A program made the position numbers and the translations under genes. A DNA stretch of 63,923 nt, counting the filler, from Folioceros fuciformis (Eukaryota): NCBI GenBank assembly GCA_049999805.1. It is 18 parts of 18 records of this genome, joined end to end, with 100 filler letters (N's around TTAATTAATTAA, not from the genome) between each part and the next. Parts side by side here need not be neighbours in the genome. Positions count along the whole stretch, not along the records: positions 49,953 to 54,149 come from JBNGIO010002379.1; 17 more parts are not named here. One strand, written 5' to 3'. Below the pieces are notes generated by a model that was not told the origin of the DNA, searched no databases, and was given only the letters and a program-made list of their open reading frames with translations. Position 1 is the first letter of the stretch; each line of letters starts with the position of its first letter. Below are positions 1 through 63,923 of the stretch, one piece after another.

Positions 1-162
1 CACGTTGAGCTGAACATCACACTTGTCTGGGGCAAAATGGCAGAGGAAGAGGTCGCTGTCAACCCATCCACACCCGCTAAAGACAAGGAAAACATGCAGG
101 GCCTGGTGGATCAGCTAGAAGGTGTAGCAAAGATGCTCAGCAGGCTAAAGGATGAGGTGTAG
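1..162 (+). CDS. 3' end of a possible antisense ORF downstream of copia pol (truncated by window edge)
   Basis: Frame +1 is open from base 1 to TAG at 160-162: HVELNITLVWGKMAEEEVAVNPSTPAKDKENMQGLVDQLEGVAKMLSRLKDEV*, ending in an amphipathic helix. It converges on the pol stop at 383. Confidence 0.35.
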   Translation, partial: HVELNITLVWGKMAEEEVAVNPSTPAKDKENMQGLVDQLEGVAKMLSRLKDEV

Positions 163-382
163 GGTTGTCCAGTCACAGGCTGTCAGGTGATTTAATCAAT
201 CATGTAAGCTTCATCCACCTGCTCCTGTGCTTTGCAGACTGTGTGTAAGAATTCACGGGAACTGATATCGCCTTTAAATGTGTTATGCTGTGCAGTCACA
301 AGTATCTGGCTGCCAGGGATGGAACATATCTGCAGACACAAAAGAGGCTGCCATCCCCATCAACAACCAAGATAAGAGACTG

Positions 383-3300
383 CTACTTGAAGTAGGCTGA
401 GTAGTCCTTCAGTCCCATGCCTTCCATGTGGTAATAGTGCTTATATTTGGGCAATCCTTTAGTAAGGATATCGGCAGTATTCTCATTTGTCTGTACGTAA
501 CCCAATTTAAGGACACCTCTGTGTACCACGTTGCGGATGTAATGGTGTTGTACCTCGATGTGCTTAGTCCTGGCATGAAATTTCGAACTTTCCACTAACT
601 CTAAGGCTGCGGTGTTATCGCAGAGTACAAGTGTTGGCTTCTCCTGCGGCTGCCCCAAGTCATTGAGGAAGCTGCGTTCCCACTCAGCCTCTTTGGCTGC
701 TTCAGTTAGAGATTTATACTCGGCCTTAGAGGAACTTAGAGCAACAGATGCTTGTTTTTTGCAGCTCCATGTGACAGCTGCTGAGCCCAACAAGTAATAG
801 TATGTAGAAAGACTCCTACGTGCATCCGAGTCTGATGCCCAGTCAGCGTCCATGAAGCCTCGTAAGATAAGTTGTTTCTGGCCTGTGCTCTTATACATAA
901 GTCCATAGGTGTGTGTGCCTTTGAGATAACGAAAGATCCTTTTAACAGCTACCCAGTGAACCCTAGCAGGATTTTCTAGAAATTGCGAAACTGTACTAAC
1001 CGCATACTGTATGTCAGGGCGAGTCCAATTTGCGACGAATATCAAGGATCCAACAGCATGCCTGTAAGGTACATCCTGCATGTCCTTTTTCTCAGCTTGT
1101 GATTGGGGGCACTGATCCCTAATCAGCTTTGTACCAGCAGCAAAGGGAGTGAGCTGGCCTGGCCTCGTCAAGGTTGAACTTTCTGAGTATCTCTTTTATG
1201 TACTTATACTGATGGATAAACAGTAGCCCTTCTTTCCTCACACGAAGCAATTGGATTCCTAGATAGAATTTAAGCTCTCCTATGTCCTTCATGTCAAATT
1301 TACTGCTGAGTTTGGCCTTGACACTTGCTAACAGCGTTTGATCGTTTGTGGCAAATATAACATCGTCCACATAAAGTGCCAAGATGACAACAGACGCTCC
1401 TTGTGTGAGCTTATACACATTGCTGTCAGCAGCATTTTGGACGAAGTTGATGCTAATCAGGTACAAGTGCATCGTTATATACCAAACGCACCCACTTTGT
1501 TTTAAACCGTAGATACATTTGAGAAGTTTTAACACCTTGTTCGGGTGCTGTTTGTCCTCATAGGCCTCAGGCTGCAACATGTACAATTCTTCTTCGAGGG
1601 CACCATACAAGAATGCTGTGCAAACGTCCATTTGCTGTAGGTCCAGATCAAATTCGGCAGCATATGCAAAAAGGATTCTTATGGACTGAGTGCGAACGAC
1701 AGGAGAGAAGGTCTCTTGGTAATCGAGACCTTCAACTTGGGTAAACCCGCGAGCCACGAGCCTTGCTTTGTATCTGGCCACTTGTCCTTGTGCATTAAGC
1801 TTAAGTTTAAAAACCCACTTACAGCTGATTGCCTTTCTTCCAGGTGGGAGGTCTGCAAGTACCCAGGTCTGATTTTTGATGTGGGACTGGTACTCGTCCT
1901 CCACTGCAGCCTTCCACTGTGCACTCTGTGGGCCAGTAAAGGCCTGCTGTAAGGTGGTAGGCTCATCTGGAATTTCAGAGCTAGCAGTAGCCAAGGCAAC
2001 AACTTGCACTAGAGAGGTTTTTCGGAAGTCAATGGATTCATATCGGGGCTCTGCCCATTGGTCAGGAGGTGGCCTATGACGTGTAGAACGTCTAAGCACG
2101 GGCTCGTCATCACGGGATTCCTCAATGTCTTGAGGTGCATGAGGTGTGGGTATGTCCCCCTCATAATCTGGGATGGGGACAGCATCCCCCTCATCAACAG
2201 AGAGATCATTAATCTCAAGTACATCATCCAGGTCAAGCTGCACATTCAGGTTGTTGTCATGATCAGCATTATTGACATCAGGGTGTGGCACATCAAGTGC
2301 AACAGGTGGTTGATCATCGGCAGTAGGAGACTCAGCAGACTCATCTGTAAAATCCTCCACTGGGTCAGCAATTTCAGAGTCCATGTCATCAAGGGGGTAA
2401 GTAGAGGCAGCCCCCTCGTTCTCCAGAACATCCAGGTCTAATTTATCAGTCATATACTGATCTGAATGTTCTGCCGTCTCTTGTGAAGCAGGGGCATGGG
2501 GCTCAAGAAAAGTGACACTTCGAGCTAAGATCATAGATCCAGTTTTGGGGTTGTACAACTTATAGGCCTTAGTCCGTTCGCTGTAGCCGACAAAACGTAG
2601 TCCTTGTGCTCGAGGGTCAAGCTTTCGTCTTTTCTCAACAGATATATAGGCAAATGCCCGTGATCCAAAAACACGAAGATGTAGTAGCGATGGTTTCCTG
2701 CGCCAGAAAACTTCATAAGGTGTCTTGTGAGGGACTGAACTTGTCAGGACCCTATTGAGGATATAGGTGGCTGTTACCACAGCCTCCGCCCAGTAACCTT
2801 GAGGTAAACCAGCCCAAATCAGCATGCTTCTTGTCATCCCAAGCAAAGTCTGATTTTTGCGCTCTGACACACCGTTTTGTTGGGGTGTGTAGGGGACCGT
2901 AAGCTGCCTGAGGATCCCATGCTCCTGAAGTAGGCTGTCGAAAGATGAGTTTATGAACTCCGTGCCATTGTCAGTCCTTAGAGTTTTGACCAGCATTCCA
3001 GATTGCCTTTGTGCAGTTTGAAGCCAGTCCTTGAAAAACTCAAAGGTTTCATTTTTCAGGCGCATAGGAAAGGTCCATGTATACCTGCTGTAGTCGTCTG
3101 TCAATGTGAAAAAATATTGGGATCCACCCAGTGATGGGGAATGGATCTTTCCTGATATGTCAGCATGGACTAACTCAAGCACTTGTGTGGCTCTTTGTGC
3201 AGGTGCATTAGGGAAAGGTGATTCTTTCTGCTTAGCTAATATGCACGACTCGCATAGAGGTAAGTTTTTGAAACATTTGGGCAGGGGTTCTCTATGGCAT

Positions 3301-4841
3301 TCAGTTATAGACATATCTATCAATTTTCGTCTATTCACGTGACCTAATCTCGCATGCCACAAGACTGCTACCTGCTCAAGTCTAAGTGAGGATACACCAG
3401 TGGAATGTACAGCATGCTGACCGGCTGTATGTTGTGAACAGGTTATGTCCAAGCGGTAAAGGGAATTGTCAAGAATCCCCTTAAAGACACATCTACTAGG
3501 AGATGTACTTCTATAGAATAAGCAGTGCTTAGAATCTGCATACATGGTGAAGGTACATAAACGCATGAGCTGACTCATGGACATGAGATTTTTAGCCATG
3601 CTGGGTACGAAGAGAACATCTTCGAGTGTGAGGTCTGTGTTATCTTTCAATTTGAAAACACACGTGCCTCTGCCTTCAATATGCAGACTAGTCCTAGACT
3701 GCTCATCACCAAGGAGAACCTTTTCATGGACATGAACAAGGCTGAGGGAAGTGAACAACTCCCTCTTTTTGCAGATGTGCATGGTAGCCCCGGAGTCGAG
3801 GAACCAGCTCTCATCATCATGTGTCGAACTTGACAAGCATATGGTGAGAATTTTCACTGGTGCCTTTTCGACAGGTTTGTCCTTCACTGCAACACTTGCA
3901 GCAGGTTTAGCCTGCTTCTGGGGCTCACCAGCTTTGCGTTTTCGGCACTCGCGTGCCCAATGGCCAGGTATGCCACACCAATTGCATGTGCCTGGTCGTT
4001 TTGAGCTTGAGGGTTCAGGCCTGTCCTTGGTTTGTGCTGAATTTCCCCCTCTGAATTTGCCCTTTCCTTTGGGGCGAAAATTCATAGCTAATGCCCTTTC
4101 GGCTTTGGATTGTTTGTGTAAGCCTGCCGAAGTCAAGCGGGTTTGCTCCTCTTGGTAGAGGGCTCCGATTACGTCTTCCATGGTGATGGCTGCAGCCTGT
4201 GTCCCTCTTGCAGCAGCTGCTGCAACAGGGCCATTCTGGTAACTGGTGACAAAAGATTGGTAAGAGGGTGGCAGGCTCGTGAGCAGCTGGGAGACAGCCT
4301 CAGACTCCGTCATCTGTGTTTTCGTGATGGACTGAATCTGAGCTCGAAGATGACGAAATTTGCTGGTATGTGCAGCCATTTTGTCACCTTCTTTCATCCG
4401 CAATGTGTAGAACTCCATACGGACAGCGGACAATGTTGCCATTGTGGTTGTGTGGTAGGTCTTTTCAAGCTGATTCCAAATTTCTTCAGCCAATGTGAGG
4501 AATTCAACGTTGGGAATCAAAATTGCATCAAGCCCATTAACAATGACTGCCATAGCCACTCCATTATTATGCTCCCACTTAGCATACTCATCAGGTTTGG
4601 CTACTGGGTCAGGTTTCTTAAAAGTACCATCGACACTCGACCAGACACCACGTGCTGTGAGGATGGTTTTCATCCGTACTCGCCAGATAGAGTAACCAGT
4701 ACCTCTAAACCTATCCTTGTCCTTGACATCTGAACTAAAGGAAACTGACTGTTGTGTTGCCATGTTTCTGATAGGTGCAGGCTGCAAACTAAGGTTGCTA
4801 AAGCTATTGATTAGCGCATTCAGCTGTGAGGTTGTGGTCAT
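383..4841 (-). CDS. Gag-Pol polyprotein with one frameshift near 1150
   Basis: Zn knuckle CNWCGIPGHWAREC, protease WFLDSGA, integrase WHARLGH/CESC/LVHAD/RTDNGTE/QQNGVSER, RT YKARLVARGF/QMDVCTAF/LYVDD, RNase H DADWA/CDN/RTKHIE. ORFs 1119..4877 and 383..1171 join at EARPA/TPFAAG. First ATG at 4841. Confidence 0.95.
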
Positions 4842-5187
4842 AAGGCACCTATGAGCATCAAAAGCTATGGTTTTCAAAAAAATGCTGGACCCTGCTCATG
4901 CTGAGCTCCTCAGCATACCACTCATGTTTGCCGTGAACAGACTTATGAAACCCTAAAAAATTAAAAAATGTTTCATGTTCAAAAGGCATGGACAACGCTT
5001 CATGTTCACAAACCCTAACTGCCCTTAATTGCCGTGTCATGGTGGTGTGAAATGACAGGTTAGCTGCACCAATCAAAAGAGCTACATGCGAGAATCTGCA
5101 GGGGATGCAAGGAAAGAGGCACCGCTTCAAATCTGGGCAGGGTTGGACCCTGCCACTCTCGCTCCGCTCCTGGGCAGCGGAAGTAGG

Positions 5188-5895
5188 TCATAAGGTGATG
5201 CAATCAGGCCCTGAATGGGGGCATCCTGATTCAAGATCCTTCAACTTTGTATTCATCTGCTTCAGGAAATCAGCTACATCATCGATGTCTCTCTCAATTT
5301 CCAGCGTACAGTTAGAAATTTCTCTCTCTTTTGCAGAATCCTGACTCGGAACTCTGCTCTTGAGCAACTCCTGGTTTTCAATGGTGTGTAGCAACAGTTG
5401 TTCTACTCTGGCAAGGAGATCCTCTTTGCATGCATCAGCAAATTGCCTCCTTGGTCCAGTACAATTGCCACAACTGCTGGTATTCACAGATTGTGCTGCA
5501 AAACGTTGCACCCCAGTAGGTATAGCCTCCCGTCTATGATTTGTGTGGTCAAGGTGAGGCCTAAAAAGGAAATCTGGTGGAGCAGATGCTTCTGGCCTTG
5601 GGACAAAGAATAGATCGGGGTTTTGTCCTCTCCTAAAACAGCGTTGTCGATAAAGGCGATCAACCTCTCGATTCCTGTTTAAGGGATGCGTTCGTGATGC
5701 TCCGGGCCTACTGTTAAGTGCAGCAAATCGTTGCAGCCAAAGGGCAGGGTAGTCGTATTCGTGGAGGTCCAGCGCCGAGTCAAGATCAACTTGTAGTGGC
5801 GCTATACGTCTTGGTGGGTTGGTATCTTGTCGTCGACGTTGTCTAGGAAACCCACCACGACGCGAACCTCTATGCGAGCCACCCTGCCTCGGCAT
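5188..5895 (-). CDS. Extra 5' ORF (ORF0) of copia element 1, 235 aa, unknown function
   Basis: Uninterrupted ATG-to-stop ORF starting about 30 nt after the PBS, same strand as gag-pol. Arg/Gly-rich N-terminus, CGNC, heptad-rich C-terminus. Confidence 0.7.
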   Translation of the reverse strand: MPRQGGSHRGSRRGGFPRQRRRQDTNPPRRIAPLQVDLDSALDLHEYDYPALWLQRFAALNSRPGASRTHPLNRNREVDRLYRQRCFRRGQNPDLFFVPRPEASAPPDFLFRPHLDHTNHRREAIPTGVQRFAAQSVNTSSCGNCTGPRRQFADACKEDLLARVEQLLLHTIENQELLKSRVPSQDSAKEREISNCTLEIERDIDDVADFLKQMNTKLKDLESGCPHSGPDCITL

Positions 5896-5925
5896 CTTCC
5901 AGGAATTGTGTTAGGAGACAGAGCA

Positions 5926-5939
5926 TGGCTCTGATACCA
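5926..5939 (-). promoter_or_regulatory. Primer binding site for tRNA-iMet 3' end
   Basis: Minus strand TGGTATCAGAGCCA, 2 nt after the LTR end. Confidence 0.95.
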
Positions 5940-5941
5940 TA

Positions 5942-6112
5942 TGTAAGATGAGCGTGAGCGAGAATTGGAATAATAATAATAATAATCCATAATGGCAATA
6001 CAAAAATGTTTAAATACTTTCTAGATGTCCTTTCACTAGACAACCCCTAATTATATATAAACTATATATATATCCCTAACCGTGGGTTAAGTTTAACCAT
6101 TCTGCGCTAACA
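5942..6112 (-). repeat. 5' LTR of element 1 (about 171 bp)
   Basis: Minus strand TGTTAG...CTTACA, AT-rich with TATA-like tracts, abuts the PBS. The outer boundary coincides with resumption of the pogo transposase frame. Confidence 0.75.
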
Positions 6113-6719
6113 AAGCTTAGCATTATTAACATCTAAGGATATGACAGGAATTGCTGATGTTGGATATCCAACAATGACATCTGAAGAGTATCTAAACTTT
6201 GAGGAGGATGAAGGATTGGAGACTACGTATATTCCTATAGAGGACGAAATATGGCAAGCATTAATCCCTCCGCGTGTCAATGAGGAGGGTGAGGAAAATG
6301 ATACAGCGTCAGTGGAGACCATAGCGCCAAGATTGCGTATGACAAAGGATGCTGTAGATAATGCTATGAGGATAGCGAAAATGTTTTTGGAAGAGATGCC
6401 ATATAATGCTTTGAAGTTGCATTCTCCGTTGGAAAAACATATTGCTAGTCATTGGATGAAAGCAACTTGTCATCAATCAAGGATTGATGATTATTTTAAC
6501 CCGACAACTAGAATTAGGTTGGCAGCTATGTAGTATGAGAGAGCATTTTGTATTTTTTGGAAACTTTTAAGCTCTTTCGAATTTTTGATTAAAAGGATTT
6601 TATTTTATTTTTTTAATATTTTTATTTTCACAAAAAGATGAAAATGCCTAAACAGGAACCCCTCTAGATGGGAGGATTTTTGCTACTCCCAATTGTTCCC
6701 AATTAGAGGAGTTTGACTG
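6113..6719 (+). mobile_element. Right end of a pogo/Tigger-like DNA transposon (transposase C-terminus plus TIR), interrupted by copia element 1
   Basis: Acidic C-terminal ORF ending QSRIDDYF (PIP-box-like, typical of pogo transposases), stop at 6533. Terminus reads CAGTCAAACTCCTCTAATT on the minus strand, flanked by TA (6720-6721). Confidence 0.75.
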
Positions 6720-7821
6720 TAGATTGTTCTCGCGAGTGCCTTGTCATGCCATTAGCTCCCCACTACTGGTCGAGATGGGGTGAGATGGGTTGTCCTCTTC
6801 AAGTCAAGTAGGCTAACTTTGCGGGGAAGGCAAGGCAAGGGAGCATTCAAGATGTACCTATTATATTATCTAAGTGGCATTCCATATATATGAGTGTCAT
6901 GAACTAGCCATGAATTACATCCCTTCTCTCTCTTCAATAAAAATGCACACTACCCTTAGTCGTTTGCTGCAACACCTCAACCATTGGCTTTTGCGGATGG
7001 GTAGCTAGCCATGGCTTCTTTCTCTTTAAAGAGTCTCCACCCTATACATCATTGACAACCGTGGCACACTCACCTTTTCTTGTATGCTACATTTGAACTT
7101 GGAGAAGAAATATACATGATCTTTTAGCAAAGAAAATCAACATTTGTCACTCTTCTTTCAATATATTTTACAAGCTTTGATAAGAAACATGTGCAAACTT
7201 CAAATGTTGTGTGCTCAATAACCCACTTGGTAGGTCTTGCATCGTATTCTATCTTAGACAAACCTAGGCAATTGCACTCGCAATGTGTATCTCATATGGC
7301 ATACTAAAGAGAATAGAGGGACATGATGGAGTCTATAGGAATGCTGTAGCTTATGTGGGTAATATGTCTGATAGGAGCTGATATATTGATGGATGGAGTT
7401 CCAACGCATTTGTCTTTTATCTCAACTGCCTGTAATTTTTATAAGAGAAATTACATATGGCTATTGCATCAATGGTAAAGTTCACAACAATATGCTTACT
7501 GCGATTACCGTCCTCAAAACCATTTTCATTAAAATCATTTCTTAATGCTCTTAATCGCCAACTGGGACTTCCCTCGCAATAAGGAAGTGTACAGTCATCA
7601 ACTTCAATTTTAGGCACATCTATATAACATGGTTGTGTTAATACAATAATTATACAACATGAGGTTCCTTACAATAACTTGACTTACCTCCATGCAAGGG
7701 CCTCTTGGCCATAATGATGGTATTAAGTGAAGCTACCGAAGGTTGCCTCCTCTTATTTTTTCTTTTAATCAAGCTTCTTAAGAGTTTCTTCCGGTGTTTT
7801 CCATATGACTGAGCATTTTTC

Positions 7822-7921
7822 NNNNNNNNNNNNNNNNNNNNNNNNNNNNNNNNNNNNNNNNNNNNTTAATTAATTAANNNNNNNNNNNNNNNNNNNNNNN
7901 NNNNNNNNNNNNNNNNNNNNN
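7822..7921. other. Artificial contig spacer (first of 17)
   Basis: N44-TTAATTAATTAA-N44 six-frame stop linker. Others start at 14107, 18295, 24193, 27799, 29341, 31463, 33740, 38611, 41636, 44424, 46696, 49853, 54150, 57015, 59745, 62753. Confidence 0.99.
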
Positions 7922-9343
7922 ATGTAGATCATGAGATGATTACCTTAACATTAGGTGATTCGTGTTGCTCAAGTTGGATGCGACAGCCTTTTGAATTGAA
8001 CACAATCTCATTTCTTGGGTCAGTAATTCTAGCTATAGAAAGAAGATTTTTGGCAAGACTAAGTACAAGGTGTACATCCTTTATAGTATCTTTGGACTCT
8101 TCACCAGGTAGTTTTACCTTCATGACATCTTTCCCTTTGATCTCGTGTGATGTGTTGTTACCAAGTATCACCTTATGCCCTGTCGACATTTCTTTGTAGT
8201 TTGAGATCTAAGGTTGGTTGTAGGTAAACTGTTGAGATGCTCCAAAGTCTAGGTATAGACTCTCATTCTCCCTTGATGAGCGATCTCTAACTGCTTTTAT
8301 TGTTGAAGCAGAAAAAAGTTTTTCTTCCCACTCACTTGCTTGATTGGCTTGTGATTGTTTTCCCTTAATCAAGTTAGTCAATCTTGTCCTAGAGTCTTTT
8401 GCAGAGTGGTTAGGTTTCTTATAATAATGGCAAGTACCCCATGTCTTATTTTCTTTGCAACTTTCTCCTTCGATCCTTCACTAGAGTTGTCATGTGGGGT
8501 CTTCCCTTGTGACTTTCCTTTCCTTGAAAAAAGTACCGAGTCACCTTTATGTTCATTCTTGAATGAATTCACCAGTTCCTCTTGAAGAAGCAACTCAACC
8601 ACCTCTTCGATCGTCGCTTGTTTATCACTTGAATGCATCGTTGTCGATATCCTGAAAGACAACACAAATTGCGTGTACGCAGATGGTAAATTATTAAATA
8701 ACACCACAATAATCTTTCCTTCGAAAGGTTTGATGTTTGCAGCTTGCATTTTATCAACCAAGTTCTTCAACTTGTTGACATGTTGTTGAATCGTATCCTC
8801 TTTAACCACCTTGAAGTTGGGCAGTTGTTGCTCCAACAACATCTCACTCAACATACTTCTTTTTTCATACATACGATAAAGGGTAGTCCATGCCTTTTTT
8901 GTTGTTGCACACTCACTTAATTGAGAGAGTATGTCATCAAACATATTAAGAAAGATTGTGGCTAATGTTCGTCCATCCTTATCAAAGTTTGGTGGGTGTG
9001 TCTTCGAGGCCCTTGTCGACGAATTTCCATACTCCCCTCTCAACAAAAAGCATCTTCATCTTCAACTTCCTTAGTGTGAAGGTCGTGCCTCCAAGCTTCT
9101 CCACCGAGCTTGTCTCTATAAAACGTGTCTCCATGTTTGTTGATGCCATCTATTTTATCCTCTCGAATTTCAACATATTATTATCTTAGACACTATCTAT
9201 TCTATAGTAATAACATTACCTAAATTAGAAGCAAAATGTTTTTACCATTCTTTGATATGATGCAGATATGATATAAATATTTAACTATTAATTTAGAACC
9301 ATTGCTCTTTTGATGTGTTGTCATAAACCACTCATTTCTAACA
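7922..9343 (-). mobile_element. Degenerate copia 5' part (LTR about 9184-9343, gag, protease)
   Basis: Gag-like AWTTLYRMYE...IQQHVNKL...LPSAY, protease-region LAKNLLSI, with stops and frameshifts. LTR-like TGTTAGA...TCTAAGA. Confidence 0.75.
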
Positions 9344-9787
9344 GTGACAGCGTCCACAGGCCCTGCCCTAGTGAAGAAAGCCTGAAACCGCGCCACGTCC
9401 ATCGTCTGCACTCCACCGACTCGCGTCCCTGATGTGATGCGCCTCTAGCTGCACCACTCCTAAATCCATCGCGTACATTAACACCAAATTCCATCACACG
9501 CTAACGACTCAGCCAGCAAACGCAGCGCATTATGATCCTGATCATCCTCTTCCGCCATCACGAGCCTCCCAATTCTTAGCCAGCTTCCGCACTTCGGTTT
9601 CAAGCGAGCCCGGCGCATGCTCCTTCCTCCTGTTCGCGAAATACGCCTCGATCACCATGACGTAATCCGGCAGCCCGAACCTCCATGCCGTGTGCCCCTC
9701 CGGTTCGTAGTCCTGGATGGTCTCCTCCGGCCTGCCCTTCCTCTCCCGGCTCAGGCTCCCCACGGGGCCCTCCTGCTACAGCGCCAT
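9344..9787 (-). pseudogene. Pathogen-related protein (PRP) family pseudogene
   Basis: WRFGLPDY...HAPGSLETEVRKLAKNWE, then a second exon LEAHHIRDASRW/QTMDVARF, resembling the PRP N-terminus. TAG at codon 4, a frameshift, and truncation by the copia LTR at 9343. Confidence 0.7.
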
Positions 9788-10228
9788 GGAACTCCCTCCG
9801 ATCGTGAGCTCAGAACCAGGATCCCGCTCCAATCCAGAAGCGAAAGACCCTCTTCACCTAGAAGACGGAAACCGAGCGCCGGGGCTCCGGGAATGCAGGC
9901 TGAGCCTTCTACACATCGCTTGTAGGTGTAGGTACACAGAGACCACCGCCCGAACCGCATAGCATGGGCCATGTCATGGCAAGGTTGTACCTGGACTAGC
10001 TCAAGACAACATCGTCGATTCGACGCTGGTTCAAGCAAATAAAAATCGGCATTGGGACCGAGAAGGTACATAATTCACAGCCGAGATGAGATATCATCAT
10101 GCCGCTCAGTTCCTTGACGAGGAGTTGCCAGGGGGCGGTGGAAATATCTCTACGATACGGGATATTTCTAAGGTAATGGGCTGGGTGCGTAAATGTGATT
10201 GGGAGGTAACCCTATTAGGTGGTGAGAA

Positions 10229-11218
10229 ATGTGTGAAGCTGTGACGACGCTGGACAAAGCTGGGAAACCTTGGCGGCTGGCGCGACAGTCTCTCCGCATG
10301 GATGCCGTGTTGAAACCGGCCGTGCTCTGCGTGCCGAGCGCGGAGCTATGGCGGAAATGTGTGAAGAGCTGCGTCGCCGTGTCGCACCATTCTGCGCAGG
10401 CGGCGAAGCAGGGCTCGAGGTGGCTGCCCGTTGAGAAGGGCAGCTGCGTGGTGAGGCGGGGAGGATTGCTGCTGGGGAGAGTGCAGAATTACTCCACGGC
10501 GGAGGCGGCGCTGGACACCGGGAACACGGGTAGGTTTTGCAGCTGGCCGCGCTAGGTTTTGCTTCACGCTGGTGGATTTGCGTTCCTTGCATGGTGGGAT
10601 ACAGCCGCACCATGAATGTTTGTGTTTTGCAGATGTGGAGAGTCCGAAGCTAGGGCAGGAGCCGGGTCAGGTGAAGCCTCCTGGTATGTGTGGTTTTGTG
10701 TGGTGACGTGTCTGTGCCGAGGTTGGACAATGTGATTTAGGGGTTCCTGGATTGCAGAGAGCAAGGCGGAGAGCCTGTGGAGGGTGTTTTTCAATGATCC
10801 GAGTCGGTGGTGGGACGATAGGAGTAAGAAGGTCTGTGTCTCGTGAAACCCTGGGCTGGGAGTGGTGAGAGATTCGTTGGTTTGGATGATGTTTTGGTTT
10901 GCTGAGAGCACGGAGGTGTTTGTTGTTGTGCCTTGCAGCGGTCACCGCAGGATCCGGATTTCCAGAAGAAGGGGACGAAGGAGCCGCTGTGGATTGACCA
11001 TCCCTCGACGCCGGCTTGGGTGAAGGGGGAGTTGGAGGCTTTGCAACAGAAAAGGGAACAGGAAAGGAGACCGCCAGGGCGTTATGGTGGAGGAGGGCCT
11101 GGTGGACCGCCGGGAACCGGGAACGTCTTGGGAAGAAACTTGATAGGCAATGGGAATATCTTGGGGAGGAACATGGGTGGGGTAGATAGAGAGAAACTTT
11201 TTGGGAAGAACTTTGCGG

Positions 11219-11254
<36 letters not shown>

Positions 11255-11967
11255 AGTATGAGAAGAAGGTGGACGCCGACGACAATAATGCAGACGCTGT
11301 CGAGAAGAAACTCGAGGTCGTCCAGAAGAAAGTGGTGGAGGACGATGAGGAGGAAGACGACGAGTGGATCGATGATGGGGATGACCTCATGGCCCGGTTG
11401 AGAAGGAAAGAGAAGCAGGCCGTGAAAGAGAAGACAGCGGATAAGGGTGGATCTGTGAACCATACTTTGGACCCGGACCATAAGTCGGATTTGGAGGAGG
11501 CGGTGGATGCTTTGGAAAATGAGGTGAGGGACCTCAGAAAACGGCAGAAAGAAAAGGAGAGGGAAGAGAAGATAGCGAGAGGAGAGATTGATCCAGAAGA
11601 TGAGAATGAAAAGGCTGAAAAGGCAGCCAAGGCAGCGGCTCCAATAGTGAGGACCCGGGGGAAGGCCGATGGTTATATGAGGAGGTACCCTCGCCACAGC
11701 AGGCAAGCGATGTTGGACGATGAAGGAGGAGACGGGGACTACAACCCAGCTGCATACCACAGTGAGAAATTGGCCATTGCATATGCGCTCATGAAATCGC
11801 CTGAGGGCCACACTATCCGCATTGTGAAGAACCTGAGGGTATGTATAGATTGCCATGAGTTCACCAAGGCTGTAACTCTGGTTACGGGAAGGGAGATCAT
11901 CGCCAGGGACAACACACGTTTCCATCATTTCAAGGACGGCAAGTGCTCCTGCAACGACTATTGGTAG
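10229..11967 (+). CDS. PDF-motif (OSB-like ssDNA-binding) plus DYW deaminase fusion protein; exons 10229-10529, 10633-10683, 10758-10831, 10939-11967; about 484 aa
   Basis: Three GT-AG introns (phases 1,1,0) keep the frame. The exon 3/4 junction gives [47 protein letters not shown] (OSB PDF motif). C-terminus HSEKLAIAY...[10 protein letters not shown]...[23 protein letters not shown]. Alternative ATG at 10298. N-terminus looks like a targeting peptide (inference). Confidence 0.85.
11219..11252 (+). repeat. A34 homopolymer inside exon 4 (poly-Lys)
   Basis: 34 consecutive A; the reading frame is preserved as assembled. Confidence 0.9.
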
Positions 11968-13898
11968 CCTACCCATGCTGGCTCGGAATGGGTGCTTCCC
12001 ACTCGTGATTGGGCCCCTCTGACACACAAAACAGGGCGTTCCTGGTATGACCTTAGCTTTTTCTTGTTGTTTGAGGAGGAAATCTCAGCTTTAGCTTTGA
12101 GTCTCAGTTTAAACCTAACTATAGAACTGCAGTATCGATGGGGAACACGATGTCAGCAGGAGTGGTTTGGTAAACTTCTTGCTGGTAAATGACATCCATA
12201 TGTTGCCTTGCCTACCGCGTGGGATGCACTGAATGTTCAGTTCATTTTCGAAGGAACACGGGCGGGAAGCCACACGGTCGATCCAAGTCGCGTCGTGTTT
12301 GTGCTGTACTTATAACTGATAATAATCAATTGGCAGGACGACATAATGTAGTAAACTATCTGGCCTCACGCCCCGAACCGAAAAAAGAAATTTTTGCATG
12401 TCCGGCCCATCCCGCGTGCATTTGTTCGTCCATTTCTACAGCAACAGGAAGCTCCCAGGAGACCCAAGCAGGTTACACGACTGGGCTCTTACTCTCAGTA
12501 TTCAAAGATTCTCTTGTGTAGGTTATGTCCTGAGGGTAGATTGTGAGTAGTAGACAATTCAGGAGAAACTTGTTCCGTCGCTGGAAGATTCATGTTCCCC
12601 TTTTTCTGAACATTGCGAACCCCCGTGGGACCTTTCGGCTTCTGCGTCGTCTAGACGTACCTTTCCTCGAATTGCAACGAGCCATGAGTTGGAAAGCAAA
12701 AGGAGCAACTCCCAGTAAAGAGCCCAGTCCAGCTGCAATAAACACGGACCAGTCCATCGCGACAAATGAAATGCCGCATACAGGCTGGCAAGTGCGTTCT
12801 GGGCGCATCATGCAGGTGGACTGAAGACCGGTTGGGAGCAGATACACACCCAATGGGGACGAGGCACGCTTGAATGAGCTAGAACATACAATGAATCTGA
12901 GCCGATGCGTGACGGCCAGTCCGTGAGGTCTGCCGCACACTGGACTGACAGACTGACTCGAATTGCGCGTTATCCGTACTCAAATCGCGACCCGTTTGTT
13001 TCACTTGTGCGACAACATATTAAAATCACTGACTTCGACCTCGGCTATGACTTATGGTACATTGCACAGGGTACAGCCCTGGATATTCCCTAAAATACAA
13101 CACTAGAATACAGACTCAAAGGCGGCTGCACTTCCTTCCTACTCCCCTAACTCCCAAGGGATCTTTGAAGCCCGCACAGAAAAACCCCTACTACCCTCGT
13201 ACTTCTGCCTTGTTTGCTATATGTTATCAATCCGAAACTGGATTCCTCGACTCTCCAGCCAATGATCGGCATGAAAGATACATGTTGTCACTTCTGCTGG
13301 TGAGCAATCTATGCGTGGAAGTCAGGGGAAGGAAGTATCAAGAGCCATCAGGTAGGGAACACTTCCACGACAATTTCCCTGCAGACCAGGGATGGATTCG
13401 GTTTAGGATCCGAGATGCAGGAACCCATGATCCTTGACCTTCGTGTTCGGAGATGACTCACTGTCACAGCGGCACATCTTGCCTCAGCCGGGTCCTGCCC
13501 TTGGTAGAACCTTGTTTGAGCAACCGGATCTGTATCCGGCTTTGTGTCAGAGTGTCCAGGACAAAAATCACTCCTTGTCTGTGGCGCCACGAGGTCTTCG
13601 CTCCCTCCTTGCAAGGATGGTCTTTTACTCCCTGCATGCCTGCATCCTGCCATGCGGACTCCGGTTCCATGCTCCCCTGCCTCTCCATTGCCCAGCAAAC
13701 TTCACGCGGACTCCCCCCCTGGAGCACTGCCAGACCGTCACAGAGCAAATATCTCGAGTCCGAGCACAGCTCCACAGAGAAATCCCCAGGCAGACGCAGC
13801 GTAGACGAGGATTATGTCGAGGCCATGGTACATGTATCGGATATGGGTTCAGACACCTCGTCCCCCAGATGAGGAGCCCCAAACCCTTCCAGTCTGCG

Positions 13899-14106
13899 CT
13901 ATCTGTAGTCAAGGTTGGCGAGCTCCTTCTTCAACTTCCTGCTGAAAGGCTGGCAGGCATCCACACTCAAATCCACCGCAGCAGCTAAGGCCATGAACAC
14001 GGCCGCATCCTCCACAGACGAGGCATGCTGCATCGCCAGCTGCACCACCGGCTTGCTCCTCTTCCTCTGCGCCTCCCCCTTCACGCTGCAGCTCATGACG
14101 AAGCCC
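13899..14106 (-). CDS. DUF1005-family protein, C-terminal part (5' part beyond contig edge)
   Basis: GFVMSCSVKGE...SKPVVQLAMQH...EDAAVFMALAAAVDLSVDACQPFSRKLKKEL matches the plant DUF1005 C-terminus. Confidence 0.85.
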
Positions 14107-14206
14107 NNNNNNNNNNNNNNNNNNNNNNNNNNNNNNNNNNNNNNNNNNNNTTAATTAATTAANNNNNNNNNNNNNNNNNNNNNNNNNNNNNNNNNNNNNN
14201 NNNNNN

Positions 14207-16211
14207 GGGTTGTTCTTCAGTCTCCTTCAAGTAGCTCTCCTAACTTCACTGAGTTGCCTGAACCTGCTGATGTTGAAGATGCTGAGCTTGAGCAGCTGGA
14301 GGAGTCTCACTTTCCAGTTTTTTATGCCTCTTTTCCTGCTGAGTTAGATTTACCTCCAGTCCCTCAGCCTGTACCTCTTGTAGCACCTCCTGTGCCTGCT
14401 GATACTCCACTTCTCCCCTATCAGCTTCAGGGTTAGTTGATCCCGCTCAGGATGACCCCCCAACAACATCTGATTCAGATACTGACAATGCTCCTTATCG
14501 TGACGTTTCTATCTTACCTGAGCCTAAACCAAACCATGTGCTATTTCCCCCTCTGCGTAGATCAGCCAGAGTTCATCGGCCTCCATCTCAGTGGGTTGAA
14601 CCGCCCTACAGCAGTGAGGACTTTAGGCATCATGCTATCCATCTTTCTGTTCACCCTGATCATGAGCCACAAACATACAAGGAAGCGCTTAGTGGTCCTA
14701 CAGCTAAGCAGTGGGAGGCTGCGATTCTGTTTGAGTACGACTCTCTTCTTCAAAATCACACCTGGGAAGTTTGCCCTCCGCCTCAGGGGAGGAAGATCGT
14801 CACCTCAAAGTGGGTCTTCAAGCTGAAGTATAAGGCTGATGGCAGTATTTCCCGGTACAAAGCACGTCTTGTGGCTCGGGGCTTTTCCCAAGTGGTTGGA
14901 TTAGATTATCATGACGCTTTCTCCCCAGTAGTCAAGGCTCAGTCACTTCGAGTCCTCTTTGCCCTGTTTGCACATTTTAAGCTGTATATACACCAAATGG
15001 ATGTAAAGATTGCCTTCCTTCATGGTCAGTTGGAAGAGGAAATCTTTATGCAGCAGCCGGAAGGGTACGGACTGAAAGGAAAGGAGGGTTGGGTTTGCAA
15101 ACTACCCAAGACAATTTACGGACTGAAACAGAGTCCACGGGCTTCGTACTTTTGCATAAATGAGTTCTTGCTTGAGCTTGGTTTCCAGAAGAGCTCAGCT
15201 GACACCAACGTATATCTCCTACAACATGAAAGAGGTTATGTTATTTTGGCACTGTATGTAGACAACTGCATTCTTATGGGCACAGACCTAGCAGGAATTA
15301 AAAAGGTAAAAGCTCTCTTATCTGGTCGTTTTGACATGGTGGACATAGGTAAACTCTCTTATTGCCTTGGCACCCAACTTCTGCGAGACAGTGAGTCAAG
15401 AACATTAGCCATTCATTAGGAAAAATACATCTAAGACATGTTGTTTGAGTATAAGCTTACAGAAGCGAAGCCAGCACTTACCCCTTTAGAAGCAGGTTGC
15501 AAGCTAAGTGAGTTGAAGTCCCCTCAATCATATAGTGAACGTGAGGAGATGTCTCAAGTACCCTACCCTCAGGTAGTAGGCTCTCTGATTTTCTGCTGAA
15601 ACCATACTAGGCCAGATGTGGCATTTGCCGTCAGTTCACTGTCTCGGTACCTTAAGGACCCTGGTCGTCCTTATTGGTCAGCTGCAAAGCGCATTCTAAG
15701 ATATCTTAAAGGCACTAGTAGTCATGGGATTACGTATATGAGTCAGAAGACTGAGGGAGACACACTTACCCTGGTAGGCTATTGTGACGCTGACTGGGTA
15801 GCGGATTCTGAGACTAGAAAGTCTGTGTCAGCCTATTCTTTTATGCTAGCCGGTGGAGCAGTTACGTGGTCCTCAAAGAAGCAAGCAACTGTATCACTCT
15901 CCTCGACAGAGGCAGAGTACTTGGCGCTAACACAGGCGGCCAAGGAGGCCATATGGCTCATAAGACTTTTAGCAGACTTTACAGACTCTACAGTTATTCA
16001 TTGCAACAATCAATCTGCCATGGCCCTTGCACAAAATCTGGTATTCCACGCAAGAACGAAACATATTGAGGTGCAGCACCATTTTGTTAGAGGTGTTGTA
16101 AGCTCAGGGCAGATCAAAGTGGAATATATATCAACAGATGCAAATGCAACAGACATTCTTACTAAATCTCTTCCTAGGGTTAAGCATTATCAATTCAAGG
16201 AGGCTTTATGA
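14207..16211 (+). mobile_element. Copia pol remnant (RT plus RNase H), degenerate
   Basis: YKARLVARGFSQ, QMDVKIAF, LYVDN, YCDADW, SSTEAEY, RTKHIE, with stops near 15417-15433. Confidence 0.92.
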
Positions 16212-16854
16212 GTGCTAGAGCCGAAGGATGCCTTAACCTCATCTAAAAGTGGCTAAAGTCTACACAATCTGTGAGGGAGCCAGTTACATCTATAAAGGAA
16301 AAAAAAACGAAGAAGCTTATATAGCCTTGTCACTAAGTTTAAGAAGGTTTACTTTCCTCATCAGAAGTTGACTGATTCAGGAACTTCTTTGTCTCTCTGT
16401 ATGTGCCTCCCTCCCTATTGGATGACCGGTATTTATTCATTCCGGCTTCCTTCTATACATTGTCCCTGAACACCAAAAAGGATATCACATAGGCTGTTAG
16501 GGTTCAGAGTATCTACAGAATATCTTCTAACCACACTAATAGTGGGCGATAGATAGAAAGTGCAGAGTCAGAACCCTTACCGTAGAACGAGATGTGCCCT
16601 AGTGGAGGAGCAGATGTAGTTTACATGTATGAGATAGCCGCCAGCTCCGTTCCTGTATGAAACCAGACGTTTTCCCCTTCTTCAGGTTTCTTGTCGGCAG
16701 CACAACCCAGTCAAGAACAAAACTCACTGGAATGACAGCTCTCCCTTCTTCGTCTTACCAGTGCCAGTCACTGATTTCAGCTTGCCATAGGTGTTACCTG
16801 GAGAGGAGAGCTGAGTTTGTTTATGCACTTACTAGGATGCATTATGTGCACCCT

Positions 16855-16866
16855 GCTTTGATACCA
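16855..16866 (-). promoter_or_regulatory. iMet PBS-like motif, inverted relative to the upstream pol
   Basis: Minus strand TGGTATCAAAGC (11/12 match to TGGTATCAGAGC), adjoining an AT-rich LTR-like tract at 16867 to about 17090. Confidence 0.55.
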
Positions 16867-17559
16867 TAACAAATAAACTTGTCTATATTAAGAATTAAAT
16901 TGTTGGATTACATTGTGTGTGTCAAGAAGAGCTTAAGACATGTTGAAAAGACACTATGGCTATAGCTTAAACGACATAACTGTTCGTTATAGGTCATAAC
17001 CCTAACGAATGGGTATCTAATAATTATTTATTCCAAGTACCCGTATAAGCCACTATATATGTGCCTTTAATTGGCTAGATATTATCAACACTATCTCTTA
17101 ATAGAGTCAACGTCCACAACATCTTTGAAGATCAAGCATCCTTCAAAGTCTCAGGATAGTTTAAGAGGTGGTAGATACTTGTGGTGGTAGGGTCAGCAGG
17201 TTGTAGGGCCAGCTCATTGGTGGCAGGATGTGCTAGGAAAGTCTAAATAAGTGGCTGGTGACAACCGGCTAGGCTAGTGGTCCGATTAAAATGATATTTG
17301 TCAAGATAGAGAGAGGTGAAGTCAGAGAGAGAGAGGCTCCTATAAGATCAGGTGAGCCTGTAGGAGGCAGGTTGTCACTTTGTGAGCTCTCTCAAGCTGT
17401 CCCTGCTTGGATTTAGCAGTGTGTGTGCCGGCTGAGCATGTGTGCAGTGTCTGGTAAAGCTTTGAGAAGTGGTGGCTAGGGTTAAGGGTGGGGTCCCTAT
17501 TAATTATTGATCATGCTCTCCGTGTCGTGTCCCCATGATCTGTCATTTTTGTTTCCTTG

Positions 17560-17951
17560 CAGGGCTGGAGTGAGTGCCGACCATGCTTGCATGGTGTCTG
17601 GTAGGATCGTGGGTGGCAGCATGCTCTTCTTTGGGGTTAGTCTAGTGACTCTTGCCGGGTAGGGGGAGTCCATAGGGAAGCGTAGAAGGTAGTGGTGTCG
17701 TGTTGCTGGTGCTAGTGCTGGAGTGAGTGAGTCAGTGAGTGAGGTGGAGTGAGTGAGCGAGTGAGTGAGGTGGAGTGAGTGAGGTGGCGTGAGTGAGGTG
17801 GGGTGGGGTGAGGTGCGGTGAGGTGAGGTGAGATGAGATGACGTGATGTGACGTGAAGTGAGGTGACGTGAAGTGAGGTGAGGTGACGTAAGGTGAGGTG
17901 AGGTGAAGTGAGGGAAGTCACAGATTTGAGAAGTTAGGGTCGTTGTAGTGA
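17560..17951 (+). repeat. Internal part of LTR family C with expanded GAGT/GTGAG low-complexity tract (about 17720-17910)
   Basis: Shares GGGGTTAGTCTAGTGACTCTTGCCGGGTAG...GTCGTTGTAGTGA with 41830-42001 and 57371-57530. Confidence 0.75.
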
Positions 17952-18410
17952 ACCAAGCCTGAAATCGGCAGCTTATTCAGCAGAATCGGGTTCCAGCCGA
18001 AATGGTTCCTCGGCCATGGAAAACTGACCCTGGGGTGCTAGGAGAGGCCCTGGACTGTAAGGAGAAGAAAGCAGGTGAAACAAAGTAGAGTTGGAATTTA
18101 TGGAATTAAATCCAGAAAATAGGGGAAAATAGAAAAAGAAAATTAGGAAAATAAAAAGAAAATAAATATGGGGATACATATACTATATATGTACCAATAC
18201 ATATTAAATATATATAAAAACTATATAAATACAAGGGGGTGTATGTATATGGACTGTATACGGTCCCTAAAACATTAGATTAGGGTAAGGGGAGNNNNNN
18301 NNNNNNNNNNNNNNNNNNNNNNNNNNNNNNNNNNNNNNTTAATTAATTAANNNNNNNNNNNNNNNNNNNNNNNNNNNNNNNNNNNNNNNNNNNNTGTTAA
18401 GCATGATTAA

Positions 18411-18800
18411 TGTTGAGATTAATTAGTGCTAATCCAGCTTATTGAGTTTGTGCTAATTTGTGGTAAGAGTGATTAAGGTTATGATTAATATATATATATA
18501 GCTTATTAAACTTTGCTATGTTGGGCAAAAGAAGTATTGTAGGGTTTGGTTGGGGTCATTTATCCCATATTGGGCACGAAATGAGAGTGCCACCCATAGG
18601 TCCATAAAAGAAGGGATGAACCCACTTAGAATATGCAGTCTAACTCCCTCTTCACTTGTATTGTGTTGTTTTTGTAATTCTCCTTTTTTTATTTGAGTTT
18701 AAGAGCCTTGTTATAGTGCTCTTAATTTTGGGACTCTGCATCTTGCTTTAACTAACTTGTTTTAACCTCCTTTGAGCATGGCGGGGGTGACATCTCAACA
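18411..18800 (+). repeat. LTR family E (copia)
   Basis: TGTTGAGAT...ATCTCAACA terminal inverted repeat. Its 3' part is the near reverse complement of 53982-54149. Confidence 0.7.
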
Positions 18801-20235
18801 GTAATCACCCATTACACGTGTAAGGCCTTCATCTTACACAAGGGGTCCACTAGCCCCAAGCCACCCAATCGCTGTTGTTGGATGACATGATTCCACGCCA
18901 CTCTATGAGGGGAATTTACCATCTTGATAGACTTGCCCCATAAGAAGTTAGCCATCACCTATTGTAGCCTCTTAATCTCTGACCTAGTAGAAGCCCATTA
19001 GAAGAGGTAGTACCACAAGGAAGTTGACAGAATATGGTTAGTCATGACCAGCCTTCCAGCCAAGTTCAGGTCAAGGAGCTTCAGACTTATAGCTTTCCGA
19101 ATAAACCTGAGGAAGTTCCAACCAATTTCTTCATTCTCCTCCACTTCTTGGAATGGCAGACCTAAGTGCTTATGGGGCGAGCCAACCTGAACCCTAGTAA
19201 TGTGCTTGATACATTCGGGCACTTCCTCCTCCAAATTAATACACATCATTTGGGTTTTACTCCAATTCACTTTGCATCCAGAGAGCAACCCAAAAACCTA
19301 AACCTGCTAGAGAAGGGCCTGTAGAGATGCCTCCATAGCAGATGAAAAGAGGAGAGTGTCATCCGAAAATGCTGATATTTGCAGCTGAGACCCATCTGGG
19401 AGGTGCAAGCCTTTTATCTCTAGGTCTAGTTTCACTGCCCTTAAAAGAAAGCCAGTAACAATGACGAATAAAAAGAGTGCTAATAGATAACCTTAACAAA
19501 CGGAACGGGAAATATCAAACCTCTCCGTAAAAGCCCCATTGACTACAACTTTTGCGCCTACGTCTCCACATAAGAGGGCCACCCACCGACATAAGTTGTT
19601 CCTTAACCCAAAACTCCGAAGGCACCTCCACAAGAAAGACCATTCCACATAATCTTAAGCCTTGTAGAAGTCCAAGGAGACAAAGATAGTCAACTTACCT
19701 TCTATCAAGGCATGATCCTTGGCTTCCCGCAGGAGTAGGAGATTGTCTAGAATACATATGTTCTAAATGAAACTCCTTTGCTCCTCCTCTATCCATTCAT
19801 CTAAGAAAGGTTTGATCCTATTGGCGAGAACCTTAGCCACTACTTTGTACGTCATAATGAGCAAAGTAATCGAGCGCCAGTTGGAGATCAATAGGTGCTC
19901 CATACTTAGGTAGTAGAGAGATTACTCCTAGATTAAACCACTTGCCCATTGTACCTTCTTCCCACATCATACTCACTACCTCCATGAACAATGGTGCCAT
20001 AAAATCCTAGCCCCAGATGAGAAATTCTGAAGGGATGCCATCATGTCCTGGCAACTTATTCCTTAGCATGAACTTCAAGGCTTGTACAACCTCCTCTGAA
20101 GAGATAGGTTTATTGAGCAGCATGCGTTATGTCTCGGAAACCTTGGCAGGAAGTCGACCTAGGAGGCAGACCAAATCCGCTCCCACCCTATTGCTTTGCC
20201 TAAGCTGGAGAAGATTTCAACATAGAAGCATGTGA
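18801..20235 (-). mobile_element. Non-LTR retrotransposon (L1/Tx1-like) ORF2 RT remnant
   Basis: KLPGHDGIPSEF, WRSITLL..YKVVAKVLANR, FSDD, SGCKVNWSKT, KHLGLP, LNLAGRLV, with many stops. Confidence 0.85.
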
Positions 20236-20309
20236 TTAATTTCATTAGTGATGAAAGTGATTCCCGGATGACATCGTTGTAATCTAGAAGAGTGGGAACT
20301 CTTGATTTG

Positions 20310-21171
20310 TGTCTATGGCGAGGAGGGGCAAAGGTTGATTCGCCTTTGGGGGTGAAGTTTGCCTTGCCCTTCTCATTCTTCCTAGGCTTGAAGTGGGTGG
20401 ATAGTGCTCTGTCTGCCTCGGGCTTGGACCCTCCTCCAAAGTTAAGACGACTCTGCTCCTGCTGATACAGAGCGCCTACGATGTCCTCCACTATCAAGGT
20501 GGGAGTCGTGCCAAACTTACCGTGGGTAGATACCAACATCGGGCTGGTAACAAAGTTTTGGTAAGAGGCTGGTAAGCTCATCAACAGTTGTGCAGCGGCC
20601 TCGGTCTCCGACATGGTGGACCCAAGGGAGGTGAGCTGCCCTCGCAGCTATCTGAGCTTTGAGGTATCAGCGGAGATCGCATTTGTCTCCTTCATCCTTA
20701 AGGGGTTGAATTCTTGCCTTACACTATACAAGGTTAGAACGTTGCTAGCATTGTATGTGTTCGATAGCTGGTCCTAGATTGCAGAGGCCTTCGTGAGGAA
20801 CTCCACGCTGGGCACTAGACTCGAATCAAGTCCGCTAATGAGGAGAGCAATTGCAATCCCGTTCAAATAGTTCCATCTCTCAACAACAGCGACCGGCATG
20901 GGTGAAGTGGCAAAAGGGTCGGGCTTCAAAAGGGTGCATCGACGATCTTCCAAATGCCTCGCCCTATCAAGATGGACTTCATGCGCACGTGCCACTTTGG
21001 GAAGTGCTGGCCGTTGAACCAATCTTTTTCCTTGATATGATTGGTGTAAACGGGGCCTGTACCTGTGAAGGTGGACGAAGTGCTGCTCACCATAGCTGTT
21101 ACGGAGTCTAACGACAATGAGTTAAACTGTTGTATTAGGTGGTCCACAAAGGAATTGTAGGTTGTGGTCAT
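20310..21171 (-). mobile_element. Copia gag remnant, same lineage as element 1
   Basis: MTTT...KEKDWFNG...VRMKSIL, LPASYQNFV, IVGALYQQEQSRL, frameshifted. Confidence 0.85.
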
Positions 21172-22201
21172 AAACTCAGGTAGAGGGGTGTACAACACAC
21201 TGGTTCTTCCTTCAATGTTGTTGGACAAGAGTTACGAGGGGAACGCAGTTATTCAAGGATAGCCTGGCGTTAGTACCCTCCTGGTTCAACAAAGCAACCC
21301 CAAGGTGTTCAGGACCACTTAATGTCCAACTAGTCAGGAACTTGCAAGCTATCCAGCTCTGATTTTGATATACGAAAAAGGCAAAAAACTAGGTCCACCA
21401 AACACTAAGTTGTGTGCTTGAGCTGATCCCACAAGAGAAGTTTGAGCCGCAAAAGTCGAAGGTTCCGGTTGCAGGATGGGCGAAGCTGGCTCAATCTTCA
21501 CTTGCGCATATACTGGTGGAGGTACAAAACTCCCAGGGTCCAAATGTTGGTGTGAAACAGTGCCAGGGGGAACCAGTTCGGAACCGGTGCCCGAAAAAAA
21601 ACTGGATTCACACCGGTTAGGGCTGCTCGAACTAGTTCGGGTTTGAAACGCCGTGAAGCGGCAACTTAAGTTGTCGTTTCAGCTAGGGTGTCATTTTGCG
21701 AGTGCCTGACCACACGCATGCCCATTCTCGGGCGCACTTCCCTCCGCGCACCTTAGTGATGGCACACCGCGATTGTGCGTGGCGATGGTGCGCCCATGCG
21801 CCGGCGCCGTTGGAGGAGTCTAGGCGCAATTGCCCACCGATCCTGGTGCTTGAGGCTGGGGCGCCTACTCCTGCAGAAAAATTGCTCCAGATTCGCCCAA
21901 TATTTTATCGAAATTCGCTGCGAACTCGTGCCAAGGAATTTTTCAATCTGGCCCGAGATTGTCTTGTGGTCGTTTTTGCAGATGCCAATTGCAATCACAT
22001 GTAGGGCTCGGTGCCCAATTCAAAGTGGGAGCAAGCTCATGACGCCATTTTGTTACTCGCATCCTGCGACAGGGAATTTTGGCAGTCCAGGATTTGATGT
22101 GCTAGGTGATGTGATCATGGTTGCCGCAGGTGCTGAGGGCGATTGAAGCCAAAGTGAGGGGTGCGGAAAAACTAAGGTGTCAACAGCTCGACGTGGCTAG
22201 G

Positions 22202-24192
22202 TGTGGGGGAAAATATTGCACCCGGGGGTGTTGTGAGGTCCACACAAACCCTCTTCGTAGCATTGGGATTCGATCCCAAGGGAATGAGTTGTGTTAAATA
22301 ACACAGGTTTTCTCACAAAGTCAATTACTACCCAAGGCCAAGCTTACTCGTCTACCACTCGCCTTTCGGCTACCTTGACCTTCTCGCGGTTCGACTACCA
22401 CCGCCGCCCCTCAACTACCTTAAGCCCTGGACTATCCGATGGTCTACTCAACTACTGGGTGGCGGGTCACTCCCACCACCGACTCTTGGCTACTTCGTTG
22501 CCCCTACGACTACTGCTACGCTCGGCTACCTCCATTGCCCATCGACGACGGTTGCCCAACCGGCTTGCTTCCTCAGTGGGGTCCACTCTCTCTCTCTCTC
22601 TCTCTCTCTACTCCCTCTCTCTACTCACCCCACGGCTTACTTTTCTGTCTTATGCCTCCTGATGGTCGAGATCTGTCGCGGATCTCTCTCTCTTACTGGC
22701 GATCACCCTTCCCTCACGGCACACACCTTTCCATCCACTCACGCCTACTCATTGCCCCTCTCAGGGATTGAAGGTGCTCAATTTACACACACACACACAT
22801 ACACGTACATCCATATACATACCCGGCTCTCAATCAGTTAGCCCGCCCTCATCCCCTGCCGTGTTCTGCTCACAACCCCAGGCCAGAGTCCTCACGTCCA
22901 CTCGTGCGTCCCTATGCTTCAGTCATATACTCACCTACAAACTTCTCTTCACCTCACATCATCCCGTCACAGCACACAGTCACATCTAGTTCTCGTCACA
23001 CTCTCGCTATACTCATTCTTTCGTCAGCCGCGACCATACACCCGCGGCGCCCACAATCACCGTTCCGATTTTATGGTTCCTTGGCTCAACTTTTGACTCA
23101 CTGCCAACTCACACATAGTCGCCACAATCGTTCAGTTCCATAGCTTCTTTCCTTCTGTCATTGCTGCACCCGCATTCTGCGCCCACTCGCAGCTCTCATA
23201 GTGGCGACCACCCAAACCTACCCGTTCACTTGTCTCTGTGAGCCAAATCGACACACTCTCAATTCTTAATCCACTCATGGCTCTCAACTTCTCTCACAGA
23301 CACACCCCTTCAGGGCCTTCTCTTCCCTTTGAAGTTTGAAGGAATGTTGGGTCACCGGAGGCTAGGGGAAGGGGTTTCCACTTCCACTCCGAGCTCTCAG
23401 ATTCGGCCTTCGACACTTCCACCACTCCACGCAATCGTCCTGAGGATAGCTGGGGAGCTCGTCTCCCACTCGGCGAGGTTCCCCCTCCCGATTCGTCCTC
23501 GGAGCCTGGTCGCGAAGCATCCACCACCTGCACCCACACCTTTAGAACACTACGTGCGCTCGCTTGCTTGGACCCCCTGTCCAGTAACGGCCATCGCTAG
23601 GCAAGCAAGGTTGGAATGTTGGGTTGGTTCTTGCTCATTTTTCCGAGGCCCTGAACTGGCCTCTTGTACACGGTAGTGGCGGTCTTTCTGCCATAAAGTC
23701 TGTCAGGAGTCAGTCAGCGCTCTTAAATTCTGAGCAGCTTAGGTCCAAGCAAAACAATCTAAAAAAAAATTGGTATAGACTGTAATTACTATCGTCTCTC
23801 TCTAGACCACTGGCACCTTCCTCCTGGTCGTCGCGCTCCTCCCCCTACTGGTCCGCCTCTGGCCCTCCTACCCTGCCGTTGGTCAGGTAGGTCCTCCCAT
23901 AGGACCTCTACTTCACTGCTGCTGCTCCTGGCCCTTGCTGGCGGCGGCACAGGTGGGTCTCATCGCAGGGAATCCCTCTCCTCCCTCCATTGCCGATTGC
24001 TGAGGATGGGGACAAGCTCCCACTCAACTCACTGCTTCGCCTCCTCCTCCGTCAGTTCCTCCAGGACTGCCTCGGAATAGCAATGAGGCAGTCCCCACAC
24101 CCTCCAGCGGTAGTAGTAGGACCCCCTACGGATCCTCAGTTGCAGGCTGTAGCCCCGCGTCCCTCCTAAGCCCATACGCACATATAAAAACA
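22202..24192 (-). mobile_element. LTR family B element: 3' LTR 22202-23538 plus upstream internal region with extra ORF fragment (about 23810-24192)
   Basis: TGTGGG...CCCACA termini, homologous to 29461-30696. The internal region encodes LFLYVRMGLGGTRGY...LPHCYSEAVLEELTEEEA as in 61179-61340. Confidence 0.75.
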
Positions 24193-24292
24193 NNNNNNNN
24201 NNNNNNNNNNNNNNNNNNNNNNNNNNNNNNNNNNNNTTAATTAATTAANNNNNNNNNNNNNNNNNNNNNNNNNNNNNNNNNNNNNNNNNNNN

Positions 24293-24656
24293 TCCCCAGG
24301 CTGTAGGCCGAGTCCCGCGCCTGCCCCGCCAACCTCACCGTGGGAGGCACCGCCTTCCCCTTCCCGTCCTTGTATCTCGCAGCCACATTCCACCAGGACT
24401 TCACGCTGGGCGATTTCGCCCCGCTCAGCCCCACGGAGCGGAAGAAGCCGGCAATGATGGCCTGTTGCCGCGGCGTGAAGGCCCCGTAGAAGAGCACGTA
24501 GGCATTGATGGCGGCCCCGCCCGCCACCAGCACCTCGCCCCCGTGGTACTCCAGCAGCAGCGGCTGCTCCGGCACCAGAGTCTGCGCCGATGGCGCAGGC
24601 AGGCTGAGGCTCACCACCATCGCCAGGAAGCAGAGCACCAACCCGCTGGACGCCAT
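24293..24656 (-). CDS. EXORDIUM/PHI-1 family secreted protein, 5' part
   Basis: Signal peptide, LEYHGG, FYGAFTPRQQAII..F, PSVKSWW, YSLG; runs into the contig edge. Confidence 0.9.
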
Positions 24657-25098
24657 GTGAGGTAATTACCCTCGACAACCTCCCCCGATGCAATCCCACC
24701 AGACGCAACGCAGCTCACCACAATGCGATTTCAGACGCCAGGGAACTCAATGCAGTGCACGACAGAGTGCAGCGAGAAGCACGAGGCGCAGAGAAAGCAA
24801 TTTGAGACACAGGCTCCCAAAATTGAGTCGAATTGAGAGATAGAAGGACGATTGAGATGGATGAAAGGGGCAAGTCCAAGGCCGGGCTTTAAGCCTCCCA
24901 GAGAGCTCAGCGCGGTACGGGAGCGGGAGCTGGTTCACAGCTTGCAACCAGGCTCCAGCTAGCTACAGACCAAAAGATACGAGAATGCGATTCGGGCGGT
25001 TCTACCAGGAAGGGACCTGGTCAGCTGGCGTGACTGGCCAACACCCCCACCCTTCCCCCACCCCACCGGAAACGGGGAAGGAATCTGTTGTGTGGGTT

Positions 25099-25180
25099 GC
25101 AAGTTTAGCGAAGTGGTTTGCAAGCTGTACCGTGTCGGGAATCGAATCGGTCCGCGGTTCGAACCCGACAGGCGTCGTTT
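25099..25180 (+). other. tRNA-like Pol III A-box/B-box unit (tRNA pseudogene or SINE head)
   Basis: A-box TAGCGAAGTGG 25106-25116 and B-box GGTTCGAACCC 25156-25166, but no pairing acceptor stem. Confidence 0.4.
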
Positions 25181-26460
25181 CCACGACGACTCACCGACCG
25201 CGGGAAGCAGCACTTCCGGAATCGGAGCAGGAGGAGGCGTCGTGGCGCGGGCGACGCCGCGACATCCAAGGCCCACACCAGGCGGCACCACCATCTCGGG
25301 TCGCGGTCACATCGAACCGATGGACGCCAGCTTGCGGGCGGGGGGATTTTGCTGGGGCCCTGGGGCCCTGGGGGCCTGGTCCCTGCGCTCTGGGCCCTCC
25401 TCCGGGCGAGTGCATTGCTTTGTATTGCATTGGTTACTCATGGCTGGGAGGTTTGTTTAGAAACGCAGCACAGTATACGGGCGTCCCTGGTGCTTCTCTT
25501 GTCTGGTCACGGAGAACGAGGCACGGGATTCCGGCACGCTCCCAATGCCTGCCTTGTCGCCCCTTGGCTAGTTACGTGGACGCTCCTAAGGCCGTGTACA
25601 TTTGTGCGTGCATGGCAATGGCATCGTGTCGTCTTGGCTTCATCATTTTTGTCCGCTTCGCAAATCCTTGGCTCCTTTGCTGAATGTATGTACCACTGTA
25701 CACCAAACCAAACGCTCCTTTTCGCTCCGGTGGGTGACGGAGATGCAACACCCGTGCCCGTCTTGGTCATGCTGCTGTCTTTTTTGACTGGATATGGAGT
25801 GTGAGGACTAGCATCAATGCACCAATCAAAAACTCAAAAAGTTGAGAATGAATCGAATGTTTGTTACTCGCAAAACTTTATGGATGGAGTACTTTTTTGA
25901 AATGCATGTCTGCCGTGGGTTAAGTGCTAGGGATAAGTTTATGTAAGTTCAATGGATATGTGGTGGATGCATTGTGGGTCTCGTCAATGGATATGTGGTG
26001 CATGCATTGTGGGTCTTGTCATCCTGGACACAAAGCATGGTGTACAACTCTTATCGTCCTCCTCTCCAACGTTCCATTGGACTTTCTCTTGGACAACTAG
26101 GACTTCCCGTTGGGCAAAGCAATTAGTTCTCAAATGATATGCAACAAGGTCATGCATTCTACCAATGCATGTACAAGAAATGGTTGTGGTATGTGCTCAG
26201 TTTCCCGTTTAGGAAATGATGGTTGACAACAGTCTGTTTGTCAGGTACTTTGCAATCGATCTCTTTTAGCAATTCTTTCATGAAGCTGGTGGTGGTGCTG
26301 ACATTGCATAGCCCGGACATTGTGGTGTGAGTAGCGTGTGCTTAACAACTGTAAGTAGACAAACATGCAAAGTAGAGTACAATAAGAAGAAAAAGAGTGT
26401 GCGCTTCAAACGCCTCTTACCTGACATCATCTCCTCCCCCTCCTCCCACAAGTTGTCGAA

Positions 26461-26585
26461 GCAACATGTGCAAGATGTCTTAAGTCTGACACAATACAAT
26501 CAAAGCAACACGTGCAAGATCTCTTAAGTCTGACACAATACAATCAAAGCAACATGTGAAAGATCTCCTAAGTCTGACACAATAC
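26461..26585. repeat. 44-bp tandem repeat, about 2.8 copies
   Basis: GCAACAYGTGCAAGATSTCTTAAGTCTGACACAATACAATCAAA at 26461, 26505, 26549. Confidence 0.9.
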
Positions 26586-28249
26586 TTCTCGTGTTCTTGC
26601 TCTTGCTGCAATCCATCACTTCCACACGGTTGTGTCTTTCTTCAATAAGCTACTTACAAGTACTGCACATATGTGCAGCCAAAGCTAGTGTGTCGTTCCT
26701 CACGTTCAGACAGACAAGCCTTGCATAAGCGTGTGTGTGCTACAAGTCTCAGTGGCCTGACAGGGTCAATCACATGTGCTCATATTGCATGCAATGCCTT
26801 ACATTCTGCAATTCTGAAAGTACACGCAGCAAAGCTAGCATGTTCCTCAAGAAGAGCTAATCTTCACTGTCCCTTCAGTTACAATCCATCACACTAATAC
26901 CAAGATCCATCACACTAATACCAAGATGTAAGCCCTTTACCCTATGTACAAACTGAATCTCTTGGCATCTTGTGAACTTTTCTTCACACAGTTGATCAGC
27001 ACAACCAGCCGTGGCTGCATACATTTATGAGTATGGGTATCGTATGGTTGTGAGAAGGGTGTTGAAAGAATGATAACATGGCCCGTTCTCTTGTGCACAG
27101 ACCGAAGCCGAGCTTGTAGTGGTAAGGACGACATCCGAACCAAGCACCAGAATAAGTGTCGCGACATATGCCCGAGCAAGTTAAAAGCGGCTCCTGGGAT
27201 GCTTCCAGGGCTTGGCCTGCAGCACGCAAGTGCGAAGGGAAGGAAATAACTTTAAGGAAATAAAGGAAGGAAGGAATCTGACGAAATGTTGGCCGTAGCT
27301 GGAATTTGATGTAGACATACATACTGGCATACATACAGATGATGATACAGTAGTATGTACAGTACAGTACCTAATATCGTTCGTGCGTGGAATGTACAGG
27401 AGGATATCTTAGCGGATCCGCATGGGCCCGAGAGTCCGTGAGCGTGACGACGCGTGGGGTGATAAAGCCAGTGGCGGGACCCAGGTGCGGGCCCCGCGAG
27501 GCCAGTGCATGAAGGTTACGCCAGCTGGGTGGGTGACGTGGACGGGGTAACGCCTCGCCCCGCCCCGCCCCGCGTCGCATGCTTCCCTTGCAAGGCCTTG
27601 GGCTTTGCTTTTTTACCGTTACAAGGGAAGGGAAAGGAAGCGTGGAAGCCAGGGTTGTGGGAAGTGAAGTGGGCGCCCGGCTGGCATCACCAGCCTGGCG
27701 CGGGCCTGGCAACTGGCACTCACTGGACGAGCCAGCCCCACCAACTCGCCACCTACTCTCATCATGAGCGCTGGGCTGTACAGTAAGCAGGCCAGGCCNN
27801 NNNNNNNNNNNNNNNNNNNNNNNNNNNNNNNNNNNNNNNNNNTTAATTAATTAANNNNNNNNNNNNNNNNNNNNNNNNNNNNNNNNNNNNNNNNNNNNAA
27901 GTATAATAATAAATTGAGAAATCAAGCTTCCTCACATCGAAACCAAAGACCCAAAATACCAAGAAAAAACTAGAGTATTTTAGATCCTTTAACCACTTGA
28001 ATTCATAGATCATTGATATTAACACAAAAATAGATAAGCAGCAAATTGGAATTTTATATTTACAAAGAACATCTATAATTCAACATAAGAGAATTTCTGC
28101 AATTGATGATAAAAGAGCTGCTTTAATTACTAATTCAATTTTTGCAGCCAATCTTAAGAAATCAGATATGGGTTCTTCCTTAATTCACAAGGACTCATAT
28201 GTTCTAAATCTCAACTTTTTATTTAAAGATGACCAGGTAGGTTAGCCGT

Positions 28250-29340
28250 CTAAGTTCAGAAAATATATCGATCCTCAAAATGTCTTCTCCACATTTATTA
28301 AAAGAAAAACCGGTTTTGATATATGGCGGTTTAGAATCTCTTGTATTCTGAAAGAGTGCCATCTAATGGCAATTGTAAATGGTACAGAACCAAAACGAGC
28401 AATAGGAAGTAATAGACTTTCTACCCCAGGGGGAACTGTAAATAAATTTACTACAAAGGATGTTACAAATTGGGGAACTAAGGATATGCAAGTATTGGTG
28501 TCTGGTCTTTCCCTTGATATGATAAACCATATTAGCTTAGCTAAGACCTCTAAAGAAGCTATTCAATTATTATTCGATACATATGAGTGCATGGATATGA
28601 TGTCTGAGGTTGCAACCGAACAGGCCCTTCATAGTCTAAAAATGCGAGAAGGTGATTCAATAGAAAATCATCTAATAAAATTTTGAAACCTTTGAGCCAA
28701 TCTAGCAGGTGTGGGGACTACCATAACCGAGCATAAAGCTTCTATAATATTACTTGCTTCATTACCAACCAACTATATTCAATTCTGCTCTGGACTACAA
28801 TAATCTATTACTCTAATGCATGCCATAGCAACAGCTGCTCAATCCTCTAATCTCATTGTCCAATGTGTAATAGCTGCTCACCTACAATATGAACAAACCA
28901 AAAAGTCAGCACGTTCGTCATCAAGCTCTAGACCAACATCACGAGCTATGTATGCTAACCAAGGCTTCTCAAGGGGAGGGAAACACACATGTGGACGAGG
29001 TCGAGGAGGCAGGTTCAAATTAGCCTTCGAGAAAGCCAGGTATATGCAGTTATGGTAAGAAACCTAGGCACTAGGCTAAAGACTGTAGAAAGCGAAAATT
29101 TGATGAGGACAATGGCAAACAAAAATCAGAGGCTAATGTAGCAAGGAGTTCCACACCCAGTCTACTTGCAGTGTCTCTAACATCTTCTACTTCAAATAGA
29201 TTTAGTTGGTTGTGGGACAGCGGGGCATCAAACCATATGTGTTCAAAAAAATTAGTCTTTCAAGATTATGTATCATCTCCACTTGGAAGAAAAGTTTTCC
29301 TTGGTGACGACATAGCAACAGACATTGTTTGATCTAGCAC
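28250..29340 (+). mobile_element. Degenerate copia gag/protease
   Basis: FDIWRFRI..IL, LKMREGDSIENHLIKF, decayed Zn knuckle, WLWDSGASNHMC. Confidence 0.8.
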
Positions 29341-29460
29341 NNNNNNNNNNNNNNNNNNNNNNNNNNNNNNNNNNNNNNNNNNNNTTAATTAATTAANNNN
29401 NNNNNNNNNNNNNNNNNNNNNNNNNNNNNNNNNNNNNNNNCGCACGTAGCAACCTAGGGG

Positions 29461-30696
29461 TGTGGGTACAGGTGGTGGACGCTCCGCGATCGAGCCAAGG
29501 GACGAATCAGGAGGTGGAACCTCGCCGAGTGGGAGACGAGCTCCCCAGCTATCCCAAGGGCGATCACGTGGAGTGGTGAGGACGTCGGGGCCGAATCCAC
29601 GAGTTCGGAGTGGAAGTGGGTATCCCTTCCCTTAGCCCCGGTGTTTCAGCATTCCTTAATTCTATACGAGAAGGCCCGGAGAGGCAGGGTTGAGTATGGA
29701 GTCGAGAAAATGTGGACAAGCAATGAAGCGGGATCAAGAGAGGCAGTGAGTGTGAGTGCAAGACGTTGAACGGTCGTCAGGACAAGACCACGCGACTGGA
29801 GTGTGTATGTGAGAGGTGAAGAGTGGTGGCAAAAACACGAGATGGCTGCATGGTGGAAGCTGTCGAGATCCCTGTGAGGGTGAAAGAGACTGGAGACTAT
29901 AATAAAAAAAAAAAAAGGAAATGTTGGGGGCGTCGTGGGGAGGCGCTGCGAACCAAGGGCGTGTGCCGGAAGTGTGAGAGAAAGAGGAACCATGAAAGAG
30001 GAGTAGCCGAGTTGGAAAGATCGAACGCCGACAAGACCCTGGCGCGTGTGTAGCTGAAAGGCAATCAAGAGCAAAATGACTTGAGGTCGGGCTTGGGAGT
30101 TACATGAATAGATTGGGAACTGTACTGCCAGAAGGCCCTCGCGACTCCCTGAGGACCGATGTGTGTATGACGGACGCTGGTGCGTCTCGGTCGAGGCGCT
30201 GGAGGGTTTACGAGTAAGGGCGGAGATCTGTGGGTACGTAGGTGAGCGCGACTGTAGGTAAGTTGCTGGTGGTTTGAAAGGCAAAGACTGGTAAAGTAAG
30301 TATTAGAGGGTAACCCCGAGGTAGAGGAGAGAAGGAGCGACTTAGAGAGAGAAAGAGAAGGAGAGAGAAAGTGGGACCCACCACGGAGGTAGCCGAAGTG
30401 GCTACCGGTAGTTGAGCCCCTACCTTGGTAGTTGAAGGGTCGGTAGTTGTAGAGACCCCCACCCCAGTAGCCGAGTAGGTCTGTCAGGTAGTCCAGGGAC
30501 GGATGTAGGGGTAGTTGAACCTGTAGGTAGTGGAGCTGGGGTAGTTGAAGTCCAACCTAGGTAGTAACTGACTTTTAGAAGAAACCTGTGTTATTTGACA
30601 CAAATCATTCCCTTGGGATCGAATCCCAGTGCTATAACGACAAAGAGGGTTTGTGTGGACCTCGTAGCACCCCCGGGTGCAATATTTTCCCCCACA
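29461..30696 (+). repeat. Complete LTR, family B (1236 bp)
   Basis: TGTGGG...CCCACA, preceded by AGGGG, homologous to 22202-23538. Confidence 0.8.
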
Positions 30697-31019
30697 CCTG
30701 CTAACACAATTCCAGTAGGATCACCAGTTGCAATTGAAAAGTGGAAGAAAGGGATTAAGATAGCCTTTGCCATCTTGCTATCAGGACTTGACGAAGTCAT
30801 AATGACAGAAGTGGATTCCCTCGAAACTGCCGCTAAGGTGTGGACACAACTCACACAAACATACCAAGTTAAGAATATACTTACCTTGGTTGCTACTACG
30901 AACAACTTTTATAATATGAGGTTGAAGGAAGGGGACTCAGTTGGAGCACACGTCACTCGGATGCGCACCCTACAGACCCAGCTGGTCGTGCTAGGGTGCA
31001 AGATGACCGAGTTGGACGT
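30697..31019 (+). mobile_element. Copia gag fragment between two LTR insertions
   Basis: AILLSGLDE...VWTQLTQTYQV...FYNMRLKEGDSVGAHV. Confidence 0.85.
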
Positions 31020-31462
31020 TGTGAACCTCCAAAGTTTGGGGTAGTATTTTGTTTTGGTTGAAAAAGGGTTAATAGTGGTATGGTTTGGTTTTCTTTTTCT
31101 ACTTATTTTCCCTAATTTTCCTTGATTTTTTGGTCATTTTTCCTATTTGTCTTTGTGCTAATTAGGTTAATTGACCAGGAAATAATTGGTTTGGTTATAA
31201 GAGTGGGTATAGGTTTGGTCCCAGACCTAGGAAAGTTTAGGTCCGGTTCCGGGCCATAGGGTTATTAAAGCCCAATGTGCTTAGACTAATGTAATTAGTC
31301 TAATTAAACTAATGTGATTAGTTTAATTAGACGAATGTGATTAGTTTAATTAGGCTAATGTAATTAGTTTAATTAGGCTAATGTAATTAGTCTAAGATTA
31401 GTGTCTAATTAATTATCATTAGTTTAGATTAGCTTAAGCTAATTTTTAGGAAGCTTCCTGCA
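31020..31462. repeat. LTR family A terminus (also at 33558, 49550, 63474; likely opposite end 31563-31728)
   Basis: Four near-identical copies start TGTGAACCTCCAAAGTTTGG. GTTCACA at 31722-31728 is the matching inverted terminus. Confidence 0.8.
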
Positions 31463-32147
31463 NNNNNNNNNNNNNNNNNNNNNNNNNNNNNNNNNNNNNN
31501 NNNNNNTTAATTAATTAANNNNNNNNNNNNNNNNNNNNNNNNNNNNNNNNNNNNNNNNNNNNGATCTCCCGTACTCCCCAAACCCCGAAGCCCAAGGTGG
31601 ACTTTGGGTGTAAACACCCCGGTCTTACTCGCTTACTAAGCCGATTCGCCTGTCCCTTCACAAAAGAATCACAACCTGCTCATTCCGTCGCTCAAAATGG
31701 GGGTTCCGAAAGTTTTTTTTCGTTCACAACTGGTGACATTGACAGATCTTACCTGAAGAAATGATTCTGAGCGTGAGATGTATAGACCACGTCAGGATTT
31801 CTTCCGGCTAGATTCCAGACGTTCGACTAGCAGCTCGAGATTCCAACTGTGGTGAAGAGTCACAGGCTATCGAGGGGAAAGGCACACGTGGATGTGCCTG
31901 CTCTGCTTCTGTCCAGGTCTCGTGACATTTCATATCCTACCTGTCAACCATTTTTAGGGTTAGTTCATTTAAACAATGTGTTTTGAACTCTTATCCCTAA
32001 TGGGATACCGTTTCAATAGGGGGGGGGGGGGTTTGTGTCTTACTTACTTATTAAGCACTTTAGCACCTCTTCACCTCAGTTGGTGCCTCCCCCTATCACA
32101 TCCGCCTGTTTCCCCTTGCTGCTCAAAACATCACAGACTCTCTAACA

Positions 32148-33557
32148 ATGTTGACGCACCATCCTCCCCCTCCTCCACCAGTGCCTGGATCTTTTACACC
32201 TATCTTCACGTCAGAGTTAAAAGAAAAAGACAGGTTTACGGGACAAAAATATGAGCTATGGAAGGTGAGGATGAAGTCCACTCTGCTTGCTAGAAATGTC
32301 TGGGAATATGCTGATGGTTCTATTCCAGAACCAGCATCTACAGCAACCAAAGGAGAGAAGGATCATTGGGCACATGCTAACAGCGTATGCATGGCCCTCC
32401 TTATTGCTGGTCTTTCTGAAGACCTCCTCCCCGACGTAGAATTCCTCACCAAGGCAAGTCAAATATGGCAACACCTTGCTGATACTTATCAAGTGTGCAA
32501 TGTCATGACGTTATGTGCACTTCGCTTAGAATTCTATGGACTGAAACTGAAAGAAGGGGATAAGGTACTTACACATTGCAACAAGTTTCGTCACTTGAGA
32601 GCTCAACTTGCTGCTGTAGGCACCAAAATGGATGAGATTGATGCAATGGCTCGATTGCTTACGAGCCTCCCTCCCAGCTACCAGAATTTTGTATCTTCAT
32701 ATAATGTTCCCATTAGAACAGCAAATGTTGCTGTTGCTGCTGGACAGGCCTCTCCACTCACCCTTGATGGGGTGATGGGCGCGTTATACCAGGAAGAGCA
32801 AAGCAGGCTCATGTCAGGGTCTGGATCCAAGTCCAAAGCTGACCGAGTGTTTTCTGCTTTCCGTGGTAAACCATTCCAGAGGGGCAGGCCAAGACATGTG
32901 ATAGGTACACATCCTCCTCGCCATGAGACTTGCCATGAGACTCGCCATGAGGCCGGTCCGTCAACTATTAAGCGTCAGGGCACCTGTAACTGGTGTGGTA
33001 TCCCTGGACACTGGGCGAAGGAATGCCGTAAGAAGAGAGCTGGTGAACCTCCGAAGGCTCCCATAACTGCATCAACTGCCACTGTTAGAGAAAAACTTTC
33101 CAGTGCAAGTTCTTCAAAGCCAGTGGTAAAAATACTGACTGTTTGTCTTACCTCATCGACACATGACACATCTTCTTGGTTCTTGGATTTTGGAGCCACA
33201 GCACACATTTGTCATGATGAGACCCAATTCACTAGTCTGCAGCTCACATCAAACGTGGAGTGTGTTTACCTGGGTGATGAACACATTGACACGAGTTTAC
33301 AGATCCTTGGTCAAGGTTGCTGTAAATTCAGACTGAATGACAAGACTGTCCTTACATTATCTGATGTCCTCTATGTGCCTCGTATGGCCAAAAACTTGTT
33401 ATCTTTGAGCAAGTTGATGAAGACCCAGTATTTTCTTCTCCAAGTTTCAGATACCTCCTGTTGCTTCTATCGGAACTGTGCTCCGTCTCTACGTGTGTTT
33501 CGAGCACATCCTGAACAGGACTTGTATCGCCTGGACATCAAATGCATCCTCAGTTCT
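32148..33557 (+). CDS. Copia gag-protease, open frame truncated by family A insertion
   Basis: KEKDRFTG, CNWCGIPGHWAKECRK, WFLDFGAT, MAKNLLS. Confidence 0.9.
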
Positions 33558-33739
33558 TGTGAACCTCCAAAGTTTGGGGTAGTAGTTTGTTTTGGTTGAA
33601 AAAGGGTTAATAGTGGTATGGTTTGGTGTTCTTTTTCAACTTATTTTCCCTAATTTTCCTTGATTTTCTGGTCATTTTTCCTATTTTTCTTTGTGCTAAT
33701 TGGGTTAATTGACCAGGAAATAGTGGGTTTGGTTGTAAG
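33558..33739. repeat. LTR family A terminus
   Basis: Matches 31020 onward. Confidence 0.85.
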
Positions 33740-36002
33740 NNNNNNNNNNNNNNNNNNNNNNNNNNNNNNNNNNNNNNNNNNNNTTAATTAATTAANNNNN
33801 NNNNNNNNNNNNNNNNNNNNNNNNNNNNNNNNNNNNNNNGCTACGTTCTCGCTGGTGGGGACGTTGGTAAGTAGTTGTTTGTTTTCCTAGGCCAAGTTGG
33901 TCTAAACAATTTTGTGGGAAACCAGGTGGCTAGGCCTCCAAGTTTCCCAGGGGGGCTGTTGACGGGTCCCGGGTCTGCCTCTCTTAGGCAAACCTAGTCT
34001 CTTTTTGTAGCCTTGCTCTTGGCCATAGGCCAAGGACAAATTAAGGCTAGGATTGTTGCTCCTGGGCCGAAGGCCAAGGAGATCGCAGGCAGGCGGAAGC
34101 TTAGTGACCTAGCTTGGTAGACAGGCTAGGTAGGCATGCAGCTATGCGGCTGCTGCGCGACATGCCCCGTGGGCAGCAAATGCTAGTCAGATATATTTGC
34201 CTGATCCCCTCTGGTCGCCAAACCGAGAGGAGTTGAGCAGTATGTAAGGACACTAAAGTTGAGGTTGGAGCTGACAAGCCCACACTACCCCCTCCAAGGG
34301 CATGAGTGGTTCCACCTCGTCTCACTCCTTGTGCATAGAAAGCCGGCTCTGTGCCATTCTCTGCATTTGAATTTTCTTGGGGATACTAACCTTATGCCTT
34401 CTACAGCAATTAGGACTTGCCCCCATATCTTCTAGAGTAGGGATTTAACCGATAAACCATTGTCGTCCAGTTGAACCATAATCCAGAGAGACATGAGCTC
34501 CATAGTAGGCCCACCATTGAAATTGTAATAGCAGCGTACTAGATGATTCCCACAAAGCTTTTGATGTTGGCAACTTTCCTAACAAGTTGGGCCTTCTCAA
34601 CCTTCATCTTGGCTTCCTTATTGAAGATTTCTACACATTAGAATATTTTATCCTTGGTGTTGAGAAGGATGCTTTCCCTCTCTAAGCGCATCTAAAGAAT
34701 GCAAGGGGCTCTCTTACAATTGAGGCTAGGTTGTCATGCCTCATTTTTCATCACTTTCCATCTTGTGGATTTGAGGGCTTCAAGCTTCTCTTCTTGAGAA
34801 GCAATATAAGCGGATGCAACTACCTCTTCTTCCTAGAGACTCTTCTATTCCTCAGCCAATTCAAGCTCGCTTCTTCTCATATTTAGAAAAAGGGCACGTC
34901 CTCATGGCTCTTAACCCGGTCATGCATTCAAGCTTTCCCAATAACACCAACAACTTTTGTTCATGGTGATAAGGTTTTGCCTTGGCTTAACCTAACCTCA
35001 AGCTTACTCTCTCTCGATATGTAACTGCACGGTACCCTTTAATAACTAGCACCTATCTAGCTAAATGCTTTATGGAAGTGCAGAATATTGCTACTCATAG
35101 ACAATGTGAGACATCTTTTTTTTGTCTTTGGCCGACCATGCTCGCTTCTTGCTTACAAGGAGCACCCTTAAACTCTACTTTGTTGAGTTTGTCATTACTG
35201 GGATGAGCTCTTCTTAATGTAGAGGGACTAGGTTTTGATCCTCTAAATGTAGACCTATGGAACTGCATTCTCTACTCTCTAGTTTTCAAGTTTCTGAAGA
35301 GTAGTACCAAGGTATATCATAGCATGAAGCATGGAGTTGGTCTCTCATTGCTTCATATTCTGGCCTTTTCAAGACATGTGCCAAGGCACATCTTAGCAAA
35401 AAATAAAGTCGGTCTCACTGTGTTTTACTTGGTAGTGTCAACATAGAGGGTAAACCTTAACTATCTAGTTAAGTTAGTTTAGCAAATAGTTACTAGAGAA
35501 ACATCACCATTTTCGTATTTAAGCAGCCTTCTTGAGTTCTATGTGATTAATTAATATAATCACGACATAGCTTTCTATTAGCTTCCGCTCAGGCTAGCTT
35601 TGTGATAGGTAGCCTTCTTTTATCTTAAGCATGTCTCAATCACTCTTTGAAGAGTGCTGATTGTGCCGACAAATATGGTTTATAGATGGAGCATAGGGGA
35701 GTTGACTCTAGTAGTAGGTAGACCCTTTCAACTCCTAGATTATTAGGCGTCTTGGTAACTTTATTTTCTTGTAGGTATATCGAGATAGATGAATTTCCCA
35801 CCTATCTAGAAAAAGGTAGACCCTTTCAATCTCATAGATTATTTGTGTAACTTTGTATCTTTATATTCTTGTAAGTATATCGAGGTAGATAAAGTTTTCC
35901 ACCAAGTCCAGTCAAGGCGTGAGCCACATCGAATTTGAATATGAAAGTTGTAAGCCACTTTAAGTTTGGATTTTGACCAATGGGTAAAACTACCATGATT
36001 CA

Positions 36003-36074
36003 TATCAGAGCCAAGTTTCGATCCTGGGACCTGTGGGTTATGGGCCCACCACGCTTCCGCTGCGCCACTCTGAT
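36003..36074 (-). tRNA. tRNA-iMet (CAT), initiator
   Basis: ATCAGAGTGGCGCAGCGGAAGCGTGGTGGGCCCATAACCCACAGGTCCCAGGATCGAAACTTGGCTCTGATA: plant initiator tRNA with one T-stem C>T (G-U pair). Upstream TATA and CAA, downstream TTTT. Confidence 0.97.
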
Positions 36075-37180
36075 TTGATATCCACTCTGGGACGGAAAGC
36101 ATGTAATATATAAAAAAGAATTAAAGTTGCATTCTCCAGAGACAAGGTCGCGTTGCAAGTCGTGCAGACGCTGATGTGCTGCAGTTGTGAGCATTTGGTT
36201 GGACCGTTGCACACACACCGACACAATGTTCGTAGGCAGTACATGGTACCCGAAACAAAAGTCGGTGTCCTTGCGGCGTGCGAAGCCAAGCGGGGCAGGA
36301 GCGCGACGTCCCAGGCCAGGCTCACAAGCATCCCTGCTGCTTGATTGAGCCTGCCATCCCTGGCTGTACACACCAGGACAGTGCACCTTTTCCTCCCAAG
36401 CAACGTGCTGCTGTATGTGTGAGAGGTCCGTAACTGCCGCAGAGGGTCAAAGATCTAGTCACGAGGCCGCTGCGAGCTTGGTAGCCAGCCCAGCCCACGC
36501 CTTCCCATCCCGCACCATCCCCATTCCGGGTCCGCGGCCTGCTCCTCCTCCTCCTCCTCCTGCTCTCGGGAGAGACGTCAAAACACGCAATGGCATGCGC
36601 GCAGGCGTGCCCCGTGTCACATCTGCCCCCCGTGTCACACCCGTCTCTGTCCCTGTGTCACATCCGCACACCTACCCACCACCCCGCCACTGCAACCCAA
36701 ACCCTAACCCTAATCCCACCGTTCCCATAGCGTCACTTCCGTAGAGCATCAACTCACATCCACCCTAACCCTAATCCACCATCTTCTTCTCCGTCTCCAC
36801 CAAGGTTCTTCCACTGTCCTCCTCGCACTGGCCTCCTGCTCCTGGAGTGCATCCCTTGTTCCTCTCTAAGTGCAGTCTTTTACTTCTCTCAACGCGCGGG
36901 CAAGTAATGTATGTACCAGCTCGCCTCGGCAAACACGTTTCAAGCCAAGGAAGACTGTTGCAGCATGATCACCTCCCAGACTGGACTGGCCAGACGAGAG
37001 TGGCGCAGGAGAGGACGGTGGGCCCATATCCCACACACTTATCGGCATCCAAAGCTGCAGAACTGTCTCCGCCTGCTCTTCCCTCATGCCTGCAACAGGC
37101 CCCTCCTCCTCCAGACCGACCTCGCAAGACTTGAATCCTTCAACCACCCAAACCGTGCTGTTCCTTGTTGTATCTGCTGT

Positions 37181-37225
37181 CACAACACAACACAACACAA
37201 CACAACACAACACAAAACAACACAA
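37181..37225. repeat. (CACAA)n microsatellite
   Basis: About 9 units, one of them variant. Confidence 0.9.
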
Positions 37226-38829
37226 CCCTGCCCGCGAGAGAGGATGAGGCCGGCTCGCGTACTGCGCTGATGTCGTTCCAAACACACTGTTCCCCCTCCT
37301 ACACAAATGCCCGGCCAGTCCTGGCCTGGCCTGGACTCCTGGCCTCCTGCCCCGTCTCGGGCTGTGGACCTGGTCCTGGGCCCGGACATAGATGTGCATC
37401 CAGTTGACGGCAGCATCACGTCACCAATTTTGTGAGGTCTCCATGTCTGGGCTGAACAGCAGGAATCGAGGCAAACATGGCTGGCTGTGTCTCCCCTCTC
37501 TGTGCTCATCCGTTCGCTAGTCGCCAAGATTCCGTACTGGCCCACCGGCTCCCACCGGCTACCGGACAAGCGCCAAGCCAGGCAGGCCATCCCGTCCTTG
37601 GCTCTCTCCCGTCAACACCTCGGTGGTTTACCGGCTCGTCAACCACCTTCTCTTCTCTTCTCTTCTCTTTCTCTTCCCTCTCCCTCCTTCCTCCTCATCA
37701 TGTCATCCCGCACTCACTCGGATCATCTCTCCGCCCCATGCCAAAACCCATCCTTTTCTATTTCCACGTCCCAACCCAAACATGTTCTCTCTCTCTTCTC
37801 TCTTCCTCGCTCACTTTTCATTCCCACTCCGCAAATCCTGGCTTCTATTCTCCATTCTTATCATGAATTATGCATGTTTTTATTTCAATTACATAAATAC
37901 ATATTTATGTCATCTTTAATTTCAATTCAATTGTATTTTTTTAAAAATTAGATATAGAAAATAAGAAAACAAGAAAACGATTTATTAAAGAAAAAAGAGA
38001 TGACAAACCCATCCACCTAGACCTACCAGGGACCAGCATCCTCGGGTCAAACTACCAATCATAAATATATTCCCTTCTTATCCACTTACTGAAAATAGAA
38101 TATTATTTTGAAGTAAAAAATAATATAAAAATAATCATGTTGATTTAAAAATGATAGTTTTCAGCTCAAGTTTCAAGGGTGTTGGGAGAATATTGCCATA
38201 TGTTAGGCTGGGACTAGACGGCGTTAATGAAAGTGCATCAAACATATGGATGGGATTGAATGAAAGAAAAAACTGGCACTTCACTTGGGTTATTGCCTAA
38301 GGTGCTGGTTTCGATACGGACAGGAGTGTCTTTGGTTGGGAAAAGCGGAGGAGGGGGGACGGGGGGGAGTACATAATTTCATTGGTGAAGAAACGCACAC
38401 CTGCTCATTAGCATTTGCGTTTGCGAGACACACAGCCCTTTTTTTTGTTTTGTCTTTTTCAACCTTTCGGTGCGTGTTCGTGTGCGAGAGTGTCAACTGT
38501 CGGGCCAGGCCACTGTTGTCTGCAGGTGCGACTGCCCAGCGCCAGCTTCTCTTTCCCCGCCCCGCGCCTCATCCATCTTGGCCGCATCGCCTCTTCCGCC
38601 TCCCGATCTTNNNNNNNNNNNNNNNNNNNNNNNNNNNNNNNNNNNNNNNNNNNNTTAATTAATTAANNNNNNNNNNNNNNNNNNNNNNNNNNNNNNNNNN
38701 NNNNNNNNNNCCCTTCTCATGACCTTTAAGAGATAATGAAACCTTAGAATAGAATCTCTATCTTGATGAAATCACACTTCTTGATTGCTAAGAATAGAGA
38801 GTTCTCTTAAACTCTGTAACACTCAACAT

Positions 38830-38890
38830 GTTTCTTGGCACCCTTCAACCTATCAAAACTATCATCCATTCTTGGCATAGGATATGTTGG
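38830..38890 (-). mobile_element. Ty3/gypsy RT relic
   Basis: YPMPRMDDSFDRLKGAK resembles the gypsy YPLPRIDDLFDQL motif. Confidence 0.55.
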
Positions 38891-40459
38891 CTCGTGCTCT
38901 ACCTCTAGATCAACAATGAGATCTAGGATATCTTTCTCTTGATATCGGTGCTTCCTAAATAAACATGTTTGGTTTGGAATCTGATGATGCCATATATGGC
39001 CTCTTACAAGGTCTGAGGATTAGTTAACACTATTTTATTATGAGCCCACCTCTTGAAGCCAGTTGTATACTCATGGAGTTCGTTCTGCTCATGCATCTCA
39101 TGACATTGTAAGACAACAAAGTGAAGCTCACTTAGATACTCCCGCAAAGTTCCAATATGCTCAATAGTGTTGAGCATCCTTCCTTACAATAGTCTAGGGT
39201 GTTTACAAGCTTGTGGTGCTTTGGATGTTCATGGTGTTCTTGAAATTTCTTTTTTAGAAGAATAGTCATCGATTACAAAGAAGAGAAGATACCTCATCCC
39301 AACCGATAACCTTCCAAGAGAAAGGACTCTATATATTATCTATAGCCCTACCACTAAGGATGTGGAGACAACTTACCAATCTACAAACGGAAAAGGGACT
39401 CCAGCCGTAACAAGGCAAGTTGACCCACAAAAATTGAAATTGAAATGGCTTTCTTAAAATTGCATGTTCATTTCACCACAATTATGAAGGTTGTGAATAT
39501 TTGTTGGGTTTGGTAGATTTACTTAACACTCTTCTAGATGCTAGAAAGCCACACCTTTGCTATTCATTGCTTCTAAATATTTTTGCTGACTTCAGCACAT
39601 CCACATCCACATTTTTGTTAATTACTGTATGGAGTACTAAAAAAAGTGAGACAGAAAGTCCTTAAATGAGGCAAATGGCAACTCATTGCAAATTTTTTAT
39701 ATTTATAAATACATATATACATAATATGTTGTATTGAGGGTTCAATTTATGACTGAGTGTATCAAAAAAAATATTTTTTATTTTAATTATCACTAGAATA
39801 GTATTATAAAAACAAGACATTCTTGAGCATAGTACCAATTATGTTTTATGAATTTACTAAAGTGTGAATAGAGTAAAAGGAAACCATAGGGTAGTCTTAC
39901 CTTTTTCTCTTCTTTTCTCCTATCCTTCTCTAGCCTTGCTTGGGCATCTGATGCAATTTGCTTCATACACAAATTTTGGCTTGTTTAACAATTAAGGAAT
40001 ACATATTTATCAATCCCAATCTTGGTAATGAAGAGCATGTGTATACTTGTCTTTGTGCTTCATATTTTGCCATCTGTTCTAAATTCCTTTGTTGTCTTCT
40101 TTGAGCTGCTTGAAAACTCTTTGCATCCTATACATGTTACAACATAAAAATGACATCACCAAATTAATGATTTATATTCATTTACAGAAAAAATATACAT
40201 GATCTAGTGATAACATTTTTGCAACATATAGTATAACCACATTACCTCTTTGGATGACCATACTTTTTTTTTAAATTGTTGATTGAAAAATGAAAGAGCT
40301 TTGAAAAGGATATCCCTTTATTGTATGAAAATGACTAATTGAGTACATACTGTAAAATACCCGAAGTGGCATTCCCCATAGGTACTAGGTGAGAAATCCC
40401 CTTTTGTACCCAATAAGTAAGTAGAGGGCGCCAATTAATCTAGAGGAGCATAGAAGAGA

Positions 40460-41150
40460 GAAAATTACTTGCAACTATTGTGGTAGAATTCGAGACATGG
40501 TGAGAAATTGTTTCAAGAACAAAACAATGAGAGAACACAAGTACAAGGCACTTATTCACACGACATAGCTCAAAATGAATTTAGCACATAGGTGATATAT
40601 TGATTCAAGAGCTTCAAAGCAGATGACCAATCAAAGCAAATGGTTCCATTTGTTCATGTCTGTCTCTCCAACAAGCATTTATCCAAGGGATAACTCAGCT
40701 CAAAGATATGAGGAAGAAGGGCTCATGTTCTAAAGGACCTACTCAAGGTATGTTGGAAAGGATCTTTTATGTTCTAAGGTTGGTGAAGAACTTATTGTCT
40801 ATGAGTGTAGCTTCTTTCCAAGGATTTAGTGTGAAGTTTCAAGGAGGTAACATGACCTTCACCAGTATAGAAGGCAAACTTAAAGCACAAGCCTCTGGTT
40901 ACAAATTTGGAAGGATGTATTGTTTGAGCTCCCATTATGATGCCAAGCTCAAGGATACATGCCAACTTGGTTGAAACCAATGCAAACAAGTTGTTATTGT
41001 GGCATCAAAGGTTGGATCACCTTAGAGTGCAAAACATGAAGTTGATGGGAAAGAAGTACATGTCGCAAGGACTTACGCTTGGAGGAGAAGAAACCATCGA
41101 TGTTTGCAAAGGATGCATTATAGGCAAGCAGCATTACCGCACCAAGGAGA
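40460..41150 (+). mobile_element. Highly decayed copia gag-PR-INT
   Basis: CNYCGRI, YIDSRAS, VKNLLS, LWHQRLDHL, CKGCIIGKQH. Confidence 0.75.
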
Positions 41151-41735
41151 GAACTATGGCTAATCAATTTGACATTAATATCATGTGATCCATGCTTCCA
41201 TCGGTCCACCCCTTCCCTATACACAGATGCGCTCCCGGAGAGGGCCTAGAACTCCCCATTCAAGGTCGCTAGCCTTCGGCTAGCGTCCACTAGTAGCATG
41301 CTATCCAATCTCCCCATTTCCCTTGGCTCCCATTCCACCAACCCGTGTTGTTGCTGTCTAGAGCCCGAAGCGCCTGGCCCCTAACTGGCCATCGTCAACC
41401 TCCTCTCACAGGCAGGTGAGTAAGGGGTGGAATCAGGAGCACTAGGGGGTCGGATCGTATAGAGCCAGCTCCGTGTGCCAGTGGGGGGTCGGGATGTGCG
41501 CTGTGGGGAGGATTCCGCCATCTACTTCCCCACATACGACCATCCGTGATACGTTTCCCCCTTCAAGCCCGGCAACCCATAAGCATCCCTTATCTTCCGC
41601 AGGGTGGTCACCAAATTAGTTGCCCTGTTCAGCCTNNNNNNNNNNNNNNNNNNNNNNNNNNNNNNNNNNNNNNNNNNNNTTAATTAATTAANNNNNNNNN
41701 NNNNNNNNNNNNNNNNNNNNNNNNNNNNNNNNNNN

Positions 41736-42259
41736 TCAAGTGTTGTAGGCCGGCCATGTCTCATGGTGTCTGGTAAGGTTGTAGGGGGGAGATACCCAAG
41801 AGGGGAGTGTGTTCCCTTCTTCCTTTTGTTTGGGGTTAGTTTAGTGACTCTTGCCGGGTAGGGGGAGTCAGTAGGGAAGTGTAGAAGGTAGTCGTGTCGT
41901 TGCTAGTTGCTGGTAGTTGCTGATGTTGGTGCTGGAGTGAGAGAGTGAGTGAAGTGTGTGAGAGAAGTCGCAGATCTGAGATGTTAGAGTCGTTGTAGTG
42001 ACTGGAGTGAGTTTGGGGGCACCGAGAGAGGTGCAGCTGACCGCCGGACAGCGAGGCCTGTCCTACGCCTGATCGGAGCTGGAGGGGAGCCCTCGAATCC
42101 ATCATCGAGTTCATCAAGTCCGACCCTCCATCCACAGCAGCAAGGAACCCCATCGCTCCTTCGTGGGAACGAAACCCAATGTCTCAACGACAGTGGGATA
42201 AGTGTGGCCACTAAAGGTGGGACCCTTCGGCAATCAGTGCCCGGGGTTTTGCCTCCACA
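41736..42259 (+). repeat. LTR family C 3' end (also 49953-50126, 57115-57788)
   Basis: Three copies end CAGTGCCCGGGGTTTTGCCTCCACA with unrelated flanks. Confidence 0.85.
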
Positions 42260-44740
42260 TTGACATAATCCCTTCACATACTTCTTCCATCACTTGAGTT
42301 AGGTCCGAAGTTAATACCTTACTTCTAATCTAGTCACAAGGGTAGTGTTCTTCTCCATGAGTTTATGTAGTTCATAGTCTTAACGCGAGGAAGTGCGACT
42401 AACTCTTGGTGGCAGCCGATTTGAAGGTGGTTGAAGCTTATCTTCAACTTTGGTCGTCTTCTTTGGTTTCTGCAGCTTTCAAGACACAATAACCTACAGG
42501 TGTTTGAGGGGGAGAGTTAGAAATAAGACAGAGCATGTTGGTTAGCCTAACTAGACCTAGCTATAGGTAGTAGTTAGTTAACTAGCAGGCTAGTTGAAAG
42601 GACACATCTCTTGGTGAACTGCTATTTAAGGCCTACCGCTTATCCACCTTAATAAGAATTGCTTAGTTTTTTTCGTTGATTAGACAAAGCGCATCCACTT
42701 ATGCATTTCCAACTAATTTTTCTCAAATCGTAGCAATAGTATCGCAATAGGCTTTGAGTTGAGGCTTGCAAGGCAACCCATAGGTAGGGATTTGTAGCCG
42801 AGAAGGCAGATAGTGGGGCGCATGTGGTATGGGCCAAATCAGGGGCAGTTTTAGTGGGGTAGCATGAACAACCCAGGGATCTGGTCATCATTAGCCAAGG
42901 CGCCATTGCAATGCAAGGAGGCTGCTGGCTGCTGGAGGGCTAAGCCTGTGGAGATCACAAGGGTGCAATAGTGCAAGGAGCATGCTACTCTAAAGCAAAT
43001 TGAGGCAAAGCCAAAGGGCCGTGGTGTGAGGACATGCCAGCAAATCTGAAAGCAAAAACTTGAGGCCACTGACTCTATGAAGGGAGAATCAACGAGACTA
43101 CTGCTATCAATGAGAATTAGTGGGTCGTGATGCTGAAAATCAAGGTCGAAAGATGTAGGATGGCCGATCATGGGCACGTTGGTGGAGGGTGTCAAGAGCT
43201 GTAGGAGGCGCGTTATCAATTAGGTGTCAGGCGGGCTATTGGTCAACGAGGAGGTGCCCTTAGTGTGCTGCTAACCAGGCCAGCAAGGGGCAAATCGAGA
43301 GCAGGGCGTAGGGATTTTGGCAAGGGGTCGAGGCAAGATGTGGAAGCGGCATCTAGTTGTTGAGCGGGTTTGCTAGAAGAAGTGGGGCTGCAAGGAGCTG
43401 GAGTGCGACCTTGTTTGATTTGTCTGTGGGCACAAATTGGAGTTGTTGTGAACTTAGGTTGAAGATATGAGCCCTAGCTCCGTGATTCTTGAAGAACGCC
43501 GGTCTAGGACTCACTATGGATTGAGGGACGGCATGTGGAAGAGGCAACCTACCCCCATTTCCCAATTCTCATCCCCCTTTTCCATTTCCCCATCCTTTTT
43601 TCTCCTTTCTCATTCCCCTTTTCTTTTCTTTTTATTTTTCTTTTTCTTTTTTTCTTTTCTCAATTATCTTGGAGTTTCTGGCTTTTCTTTTTTCCTCTAC
43701 GTATCTAACCTACTTGACAGTCACAAGTCTGTCTAAGCACCCTTGGGCCAAGCTTGGGTAACCGTGGCAACCTTCTGATGGATATTGTTTTTGTTGCAGG
43801 AATAGCCGTTTTTAGGCCTACCTCCAGCTACTACTCCCTCTCCTCTCCAGTCACTTTTCTTTCTTATCCCATTGTCATCATCAACACTAGGGGACTTTCA
43901 TTACATGAGTGTGTATGTTAGTCCCCTAGGTACTTTCGGCTATACCAGCATCTACCAATTTTACTAGTTTGCCTATGAGACAGGGCGTTTGCTTGCTTGC
44001 TATCTTAATTATTTAAAATCTAGAAGGAGGTTAGCTCATGCAACTCCTCACTAACACTTATGTTGTGTTCTTCTTAGTGTGACACTAACTTGCCTTTGGT
44101 AGGTTTAACCTATCGCCCGTCGGCCAGTAGAACACTTAATAGGACTAATTGGTCACCTCGAGGGGCTGAAGGATGTTCTCCCATTAGAGCTACACACCAG
44201 TCGTCATGGGGGCTATGGGGGTAGTGCTGGTGGAATGGAGATGGCTATTCCGCGGATAGGCCTTGCTGCCAAGAGGATAGTTGACAAGAAGACCAAGGAG
44301 GTAGCCACCCAAGAATCAAGATGTAGTGCCCACCAAATGTAAGAGATCAATCAACAATCAATGGTCTAGAAAAGTTTAGTGGCCTAATACCACTACAAGT
44401 AGTGGGGTCAATAAGAAGAATGGNNNNNNNNNNNNNNNNNNNNNNNNNNNNNNNNNNNNNNNNNNNNTTAATTAATTAANNNNNNNNNNNNNNNNNNNNN
44501 NNNNNNNNNNNNNNNNNNNNNNNGCTGGAGGGCTATCCAGTCCTAGTGTCCACACTATGCTTGGAGGCTGCAGGGCGTGAAGCCATTGTGTCCCAATTTC
44601 CAGGAAGGGACTGAAGTGGGAATCTTGAAGAGCTGAGGTGAAGGAGAAAGGGACTGAAGTGGGAATCATGAAGAGCTGAAGGACTGAAGAACAGGAGTGA
44701 GTTGGGCGAGCTGACTTAGGGGGTAGGCTAGGCTTCTAGC

Positions 44741-44913
44741 CTTTTTGTTGTGAGTGTATGGACAGGCCTATGGACCGGCTGATAGGTAGAAGTGTGATAG
44801 GTAGTGTTCCTTGGCACTAGTTCACTCCCTTGGGAGCGAACCATAGGACTGCAGCGACAATAGGGGGATGTGTGGCCCTTGGGTAGTTCTTGGGTGCAAG
44901 AAATCACTCCACA
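44741..44913 (+). repeat. LTR family D 3' end (also 62853-63026)
   Basis: Two copies end GGGTGCAAGAAATCACTCCACA. Confidence 0.85.
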
Positions 44914-45777
44914 CCAACCCAAGACAGCAGCATTGGATAGCTGCTAAGTGTGTCCTCAGGTACTTGAAAGGCACATCTGACTTAGGACTTTTGTACAGCA
45001 AGAAAGGGGTTGATGGAAGAACTTGGATGGAATGCAAGACGGACTCCGATTGGGCTGGTGATAAGGACTCACGTAGGTCCATATCTGCATATTGTATTGA
45101 GGTGTGTGACAGCCTCGTTAGCTGGTCCTCAAAGAAGCAAACAGTGGTTGCATTATCATCTACGGAGGCCGAATATGCGGCAACCACAACTGCAGCTCAA
45201 GAAGTTATGCACCTATAGAACTTCTTAGAAACTCTAGGTTACCAGCAGCAGGAGCCGACGCCAATGTACTGCAATAATCAGTCTGCCATTGCTATAGCTA
45301 GGAATCCTATCTCACATGCTCGTACGAGACATGTGGAGGTGAAGCAACATTTCATAAGAAATGCAATTGCCAACAAGATAATCAGTCTCAGCTACATCCC
45401 CACAAATGACAATACAGCTGATTTACTGACCAAGGCTCTTGCAAAAGAAAAACATAACTTGCATGTTGTTGGACTTGGCTTGAGACACAGATATGATATT
45501 GAAGCGGAGAAGAAAGAAAATGAAGTGACCAAGAAAACTGGTGGCGACTGACGGCTGCGACTAAGTGGGGTGCAAAGTGAAGCCTAGGAATAGTCTAGCG
45601 TCAACTAGTCAACAACTAGGTTAAGTTAAATAAGGTTTAGCTAGGGCTAGATAGCCTAGTGTGAAAAGACACATAATCAAAAAAACACCTAACCACCATA
45701 GCGTATGGCATAAGACACAAGACATTGCTTTTGTACTTTACTACACACGATTATTCTCAATGTAAGATGCTTCTCCA
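44914..45777 (+). mobile_element. Copia 3' end: RNase H, weak PPT, probable 3' LTR (about 45571-45777)
   Basis: LRYLKGT, DSDWAGD, SSTEAEY, RTRHVE, stop at 45551; AAGTGGGG then a TG...CA AT-rich tract. Confidence 0.8.
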
Positions 45778-45910
45778 GATTTTTGTAGAAAGCCCGTCAA
45801 ATTCTTGGTTGATGTTTGGTGTCTAGTTTCACAGCTCATTTGAAGGCAAATCTTTCAGGGTTTGTCTCGTCAAAAACGGCCACTAAACTCCCCAACAATG
45901 GGTGGAAAAT

Positions 45911-46417
45911 GGATGCACAACAACAAGATTGCAGCAGAATGTTTCTTCCGGATCGCTTCATCCACTATTTGCAGAATCACCTAGCCAATATTTGGAATCA
46001 AAGCCCTTTGCATGGGCTACAAAATAATATGTCTGTACGTTGGTTTGGCATCCAAATGCTTGTGGTATCATTGAAAAACGGATGCATAACAACAAGATTA
46101 CAGCAAAACTTTTTTACCAGGTTGCTTCATGCACTATTTGCATAATGCCCTGGCCAATATCTTAAATCAAATCCCTCTGCACGAGCTACAGAATGTTATG
46201 TCTCTACTTTGGTTTGGCATCCAAATGCTTGCGGTATCATCAAAAAACGGATGCACAAGAACGAGAATGCAGTAGGAGGTTTTTGCTGATTTTTGCATGC
46301 ACAATTCATGTATTTTTGTGCCCAGTATCTTGAATTGAAGGTCTATGCACGGATTACAGAATGATATGTTTGTATTGTGTTTTGGACCCCAAACAACGGA
46401 GTTTTGGGTTTTGGTTG
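45911..46417. repeat. 169-bp degenerate tandem repeat, about 3 copies
   Basis: GGATGCA anchor at 45911, 46080, 46249; TTGGTTTGGCATCCAAATGCTTG recurs. Confidence 0.8.
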
Positions 46418-46899
46418 TAAGATGGATTCCAACAATCGTGTTTGCAAGTGACAGAGCAAACACAAAAAACACGGCCAGACTTTGCACAATCGGCAAGAAT
46501 TGGCATTTCTACTTAATTGATTCACTAAAGGCAGCCTTCCCTGCAGCTTGTTCAGCAAATGTAGGGCGCTTTGCCTTTGGAGGCAGTTTCCATGATAGAC
46601 GATTTTCCCAAAATGATTTCTTCCTCTTCAAGCTATTGTCAGACAATCAAGTCTAGCACTTCCCGTATGCACACGCCTCCTGCACCTACAAGGACNNNNN
46701 NNNNNNNNNNNNNNNNNNNNNNNNNNNNNNNNNNNNNNNTTAATTAATTAANNNNNNNNNNNNNNNNNNNNNNNNNNNNNNNNNNNNNNNNNNNNCAGGA
46801 AGAGGATTCAAGTTTGTCAGACGATGATTCTCTCCTCGAGATACACATAAGCAATCTCCTCGGGATACACATAAGCAACACAACAGCAAGCACAACCAC

Positions 46900-48115
46900 C
46901 ATCACGTAGCACAAACACTCACGTAAACATGTCTGCCTCCTCTTCAATATCTGAATTAAAAGAAAAGGATAGATTTGGCGTGTCCGGATGAGGGCTGTCC
47001 TTGTAGCCAGGAAAGTGTGGACTGTGATGGACGGGACCCGTAAGGAGCCAGCTGCAGCTGCCACAGGAACTTCACTTTCAACTGCTCAACAAACCCTCTT
47101 GGACGAATGAACTTCAGACAACGACCTTGCTGCAGCGCTCCTCATAAGTGGTTTGGATGTTGTTTTAATTCTAGATGTAAAATATTTGCTCAAGGCTCAT
47201 GAGGTATGGGCGCAACTTGAGAGGACATACCAAGTGCGCAATAGGATGGCTCTTTGCGCTGCAAGTTAGGAGCTATTCACCCTTAAGATGAAGGAGTCCG
47301 ACAAGGTTGCAGTTTTTACGAGCAAGTTCAGACATTTACGCGTAGACCTGGTATCTTTTGGTTCTACTATGGATGAAGAGGATGCCATCGCGCAACTGCT
47401 GATCAGCCTTCCACCATCCTATCAAAATTTTGTGAGTATACAAAATGGTCCAATTCGCACTACAGGCACTGCAAGCACATCCAACACTAGGACATTGGAG
47501 GATGTCATTGGGGCATTGTACCAGGAGGAGCAAAGTCGACAGCTTATGTTAGGTGGACATAAACACAAGAGTGAAAAGGTGATGGCTACAAAGTTCAAGC
47601 CGCACACAAATAAAGGGAAGACTCAAGGATCAGGTCAGCGTGCTAGTGACTTTGGATTTTCTTCCACTAAAAGGACAGGCAATTGTAATTGGTGTGGGAT
47701 AGCTAGGCACTGTGCACGTGACTGCCGCAAGAAGAAGGCAGGCGAGCCGCAGCGCCAGCACAAACCTACTTCTAGCATGGCAGTGAAAGACAAGTCTGGA
47801 GGTGACCACAATAAATCTACTGTGAGGATTTATACTGTTTGCCTATCTAGCTCCACGAGGGATAGTATCAGTTGGTATATGGACTCTGGAGCAACTACAC
47901 ATATTTGTATGGACAAGGACTAGTTTTCACATCTGCATCTGCTCAAAGTACCTGAGAAAGTGCTGTTGGGAGATGAGAGGACTGAGACTGGGTTGTAGAT
48001 CAAAGGGCACGGGAGGTGTACCTTTATCCTGCCAGACAATACAAAGCTTACTCTTGACGGGGTGTTGTATGTCCCGAGGATGGCGAAGAATTTGATGTCA
48101 CTTAGCAGACTATTG
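46900..48115 (+). mobile_element. Copia gag-protease remnant
   Basis: IWRVRMRAVL, LPPSYQNFV, CNWCGIARHCARDC, WYMDSGAT, MAKNLMS. Confidence 0.88.
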
Positions 48116-49474
48116 AATTTGCCTGTCAGGTGCGGCGTCTGTGGCTTGAAGAGCCACCTTAAGAAGACTTGCCCTCTCCGTTCAAGAGCCGGGAATGGTG
48201 GGGATAAATCGGAGAAGGCCCCCTCGGGACCTTTGCCAGGCTTTCAAGGTGTTCTCAAGAAACCTTGGAGGTCCAACCCCGACACGCAACTATGGGCAAA
48301 TAGAATTCATAAGTGTTTCTTCCCAGGTAGTGTGGATGCAGTCAACACACACATCAAGGTGTGTGTCCTTATGAGGAAGAAGGTGGGTAAGGTTTTCTAC
48401 TATTGGATGCCGACGGTGGGAGATTTCAGAGCCTTACCTACGCGCTCCCTCCAGGTTGGGGCTGCGATGGGGCACCAGTTTTCCATTTTTTTGGATACTG
48501 TTAAGCTGAGGTCTCGAGGTATGCTTCAAGCGGGGCTGGGGTATGGAGAACAAGTCGTGAGAAAGGTTCTTCAAGGGGCTTGCCACAGTATGGTGTGCCA
48601 CCGACTGGAAGACTCCTCTTCCATCTTGTTTGCAGTCACACTGATTGAGGTGGGTGCTGAGTGTCCAGTTCGGGACAATGGTGTGTCACAATGGATGGGG
48701 GAACCACAGGTGATGGCCTACATTAGGGATGCAAAGTTCGGCAAAGGTAAAGTCACACTGGCTTCTAGGGTGGTCTTCAAGGCCCATTTGGGATTCTTGG
48801 GCTTACTTGCTGCCCCGATCTCGATTAGTTTACCTGGCACTTGGGAGCTTAGATGGGAAGAGGATATGTTCGCAAAGGATTCTGTACCCATGGAGGTGGA
48901 CCTTGTTAATGGCGAGCACTCCAGGAATGCAAGGATGTCGCCAGCAAACAACTTATGCGCCCCTCATAAAGAGAGACAAGGTACAACCGAGGGTCCAGAG
49001 TGCCATGTTGCTACCAAGAGCCCAGACAAGTTGGTGCGCGGGTCTCAACTTGCCTCCCCCGAAAGTGCATCGGCCAGGAAAGACTTGAGAGCAGTGTTTG
49101 ATGCCACCAAGCCTCTCAGCGTCTCTAAGGTAGTCTCGACCGCTTGCAGTGAGCTTCCCACTCCAGGAAGCTCCTTTGGAGTAGCTCGGGACAGTGTTCC
49201 CGAGGGGGGGGTAGTAGGGTCGGTGCTCGCTGGTAAGCCTTTGGTCGGGGGGAATGTGCTGGCAGCATGCAAGGGTGATGGGAATCAAGACTGGAGGCAG
49301 GCTAGTTGGAGGCTAACAGTCATTTTTTTTGAAAAATGCCCTTCTTTTTTCAAGGTTTGGAGGCAGGGTTTTGCTGAGGTCTATTCGGGATATTTGCATG
49401 CAAAGTATGTCTGTACATGTGTGCAAGTGCTTGTGAGACATCAAAGAATTTTTTTTTCTCAAACATTACTTTAA
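48116..49474 (+). CDS. Unrelated ORF with CCHC knuckle (LINE ORF1-like) fused in frame to copia protease
   Basis: LNLPVRCGVCGLKSHLKKTCP (CX2CX4HX4C), followed by about 430 further open codons and an A-tract at about 49505-49518. Confidence 0.45.
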   Translation, partial: NLPVRCGVCGLKSHLKKTCPLRSRAGNGGDKSEKAPSGPLPGFQGVLKKPWRSNPDTQLWANRIHKCFFPGSVDAVNTHIKVCVLMRKKVGKVFYYWMPTVGDFRALPTRSLQVGAAMGHQFSIFLDTVKLRSRGMLQAGLGYGEQVVRKVLQGACHSMVCHRLEDSSSILFAVTLIEVGAECPVRDNGVSQWMGEPQVMAYIRDAKFGKGKVTLASRVVFKAHLGFLGLLAAPISISLPGTWELRWEEDMFAKDSVPMEVDLVNGEHSRNARMSPANNLCAPHKERQGTTEGPECHVATKSPDKLVRGSQLASPESASARKDLRAVFDATKPLSVSKVVSTACSELPTPGSSFGVARDSVPEGGVVGSVLAGKPLVGGNVLAACKGDGNQDWRQASWRLTVIFFEKCPSFFKVWRQGFAEVYSGYLHAKYVCTCVQVLVRHQRIFFSQTLL

Positions 49475-50126
49475 GCATATAAATCTTCGGGGAGGAAGAA
49501 GGGTAAAAAAAAAAAAAGTCATCAAATTATCCCTCTTTTGCTTCACAAGTGTGAACCTCCAAAGTTTGGAGTAGAAGTTTGTTTTGGTTGAAAAAGAGTT
49601 AATAGTAGTTCCCTTTTCTACTTATTTTCCCTAATTTTTCTTTATTTTCTGGTCATTTTTCCTATTTTTCTTTGTGCTAATTAGGTTAATTGGCTAAGAA
49701 ATAGTCGGTTTTGTTATAAGAGTGGGTATAGGTTTGGTCTTAGACCTGGGAAGGTTTAGGTCCGGTACCAAACCATAGGGTCGGGAAAGGTTGTGTCTAG
49801 GTCTGGTGATTAGTTTAATATTTATTAAAGATGTATAATATTAAATGATTAANNNNNNNNNNNNNNNNNNNNNNNNNNNNNNNNNNNNNNNNNNNNTTAA
49901 TTAATTAANNNNNNNNNNNNNNNNNNNNNNNNNNNNNNNNNNNNNNNNNNNNGAGCCCTCGAATCCATCATCGAGTTCATCAAGTCCGACCCTCCACCCG
50001 CAGCAGCAAGGAACCCCATCGCTCCTTCGTGGGAACGAAACCCAATGTCTCAAACGACAGTGGGATAAGTGTGGCCACTAAAGGTGGGACCCTTCGGCAA
50101 TCAGTGCCCGGGGTTTTGCCTCCACA

Positions 50127-52517
50127 CTGATCCTCAGACAGATGAGCATATGCTGTTGCACCAAATATTCTGAGATGATTGATTCTCGGCTTATGGTTTG
50201 TCCAGCGCTCATATGGAGTTGCTCCTGTGAACACACTGGTAGGAACTCTGTTCCTGATGTACACTGCCGTACATACTGCTTTAGCCCAGTATCCTCTCGG
50301 AAGTCGTGCTTGCTGGAGCATTGCTTTTGCTGATTCCTGTGTATGCCGATTGGAAATTTCAGCTATGGGATTTTGTGTTGACGTGTATGGAGTCGTCAGC
50401 TGTCTGGCTATGCCTTGTCTCTTGCAAAAGCTGGTGAAGGCATCTGAGATGTACTCGCCTCCGTTATCACTTCTCAAGACTTTCAGCAGCTGACCTGTTT
50501 GTCTCTGTGCAAACATAACAAACTCCATGAAACAATCCAGAGTTTGACCCTTCTGTTTGATGGGATACACTACCGTGTATCGGCTCCAGTCATCTATGAA
50601 TGACAGAAAATATCTGGCTCCACCAAGTGACATTGTGGACATAGGTCCACATATATCTGAGTGTACTAGCTCCAAGAGCTTGGTAGCACGTGTTGGATTA
50701 CTGTCTTTGTATGGAGCTCGGTGGTGTTTGCCAAACACGCACGCCTCGCAGAAAGGCTTCTCCGCAGGCTTCATCAAGAACCTTTCCCGGTAAAGTGTTT
50801 CACTGTTGACCATCATATTCAATTTGTCAAAGTTAGTATGTCCCAATCGCGCATGCCACAGCCTGGCATCCTGCTCATCCTTCTGTGCCTGTGTCAGGTT
50901 CGCCAATGGTCTCCCATGCCCATACTGAATATCTAGCTTGTACAGATTGTGTTCTGGTGTCCCAATTGCAAAAACTTCTGATTTGTTTGCCTGGTCAACA
51001 ATATGGCACTGACCATTTTCACACATGGTGCTCAATTTATGCTGTACGTCTAACAGGTAAACTGACACCAAATTCTTGACCAAGGTTGGTACATGCAGAA
51101 CCTCTAGCAAGATTTCAACTCTACCAGTTGTGTTTTGGACAGGAACTTTGCCTATTCCTTTAATTGGCAGACCTCGGTCGTCACCAAGGAGCACAACCTG
51201 ACCATTTGGGACCTTTCTGTACTCAGAGAATGCTGATCTAGTATGGCAAATATGTGACGACGCACCTGAATCGAGGTACCATGCATGTCTGTATTGTGGT
51301 GTGGACACCATATATACTGCTAGAACTGTGCTAGGCTTTCTAGATGCCATGTTGGCTTCAGGTGGAACTGTACGGCGAGGCTCACCCGCCTTCTTTTTCC
51401 TGCACTCCGCCTCCCAATGGCCTGGGATCAGGCACCAGTTGCAAGAGCCCTTTTTCTTGTTAGCAGATGATGTTGGGCGGCGCTTGAAACTCCCACTGCC
51501 ACCAGCATTCTGGTTCTGTGATCCCTGTCGTGGTGGCTGCCTTTTTGAGCCTCTATTCGAAAAGAGAACTCGATTTGAGGACTCTCCTCTGGAGGAGGTA
51601 CCACCCTTGCTTGCTATCCTCGTGGATTCTTCCTCCAGGAGGGCTCCAATCAGGTCTGAGAGGGAAACTGCAGGTGTCTGGCCTGCTGGTGTGGCCTGGG
51701 CCACATTCCGCATATGTGTGCAGTGATTGCTCACAAAGACTCGATAGCTATCAGGCAGGGATAGGAGAAGGGCCACAGCAGCCTGCATCTCAGTGGTTGC
51801 AGTCCCACTTGAGGTAAGCTTAGACCTCAACATTCTGAACTTGATGACGTGTTGCTCCACTGACTCGTGCTCTTTCATCTTACAGTTGTAGAAGGCACGA
51901 GTTGCACTCACCATTGATGATCCATTCGACACTCTGTAAATTTGGTTCAGGGAGTCCCAAACATCCTTTGTTGTGTCAGCATCTTGAGTATGGTGCATCA
52001 TTGACCCGTCGAGAGCTGACTGAATGATGCCCAAGGCTCGAAGATTTGATTTTGCCCAAGCGGCTATATCAGCCTGGGCTGCTCCTTGCGGAGGCTTGGG
52101 CACTGTGCCAGTCACGATGCCCCATAGGTCGTGCTCTCTCAAGATGGTCTGTAATCTGAGAGCCCAGATGTCAAACTGGGTGCCATTGAACCTATCTCTC
52201 TCCTTAAAGTCTATTTTCACATTTGTGACTGTGGTTGTATTGTTTGTGACAGTCTGCGGTGGCAGATTTGCCATGTTTCCAATAGCTTGATGTGAAAGGG
52301 CTGATCCTGCTTGTGCTACAGCATACGCCTGAGCTAGCTGCGCAACGGATACAGCATGCAAGCTTGTGCTTGACTGTGAGGAGGCAGTCTCCTGATTTAG
52401 GCCAAGTGGGTCAACTAGGTAAGGATCTGGATTTGTATTTCCACCCCTTCCTGTATCACGACCTCTACGCCTGCCTCTTGGGTTTCTGATACCCCTACCA
52501 TGGTTGCTATTGGACAT
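50127..52517 (-). CDS. Gag-protease-integrase of element 2 (open, truncated)
   Basis: CNWCLIPGHWEAEC, WYLDSGAS, WHARLGH, VHSDICGP, RSDNGGEY. Confidence 0.95.
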
Positions 52518-52626
52518 GAGCTAGCTTTAGGAAGATGCCTGATCATGGGTGAGCGAGAAGTAGATTCTCGTTCCCATGATTAAAGGTTACAGACTGAGGC
52601 TGATTTATCTCCACGTTTCCCACAGG

Positions 52627-53100
52627 TTAGGCCTGGTTGTTATGCAGATTTGTGAAAATAGGTACCCTGGTTAGCAATTCGATCTGCTGTGTGAGGGTCA
52701 CTATCTGTCTATGGGAGTTTATGACCCTGTCTGTCAAGTCACACACCTGTTGCCTATGCCTCTCTGATTCTGACCTGAAACTTGTGTATAACTGCTGAAG
52801 GGAAAGGTCAGGCTTGGGAGGATATGTGTTTGCACAAATTTTGCAGGTGGGGATTTCGTTTGCTTTCTGTGCACTAATTGCAAGTGCTCGATTTATCTCC
52901 TTGCGAATTTGATTCCTAAGACTCGCTAAGGGATCTGGCTGTACAGGTTTCTGAAAAAGACTGCTCTGCCTTTGTGATGCAGACCTGGAAGACAAATTAA
53001 AAAGGTGTTGAAGATTTTTATGTTGCTCTTCTACACTATGTCCAGGACTGCATGCAAACGAATCTAGGGGTATTTTACCCTTCCCACGTGCTCTCGGCAT
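52627..53100 (-). CDS. Extra 5' ORF (ORF0) of element 2, 157 aa
   Basis: Intact ORF between PBS and gag: MPRARGKGK start, CKIC, C-terminal heptad repeats. Confidence 0.65.
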   Translation of the reverse strand: MPRARGKGKIPLDSFACSPGHSVEEQHKNLQHLFNLSSRSASQRQSSLFQKPVQPDPLASLRNQIRKEINRALAISAQKANEIPTCKICANTYPPKPDLSLQQLYTSFRSESERHRQQVCDLTDRVINSHRQIVTLTQQIELLTRVPIFTNLHNNQA

Positions 53101-53396
53101 CCCTACTGTCTACAAATAGCAATGAAAGACTGTTTCTGCTAGAACCATGTGCCCCATGTCCTTTGTACTAACCAGCGCTGCTCTAATTGCAGAGATTACA
53201 CAACGGAATTGCTCGTCGGACAATCTCATGATGTAAGTTTTGCACTGCTTAGATAACGACAATGGGAAATCCATGTTCTAATTAGAAAATTTTTGTGTGC
53301 AAGGTATTAAATTTGTCCATTTGATTCCTGTTCAGGAACCAGGAAGTGCTACGCCTCAACAGAGGGCGTATTGGCAATTTTTAACACCCAAAAACA

Positions 53397-53410
53397 TGGC
53401 TCTGATACCA
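53397..53410 (-). promoter_or_regulatory. PBS for tRNA-iMet 3' end
   Basis: TGGTATCAGAGCCA directly after the LTR CA. Confidence 0.95.
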
Positions 53411-53671
53411 TGTAAAAATTCTAGATTGAGATCGATAGATGCACACAAAATTGTAGAAAAACAAGTAAGTGAATTAGGCGTGGCCGGGATGGCCTTAAGG
53501 CATGGAGAGAGTGTGCACCGCTTCATCGTAGCGGTTAGGGTTGCGACTCTCTCTAAAGACGTGACTCCTATGAAACGCTCCCAGCGTTTCATACCCCGGC
53601 TTTATGCCCTAATAATAAATAATTAATTAAGTCTGGTTATTAAATGCATAACCTATTCATGCTTTTTTTCA

Positions 53672-54149
53672 TATCTTGTTCTCATACAAAGCCTCTAATT
53701 TCAGCCAAGCCTCTCTTGCTCATTTGCAAGTGGTCACATGCATCAATTGTGCATCTTCTAAGTTGAAACAAATATTTGCAAAGGCCTTGCCTGCAAGCTC
53801 ATCCCACTTGGGTTGTCTCTCCACTTCATTTGGATGCTCCTCGGTCCTCGACACAATTCCCCAAAGGCCTTTTTCAGCCAACAACATTTGCATCTTGAAC
53901 TTCCACAAGTTGAAGTTGTCACCTCCAAACTTTGAGATAACTTGTAGAGTGACGGTCCCTTGGGTGTGTGGGCCCATAACCTGTTGAGATGTCACCCTCG
54001 CCATGCTCAAAAGAGGTTAAAACAAGGTAGTTGAAGCAAGATGCAGAATCCCAAAAATAAGAGCACTATAACAAGGCTCTTAAACTTAAATAAAAGGAGA
54101 ATTACAAAAACAACACAATACAAGTGAAGAGGGAGTTAGACTACAAATA
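53672..54149 (-). mobile_element. Copia element with family E 5' LTR (53982-54149), half-tRNA PBS and gag start; host of element 2
   Basis: KFGGDNFNLWKFKMQMLL...AWLKLEALYENK, interrupted by the element 2 LTR. Confidence 0.85.
53968..53981 (-). promoter_or_regulatory. PBS complementary to the tRNA-iMet anticodon arm (half-tRNA primer)
   Basis: GGTTATGGGCCCAC immediately after LTR end CTCAACA; complementary to GTGGGCCCATAACC of the tRNA at 36003-36074. Confidence 0.9.
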
Positions 54150-54249
54150 NNNNNNNNNNNNNNNNNNNNNNNNNNNNNNNNNNNNNNNNNNNNTTAATTA
54201 ATTAANNNNNNNNNNNNNNNNNNNNNNNNNNNNNNNNNNNNNNNNNNNN

Positions 54250-57014
54250 GAAGTTTGAGGTGTGGTCAAAGCGCATGAAGACTGCGCTCAACACTTAGGA
54301 TCTTCTTCCCATCGTGGAAGAAACCATTCCCAAGCCCACTGCTAATCTGGCTGCCATTGATGCTTGAGTTCGTCAAGATCGACAAGCTATGCAGATGTTG
54401 ATCTCTAGCCTCGATGAGGTTACCTTACACCATACGGATGGTGCGTCCACATCTGCTGAAGCTTGGAAGCAAATCACTGACATCTATCAGTCCACTAACG
54501 TGATGACGCTGGTCTCGGTACGCCTGGAATTCTATTCTTTGCACATGTGCCCCAATGACAGCGTTGCTCAGCACGTTAGCAAGTTTCGATATTTGCGAGC
54601 CTAGATTGCTGCTCTTGGGGCAACCATTATCGAATTTGAAGCTGCTGTTCAGTTATTGGCTAGCCTCGTGGCTAGCTACCAAACATTTGTCTCCTCTCAA
54701 AACCAAATGGTGAGAAATGCACATCAGGCTGTGCAGTTGGGTACGGTTCCCAATATCACCGTGTCCGAGATCGCTGGAGAACTCCTTCAAGAGGAGTCTG
54801 CCAGGTTCAATGTCGGGACCTCCAAACATGGAGGAGAGAGGGTCATGTTCGTCTCCACAGGACGGCAATCGCAGCGTAAGAATTCTTATAATAATAACAA
54901 TCGAAGGAATAACTCCACAGGTACTCCTAAGCCTGCTTCCTTAGCACCCTCTTCGTCGAAGACACCAAAGCGGCAAGGTACATGCAATTGGTGCCAGTCC
55001 CCAGGTCATTAGGAAAGGGAGTGCAGGAAGAAGCAAGCTGGTGAGGCCAAGCACAAACCTCGCACGCCAAATACCATGGTGGTTTCGATTAAGGCCAAGA
55101 ACCATTCTAACCTTGGCGTTGCTCTCACTGTTTGTCTTGTGACCTTTGAGTACAAGAGTTCCTGGCTGATAGATTCTGCCGCGTCAGTGCATATCTGTAG
55201 CCACAAGCCGATGTTCGCTACGTATGCAGCGTATGCTGATACTCAGCGTTTTGTACTACTTGGGGATGACTCTGGCCTTTCTATTGCGGGACATGGTTCC
55301 ATCACCTTCACTTTGGATGATGGTTCCTTGCTGTTTCTTACTAATGTGCTACATGTTCCCCAGATGGCCAAGAATCTTATCTCTGTTAGACAGCTCGTGC
55401 GGGATGGATCCTTTTGCCTCAACTTTGGCCCTGGAGACTGTTTGTTATCTCGGACTTCTAACCCACGGGTCATTGTTGCTAAAGGTCGTCCTCGTCATGA
55501 TTTATATGTCTTTTCAAGCAAGCCCGTGCCTTCAGCGGCTGCCTCTACGGTGGTTTCCTCTCACGGAGACCAGCCTCATAGGAGCTCGCATCCAGGTGTA
55601 GCTCTCTTGTGGCATTGCCGACTCGGGCACCTCAACCTTGCTCGACTACTTACCACCTCCCAGCAGGACTTGTATCAAGATAAAATTCCTAAGCTTTCAT
55701 CAACACAGCCTCTCTGCAAAGCTTGTGTCCTTGCTAAACAGAGAAGTTCCCCTTATCCTACTCTTCCTGCTCGTCGGTCTTCAGCACCTTTTGATTTGGC
55801 CCATGTAGATTTATGTGGTCCTCTACCTGTCTCGTCTCCAGGCAGAGCAAATCACTTTATGACTGTTGTAGCGTAGGATCGATAGCACGCAGCGTAGAGA
55901 GAAAGCTTGTGTTCAGATTAAAAATGAATGTGCGTGTGAGGCCCTTATGTGGCCGTGTCAAGTGAAACGGCATGGCGGTTAACCGTTGACGCTTCGGTGC
56001 ACCTGTTCGTGCACTTAATATATTTAAGTATATATATGGCTATTTATTAATGACCTAAACCTATCCAGGACGGCGGGATACGGGCTAGTTAGGGCACCGT
56101 TTCTCGCTATGTTGTGGATGACTTTAGTCCATATACGTTTGCCTTTCCTATCCGTCTTAAGAGTGACTCGTTTAATGTGTTCTCACCCTTTGTTACTATG
56201 GCCGAGTTACAGACTGGCCATAAACTTCGGTGTATTTGCTCTGACAATGCGGGAGGGCTAAACAACCTTCAGTTTCGCGACTTTTGCGAGCAGCGTGATG
56301 TCTTGCGTCAGTTTACTGTGCCCTACACTTCTTAGCAGAACGGCGTTGCTGAGAAGGCCAATGGTGATTTGATGTCCATGGCTCGTGGCATGTTGGCACA
56401 GTCCCAGCTGCCCAAGTCCTTTTGGGCTGAGGCTGTGTCTACAGCGGTGTATATTAAGAACAGAATCCTCACCAAGTCGATTTCTGGCCGTACTCCTTAT
56501 GAGTGTTGGCATGGGAGCAAGCCTTTAATTTCACATCTTCGTGTTTTTGGTTGCCCTGCCTATGCTCTTGTCCCATCACAGCTTCACGACAAGCTTGATG
56601 CTCGTGCTCGCAAGTTGGTGTTTGTCGGTTATGGCGATGACCGCAATGCCTACAAGCTCTTGGACTTGGACTCTCGGATTCCTATCTATGCCCGCACTGT
56701 CACCTTTGATGAAGCTAAGATAGTGTCTGCTCTTGCGACGTCATTTGAGTCTCCTCTTGACGTGCAAGATGGTGCTTCCTCTGGCTCGAGCACTCCTCGC
56801 TCTTCTGGTGATACTTCTATTCATCACTTTGTTCAGCCCTTTACTTTTTCGACTGTTAGTGTTCCTCCTTCTCCTGTGGCTCCTATCCCTCAAGCAGTTC
56901 TAGTGCCGCCTATTGCTGGTCCGGCTCCCCAAGTGCAACCTGCTCCTGCGTCACCTGTTCCTGCTCGAGAGGGGGACATGGAAATAGACCACAAGGTAGT
57001 ATCTGAGGACCCAC
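54250..57014 (+). mobile_element. Degenerate copia gag-PR-INT
   Basis: CNWCQSPGH, WLIDSAAS, WHCRLGH, HVDLCGP, SDNAG, FWAEAV, with several TAG stops. Confidence 0.9.
55869..56109. mobile_element. 241-bp insertion (probable solo LTR) with TAGCG...CGCTA ends and 5-bp TSD TGTTG
   Basis: Removing it plus one TGTTG restores the integrase frame HFMTVVDDFS. Confidence 0.8.
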
Positions 57015-59844
57015 NNNNNNNNNNNNNNNNNNNNNNNNNNNNNNNNNNNNNNNNNNNNTTAATTAATTAANNNNNNNNNNNNNNNNNNNNNNNNNNNNNN
57101 NNNNNNNNNNNNNNTGTACAGTGTCTGGTAGGATCGCGGGCAGCGTGTTGCCGGTTGTATAATGTCTGGTAGGATCACAAGGTGTAATGACCAGGGTGTA
57201 GGGGCTTGCCCCTAGCTCTTGATTGTTAAGGATGTGTCTTTCTCTCAACCTGTCCACTCTTGTTCCTTGCTTGGACAAGTGCTACAGGCCGACCATGGCT
57301 CATGGCATCTGGTAAGGTTGTGGGGAGGAGATATCCAAGAGGGGAGTGTGTTCCCTTCTTTCTTTTCTTTGGGGTTAGTCTAGTGACTCTTGCCGGGTAG
57401 GAGGAGTTAGTAGGGAAGTGTAGAAGGTAGTGGTGTCATTGTTAGTTGCTGGTGTTGGTGCTGGAGTGAGAGAGTGAGTGAAGTGAGTGAGGGAAGTCGC
57501 AGATGTAAGAGGTTAGGGTCGTTGTAGTGACTGCAGTGAGTTTGTGGGCACCGAGAGAGGTGCAGTTGACCGCCGGATAGTGAGGCTTGTCCTACGCCTG
57601 ATCGGAGCTGGAGGGGAGCCCTCGAATCCATCATCGAGTCAATCAAGTCTGACCCTCCATCCACAGTAGCAAGGAACCCCATCGCTCCTTCGTAGGAACG
57701 AAACCCAATGTCTTAACGACAGTGGGATAAGTGTGGCCACTAAAGGTGGAACCCGTTGGCAATCAGTGCCCGGGGTTTTGCCTCCACACCCACCCCAAAC
57801 CCTAACTAATTATTTCCGGCGCAGGCATCGCCGCGGGTTTCCACCCATGGGTTTCTGCCCTAGACCTTCCAAACTCACAGAGCTGGCGTATTCCATGCTC
57901 CCCACACATGCAAGGGCTGATCCCTTGGGAACAAATCCTTGTAGATCAGCCACACCTCCCCACACACTCATGCAACATTCCACACACACAAAACACACAC
58001 AAGAGCTCTAGATCATAGTTATTTTCACAGGCCTACCCCCCAAGGGTCTCAATCTCCAACACTATCCACCAATCTTTAGCAAATCTTCAGCAATCTCCCA
58101 CAATCCCTCATGAGCTTCAACAAGCTCCCACAGCCACTCACAAACACTTCGAAATCTTGCAGAAACTCTCCGAATTTTGCATCCAATCTTCAGCATTCTT
58201 CCTCCATTCTCTAGCAATCTTCTCAGCCATTTCCTCTTCAAGTCTTTAGCAACGTTCCAGCTCTTCCAACAACTTTAGCAACCTCTCATAGTCCTCCACA
58301 AACGTCCAGGGGTTCCTAAGAAATTCCCCAGCAATCTTGTCCAAACCTCAGTAAACAATCACCCAGCAATTTCTCAACGATTTCTTAGCAAATCTCCTCC
58401 AGCAACCTTCCACGGTTCTCTTCAATCTTCCAGCTCTCTCTCCTCACCAGATTCAGCACGCAGCTAATGGTTCAGGAAATAAGGGAAGGAGGAAATCTCC
58501 CTCCACTCCAGCAACGGTAGATTCGTCCCTCTCCTCAGCTACGGACAAAAATCAGTCCTTACTCTCTTCTTCTCAAATCACTCCAGCTCCTCAACCTCCT
58601 TCTCCTCCTCCTCTCACTCACTCTCAGCCTCCTCTTTCTCCTTCTCTTCTCACTCACTCTTCACATGCACTCTCCAACACTTCTTCTTCTCAACACACTC
58701 TCTTCTCTCACACACTCCAGATTAAAAATGCAATCAACCAGTTCAGGGAATAAGGGAAGGAGAAGCTCTCCCTCCACTCCAGCAGCGGTGGATTCGTCCC
58801 CCTCATTTTCCACTGCAAACACAACTGGCCGGGAACAAGGGAAGGAGGTGCTCCTTCCACTCCAGCAACAGTGGATTCGTCCCCCTCATTTTCAGCTGTG
58901 GAGCAAAAATCCTCAACCCCCCCTAGGAGCGTCTTGCACTCAATGCCTCACCTAGACCTCTCTAGTCCCGCCATGGACAGCATAAGGGATCTCAACCGGG
59001 AGGAGTCTCAAACATTTGCTGATTGGAGAGGCACCAACAGGCACTCTTTGTACAGAGTTCCCAAGAGTGGGAGTCACAGCCTGTCATACAGTCTAGCTCT
59101 AAAATAGTCAACTTTAAAAAAGGTGCTCTTAATGGCAGGCGGCACCAAGTTAGAATAGCATTTTACGAAATCTTATTTAAATACTATTCTAGGATGCAGC
59201 CACTCCTGGTTTACCTTGGCGCCACTCTCTCTCCTCCTATTTATTCTTGTGGCCCACCCTCCCTTGCCACACAAAATCTTCAGGCTCTCCCTCCTTGCTG
59301 CTGATTGGTTACAGGCTTTCCTTCCATGCTGCTGATTGGACAAATCCTTCTAAAAATATCCACCTCACTCCTCCTGCTGGCTGACCCATCCTGGCTGTCC
59401 ACTCTATGCCCTCCAAGGATGCTGGTTGCCTCCTGTCACTCTGGCTGCAATTTTTGCTATTCCCAGCCTCCTGGTGCAGGTAGGGTTTCAGCAACCGTCG
59501 TCTCCCTTCGGCAACCGGCGTTGTCCCTTTGGCTACCGGTAGTCGCTTCGGCTACCTCCGTTGTCGCTCGACTACCGGTAGCCCCTTCGGCTACCGGCGT
59601 TGTCCTTCGGTGATCGTCGTCGAACTTCGGCTACCTGCTGTCGTCGAGTCACAGCATCCTTGTTTTCCAGCCCAAGTCCACAACTACCTACTCCCAAGCC
59701 CCTTTCTTATTTCTTATTTTTAGGGGGGGGTGCATATATAGACCNNNNNNNNNNNNNNNNNNNNNNNNNNNNNNNNNNNNNNNNNNNNTTAATTAATTAA
59801 NNNNNNNNNNNNNNNNNNNNNNNNNNNNNNNNNNNNNNNNNNNN

Positions 59845-60432
59845 TGTCATTTAACTCACTTTCCCCCTCTGATGCGAGATCCCCTTGAGCGCCTGGAGCC
59901 ACTGGTGGCACCACAACCAGAGTAGGGGGCTCAGCATCATCATGTGGGTAAAGACAGACATCAGAGTCATCCTCATCCGGCTGGATAGCTCCCTCTGATT
60001 GCAAAAGGGCATCAAGAGGAGATAACTGAACGGGCGGTGAAGGTTCCATAAAGGTGACACTCCGAGTGAGGGTAACTGTTCGAGAGCGGGCATCATACAG
60101 TCGATAGGCCTTGGCCGTCTCACTGTACCTGATGAAGAGGAGGGCCTGGGCTCGATTGTCAAGCTTCTTTCGCTTTTCGGCTAGAATATAAGCATATGCC
60201 CGGGAGCCGAAAACGTGAAGGTGAAGAAGGCTAGGCTTACGACGCCAGAAGACTTCAAAGCGGGTCTTGCCAGGAACAGAGCTTGTAAGAACTCTGTTAA
60301 GAATATATGTAGCAGTGACAATAGCCTCCGCCCAGAAATCCTGAGGTAAGCTAGCCCATAAGAGCATACTTCTGGTCATAGAGGGCAAAGTCTGATTTTT
60401 ACGCTCAGCAACTCCGTTTTGTTGTTCTGTGT
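59845..60432 (-). mobile_element. Copia integrase fragment
   Basis: QQNGVAERKNQTL, FWAEAIVTATYILNR, HVFGS; close to element 1. Confidence 0.9.
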
Positions 60433-62752
60433 TGTGGGGTTAAAATATGGTACCCGGGGGTACTGCGAGGTCCACACAAAGACCTCTATGTCGTTGTAGC
60501 TTTGGGATTTGATCCCAAGGGAATGATTTGTGTTAAACTACACGGGTTAGCTTCTAAAGTCAATTAGCACCTAAAGCTCGACTGACCCACGCACACACGT
60601 CCAGTGCTCGGACCTTACTAAGCCCCCTTACTTCCCCACCGGACGACCCCTCAACCACCCGGTTGCCCCAGGGGCTACCTCCTCCTAGACTACCCTTGGT
60701 TGCCCACCGGGCTACCTCCGTTGCCTTTCGGGCGACGGTCGCCTGACGGTGTACCGCTTGTGGGTCCCACTCTCTCTCTCACTCAATTCCCCCTCTCTAG
60801 GATTTTCTCTTCGACAAGGTCGTTCCTACCCGACTGATTACCTCCTGCCCGCGCATCCTCTTTGGCGCTTCCCTTCCTTAGATACGCCCCCGGCGGTCTC
60901 CATTCAGCTTCGCATCCTATTCTAGCCTGCATTTACTGTCGCCGTTTTCCATGCCGCGGGCGGCTTCCTCCTGGCCTTCGCGTGTCACCCCTTACTATTC
61001 CTCCTCTCGCTCTTCTACCCCTCCGTTGGTCCAGTAGATCCTCCCAGAGGATCTCCACATCACTGCTGCTGCTTCTGGACCTAGCTGGTGGCGCAGGTGG
61101 GTCCCGCCGCTGTGGTCCACCACCCCTCCTCCTTCTCTGGTTGCTGAGGACAGCCACAAGCCCCCGTTCTACCCAGCGCTAGGCCTCCTCTTCCGTCAGT
61201 TCCTCCAGAACTGCCTCTGCATAGCAGTGGGGCAGTCCTGTCACCCACCATCTGTAGTGGTAGAGTCCCAGGCGCGTCCTCAGCTGTAGGACGTAGCCCC
61301 GCGTCCCTCCTGTGCCCATACGTACATACAGAAACAGCTTTAGAACTCTGGCCCCTTCTACATACAGGCCTGGCGCATAGGAGGCCTCCTCCTCACACTG
61401 TAGCACAATCCGACCTTCTGTCATAACAGAGGTGCTTACCCCGTCCTCCCTTGGGCTACCTCGGGTTGCCTGCTCCCCCTCCTGCTGAGGTACCTGAAGG
61501 TTCTCTGCCTGCCCAGCTGTTGCCTCCTCCGGCTCTATCCTCCTGGTACGAGTCACCCTCCTGGAGCGCCGAGGGGCAGGCGCCCCTACTGCTTCCTCCT
61601 TCGTTTCCAGGGTTGGTTCTTCCGCTATCCTGGGCCTTGCTGGACCACCGGTAGCCTCGTCGGCTACCCGACTACCGGTAGTCCCCTTAACTACCGTTCC
61701 CCTGGTTCGGCTACCGGTAGCCCCTTCTGCTACTGGGGGCATCAACTGACTTAGGCACCTAGCCTTGCTCTTCCCCTTCACTCTCTCTCTGGCCTCATCC
61801 CGCTCCCGCTTGTATCTGTCAGCCAACTTCTGAGCCTGCTCCACAGCGGCTATCTCCATCTCCTGTGCCCTAGCCATTTCTTGTTGCATCTCCAGGTTAG
61901 TCTCGTGAGCCGCCCTCACCTAAGCTAGTAGGGTCCCCTGTTGCTCTTTCAGTGCCTGCACTTCAGCCCTCGCCTCGCGCGCCTTTTCCTCGGCTTGAGC
62001 CTTCTCCCTGTCCAGGACCCGCTGCTTCTCCTCCATCAGTTGTCGCGCCATCTCCGACTCCGCCAATTGCTTCCTTGCTTCAGCCTCTCGCTCACGAGCC
62101 TTCTCCTCCTTTCCCCAAGCCTCGGTCTCTCGCTCCGCTTGTACACTTAACCAGGTCAGGGCCCTAGCAGCCTGATCCAGGAGGTCTGCTTGGGCCTGCA
62201 CCATCGCAGCAGTCAGCCCGGGTAGGTCCACCTCGTGCACCCCTCCAGTGCCCATTCCTCTCGCCGTGATTTGTCTGCCCAGGAATTCTCGCAACTTGTC
62301 CAGGTCCCCCACCTGCAACCTGTCTCTCTGAGGCCTGCACCTGAAAATGTCCTTCCACCTTGAGGAACCCTCCTGTGCTGAAGCGTGCCCTAACTTATCC
62401 TCCTGTCTGGAGGAAACTGTGTCGGCTGCCATCACCTGATCCGGTGGCTCCTTGGGTCTTGTCCCACCCTGACCTTGCTCCTCCAACCTTCAGTTCTTGA
62501 TTCCCTGGACAGTTGGTTCTCGTTCTGCCTCCTACTGACCTGTCTGCTCCAGGGCTGTCCCCCCTTCCTCCTAATCAGCCCCCATGCTCACACTTTGTCC
62601 TCTGATCCTTTTCCTCTTGGTAGGAGTCTTCTTTTGTGGGGCCATCCTCTTCCTGGGCTTGACTGGGGTTTCCTCCTGCGAGCTATTCCCACTGTCAGCT
62701 TCCCAACTGCTGGAGGCAGCCCTTGCTGGCTCAGCGGGCTTCCACTTCACAT
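60433..62752 (-). mobile_element. Family B-related element end with long decayed extra ORF (62752 to 60933)
   Basis: Terminus homologous to 22202 and 30696. ORFs 61920..62486, 61179..61919 and 60933..61157 are one frame broken by single TAG stops. Confidence 0.75.
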
Positions 62753-63473
62753 NNNNNNNNNNNNNNNNNNNNNNNNNNNNNNNNNNNNNNNNNNNNTTAA
62801 TTAATTAANNNNNNNNNNNNNNNNNNNNNNNNNNNNNNNNNNNNNNNNNNNNCCTTTTGTTGTGAGTGTATGGACAGACCTATAGACCGGCTGATAGGTA
62901 GAAGTGTGATAGGTAGTGTTCCTTGGCACTAATTCACTCCCTTGGGAGCGAACCATAGGACTGCAACGACAATAGGGGGATGTGTGGCCCCTTGGGTGGT
63001 TCTTGGGTGCAAGAAATCACTCCACACTGAGCGAAGGATATAGCCAAGCTCTTCAAGCTCCCGCATCACTATACTATATGTACTCTCCAGTTGTTAAGGG
63101 TTGCGACAGTTCATCCTCGGCAGGTGTCTTAGCCAGTAGCACCTCAAGTTCCCGTGCTTTCTTCTTTGCAGATGAGATGAGGTCTTCCAGTTCGTTTCAC
63201 ATCTCGAGCACCTTGATCTGATGCCACAGCAGCTCCATGTTAGCCTTATTTGGCCACGATGACTTCCCAGTTACAAAGGGAGATGACGGAGTAGGAAGTT
63301 GTTCAGGTGGCGGATTTCTCAGATGCTTGATGCTGCTGCTACCCATCTCCAAGGAGTCAAAGTTGCTGCAAGCCGTCTTGTAGGAGAGAGTGGTGACGAT
63401 GGTAGCGCACTACCGTGATTGGAAGAAAAGCCCCTACTGATCTATTGAAGTCTTGCTTCTGCTAAGCGCCAAG

Positions 63474-63923
63474 TGTGAACCTCCAAAGTTTGGGGTAGTA
63501 GTTTGTTTTGGTTGAAAAAGGGTTAATAGTGGTATGGTTTGGTTTTCTTTTTCTACTTCTTTTCCCTAATTTTTTTAATTTTCTGATCATTTTTCCTATT
63601 TTTCTTTGTGCTAATTAGGTTAATTGACTAGGAAATAGTTGGTTTAGTTATTAGAGTGGGTACATGTCTGGTCCCAGACCTGGGAAAGTTTAAGTCCAGT
63701 ACCGAGCCATAGGGTTGGGAAAGTTTGAGTCTAGGTCTGGTGATTAGTTTATAATAATTAAATATATATAATATTAAATGATTAAATAATAATAAAATGA
63801 TAAATGATAAAATAATGGTCTGAACATAGGAACGGGAATATGTGGGGTATGTCAGTGTCAAGGGTCAGGGTCTTATGTCAGGCTGGCTGATTGCCTGGCT
63901 GGCCTGAACGGTCATGGAGGCCG
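63474..63923. repeat. LTR family A terminus
   Basis: Matches 31020 and 49550. Confidence 0.85.

Follow-up and report, generated by a model that had tools for sequence, protein, structure and literature searches.

An open reading frame between the primer-binding site and gag of a Ty1/copia-type retrotransposon of Folioceros fuciformis as a candidate accessory gene

Between its primer-binding site (PBS) and its gag, a Ty1/copia-type retrotransposon of Folioceros fuciformis carries an additional sense open reading frame, ORF-A, which is an accessory ORF of an LTR retrotransposon, unusual in its position for a copia element and assignable to no named ORF family. We consider it probable that ORF-A represents a true accessory gene of the copia leader (an "ORF0"), specific to its lineage, and neither a chance ORF nor a part of gag. 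The window, i.e., the whole stretch of DNA analysed here (63,923 nucleotides, about 64 kb), consists of 18 contigs separated by spacers of 44 N, a 12-letter linker with stops in all frames and another 44 N. ORF-A and its element lie in the first contig (1..7821), with the element on the minus strand (Table 1). An earlier reading of the sequence alone had described an intact ORF of 235 residues at this place, beginning about 30 nt past the PBS; the frame is indeed open from ATG to TGA, its ATG lies 32 nt from the PBS, and its strand, which had been left unnamed, is the minus strand.

Table 1. Features of the ORF-A element and of the second copia element, in positions of the window
Feature	Coordinates	Strand	Remarks
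Probable short 5' LTR, ~170-190 bp	5942..6131	minus	3' end ...TTACA, adjoining the PBS
Primer-binding site, 12 nt, TGGTATCAGAGC	5939..5928	minus	exact motif match
Leader RNA window with excess predicted structure	5660..5945	minus	overlaps the PBS and ORF-A codons 1-78
ORF-A, 235 aa	5895..5188	minus	between PBS and gag; TGA at 5190..5188
Extension in the ORF-A frame, 109 codons, Cys/His-rich	5187..4858	minus	second TGA at 4860..4858
Gag-pol ORF, first part, 1240 aa	4841..1119	minus	gag, zinc knuckle, protease region, integrase, reverse transcriptase
Likely gag start, Met27 of the long ORF	4763..4761	minus	context AAC ATG G; similarity to P0004
Pol continuation (RNase H region), other frame	1081..383	minus	ends at stop; position after RVT_2
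Leader ORF of the second copia element, 157 aa	53100..52627	minus	sense, between PBS 53410..53399 and gag

The host element is of the Ty1/copia type, with the integrase preceding the reverse transcriptase and a gag that Pfam recognizes as copia-type. Along the 1240-residue ORF the Pfam families follow the copia order, namely Retrotran_gag_2 (residues 57-237, E = 9.3e-30), zf-CCHC (residues 285-301), Pol_BBD, gag_pre-integrs, rve (residues 553-653, E = 6.3e-13), SH3_retrovirus and RVT_2 (residues 990-1229, E = 1e-70). The proposed setting of ORF-A, between the PBS and gag of a copia element, was corroborated, and the frame is coding-like and in the sense direction. The polyprotein of this copy is interrupted by a frame break at approximately 1119..1081; the contigs from sequencing runs vary in length near the same place. 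We read the frame beyond the break as the RNase H region because it is placed after RVT_2, and it contained no Pfam family at E ≤ 0.01. Another 382 nt, with no ORF of at least 80 residues, separate the pol stop from the contig edge at position 1. No direct repeats of at least 40 nt were found in 1..9000; the element leaves the contig at position 1, so that a 3' LTR would lie beyond the contig edge. An Rfam search of 1..7821 at gathering thresholds returned zero matches, and the window contained no second copy of the element when searched by tblastn with ORF-A and by blastn with 1..6600.

The 3' end of the probable 5' LTR is fixed because the PBS adjoins it, with a gap of 2 nt between the two, and its start is ambiguous, with a TG at either 6112 or 6131. 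A TATA-like stretch is located inside this LTR at approximately 6050-6075. The summed depth of run contigs goes from 72 in the bin 5851-6084 to 671 in the bin 6085-6318, and a plus-strand ORF of a different repeat starts at 6111. The PBS motif has two exact matches in the window (expectation 0.39 at up to one mismatch), the only other one, at 53410..53399, belonging to a second copia element; we take the motif at 5939..5928 to be complementary to the 3' end of the initiator tRNA-Met. The complete tRNA-Met is reported as the primer of most copia groups (PMC6317226).

The predicted ORF-A protein starts with MPRQGGSHRGSRRGG. The basic, arginine-rich N-terminus described earlier is borne out by its composition (10 Arg and a net charge of +9 in residues 1-32), and the CGNC motif was located at residues 142-145. 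What had been called a long heptad-rich helix proved to be one heptad-like stretch of about 30 residues, and thus not long: our own crude heptad measure was highest at residues 191-218, where its value was equalled by 4 of 1000 shuffles. AlphaFold2 run on the single sequence gave a low mean pLDDT of 44.9 and drew helices at residues 148-181 and 187-223. For the frame read through its TGA, the stop being entered as X, the pLDDT was 40.5. The middle of the protein is rich in Pro and Arg and was predicted with low confidence, the tail is acidic and helical, and by eye no hydrophobic, membrane-type segment is present.

The open frame of ORF-A exceeds the chance expectation. Only 7 of 2000 and 4 of 3000 dinucleotide shuffles of the 1099-nt leader reached its open run of 240 codons, the mean longest open run of the shuffled leader being approximately 110 codons. 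The base composition of its codon positions gave a chi2 of 26.7, matched by 4 of 2000 shuffles, and periodicity was seen in both parts of the frame (26 of 2000 shuffles for residues 1-80, 41 of 2000 for residues 81-235). In equal-sized pieces, the corresponding values were 33.5 for gag and 38.1 for the reverse transcriptase, against 3.9 and 4.9 for two open, junk-looking ORFs of the window. We also scored codon usage with log-odds trained on 11 copia ORFs of the window, which themselves score +0.13 to +0.34, compared with +0.01 to +0.03 for the junk ORFs. In frame, ORF-A scored +0.117 bits per codon, which places it between the junk ORFs and the training ORFs; the two other frames gave -0.098 and -0.344. 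Its C-terminal half has the better score (+0.171 for residues 118-235), the N-terminal half being ambiguous (0.063 in frame versus 0.064 in the +1 frame). ORF-A is free of tandem repeats: Tandem Repeats Finder reported only a short array at 4954-4969 and another at 5969-5986, neither of them inside the frame.

A search of 1.84 billion representative proteins with phmmer at E ≤ 0.001 yielded three matches to ORF-A, two of which are repetitive proteins aligned over short stretches only. The third, P0001, is a protein of 134 residues from a single 1170-bp public contig of an unrelated assembly, and matches ORF-A residues 1-88 with an E-value of 9.6e-9. In the BLASTP alignment 40 of 89 positions are identical, the start Met residues are aligned, all five gaps comprise whole codons, and a block around YPALWL, which begins at residue 49 within the conserved block 1-76, is nearly identical. 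When ORF-A residues 1-76 were compared with P0001 residues 1-80, the z-score was 25 and none of 1000 shuffles reached the observed score. The similarity is confined to the first ~76 residues of ORF-A, and the last ~55 residues of P0001 found no match in the rest of ORF-A, in the extension or in the other frames. A frameshifted continuation of P0001 in the leader was considered and rejected, the best match in another frame having an E-value of 0.6.

Other searches for relatives gave nothing comparable. In Pfam, ORF-A had zero families at E ≤ 0.1 and, at E ≤ 10, just two helix-type matches (E ~0.1); the domains of known extra ORFs, i.e., Athila ORF-1 (PF03078), the plant mobile domain (PF10536) and Transposase_28 (PF04195), were absent. 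A PDB sequence search gave zero matches, and the ESM Atlas offered no usable match for ORF-A or the extension, the recognition value of 1359 for ORF-A lying within the range of shuffled sequences. A word-indexed protein search found nothing with ORF-A and P0001 alone with a two-sequence profile, and scans of metagenome contigs with ORF-A and gag profiles were without matches, as were scans of viral contigs. The suggestion made in the sequence-only reading that ORF-A encodes an anti-silencing or RNA-trafficking factor had drawn solely on composition, and no family, fold or partner in support of it was found with Pfam, the PDB, the Atlas or AlphaFold2. As a control for coverage, the gag of the same element retrieved a single database protein, P0004, at E ≤ 1e-10 (64% identity); the databases barely cover the lineage of this element, therefore the scarcity of ORF-A relatives tells little.

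The part of ORF-A shared with P0001 coincides with the leader window of strongest predicted RNA structure, which confounds the already thin evidence that it is conserved as a protein. This window comprises the 286 nt behind the LTR and had a z-score of -3.51, a fold as good being reached by 1 of 200 shuffles (-3.89 in our own scan), whereas the other six leader windows down to 4802 ranged from -0.19 to -1.55. Constraints at the RNA level could account for part of the N-terminal conservation. It is conceivable, albeit unlikely, that ORF-A is not a working gene. Conservation of the PBS-proximal leader would then preserve a structured, cis-acting RNA for primer annealing, dimerization or packaging, with the long frame as a relic or by-product. 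Such an explanation is consistent with a stretch that outfolds 199 of 200 shuffles and spans exactly the P0001-shared part, with the end of conservation near residue 76, with the lack of family, fold or Atlas matches for ORF-A and with the +1 frame matching the codon score of the N-terminal half. It does not, however, account for an open run of 240 codons that is rare in shuffles (4 of 3000), nor for the periodicity of the non-conserved residues 81-235 and the codon score of residues 118-235. Furthermore, at 45% residue identity ORF-A and P0001 have their start Met in common and are separated by whole-codon gaps only, which a purely RNA-level constraint does not predict.

The reading of ORF-A as a protein-coding gene raises the matter of its 3' boundary, as the frame stays open for 109 further codons behind the TGA. 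ORF-A may have been shortened from a longer ORF. We regard it as possible, though rather doubtful, that the gene is now, or was until recently, 345 codons in length (5895..4861) and that the TGA is either a nonsense mutation of this family or a leaky stop. None of 3000 leader shuffles produced a 350-codon stretch with a single stop. The extension has many Cys and His residues, and it ends 17 nt short of the earliest ATG in the gag frame and 95 nt short of the likely gag start. In contrast, the extension is aperiodic (chi2 of 5.6, matched by 913 of 2000 shuffles) and found no family or match in Pfam or the ESM Atlas. A read-through signal was sought and rejected: two hairpins lie behind the TGA, but the RNA there folds no better than its shuffles (z-score of -1.14, 27 of 200). 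The run contigs probably have the same stop, no change being present at 5188-5190 in 40 of 1256 rows of differences. As the sequence stands, the coding signal stops at the TGA of ORF-A.

Sequencing runs supplied further copies of the locus. DNA contigs from two runs of one sample contain the ORF-A stretch nearly unchanged, with one contig per run, and a run from a second study contributed a 154-nt piece of ORF-A with 0 differences. The covering contig of each run extends from 3901 to approximately 5950, a single one spanning 3901-5958, and differs by seven substitutions and by two length differences (net +2 letters within 3901-5934), which could alter the frames, a point against the 345-codon gene. 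Among the differences listed, the sole substitution inside ORF-A relative to the run contigs is the residue-changing L34P. From 40 of the 1256 rows of differences, 24 were classified; three of these fall in the ORF-A frame and 21 in gag-pol, and 15 of the 21 in gag-pol are residue-changing. The run copies differ by neutral decay, and their differences are therefore uninformative on selection. At 80% likeness, the alignment of a related copy with about 84% identity in gag (4057-4739) reaches no further upstream than 4739, although its contig extends for another 1359 nt. Its leader is therefore either different or too diverged, and ORF-A is not recognizably common to this relative. A run presumed to be RNA gave just short pieces of related copia genes and flank.

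An ORF that has been captured is usually found in just one or a few copies, as stated in a review (PMC7264820), and it could be argued that ORF-A is such a piece, derived from a host gene or a different mobile element and taken up in one copy by transduction or nested insertion. The run contigs are in keeping with this: a single contig per run covers ORF-A, with little extra depth (a summed depth of 32-40 in one run, compared with 100-400 over pol, where related copia families align too). We nevertheless judge capture to be highly improbable. Among 1.84 billion representatives ORF-A has no host- or transposon-like relative other than P0001, which shares the same start, and it is without a Pfam match. 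In addition, it begins directly past the PBS, and no repeat or insertion boundary is found around it.

We then considered how an ORF in this position relates to gag. The similarity to P0004 starts at residue 21 of the long ORF, and both proteins carry a Met shortly after; gag translation likely starts at Met27, which has a strong context and was chosen because the similarity to this nearest gag begins just before it. The ORF-A ATG has an A at -3. Between the ORF-A start and the likely gag start there are 18 ATGs, compared with ~17.6 expected by our own arithmetic, so the leader is not depleted in AUGs and leaky scanning to gag is unlikely. Gag-pol would then have to be translated by reinitiation or internal entry, or else from an RNA that is shorter or spliced.

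The last of these options has a specific form, in which only the ~77 conserved N-terminal codons of ORF-A matter: as a first exon joined to gag by in-frame splicing, they would endow Gag with an Arg-rich extension. An AG|GT lies directly after codon 77 (GT at 5664..5663), where the P0001 similarity ends, and ...TTTGCAG| lies directly before gag codon 21 (AG at 4783..4782), where the P0004 similarity starts; both junctions are in phase 0. In the second copia element, moreover, Gag begins with about 100 extra residues that are rich in Arg and Gly and contiguous with Gag. We still consider such splicing very unlikely. The intron would leave 158 further open and periodic codons unexplained, the conserved start Met a few codons on is a simpler account of the gag boundary, and AG|GT and CAG are frequent by chance. 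Homology between the ORF-A N-terminus and the Gag extension of the second element was rejected, as the comparison was not significant (z-score of 1.9, 104 of 2000 shuffles).

The second copia element, whose gag-integrase region is 37% identical to that of the first, also has a leader ORF between its PBS and gag (Table 1). This ORF starts with MPR and a basic stretch, contains a CxxC motif (CKIC) at residue 86 and has a tail that looks helical by eye. Its 160 open codons were reached by 14 of 2000 shuffles and its periodicity is weak (182 of 2000). We rejected homology between ORF-A and this second leader ORF (z-score of -1.4). The two cases hint that leader ORFs recur in the copia elements of Folioceros fuciformis; common descent is not implied.

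Plant LTR retrotransposons often carry accessory ORFs, most of which have no known domains (PMC7264820; PMC6317226). The sequence-only reading had set ORF-A against the extra 5' ORFs of Ogre/Tat gypsy elements and the extra 3' ORFs of Sireviruses, and reports of both exist, a 5' sense ORF in Ogre (PMC2533021) and 3' ORFs in SIRE copia elements (PMC6317226; PMC4093653). Its further premise, that copia elements normally have gag first, stood insofar as the position of ORF-A is unusual, but extra ORFs in copia had already been reported (PMC6317226). In that survey, extra ORFs of at least 250 codons are given for 582 copia elements and fall into 45 mutually dissimilar groups, and a 5'-forward class is defined (PMC6317226, Neumann et al., 2019). 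The sole copia case in its main text is the 3' forward ORF found in 74% of SIRE elements (PMC6317226). ORF-A has in common with the copia extra ORFs of REXdb that it stands besides the polyprotein and, like most of those described, has no known domain. Located 5' of gag and not between pol and the 3' LTR, it is not an "env-like" ORF of the SIRE type. In position it fits the 5'-forward class, being upstream of, separate from and co-oriented with the polyprotein, in a frame different from that of gag. It nonetheless falls under the 250-codon cut-off of the survey (PMC6317226), with 235 codons from the ATG and 240 from stop to stop, and would attain 345 only via read-through of the TGA. Full-text searches of the literature, covering main texts, turned up no description of a copia lineage characterized by an ORF that is placed in sense direction between PBS and gag.

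Sense ORFs in the 5' region are also reported for Tekay/Retrosat2 gypsy elements (PMC11728184; PMC3485330), and the Tekay proteins are closest in build to ORF-A. The 5'aORF or ORF0 of these chromoviruses (rice Retrosat2, sunflower Tekay group 2) resembles ORF-A in its sense orientation and in its place, which is likewise after the 5' LTR/PBS and before gag. As described in these papers, it shares with ORF-A the lack of a known domain, a basic motif resembling a nuclear localization signal, few helices, long disorder and a very fast divergence between relatives (PMC11728184; PMC3485330). In sunflower Tekay, the ORF is kept in 500 of 523 family members (PMC11728184). Tekay elements are, however, Ty3/gypsy chromoviruses, whereas the ORF-A element has the copia domain order. 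The searches with ORF-A showed no sequence similarity to these proteins, the likeness being one of description, not of direct sequence comparison. ORF1 of Ogre (Tat, Ty3/gypsy) is likewise a separate sense ORF upstream of gag, 1527 bp in one family (PMC2533021), but Ogre belongs to the gypsy superfamily and uses a different primer tRNA, while the ORF-A element is a copia. The plant mobile domain pfam10536 is reported for 57% of Ogre elements (PMC6317226), in contrast to ORF-A, which is without any Pfam match. Sense ORFs upstream of gag are found in the insect MDG1 group as well (bioRxiv 10.1101/2025.03.14.642691). The Drosophila sORF1 and sORF2 of that group are gypsy ORFs of only ~70-110 residues, sORF2 being likened to a small fusion protein, compared with the 235 residues of ORF-A in a copia element.

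If ORF-A is a real gene, a mode of action may be sketched from its composition and its position. ORF-A would be the first long cistron of the genomic RNA of the element. Its N-terminus, with 10 Arg in 32 residues, may bind nucleic acid or direct the protein to the nucleus, and the C-terminal heptad helix might serve its self-association. The protein would then act on the RNA of its own element, in transport, packaging or chaperoning. Such an action would follow the one suggested for the 5' accessory proteins of Tekay gypsy elements, in which a nuclear localization signal is likewise combined with a few helices and long disorder. Even granting the gene, we put it forward tentatively, as a mechanism that is possible rather than likely.

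It is tempting to go further and to speculate that copia elements of this plant lineage carry leader ORFs as a rule and under selection, both elements of the window with an exact PBS having one, and that ORF-A encodes a small first-cistron, RNA-binding and self-associating cis factor, although we hold this wider reading to be distinctly unlikely. If true, ORF-A would overlap the structured packaging region of its own RNA and would act in export, packaging or protection from silencing. It would then be the copia counterpart of the gypsy ORF0/ORF1 and, functionally, of retroviral Rev or LINE-1 ORF1p.

With one distant relative, ORF-A is at present a lead rather than a result. Plant LTR retrotransposons contain a large number of accessory ORFs, which change rapidly in sequence and are almost all obscure in function, and the well-described 5' sense cases come from gypsy elements. 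A coding-like copia ORF behind the PBS offers a compact case in which to ask how a cistron upstream of gag is translated, whether a protein-coding frame and a structured leader RNA can coexist, and whether such proteins aid the RNA of the element or oppose silencing by the host.

The window is composed of 18 separate contigs of 2-8 kb each with 17 spacers between them, so that two features separated by a spacer do not adjoin in the genome. The features discussed here are listed in the table below.

Coordinates of further features of the window
Feature	Position (nt)	Strand	Remarks
Two overlapping 286-nt windows, gag/protease region of element 1	3515-3943	-	predicted fold compared with shuffles
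ORF flanking element 1, 130 aa from ATG	6111-6533	+	strongly coding-like; codon-position periodicity score (chi2) 46
ORF ending in a DYW deaminase domain	11173-11967	+	E 9.1e-33
Second copia element, gag-pol	49980-52517	-
Second copia element, extra N-terminal part of Gag	52200-52517	-	~100 residues ahead of the conserved gag domain
Second copia element, leader ORF	52627-53100	-
Second copia element, PBS	53399-53410	-
Sequence resembling the start of another copia gag (...FNLWKFKMQ...)	53720-54005	-	judged by eye; lies upstream of the short LTR of the second element
Two neighbouring ORFs, 236 and 170 aa	61179-61889 and 61920-62432	both -
Spacers	7822-7921, 14107-14206 and further sites	 	17 in total; each 44 N + TTAATTAATTAA + 44 N

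The second copia element is distantly related to element 1, the Ty1/copia-type element of the first contig, with a gag-integrase identity of 37%. Like element 1, it has a sense ORF located between PBS and gag. This leader ORF is 157 aa long, begins with MPRARGKGK and carries CKIC at aa 86. Of 2000 shuffles, 14 reached an open run as long as its 160 codons, and its codon periodicity is weak. Comparison with the sequence of ORF-A, the 235-aa ORF between PBS and gag of element 1, revealed no similarity. In the N-terminal extension of the second element's Gag, Arg and Gly are abundant within the first 30 residues; the resemblance of this extension to the ORF-A head falls short of significance (z 1.9). 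The gag-like start seen by eye upstream of the short LTR suggests that the second element may be nested in a third copia element.

Element 1 itself seems to have landed within a high-copy repeat, as the open frame of the flanking ORF, which matched no Pfam family, starts at the expected end of the element's LTR. The repeat holding this ORF reached a summed contig depth of 500-900, compared with 32-45 for element 1. Within the gag/protease region of element 1, both windows exceed shuffled sequences by a wide margin in predicted folding (z -3.2 and -4.1; 60 shuffles per window), an excess equal in strength to that of the PBS-proximal window in its structured leader RNA. Among the 40 listed differences between the window copy and contigs from sequencing runs aligned to positions 1-7000, the window copy mostly carries A or T and the run contigs G or C, 31 of them being A>G or T>C, as expected if the window copy had decayed through C-to-T changes.

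On a contig other than that of element 1, the two neighbouring minus-strand ORFs adjoin a copia integrase fragment. Glu, Arg and Ala are abundant in both. With codon scores of +0.17 and +0.23 both are coding-like, and neither matched a Pfam family. In the DYW-containing ORF, a Lys/Glu-rich low-complexity stretch precedes the deaminase domain, and a long ORF at 10942-11976 is its opposite-strand mirror. The DYW-containing ORF, which points to a land plant, corresponds to the C-terminal end of a PPR-type RNA-editing factor.

Follow-up and report, generated by a model that had tools for sequence, protein, structure and literature searches.

Positions 10,229 to 11,967 of the window, by which we mean the whole stretch of DNA analysed (63,923 nucleotides, filler included), contain a nuclear gene of four exons from a non-seed land plant; the gene is expressed, and all its features lie on the + strand. 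Joining 10229-10529, 10633-10683, 10758-10831, and 10939-11967 gives a single open frame of 1455 nt, a number divisible by 3, that encodes 484 amino acids; GT and AG stand at the ends of all three introns. From N- to C-terminus the protein consists of a presequence-like segment, the PDF module, a charged linker of ~209 residues that evolves fast, and a DYW cytidine deaminase core. Exon 1 (10229..10529), an open frame closed by a GT donor, contributes ~100 residues counted from the start codon at 10229, with a second ATG at 10298 as the alternative start. Its presequence-like composition, with 15 Arg and Lys against 7 Asp and Glu in the first 100 residues, suggests that the protein is targeted to an organelle. 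Intron 1 (10530..10632; 103 nt) separates it from exon 2 (10633..10683), whose 51 nt encode 17 residues in open frame, and intron 2 (10684..10757; 74 nt) precedes exon 3 (10758..10831), which holds the first half of the PDF motif from 10760 onward. The motif is interrupted by intron 3 (10832..10938; 107 nt), and its second half (PDFQKK...LWI...WVKGELEAL) opens exon 4 at 10939..11043. There follow the linker (11044..11670), Gly-rich and then Lys/Glu/Asp-rich, with no recognisable domain; a homopolymer of 34 adenines inside the reading frame of the linker (A34; 11219..11252), read as Glu and 11 Lys; a family-specific segment before the HSE motif (11671..11757); and the deaminase core (11752..11964), with HSE at 11758-11766, CIDC at 11842-11853, and the terminal DYW. 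The stop codon and 3' untranslated region occupy 11965..12386, up to the end of the longest transcript contig described below. The gene is surrounded by Copia retrotransposons; among eight further open frames of the window scanned against Pfam, three of them upstream of the gene, one carries a retroviral SH3-like domain (59789-60439) and the other seven have no match.

Three sequencing runs from three organisms and three studies contain this gene in spliced form. The first, X1, contains 0.79 of the sampled words from 10100-12100 and yields a contig of 2879 nt at depth 414 that has 0 other letters and 0 gaps on the window (9800-12500 compared) and skips 103, 74, and 107 nt exactly at the three predicted junctions. 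X1 was taken as RNA from a guess of its run type, its record bearing no RNA label, and, its contig being free of all three introns, we regard it as cDNA. The last piece of the contig, 10937-12386, comprises 1450 letters on both sides and so includes the complete A34 tract in frame; a single contig thus connects the PDF exons with the DYW end across A34. The same contig reaches ~1 kb upstream of the ATG; the three upstream open frames scanned have no Pfam match. The other two runs, X3 and X17, come from other organisms in other studies, are ~90% alike to the window, and give contigs that lose the same three introns, intron 2 appearing in them as a skip of 76 nt interrupted by 2 letters (net 74 nt). 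In X17 the contig, 1477 nt long, spans 10201 to 12002 and again places the PDF exons and the DYW end on one molecule. Exons 1 and 2 lie within these spliced contigs. The preliminary description of the locus had proposed the 484-residue frame and its three GT-AG introns, which the X1 contig reproduces to the letter, and had allowed that the PDF and DYW parts might have been misjoined at the poly-A, an explanation that fails before spliced contigs bridging A34.

We compared the spliced protein with a profile of the PDF motif built from 113 motif segments. The match is strong (73.2 bits, E 6.5e-25, residues 119-177), and a six-frame scan of the window recovers it as two halves, exon 3 at profile positions 3-28 (E 2e-10) and exon 4 at profile positions 27-62 (E 1e-8), with no other match to the profile below E 1. 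The halves abut at profile positions 27/28 and are divided by intron 3, as had been supposed before splicing was confirmed. Beyond the motif proper the window protein continues as WVKGELEAL, which follows a tail consensus (..P.WV.a..AaM) found in PPR proteins.

An initial search with exon 4 led mainly to PPR-DYW proteins, by way of their DYW part. The exhaustive search returned 2096 matches at E<=0.001 and revealed a few PPR-DYW proteins aligning in two stretches. In P0128, P0157, P0172, and P0252 a complete PDF-like motif (WWD.R...PDFKHK...LW) stands ahead of the PPR array; P0128 is from Sphagnum compactum (CAM6033764.1), and P0157 and P0172 (the latter KAJ7558666.1) are from Diphasiastrum complanatum. 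Using residues 88-145 of P0128 as a moss PDF query, 104 proteins were returned among 106 candidates, and 103 of them carry PPR Pfam families, with the motif directly in front of the first PPR and, in 100 of the 103, within the first 200 residues. These PDF-PPR proteins comprise 42 from Diphasiastrum complanatum, 42 from Sphagnum species, 2 from Calypogeia fissa, and 17 without a species name. A complete PPR-DYW factor, with the HxE...CxxCH signature and an xYW end, is present in 37 of the 103, while P0356 and P0374 end just after the PG box, the E+ form. An AF2 model of P0128 (105 sequences) shows the PDF module as compact, at pLDDT ~90, directly ahead of the first PPR, and predicts two helices (84-100 and 140-146) with short strands at 105-107 and 120-122 between them. 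No Pfam family covers the PDF region in P0128, P0172, or P0375, the last being the one non-PPR protein among the 104. An Atlas search with the PDF part of P0128 gave a best score of 0.75, to a phage cluster, which lies below lead level and was discarded.

The PDF motif is therefore, on sequence evidence, not exclusive to OSB proteins: it is a normal N-terminal module of PLS-type PPR editing factors, found in mosses, a liverwort, and a lycophyte, where PDF and DYW on one polypeptide are common. The window gene resembles a factor of this kind from which the middle is missing. Like the PDF-PPR-(E/E+/DYW) proteins of Sphagnum, Diphasiastrum complanatum, and Calypogeia fissa, the window protein has an N-terminal PDF motif with the same extension after LW, and its C-terminal deaminase has catalytic motifs identical to those of the PDF-PPR-DYW proteins. 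Those proteins, however, have a PPR array and E1/E2 or E+ motifs, and P0128 and P0172 have a DYW domain matching Pfam positions 1-93, whereas the window protein has a low-complexity linker instead. We found no description of the PDF-PPR architecture in the literature.

The remaining match, P0375, is OSB-like, with an SSB domain (1.5e-18) followed by the PDF motif. OSB1-4 and the window protein share a homologous PDF motif, but the window protein has no OB-fold or SSB domain (no SSB Pfam match) and has a deaminase attached, and its PDF motif precedes the rest of the protein, whereas in OSB proteins it lies C-terminal to the OB fold. The preliminary description had read the motif as a recruiter to single-stranded DNA or nucleoids that takes the place of a PPR code. 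In its full form this reading makes the protein an autonomous deaminase, brought by the PDF motif to ssDNA, nucleoids, or nascent transcripts and editing DNA, or RNA co-transcriptionally, without a PPR guide. It can draw on the intact catalytic residues, on the homology of the window PDF motif to that of P0375 (39% identical over 70 aa, E 2e-13), and on the report that AtOSB1 needs no more than its PDF motif to bind ssDNA (PMC6963530); by analogy, DNA binding may indeed form part of what the PDF motif contributes to the window protein. The distribution of the motif runs against it: because PDF heads 103 PPR proteins of an RNA-editing family, 37 of them complete, it is no mark of DNA targeting, and the PPR-type tail of the window motif is absent from P0375, the single OSB-like sequence. 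Recruitment to DNA in place of a PPR code is thus not borne out.

The deaminase itself is truncated in an informative way. Pfam DYW_deaminase (PF14432) matches the last 71 residues, exon-4 residues 272-342, at 1.6e-32 and 111.6 bits (cut-off 24), but covers only profile positions 23-93 of 93, in contrast to the full-length matches of P0128 and P0172. Scanning exons 1, 3, and 4 (thus all but the 17-residue exon 2) found no PPR, E_motif, or Eplus_motif at E<=1; both E_motif and Eplus_motif are present in P0128 and P0172. In an alignment with orthologues and canonical PPR-DYW proteins the window protein is missing the PG box and the H.F..D..HP block that follows it, and the canonical GY.PDT..VLHD is replaced by the family-specific segment, 11 residues that lead on to EGGDG. 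HSE, CIDCH (C.DCH), and CSCNDYW, by contrast with these losses, fall in invariant columns. Modelled with AF2 (42 sequences, pLDDT 81.4), the last 148 residues are predicted to form two helices, one with HSE (81-92) and one with CxDC (109-122), and three strands, at 99-102, 126-129, and 134-138. The model has no N-terminal PG-box hairpin, both strands of which are present in the P0128 model at 432-445, nor any structural replacement for them, residues 50-75 reaching a pLDDT of just 54-69. Pfam, alignment, and model thus agree with the preliminary description that PPR, E, and PG-box elements are absent and that HxE, CxxC, and the DYW end are intact. The core, as judged from alignment and model, keeps all zinc-binding and catalytic residues and lacks the PG-box hairpin.

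Among solved structures the closest by sequence is Arabidopsis DYW1 (7w86_A, E 1.5e-28), ahead of a synthetic PPR-DYW protein and OTP86, and it is also the closest by fold (7w86, E 2.7e-9, TM 0.75 over 125 columns), OTP86 aligning over 69 columns. The comparison with DYW1 first made from the sequence of the locus is in this way upheld by both measures. DYW1 is described as a truncated DYW domain of four strands and two helices without a PG box, and as needing complementation by CRR4 to act like a PPR-DYW holoprotein (PMC13041630, a 2026 review). The two proteins are alike in having no PPR array, a truncated DYW domain without PG box, and intact HxE, CxxC, and DYW end. They differ in that the window protein adds the N-terminal PDF module and the charged ~209-residue linker, carries ahead of HSE a conserved RRYPRHSR...EGG.G segment of its own, and belongs to a non-seed plant lineage. 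The truncation may be convergent instead of reflecting common descent with Arabidopsis DYW1 and the other DYW1-like proteins, DYW2 and MEF8; the DYW tree described below contains no Arabidopsis sequence. The DYW1-like truncation, together with the need of DYW1 for CRR4, points to action in trans on RNA and not to autonomous DNA editing. The absent PG box and the dependence of the closest solved domain on a partner (PMC13041630) weigh further against the DNA editor outlined above, and the passages of the literature available to us report no DNA-editing activity of any DYW domain. DNA editing by the window protein is unsupported, and we regard the autonomous editor as quite improbable.

The window protein is not alone in lacking PPRs. 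Four of the 2096 matches to exon 4 reach E<=1e-30: P0121, P0001, P0122, and P0123. Of these, P0122 and P0123 are PPR proteins whose scores are inflated because they have two DYW copies. P0121 (147 aa) and P0001 (226 aa) have the RRYPRHSR segment and no PPR, as does P0272 (265 aa), a transcript of the hornwort Nothoceros aenigmaticus that is a cluster mate of P0001. The segment is common to P0121, P0001, and P0272 and absent in five of five canonical PPR-DYW proteins aligned. Identity to the window protein is 62% over the BLASTP match for P0001 and ~45-50% over the aligned 148-residue C-terminal segment for P0272. In a FastTree phylogeny of 280 DYW tails the window protein, P0121, P0001, and P0272 form a clade with support 0.954, whose nearest tips are mixed PPR-DYW proteins on long branches; the tree singles out no sister group and no PPR-DYW lineage of origin. 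Relationship and shared segment together indicate that a conserved PPR-less family exists. The combination of PDF and DYW without PPR is established only for the window species and its two close relatives; no PDF motif is seen in the open frames from Nothoceros, of 226 and 265 aa, which may be incomplete. P0272 is the only named PPR-less orthologue, and the sequence link of the window protein to the E+ proteins of hornworts, discussed below, comes through it.

Between the two conserved ends lies a linker that has little in common with anything searched. Its only Pfam family at E<=1 is a chance-level BRI3BP (E 0.22), exon-4 residues 1-275 match no database protein at E<=1 (word-based search, 5188 candidates), and its last part is modelled by AF2 as helices. 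In X17, 129 nt of it (11209-11337, around A34) are replaced by 66 nt, a difference of 63 nt that keeps the frame. We rejected a retro-insertion ending at A34, as the part upstream has introns and the relatives have at this place a shorter Lys/Glu-rich stretch that is homologous; A34 is better explained by expansion of a lysine-rich run. Poly(A) tracks in a reading frame can stall ribosomes, and A34 could thereby lower protein yield. With its A34 tract and unmatched linker, the gene may be weakly expressed or decaying in this species.

Decay is the substance of a further explanation, that the locus is a transcribed, non-catalytic or decaying remnant of a PDF-PPR-DYW gene, either without function or serving as competitor or scaffold in an editing complex. 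The lost PPR array, E motifs, and PG box, the fast-evolving linker with its replaced block in X17, the possible impairment of translation by A34, and the position of the gene among Copia retrotransposons would all suit a remnant. The pattern of substitution does not. Among the 40 of 109 differences from the relatives that are listed, 39 are coding (23 synonymous and 16 nonsynonymous), giving a rough pN/pS of ~0.2 over 10229-11370, and four of the five changes listed in the PDF motif are synonymous. Besides the 63-nt difference in X17, the indels are 3, 3, 3, and 9 nt long, so that all indels are multiples of 3; the frame is open in all three organisms; and HSE, C.DCH, and CSC.DYW are invariant in orthologues as distant as ~45-60% identity. 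Contig depth is high in all three runs, though depth is a poor measure of expression. We conclude that the gene is real and under constraint, and we consider a remnant unlikely.

The window protein is neither an OSB, having no OB fold, nor a PPR protein, having no repeats, and it has the structural traits of DYW1-like donors. We propose, with a probability of about 0.5, that it is a DYW1-like deaminase donor for C-to-U RNA editing. Its partner binding, its RNA substrate, and its route of origin are what we infer. As in Arabidopsis DYW1, the deaminase pocket would be incomplete on its own, and it would be completed in trans when the protein docks onto a PLS-type PPR protein terminating in E2 or E+ (PG box) and lacking a deaminase. 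RNA recognition would fall to this partner, and C-to-U conversion in organellar transcripts would be carried out by the reconstituted DYW domain. The most likely origin would be a PDF-PPR-E-DYW factor from which the PPR array, the E motifs, and the PG box have been lost. Suitable E+ partners are plausible given that the E+ subgroup is described as "exclusively enriched in hornworts" (PMC13386178). The same trans role, serving many PLS PPR proteins, has been proposed for the short DYW and DYW:KP proteins of Salviniales and for the "handful of DYW domains" of Anthoceros agrestis (PMC12548569), which we compare with the window protein at the level of class description. One proposed model has the editosomes in these lineages consisting mainly of PPR and ORRM proteins.

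A donor that needs a partner has to be set against a self-sufficient RNA deaminase of low specificity, in which the PDF motif and the basic RRYPRHSR segment stand in for the PPR tract and the PG box. That the basic segment before HSE is kept in four of four family members, and that the PDF module is compact in the P0128 model, would be in keeping with such a protein. The model of the window deaminase, however, offers nothing in place of the missing strands, its residues 50-75 being of low confidence, and RNA binding by PDF finds no support in this analysis. We therefore hold self-sufficiency to be very unlikely, and prefer the donor acting in trans.

DYW donors that lack both PPRs and PG box were known already, and the novelty lies in the PDF head, in the lineage, and in the broader connection of PDF with PPR proteins. 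No paper joining the PDF motif with DYW or PPR was found, in line with the initial impression that no PDF-DYW fusion had been described, although subscription papers and supplements lay outside the search and an earlier mention may exist. One review contains both "PDF motif" and pentatricopeptide, and in its available text mentions PDF only in OSBs; in a 2026 study of 182 OSB genes the word pentatricopeptide is absent. A motif known only from ssDNA-binding OSB proteins is thus also standard in PPR editing factors, which cautions against reading PDF as a DNA-targeting label and raises the question of what it binds there.

In hornworts, ferns, and lycophytes, organellar editing affects hundreds to thousands of sites, yet some of these plants have very few complete DYW domains, and free DYW domains acting in trans in such plants have so far been merely supposed (PMC12548569). 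A bolder and doubtful extension of our proposal is that PDF is an old component, unreported until now, that the organellar RNA-editing machinery of non-seed land plants has in common with OSBs, and that it would serve as a handle, through single-stranded nucleic acid binding or PDF-mediated assembly, that unites PPR readers with a free deaminase; the gene would then be the long-sought trans deaminase of plants in which E+ proteins are many and DYW proteins few. Short of that extension, the locus provides a concrete candidate for a trans deaminase, expressed, conserved, with intact catalytic residues and the same truncation as DYW1, and with it the supposition becomes testable.

The linker of the gene carries an uninterrupted run of 34 adenines in the reading frame (window 11219-11252), which encodes 11 lysines and is retained in the spliced contig of X1, the sequencing run whose contig matches the window without mismatches at this locus. 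At this site one relative has a shorter in-frame stretch, of 66 nt in place of 129 nt. The short peptide N(V/I)LGRN(L/M) occurs twice in the Gly-rich start of the linker (11110-11180).

The spliced X1 contig continues for 576 further letters upstream of 9800, the first base compared, which places its start roughly 1 kb before the ATG; contigs of the approximately 90%-alike relatives begin near 10192-10201. Two readings fit this extension (window about 9224-10228), a long leader or the fusion of a neighboring or transposon transcript to that of the gene; its open frames had no Pfam match. The window is crowded with pieces of Copia-type LTR retrotransposons (gag, integrase, RVT_2), at 1119-4895 (-), 8378-9055 (-), 14403-15419 (+), 32064-33599 (+), 47999-49474 (+), 49980-52520 (-), 55013-55876 (+), and 59789-60439 (-). 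Copia-type elements flank the gene on both sides, and one piece is an open polyprotein frame of 1258 aa.

The PDF motif is known from OSB ssDNA-binding proteins. Searching with that of P0128 (Sphagnum compactum CAM6033764.1, residues 88-145) revealed 103 PLS-type PPR proteins with a PDF motif immediately N-terminal to the first PPR. Their hosts are Sphagnum species, Diphasiastrum complanatum (including P0172, KAJ7558666.1, motif at residues 80-140), and Calypogeia fissa. Pfam has no family over the motif in P0128 or P0172, and no mention of a PDF motif before PPRs was found in the literature searched.

Two other database proteins, P0122 and P0123, have near-identical E2-DYW ends twice in tandem; these doubled ends appear to be false joins from gene modeling or assembly. 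They artificially raise both proteins' scores in DYW searches. P0356 and P0374 of D. complanatum are PDF-headed PPR proteins that terminate shortly past the PG box, a form that could be the counterpart completed by a DYW protein lacking the PG box.

Follow-up and report, generated by a model that had tools for sequence, protein, structure and literature searches.

Extra open reading frames (ORFs) of plant LTR retrotransposons have been reviewed by Vicient and Casacuberta (PMC7264820), and the survey of Neumann et al. counts those of at least 250 codons (PMC6317226). In the portion of the lineage table of that survey considered here, the shares of elements with an eORF-5'F are 33% for Tekay, 23% for TatII and 21% for Ogre, which all belong to Ty3/gypsy; for Ty1/copia it gives figures for SIRE (74% eORF-3'F), Bianca (5, 2) and Ikeros (4, 6) only, the column positions of the latter two being uncertain. 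The accompanying text describes plant Ty1/copia elements as structurally uniform, with a typical extra ORF in SIRE only, downstream of pol (PMC6317226). Extra ORFs upstream of gag are a recognised and unexplained feature of some plant Ty3/gypsy lineages. In Tekay, according to the sections consulted, the 5' additional ORF (5' aORF) is conserved in 500 of 523 elements, and its proteins contain nuclear-localisation signals, alpha-helices and disorder and keep their position while showing no sequence similarity between species (PMC11728184). The ORF0 proteins of Retrosat2, RIRE3 and RIRE8 are, in the comparison quoted, 30-34% similar, as against 69-70% for ORF1 (PMC3485330). In the open-access literature that we searched, no description was found of a sense ORF between the PBS (primer-binding site) and gag as a typical feature of a plant copia lineage.

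The DNA analysed here, referred to as the window, is a stretch of 63,923 bases made up of 18 contigs of about 1-8 kb with 17 spacers between them (window positions 7822-62852), each spacer consisting of N44, 12 bases and N44; it is thus not a continuous piece of chromosome. The host is judged to be a land plant because the window contains a gene for a PPR-type protein whose end is formed by a DYW deaminase domain (11173-11967, plus strand; Pfam, 9e-33) and one for a Phi_1/EXORDIUM-like protein (24237-24656, minus strand; Pfam, 7e-19). A host gene for an initiator-type tRNA-Met (36074..36003, minus strand; Rfam RF00005, 50.1 bits; called by ARAGORN as tRNA-Met with anticodon CAT) is also present, and this tRNA is presumed to be the primer of both elements described below. 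Fragments of copia gag-pol were found on most contigs. The two elements compared here, named element 1 and element 2, are located on different contigs with no known physical link between them.

Element 2, which is classed as a Ty1/copia element, lies on the minus strand of the 4.2-kb contig at 49953-54149. By reading of the sequence, its 5' LTR is 261 nt in length (53411..53671, minus strand), starts with TG, ends with CA (53412-53411) and has an imperfect terminal inverted repeat (TGAAAAA / TTTTTACA). The boundary was inferred from this single 5' LTR, as the 3' LTR lies outside the contig and no second copy of the LTR was found in the window; the outer edge was set by loose ends at 53674, seen in three runs, where contigs of the flanking repeat diverge. 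This flank (53674-54149) is 93% identical to 18631-18801, holds a fragment of another copia gag (54004-53720) and occurs in extreme abundance in runs under several organism labels, with a summed contig depth of at least 1e5 in run X7; element 2 appears to have been inserted into it. Directly after the LTR, a pattern scan located the PBS, TGGTATCAGAGCCA (53410..53397, minus strand), and the call is secure because its 14 nt are complementary to the last 11 nt of the tRNA-Met of the window plus CCA. An initiator tRNA-Met PBS is thus placed beside an LTR that ends with CA.

The gag-pol of element 2 (50131..52517, minus strand; ATG at 52517) comprises gag with a CNWC knuckle, a protease-like barrel and an integrase, and among the Pfam domains Retrotran_gag_2 (3e-29) comes first, followed by Pol_BBD, then gag_pre-integrs and finally rve. 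The contig stops short of the reverse transcriptase (RT), so that the integrase-before-RT order of copia is visible in element 1 alone, where rve (553-653) lies ahead of RVT_2 (990-1229) according to Pfam. The gag-pol frame of element 2 is open to 50131, beyond which the end of the contig is taken up by a repeat that is abundant and unrelated to the element. This repeat is present in three contigs (49953-50130, 42087-42263 and 57616-57792) with 92-99% identity and is very abundant in public run X1; at 49953-50130 it had lengthened a listed ORF of 845 aa by 50 aa too many.

Between the PBS and gag, element 2 has a leader of 893 nt, 53% of which is filled by an ORF of 157 aa, here named ORF0-2 (52627..53100, minus strand; ATG at 53100, stop codon at 52629-52627). 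It is the intact sense ORF upstream of gag that had been reported by the first-pass annotation, and it was confirmed at 52627..53100 on the minus strand. The ATG of ORF0-2 is 296 nt away from the PBS, and 109 nt separate its stop codon from gag; the gag frame contains a TAG two codons before the ATG of gag. Being separate from the polyprotein, in sense orientation and between LTR/PBS and gag, ORF0-2 has the position of a 5' additional ORF. At 157 codons (235 for its counterpart in element 1) it does not reach the size of at least 250 codons applied to 5' aORFs by Neumann et al. (2019), and with this threshold their survey would have counted neither of the two ORFs.

The length of ORF0-2 exceeds what is expected of its leader by chance, in agreement with the initial proposal that the ORFs are not accidental. 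When the 893-nt leader was shuffled with preservation of dinucleotides, 10 of 5000 shuffles reached 157 aa (median of the longest ORF, 52 aa), and for element 1 none of 5000 leader shuffles reached 235 aa. Under a first-order Markov null, 0.004 and 0.0002 such ORFs, respectively, are expected per leader. No tandem repeats were found in the leader of element 2, ORF0-2 is not of low complexity, and the antisense strand under it contains no ORF of 60 aa or more. By our own estimate, 64 kb should contain one or two ORFs as large as ORF0-2; it is the placement within a defined sense interval of 0.9 kb, together with the recurrence of such an ORF in a second element, that makes the case significant.

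The second case is provided by element 1, on the minus strand as well, which has its PBS at 5939..5926 (matching the tRNA-Met 3' end plus CCA over 14 nt), its gag-pol at 4841..1119 and a leader of 1098 nt. The ORF used for comparison, ORF0-1 (5188..5895, minus strand), encodes 235 aa. Both elements have the CNWC knuckle, the initiator-tRNA-Met PBS and a long sense ORF between PBS and gag. Their Gag-Pol proteins are 37% identical over 708 aa, and a 16-nt stretch at the PBS is the only sharing of the leaders at the DNA level, which bears out the description of element 2 as having a different LTR and a diverged Gag. The layout, on the other hand, had been called the same in both, and this is true of orientation and of location between PBS and gag but not of distance: ORF0-1 starts 30 nt after its PBS and ends 346 nt before gag, as against 296 and 109 nt for ORF0-2.

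The predicted product of ORF0-2 is a hydrophilic, basic protein of 18 kDa (pI 9.9). It begins with MPRARGKGK, has CKIC at residues 86-89 and includes HRQQVCDLTDRVINSHRQIVTLTQQIELL in its C-terminal part, so the translation agrees with the Met-Pro-Arg plus basic residues and the CxxC noted before. A single-sequence AlphaFold2 model of low confidence (mean pLDDT 60) places helices at 23-42, 59-80 and 101-145, the last with a pLDDT of about 72-77. Seven of eight consecutive a/d heptad positions in the C-terminal helix are hydrophobic, and this part may plausibly form a coiled coil. For ORF0-1, the model (mean pLDDT 45, again of low confidence) predicts disorder in the N-terminal two-thirds and helices at 148-181 and 187-223. 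In both predicted proteins a CxxC is found 3-12 residues before a long predicted helix, together with a hydrophobic a/d run of seven out of eight. The motif of ORF0-2 is a lone C86-x2-C89; the other cysteines (17 and 120) and the histidines (21, 27, 32, 115, 130 and 153) have no recognised spacing, so that the four ligands of a zinc finger are not assembled, and no zinc finger was matched in Pfam at E <= 1.

As a control for the shared architecture, 116 chance ORFs were drawn from the Markov model of the leader. Among them, 95 had a pI of at least 9, and the basicity of ORF0-2 therefore means nothing as evidence. A CxxC was present in 13 of the 116 and a proline-free heptad run of seven out of eight in 7; only one had at least four Lys/Arg in its first ten residues, and none combined CxxC, heptad run and a pI of at least 9. 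Since the shared features were picked after looking at the two proteins, this comparison gives modest support only.

The two ORF0s are not detectably related in sequence. BLASTP gave an E value of 2.9, i.e. no similarity; the Smith-Waterman scores were under the shuffle mean and were reached by 2704-2938 of 3000 shuffles in three scoring schemes, and the score of a semi-global alignment was reached by 1201 of 2000 shuffles. Only the first three codons are shared, and the sequences thus do not qualify the two ORFs as a single protein family. Those codons are part of the exact 9-mer GATGCCGAG (Met-Pro-Arg), which opens both ORFs (5888-5896 and 53093-53101, both on the minus strand) and, with both strands considered, has no further occurrence in the window. 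Given an ATG, the chance of six more matching bases is about 1 in 4000 by our own estimate. The 9-mer is the one specific hint of either common descent or a shared start signal. Within the window, neither tblastn (to E 20) nor blastn (word size 7) detected a further copy of either ORF0 or of the leaders, and the two ORF0s showed no similarity to the Gag-Pol of their own elements.

Database searches gave no relatives of ORF0-2: there were no homologues in a search of 5.8 billion clusters or by phmmer against 1.84 billion representatives, nothing in Pfam, a best E value of 0.73 among PDB sequences, and a best E value of 2.3 for Foldseek against PDB with the pLDDT-60 model. ORF0-1 had no protein database match either, the ESM Atlas returned no usable match for either ORF0, and nothing was found among viral contigs for ORF0-2 or the Gag-Pol of element 2. 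A match to a metagenome locus (L001) was rejected; the locus encodes a bacterial sensor histidine kinase, and the match, made via the dimerisation helix (seed QQVCDLTD, 27% identity), was considered to be due to chance. The Gag of element 2 (residues 1-400) itself had no match at E <= 1e-10 among 8000 candidates scored. Because even this Gag yielded no close relative, the blank result for ORF0 tells little on whether relatives have the ORF.

Coding tests on ORF0-2 are weak. The log-odds of codon usage, trained on the gag-pol ORFs of the window, came to 0.055 per codon for the annotated frame; two of the other frames were higher, at 0.077 and 0.082, and at this length the measure does not discriminate (gag-pol windows, 0.116 +/- 0.060, n=57; off-frames, -0.013 +/- 0.057, n=285). 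In favour of coding, the annotated frame was by position-specific base composition the most gag-pol-like of the six in both ORFs; 9.3% of 86 and 5.1% of 138 chance ORFs reached the observed scores. The recognition value of ORF0-2 in the ESM Atlas, 1631, is under the 2300 reached by 91% of known families and does not decide whether the gene is real.

An alternative to a coding role is that the leader, long and structured, functions as non-coding RNA in packaging, in dimerisation or in the control of translation, with the frame an untranslated relic of an insert that once was coding, or an incidental by-product, and gag reached by shunting, internal entry or a shorter RNA. The poor coding statistics, the lack of homologues and the dissimilarity of ORF0-1 and ORF0-2 all agree with it, and so does the folding of the leaders. 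The whole leader of element 2 folds better than its shuffles (z -6.4 with 20 shuffles and -4.6 with 22), and so does that of element 1 (z -5.4), as compared with -1.3 to -2.2 for gag-pol windows of equal length. The 5' part of the leader of element 2 (53101..53396) gave z = -2.9 against 100 shuffles, and the ORF0-2 stretch gave -3.7 in sense and -3.25 in antisense. An RNA-level role could thus account for the leader sequence being kept. The fold signal is not specific, however, since excess structure is also found in antisense and some gag-pol windows reach z values of -2.8 to -2.9. Nor does RNA structure explain the missing stop codons in frames of 157 and 235 sense codons, and a common 9-mer start, a CxxC and a heptad helix would not be expected in non-coding sequence. 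We regard such a leader as the main rival explanation, less probable than a coding role but, at about one third, one that has to be taken seriously. Should the frame be a relic, the finding would reduce to an unusually long and structured copia leader, which is of modest interest.

The distribution of AUGs, a further point in agreement with a structured leader, bears on any coding interpretation as well. According to a list of the ATGs, seven AUGs follow the LTR of element 2 before that of ORF0-2, counting two that overlap the PBS; several of them are in strong context (A at -3, G at +4). Two more are in the 109-nt spacer between ORF0-2 and gag (52518..52626, minus strand), giving nine or more before the gag AUG (52518-53396). 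In element 1 just the two PBS-overlapping AUGs precede ORF0-1, and eleven are located between ORF0-1 and gag (4842-5187). With so many AUGs ahead of it in both elements, gag is unreachable by simple scanning of a full-length RNA, and the nine or more in element 2 mean that ORF0 and gag are not both readable by such scanning of one RNA.

ORF0-2 might also be read as an exon that is joined by splicing to gag as an N-terminal extension or belongs to a longer leader ORF, the TAG at 53112-53110 being intronic or a private mutation. But for this one TAG, the ORF0-2 frame is open upstream to an ATG in strong context at 53274, and if a 63-nt GT..AG stretch (53172..53110), whose donor is of the GTTAGT type and whose acceptor is rich in pyrimidines, were removed, the TAG would be lost in frame and 194 aa would result; likewise, a GT after codon 145 and an AG three bases before the gag ATG would join ORF0 to gag in frame. 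Every TAG ends with AG, however, and in-frame GT is common, so such sites are expected by chance; the 57-codon upstream extension has a chance of about 6%, as estimated by us from the stop frequency. The candidate joints are drawn from the sequence by itself, and the Met-Pro-Arg start held in common with element 1 favours the ATG at 53100. It is thus very unlikely that ORF0-2 is an exon of this kind.

The copies of element 2 were compared by matching contigs from four public runs (Logan) to 49953-54149. In run X1 (organism A, which may be the sample behind the window), near-identical contigs bridge from gag across ORF0 to the leader upstream, one over 52473-52946 with 3 differences and another over 52917-53440 with 4. 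The same run contains a 2268-nt contig of about 84% identity that runs from pol through gag into ORF0 (50576-52260, 52365-52579 and 52673-52842) and is 81% identical over the ORF0 piece 52673-52842, and a further contig that has 56 differences and 16 gap positions over 52917-53467. In run X5 (organism B, a different label), the stretch 52751-53160 is matched by a contig of 414 nt with 59 differences; its identity of 85.6% lies within the 80-93% of the gag-pol pieces of that run. Among the indels listed for the whole comparison (12 of 51), the only ones of this contig in ORF0 are one lost and one gained nucleotide, separated by two bases, which compensate each other so that the frame is kept. 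The region of about 52550-52690, i.e. the last 15 or so codons of ORF0-2 and the spacer, is unaligned in the diverged copies of both runs, the joints being 52579->52673 in X1, where 94 other letters stand in place of 93 nt, and 52549->52689 in X5. Among the 40 of 1062 base differences that are listed, two are in ORF0-2, a synonymous one in Glu at 52855 and a Ser to Pro at 52989; these are too few for a selection test. Run X3, guessed to be RNA, has no contig on the ORF0 bins, which has no bearing on expression. Summed contig depth was lower for the leader than for gag-pol, but no weight was given to this because such depth is unsuited to ranking parts.

As diverged copies under two organism labels have the leader segment attached to gag, the comparison argues that, for at least these two labels, it has long been a stable component of the element family and not a one-off capture. 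This speaks against the idea that the segment is host or foreign DNA acquired once by the element lineage through transduction and passively carried. That plant LTR retrotransposons can capture fragments of genes is documented in the review, where such transductions are described as one- or few-copy events (PMC7264820), and an ORF without a relative among retroelement proteins, or similarity to its own Gag-Pol, might be expected from it. On the other side, the 1.84 billion representatives yielded no host-like homologue, and a second, unrelated element has an ORF at the same place. A captured passenger is very unlikely and the least probable of the origins that we weighed.

A survey of the leaders of related elements, which the first-pass annotation had put forward as a check, covered the gags of the window. 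The CNWC knuckle is present in five gags of the window. Two of these (47684 and 54983) have no upstream sequence in their contigs, and a third (ATG at 32148) has 585 nt upstream without a PBS and without an ATG-initiated ORF above 57 aa. The absence of a long ORF ahead of this third gag was counted against the coding reading. Nothing comparable to ORF0 precedes either the gag at 28246 or the decayed one at 21171. Overall, a long ORF is present in two of five gag-upstream regions and lacking in the other three, which are incomplete or decayed. As a separate observation, upstream of the intact gag at 32148 a frame without stops extends over 66 codons, beginning at the edge of the contig (31563-31762, plus strand), and closes 386 nt before gag, a spacing similar to the 346 nt of element 1. 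This frame may represent the end of a third leader ORF; by our estimate, such a frame would arise by chance with a probability of about 10%.

On balance, we tentatively favour, with a confidence somewhat short of even, the reading that ORF0-2 is a 5' additional ORF (aORF, or eORF-5'F) of a land-plant Ty1/copia element that is, or recently was, coding for a small, basic, hydrophilic and mostly helical protein. It is favoured because of its position, its orientation, a length beyond chance and its persistence beside gag in diverged copies. Such a protein might bind nucleic acid by its basic N-terminus, or this part might serve as a nuclear-localisation signal, and the 45-residue amphipathic C-terminal helix could drive self-association. 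The protein would then act on the RNA or the particle of the element, whether as a chaperone, for targeting to the nucleus or to counter silencing; such roles are a matter of speculation for the Tekay 5' aORF proteins too. ORF0 and gag would have to be separated by leader splicing or a second transcript, or gag be reached by shunting or internal entry.

The first-pass annotation went further and saw in the two ORFs a lineage-wide, fast-evolving accessory gene. What stands of this is that the ORFs are unlikely to be due to chance, are in sense position and, in element 2, are joined to gag in diverged copies; a similarity between them, with an E value of 2.9, was not obtained. The lineage-wide gene is therefore a reasonable hypothesis rather than a finding. 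In its strongest form, a land-plant copia clade with the CNWC knuckle and initiator-tRNA-Met priming (leaders of about 0.9-1.1 kb) would have a true, fast-evolving leader gene with a persistent Met-Pro-Arg start, a CxxC and an oligomerising helix, the product of which handles the RNA of the element in the manner of Rev or ORF1p, gag being made from a differently processed RNA. This is improbable on the present evidence, though it deserves some credence; if it were true, these copia elements would be two-gene retroelements with retrovirus-like leader processing. A conserved copia leader gene, if confirmed, would have been missed by surveys restricted to at least 250 codons, would widen the range of retrotransposons that encode accessory proteins and would raise the question of how the gag behind ORF0 is translated.

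LINE-1 ORF1p and retroviral Rev are small, arginine-rich, self-associating proteins that have a basic stretch and a helical oligomerisation region, are encoded before or next to the polymerase genes and act on the RNA of their own element. By analogy, ORF0-2 could work in a like way; no sequence or fold match to them was obtained. Among plant elements, the SIRE eORF-3'F ('env-like') resembles it as the best-known lineage-typical extra ORF in plant copia which, in the survey data considered here, is very heterogeneous, with 19 sequence groups at a constant position (PMC6317226), but it is downstream of pol, whereas ORF0-2 is in the leader. The eORF-5'F of the Ty3/gypsy non-chromoviruses Ogre and TatII (21% and 23%; PMC6317226) is similar in being an extra forward ORF upstream of the polyprotein; as described there, it differs by belonging to elements of 12-15 kb with other PBS types and by its size of at least 250 codons, some of these ORFs having known domains. 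There is also a likeness to the ORF0 or 5' aORF of the Tekay-clade chromoviruses (rice Retrosat2, RIRE3 and RIRE8; sunflower Tekay group 2), described in the sources consulted as a sense ORF between LTR/PBS and gag without a known domain, its product having a biased composition. ORF0-2 is like it in being basic, helical, domainless and unlike its counterpart in element 1. The differences are that Tekay is Ty3/gypsy and the present element Ty1/copia, that the protein of sunflower Tekay 13-2 is given as about 400 aa as against 157 aa, that phmmer found no sequence relationship to ORF0-2, and that conservation across copies is known for Tekay. It is most likely among the possibilities considered, at a probability a little under one half, that ORF0-2 is a known kind of extra ORF that occurs here in a copia element and below the size cut-off of the survey.
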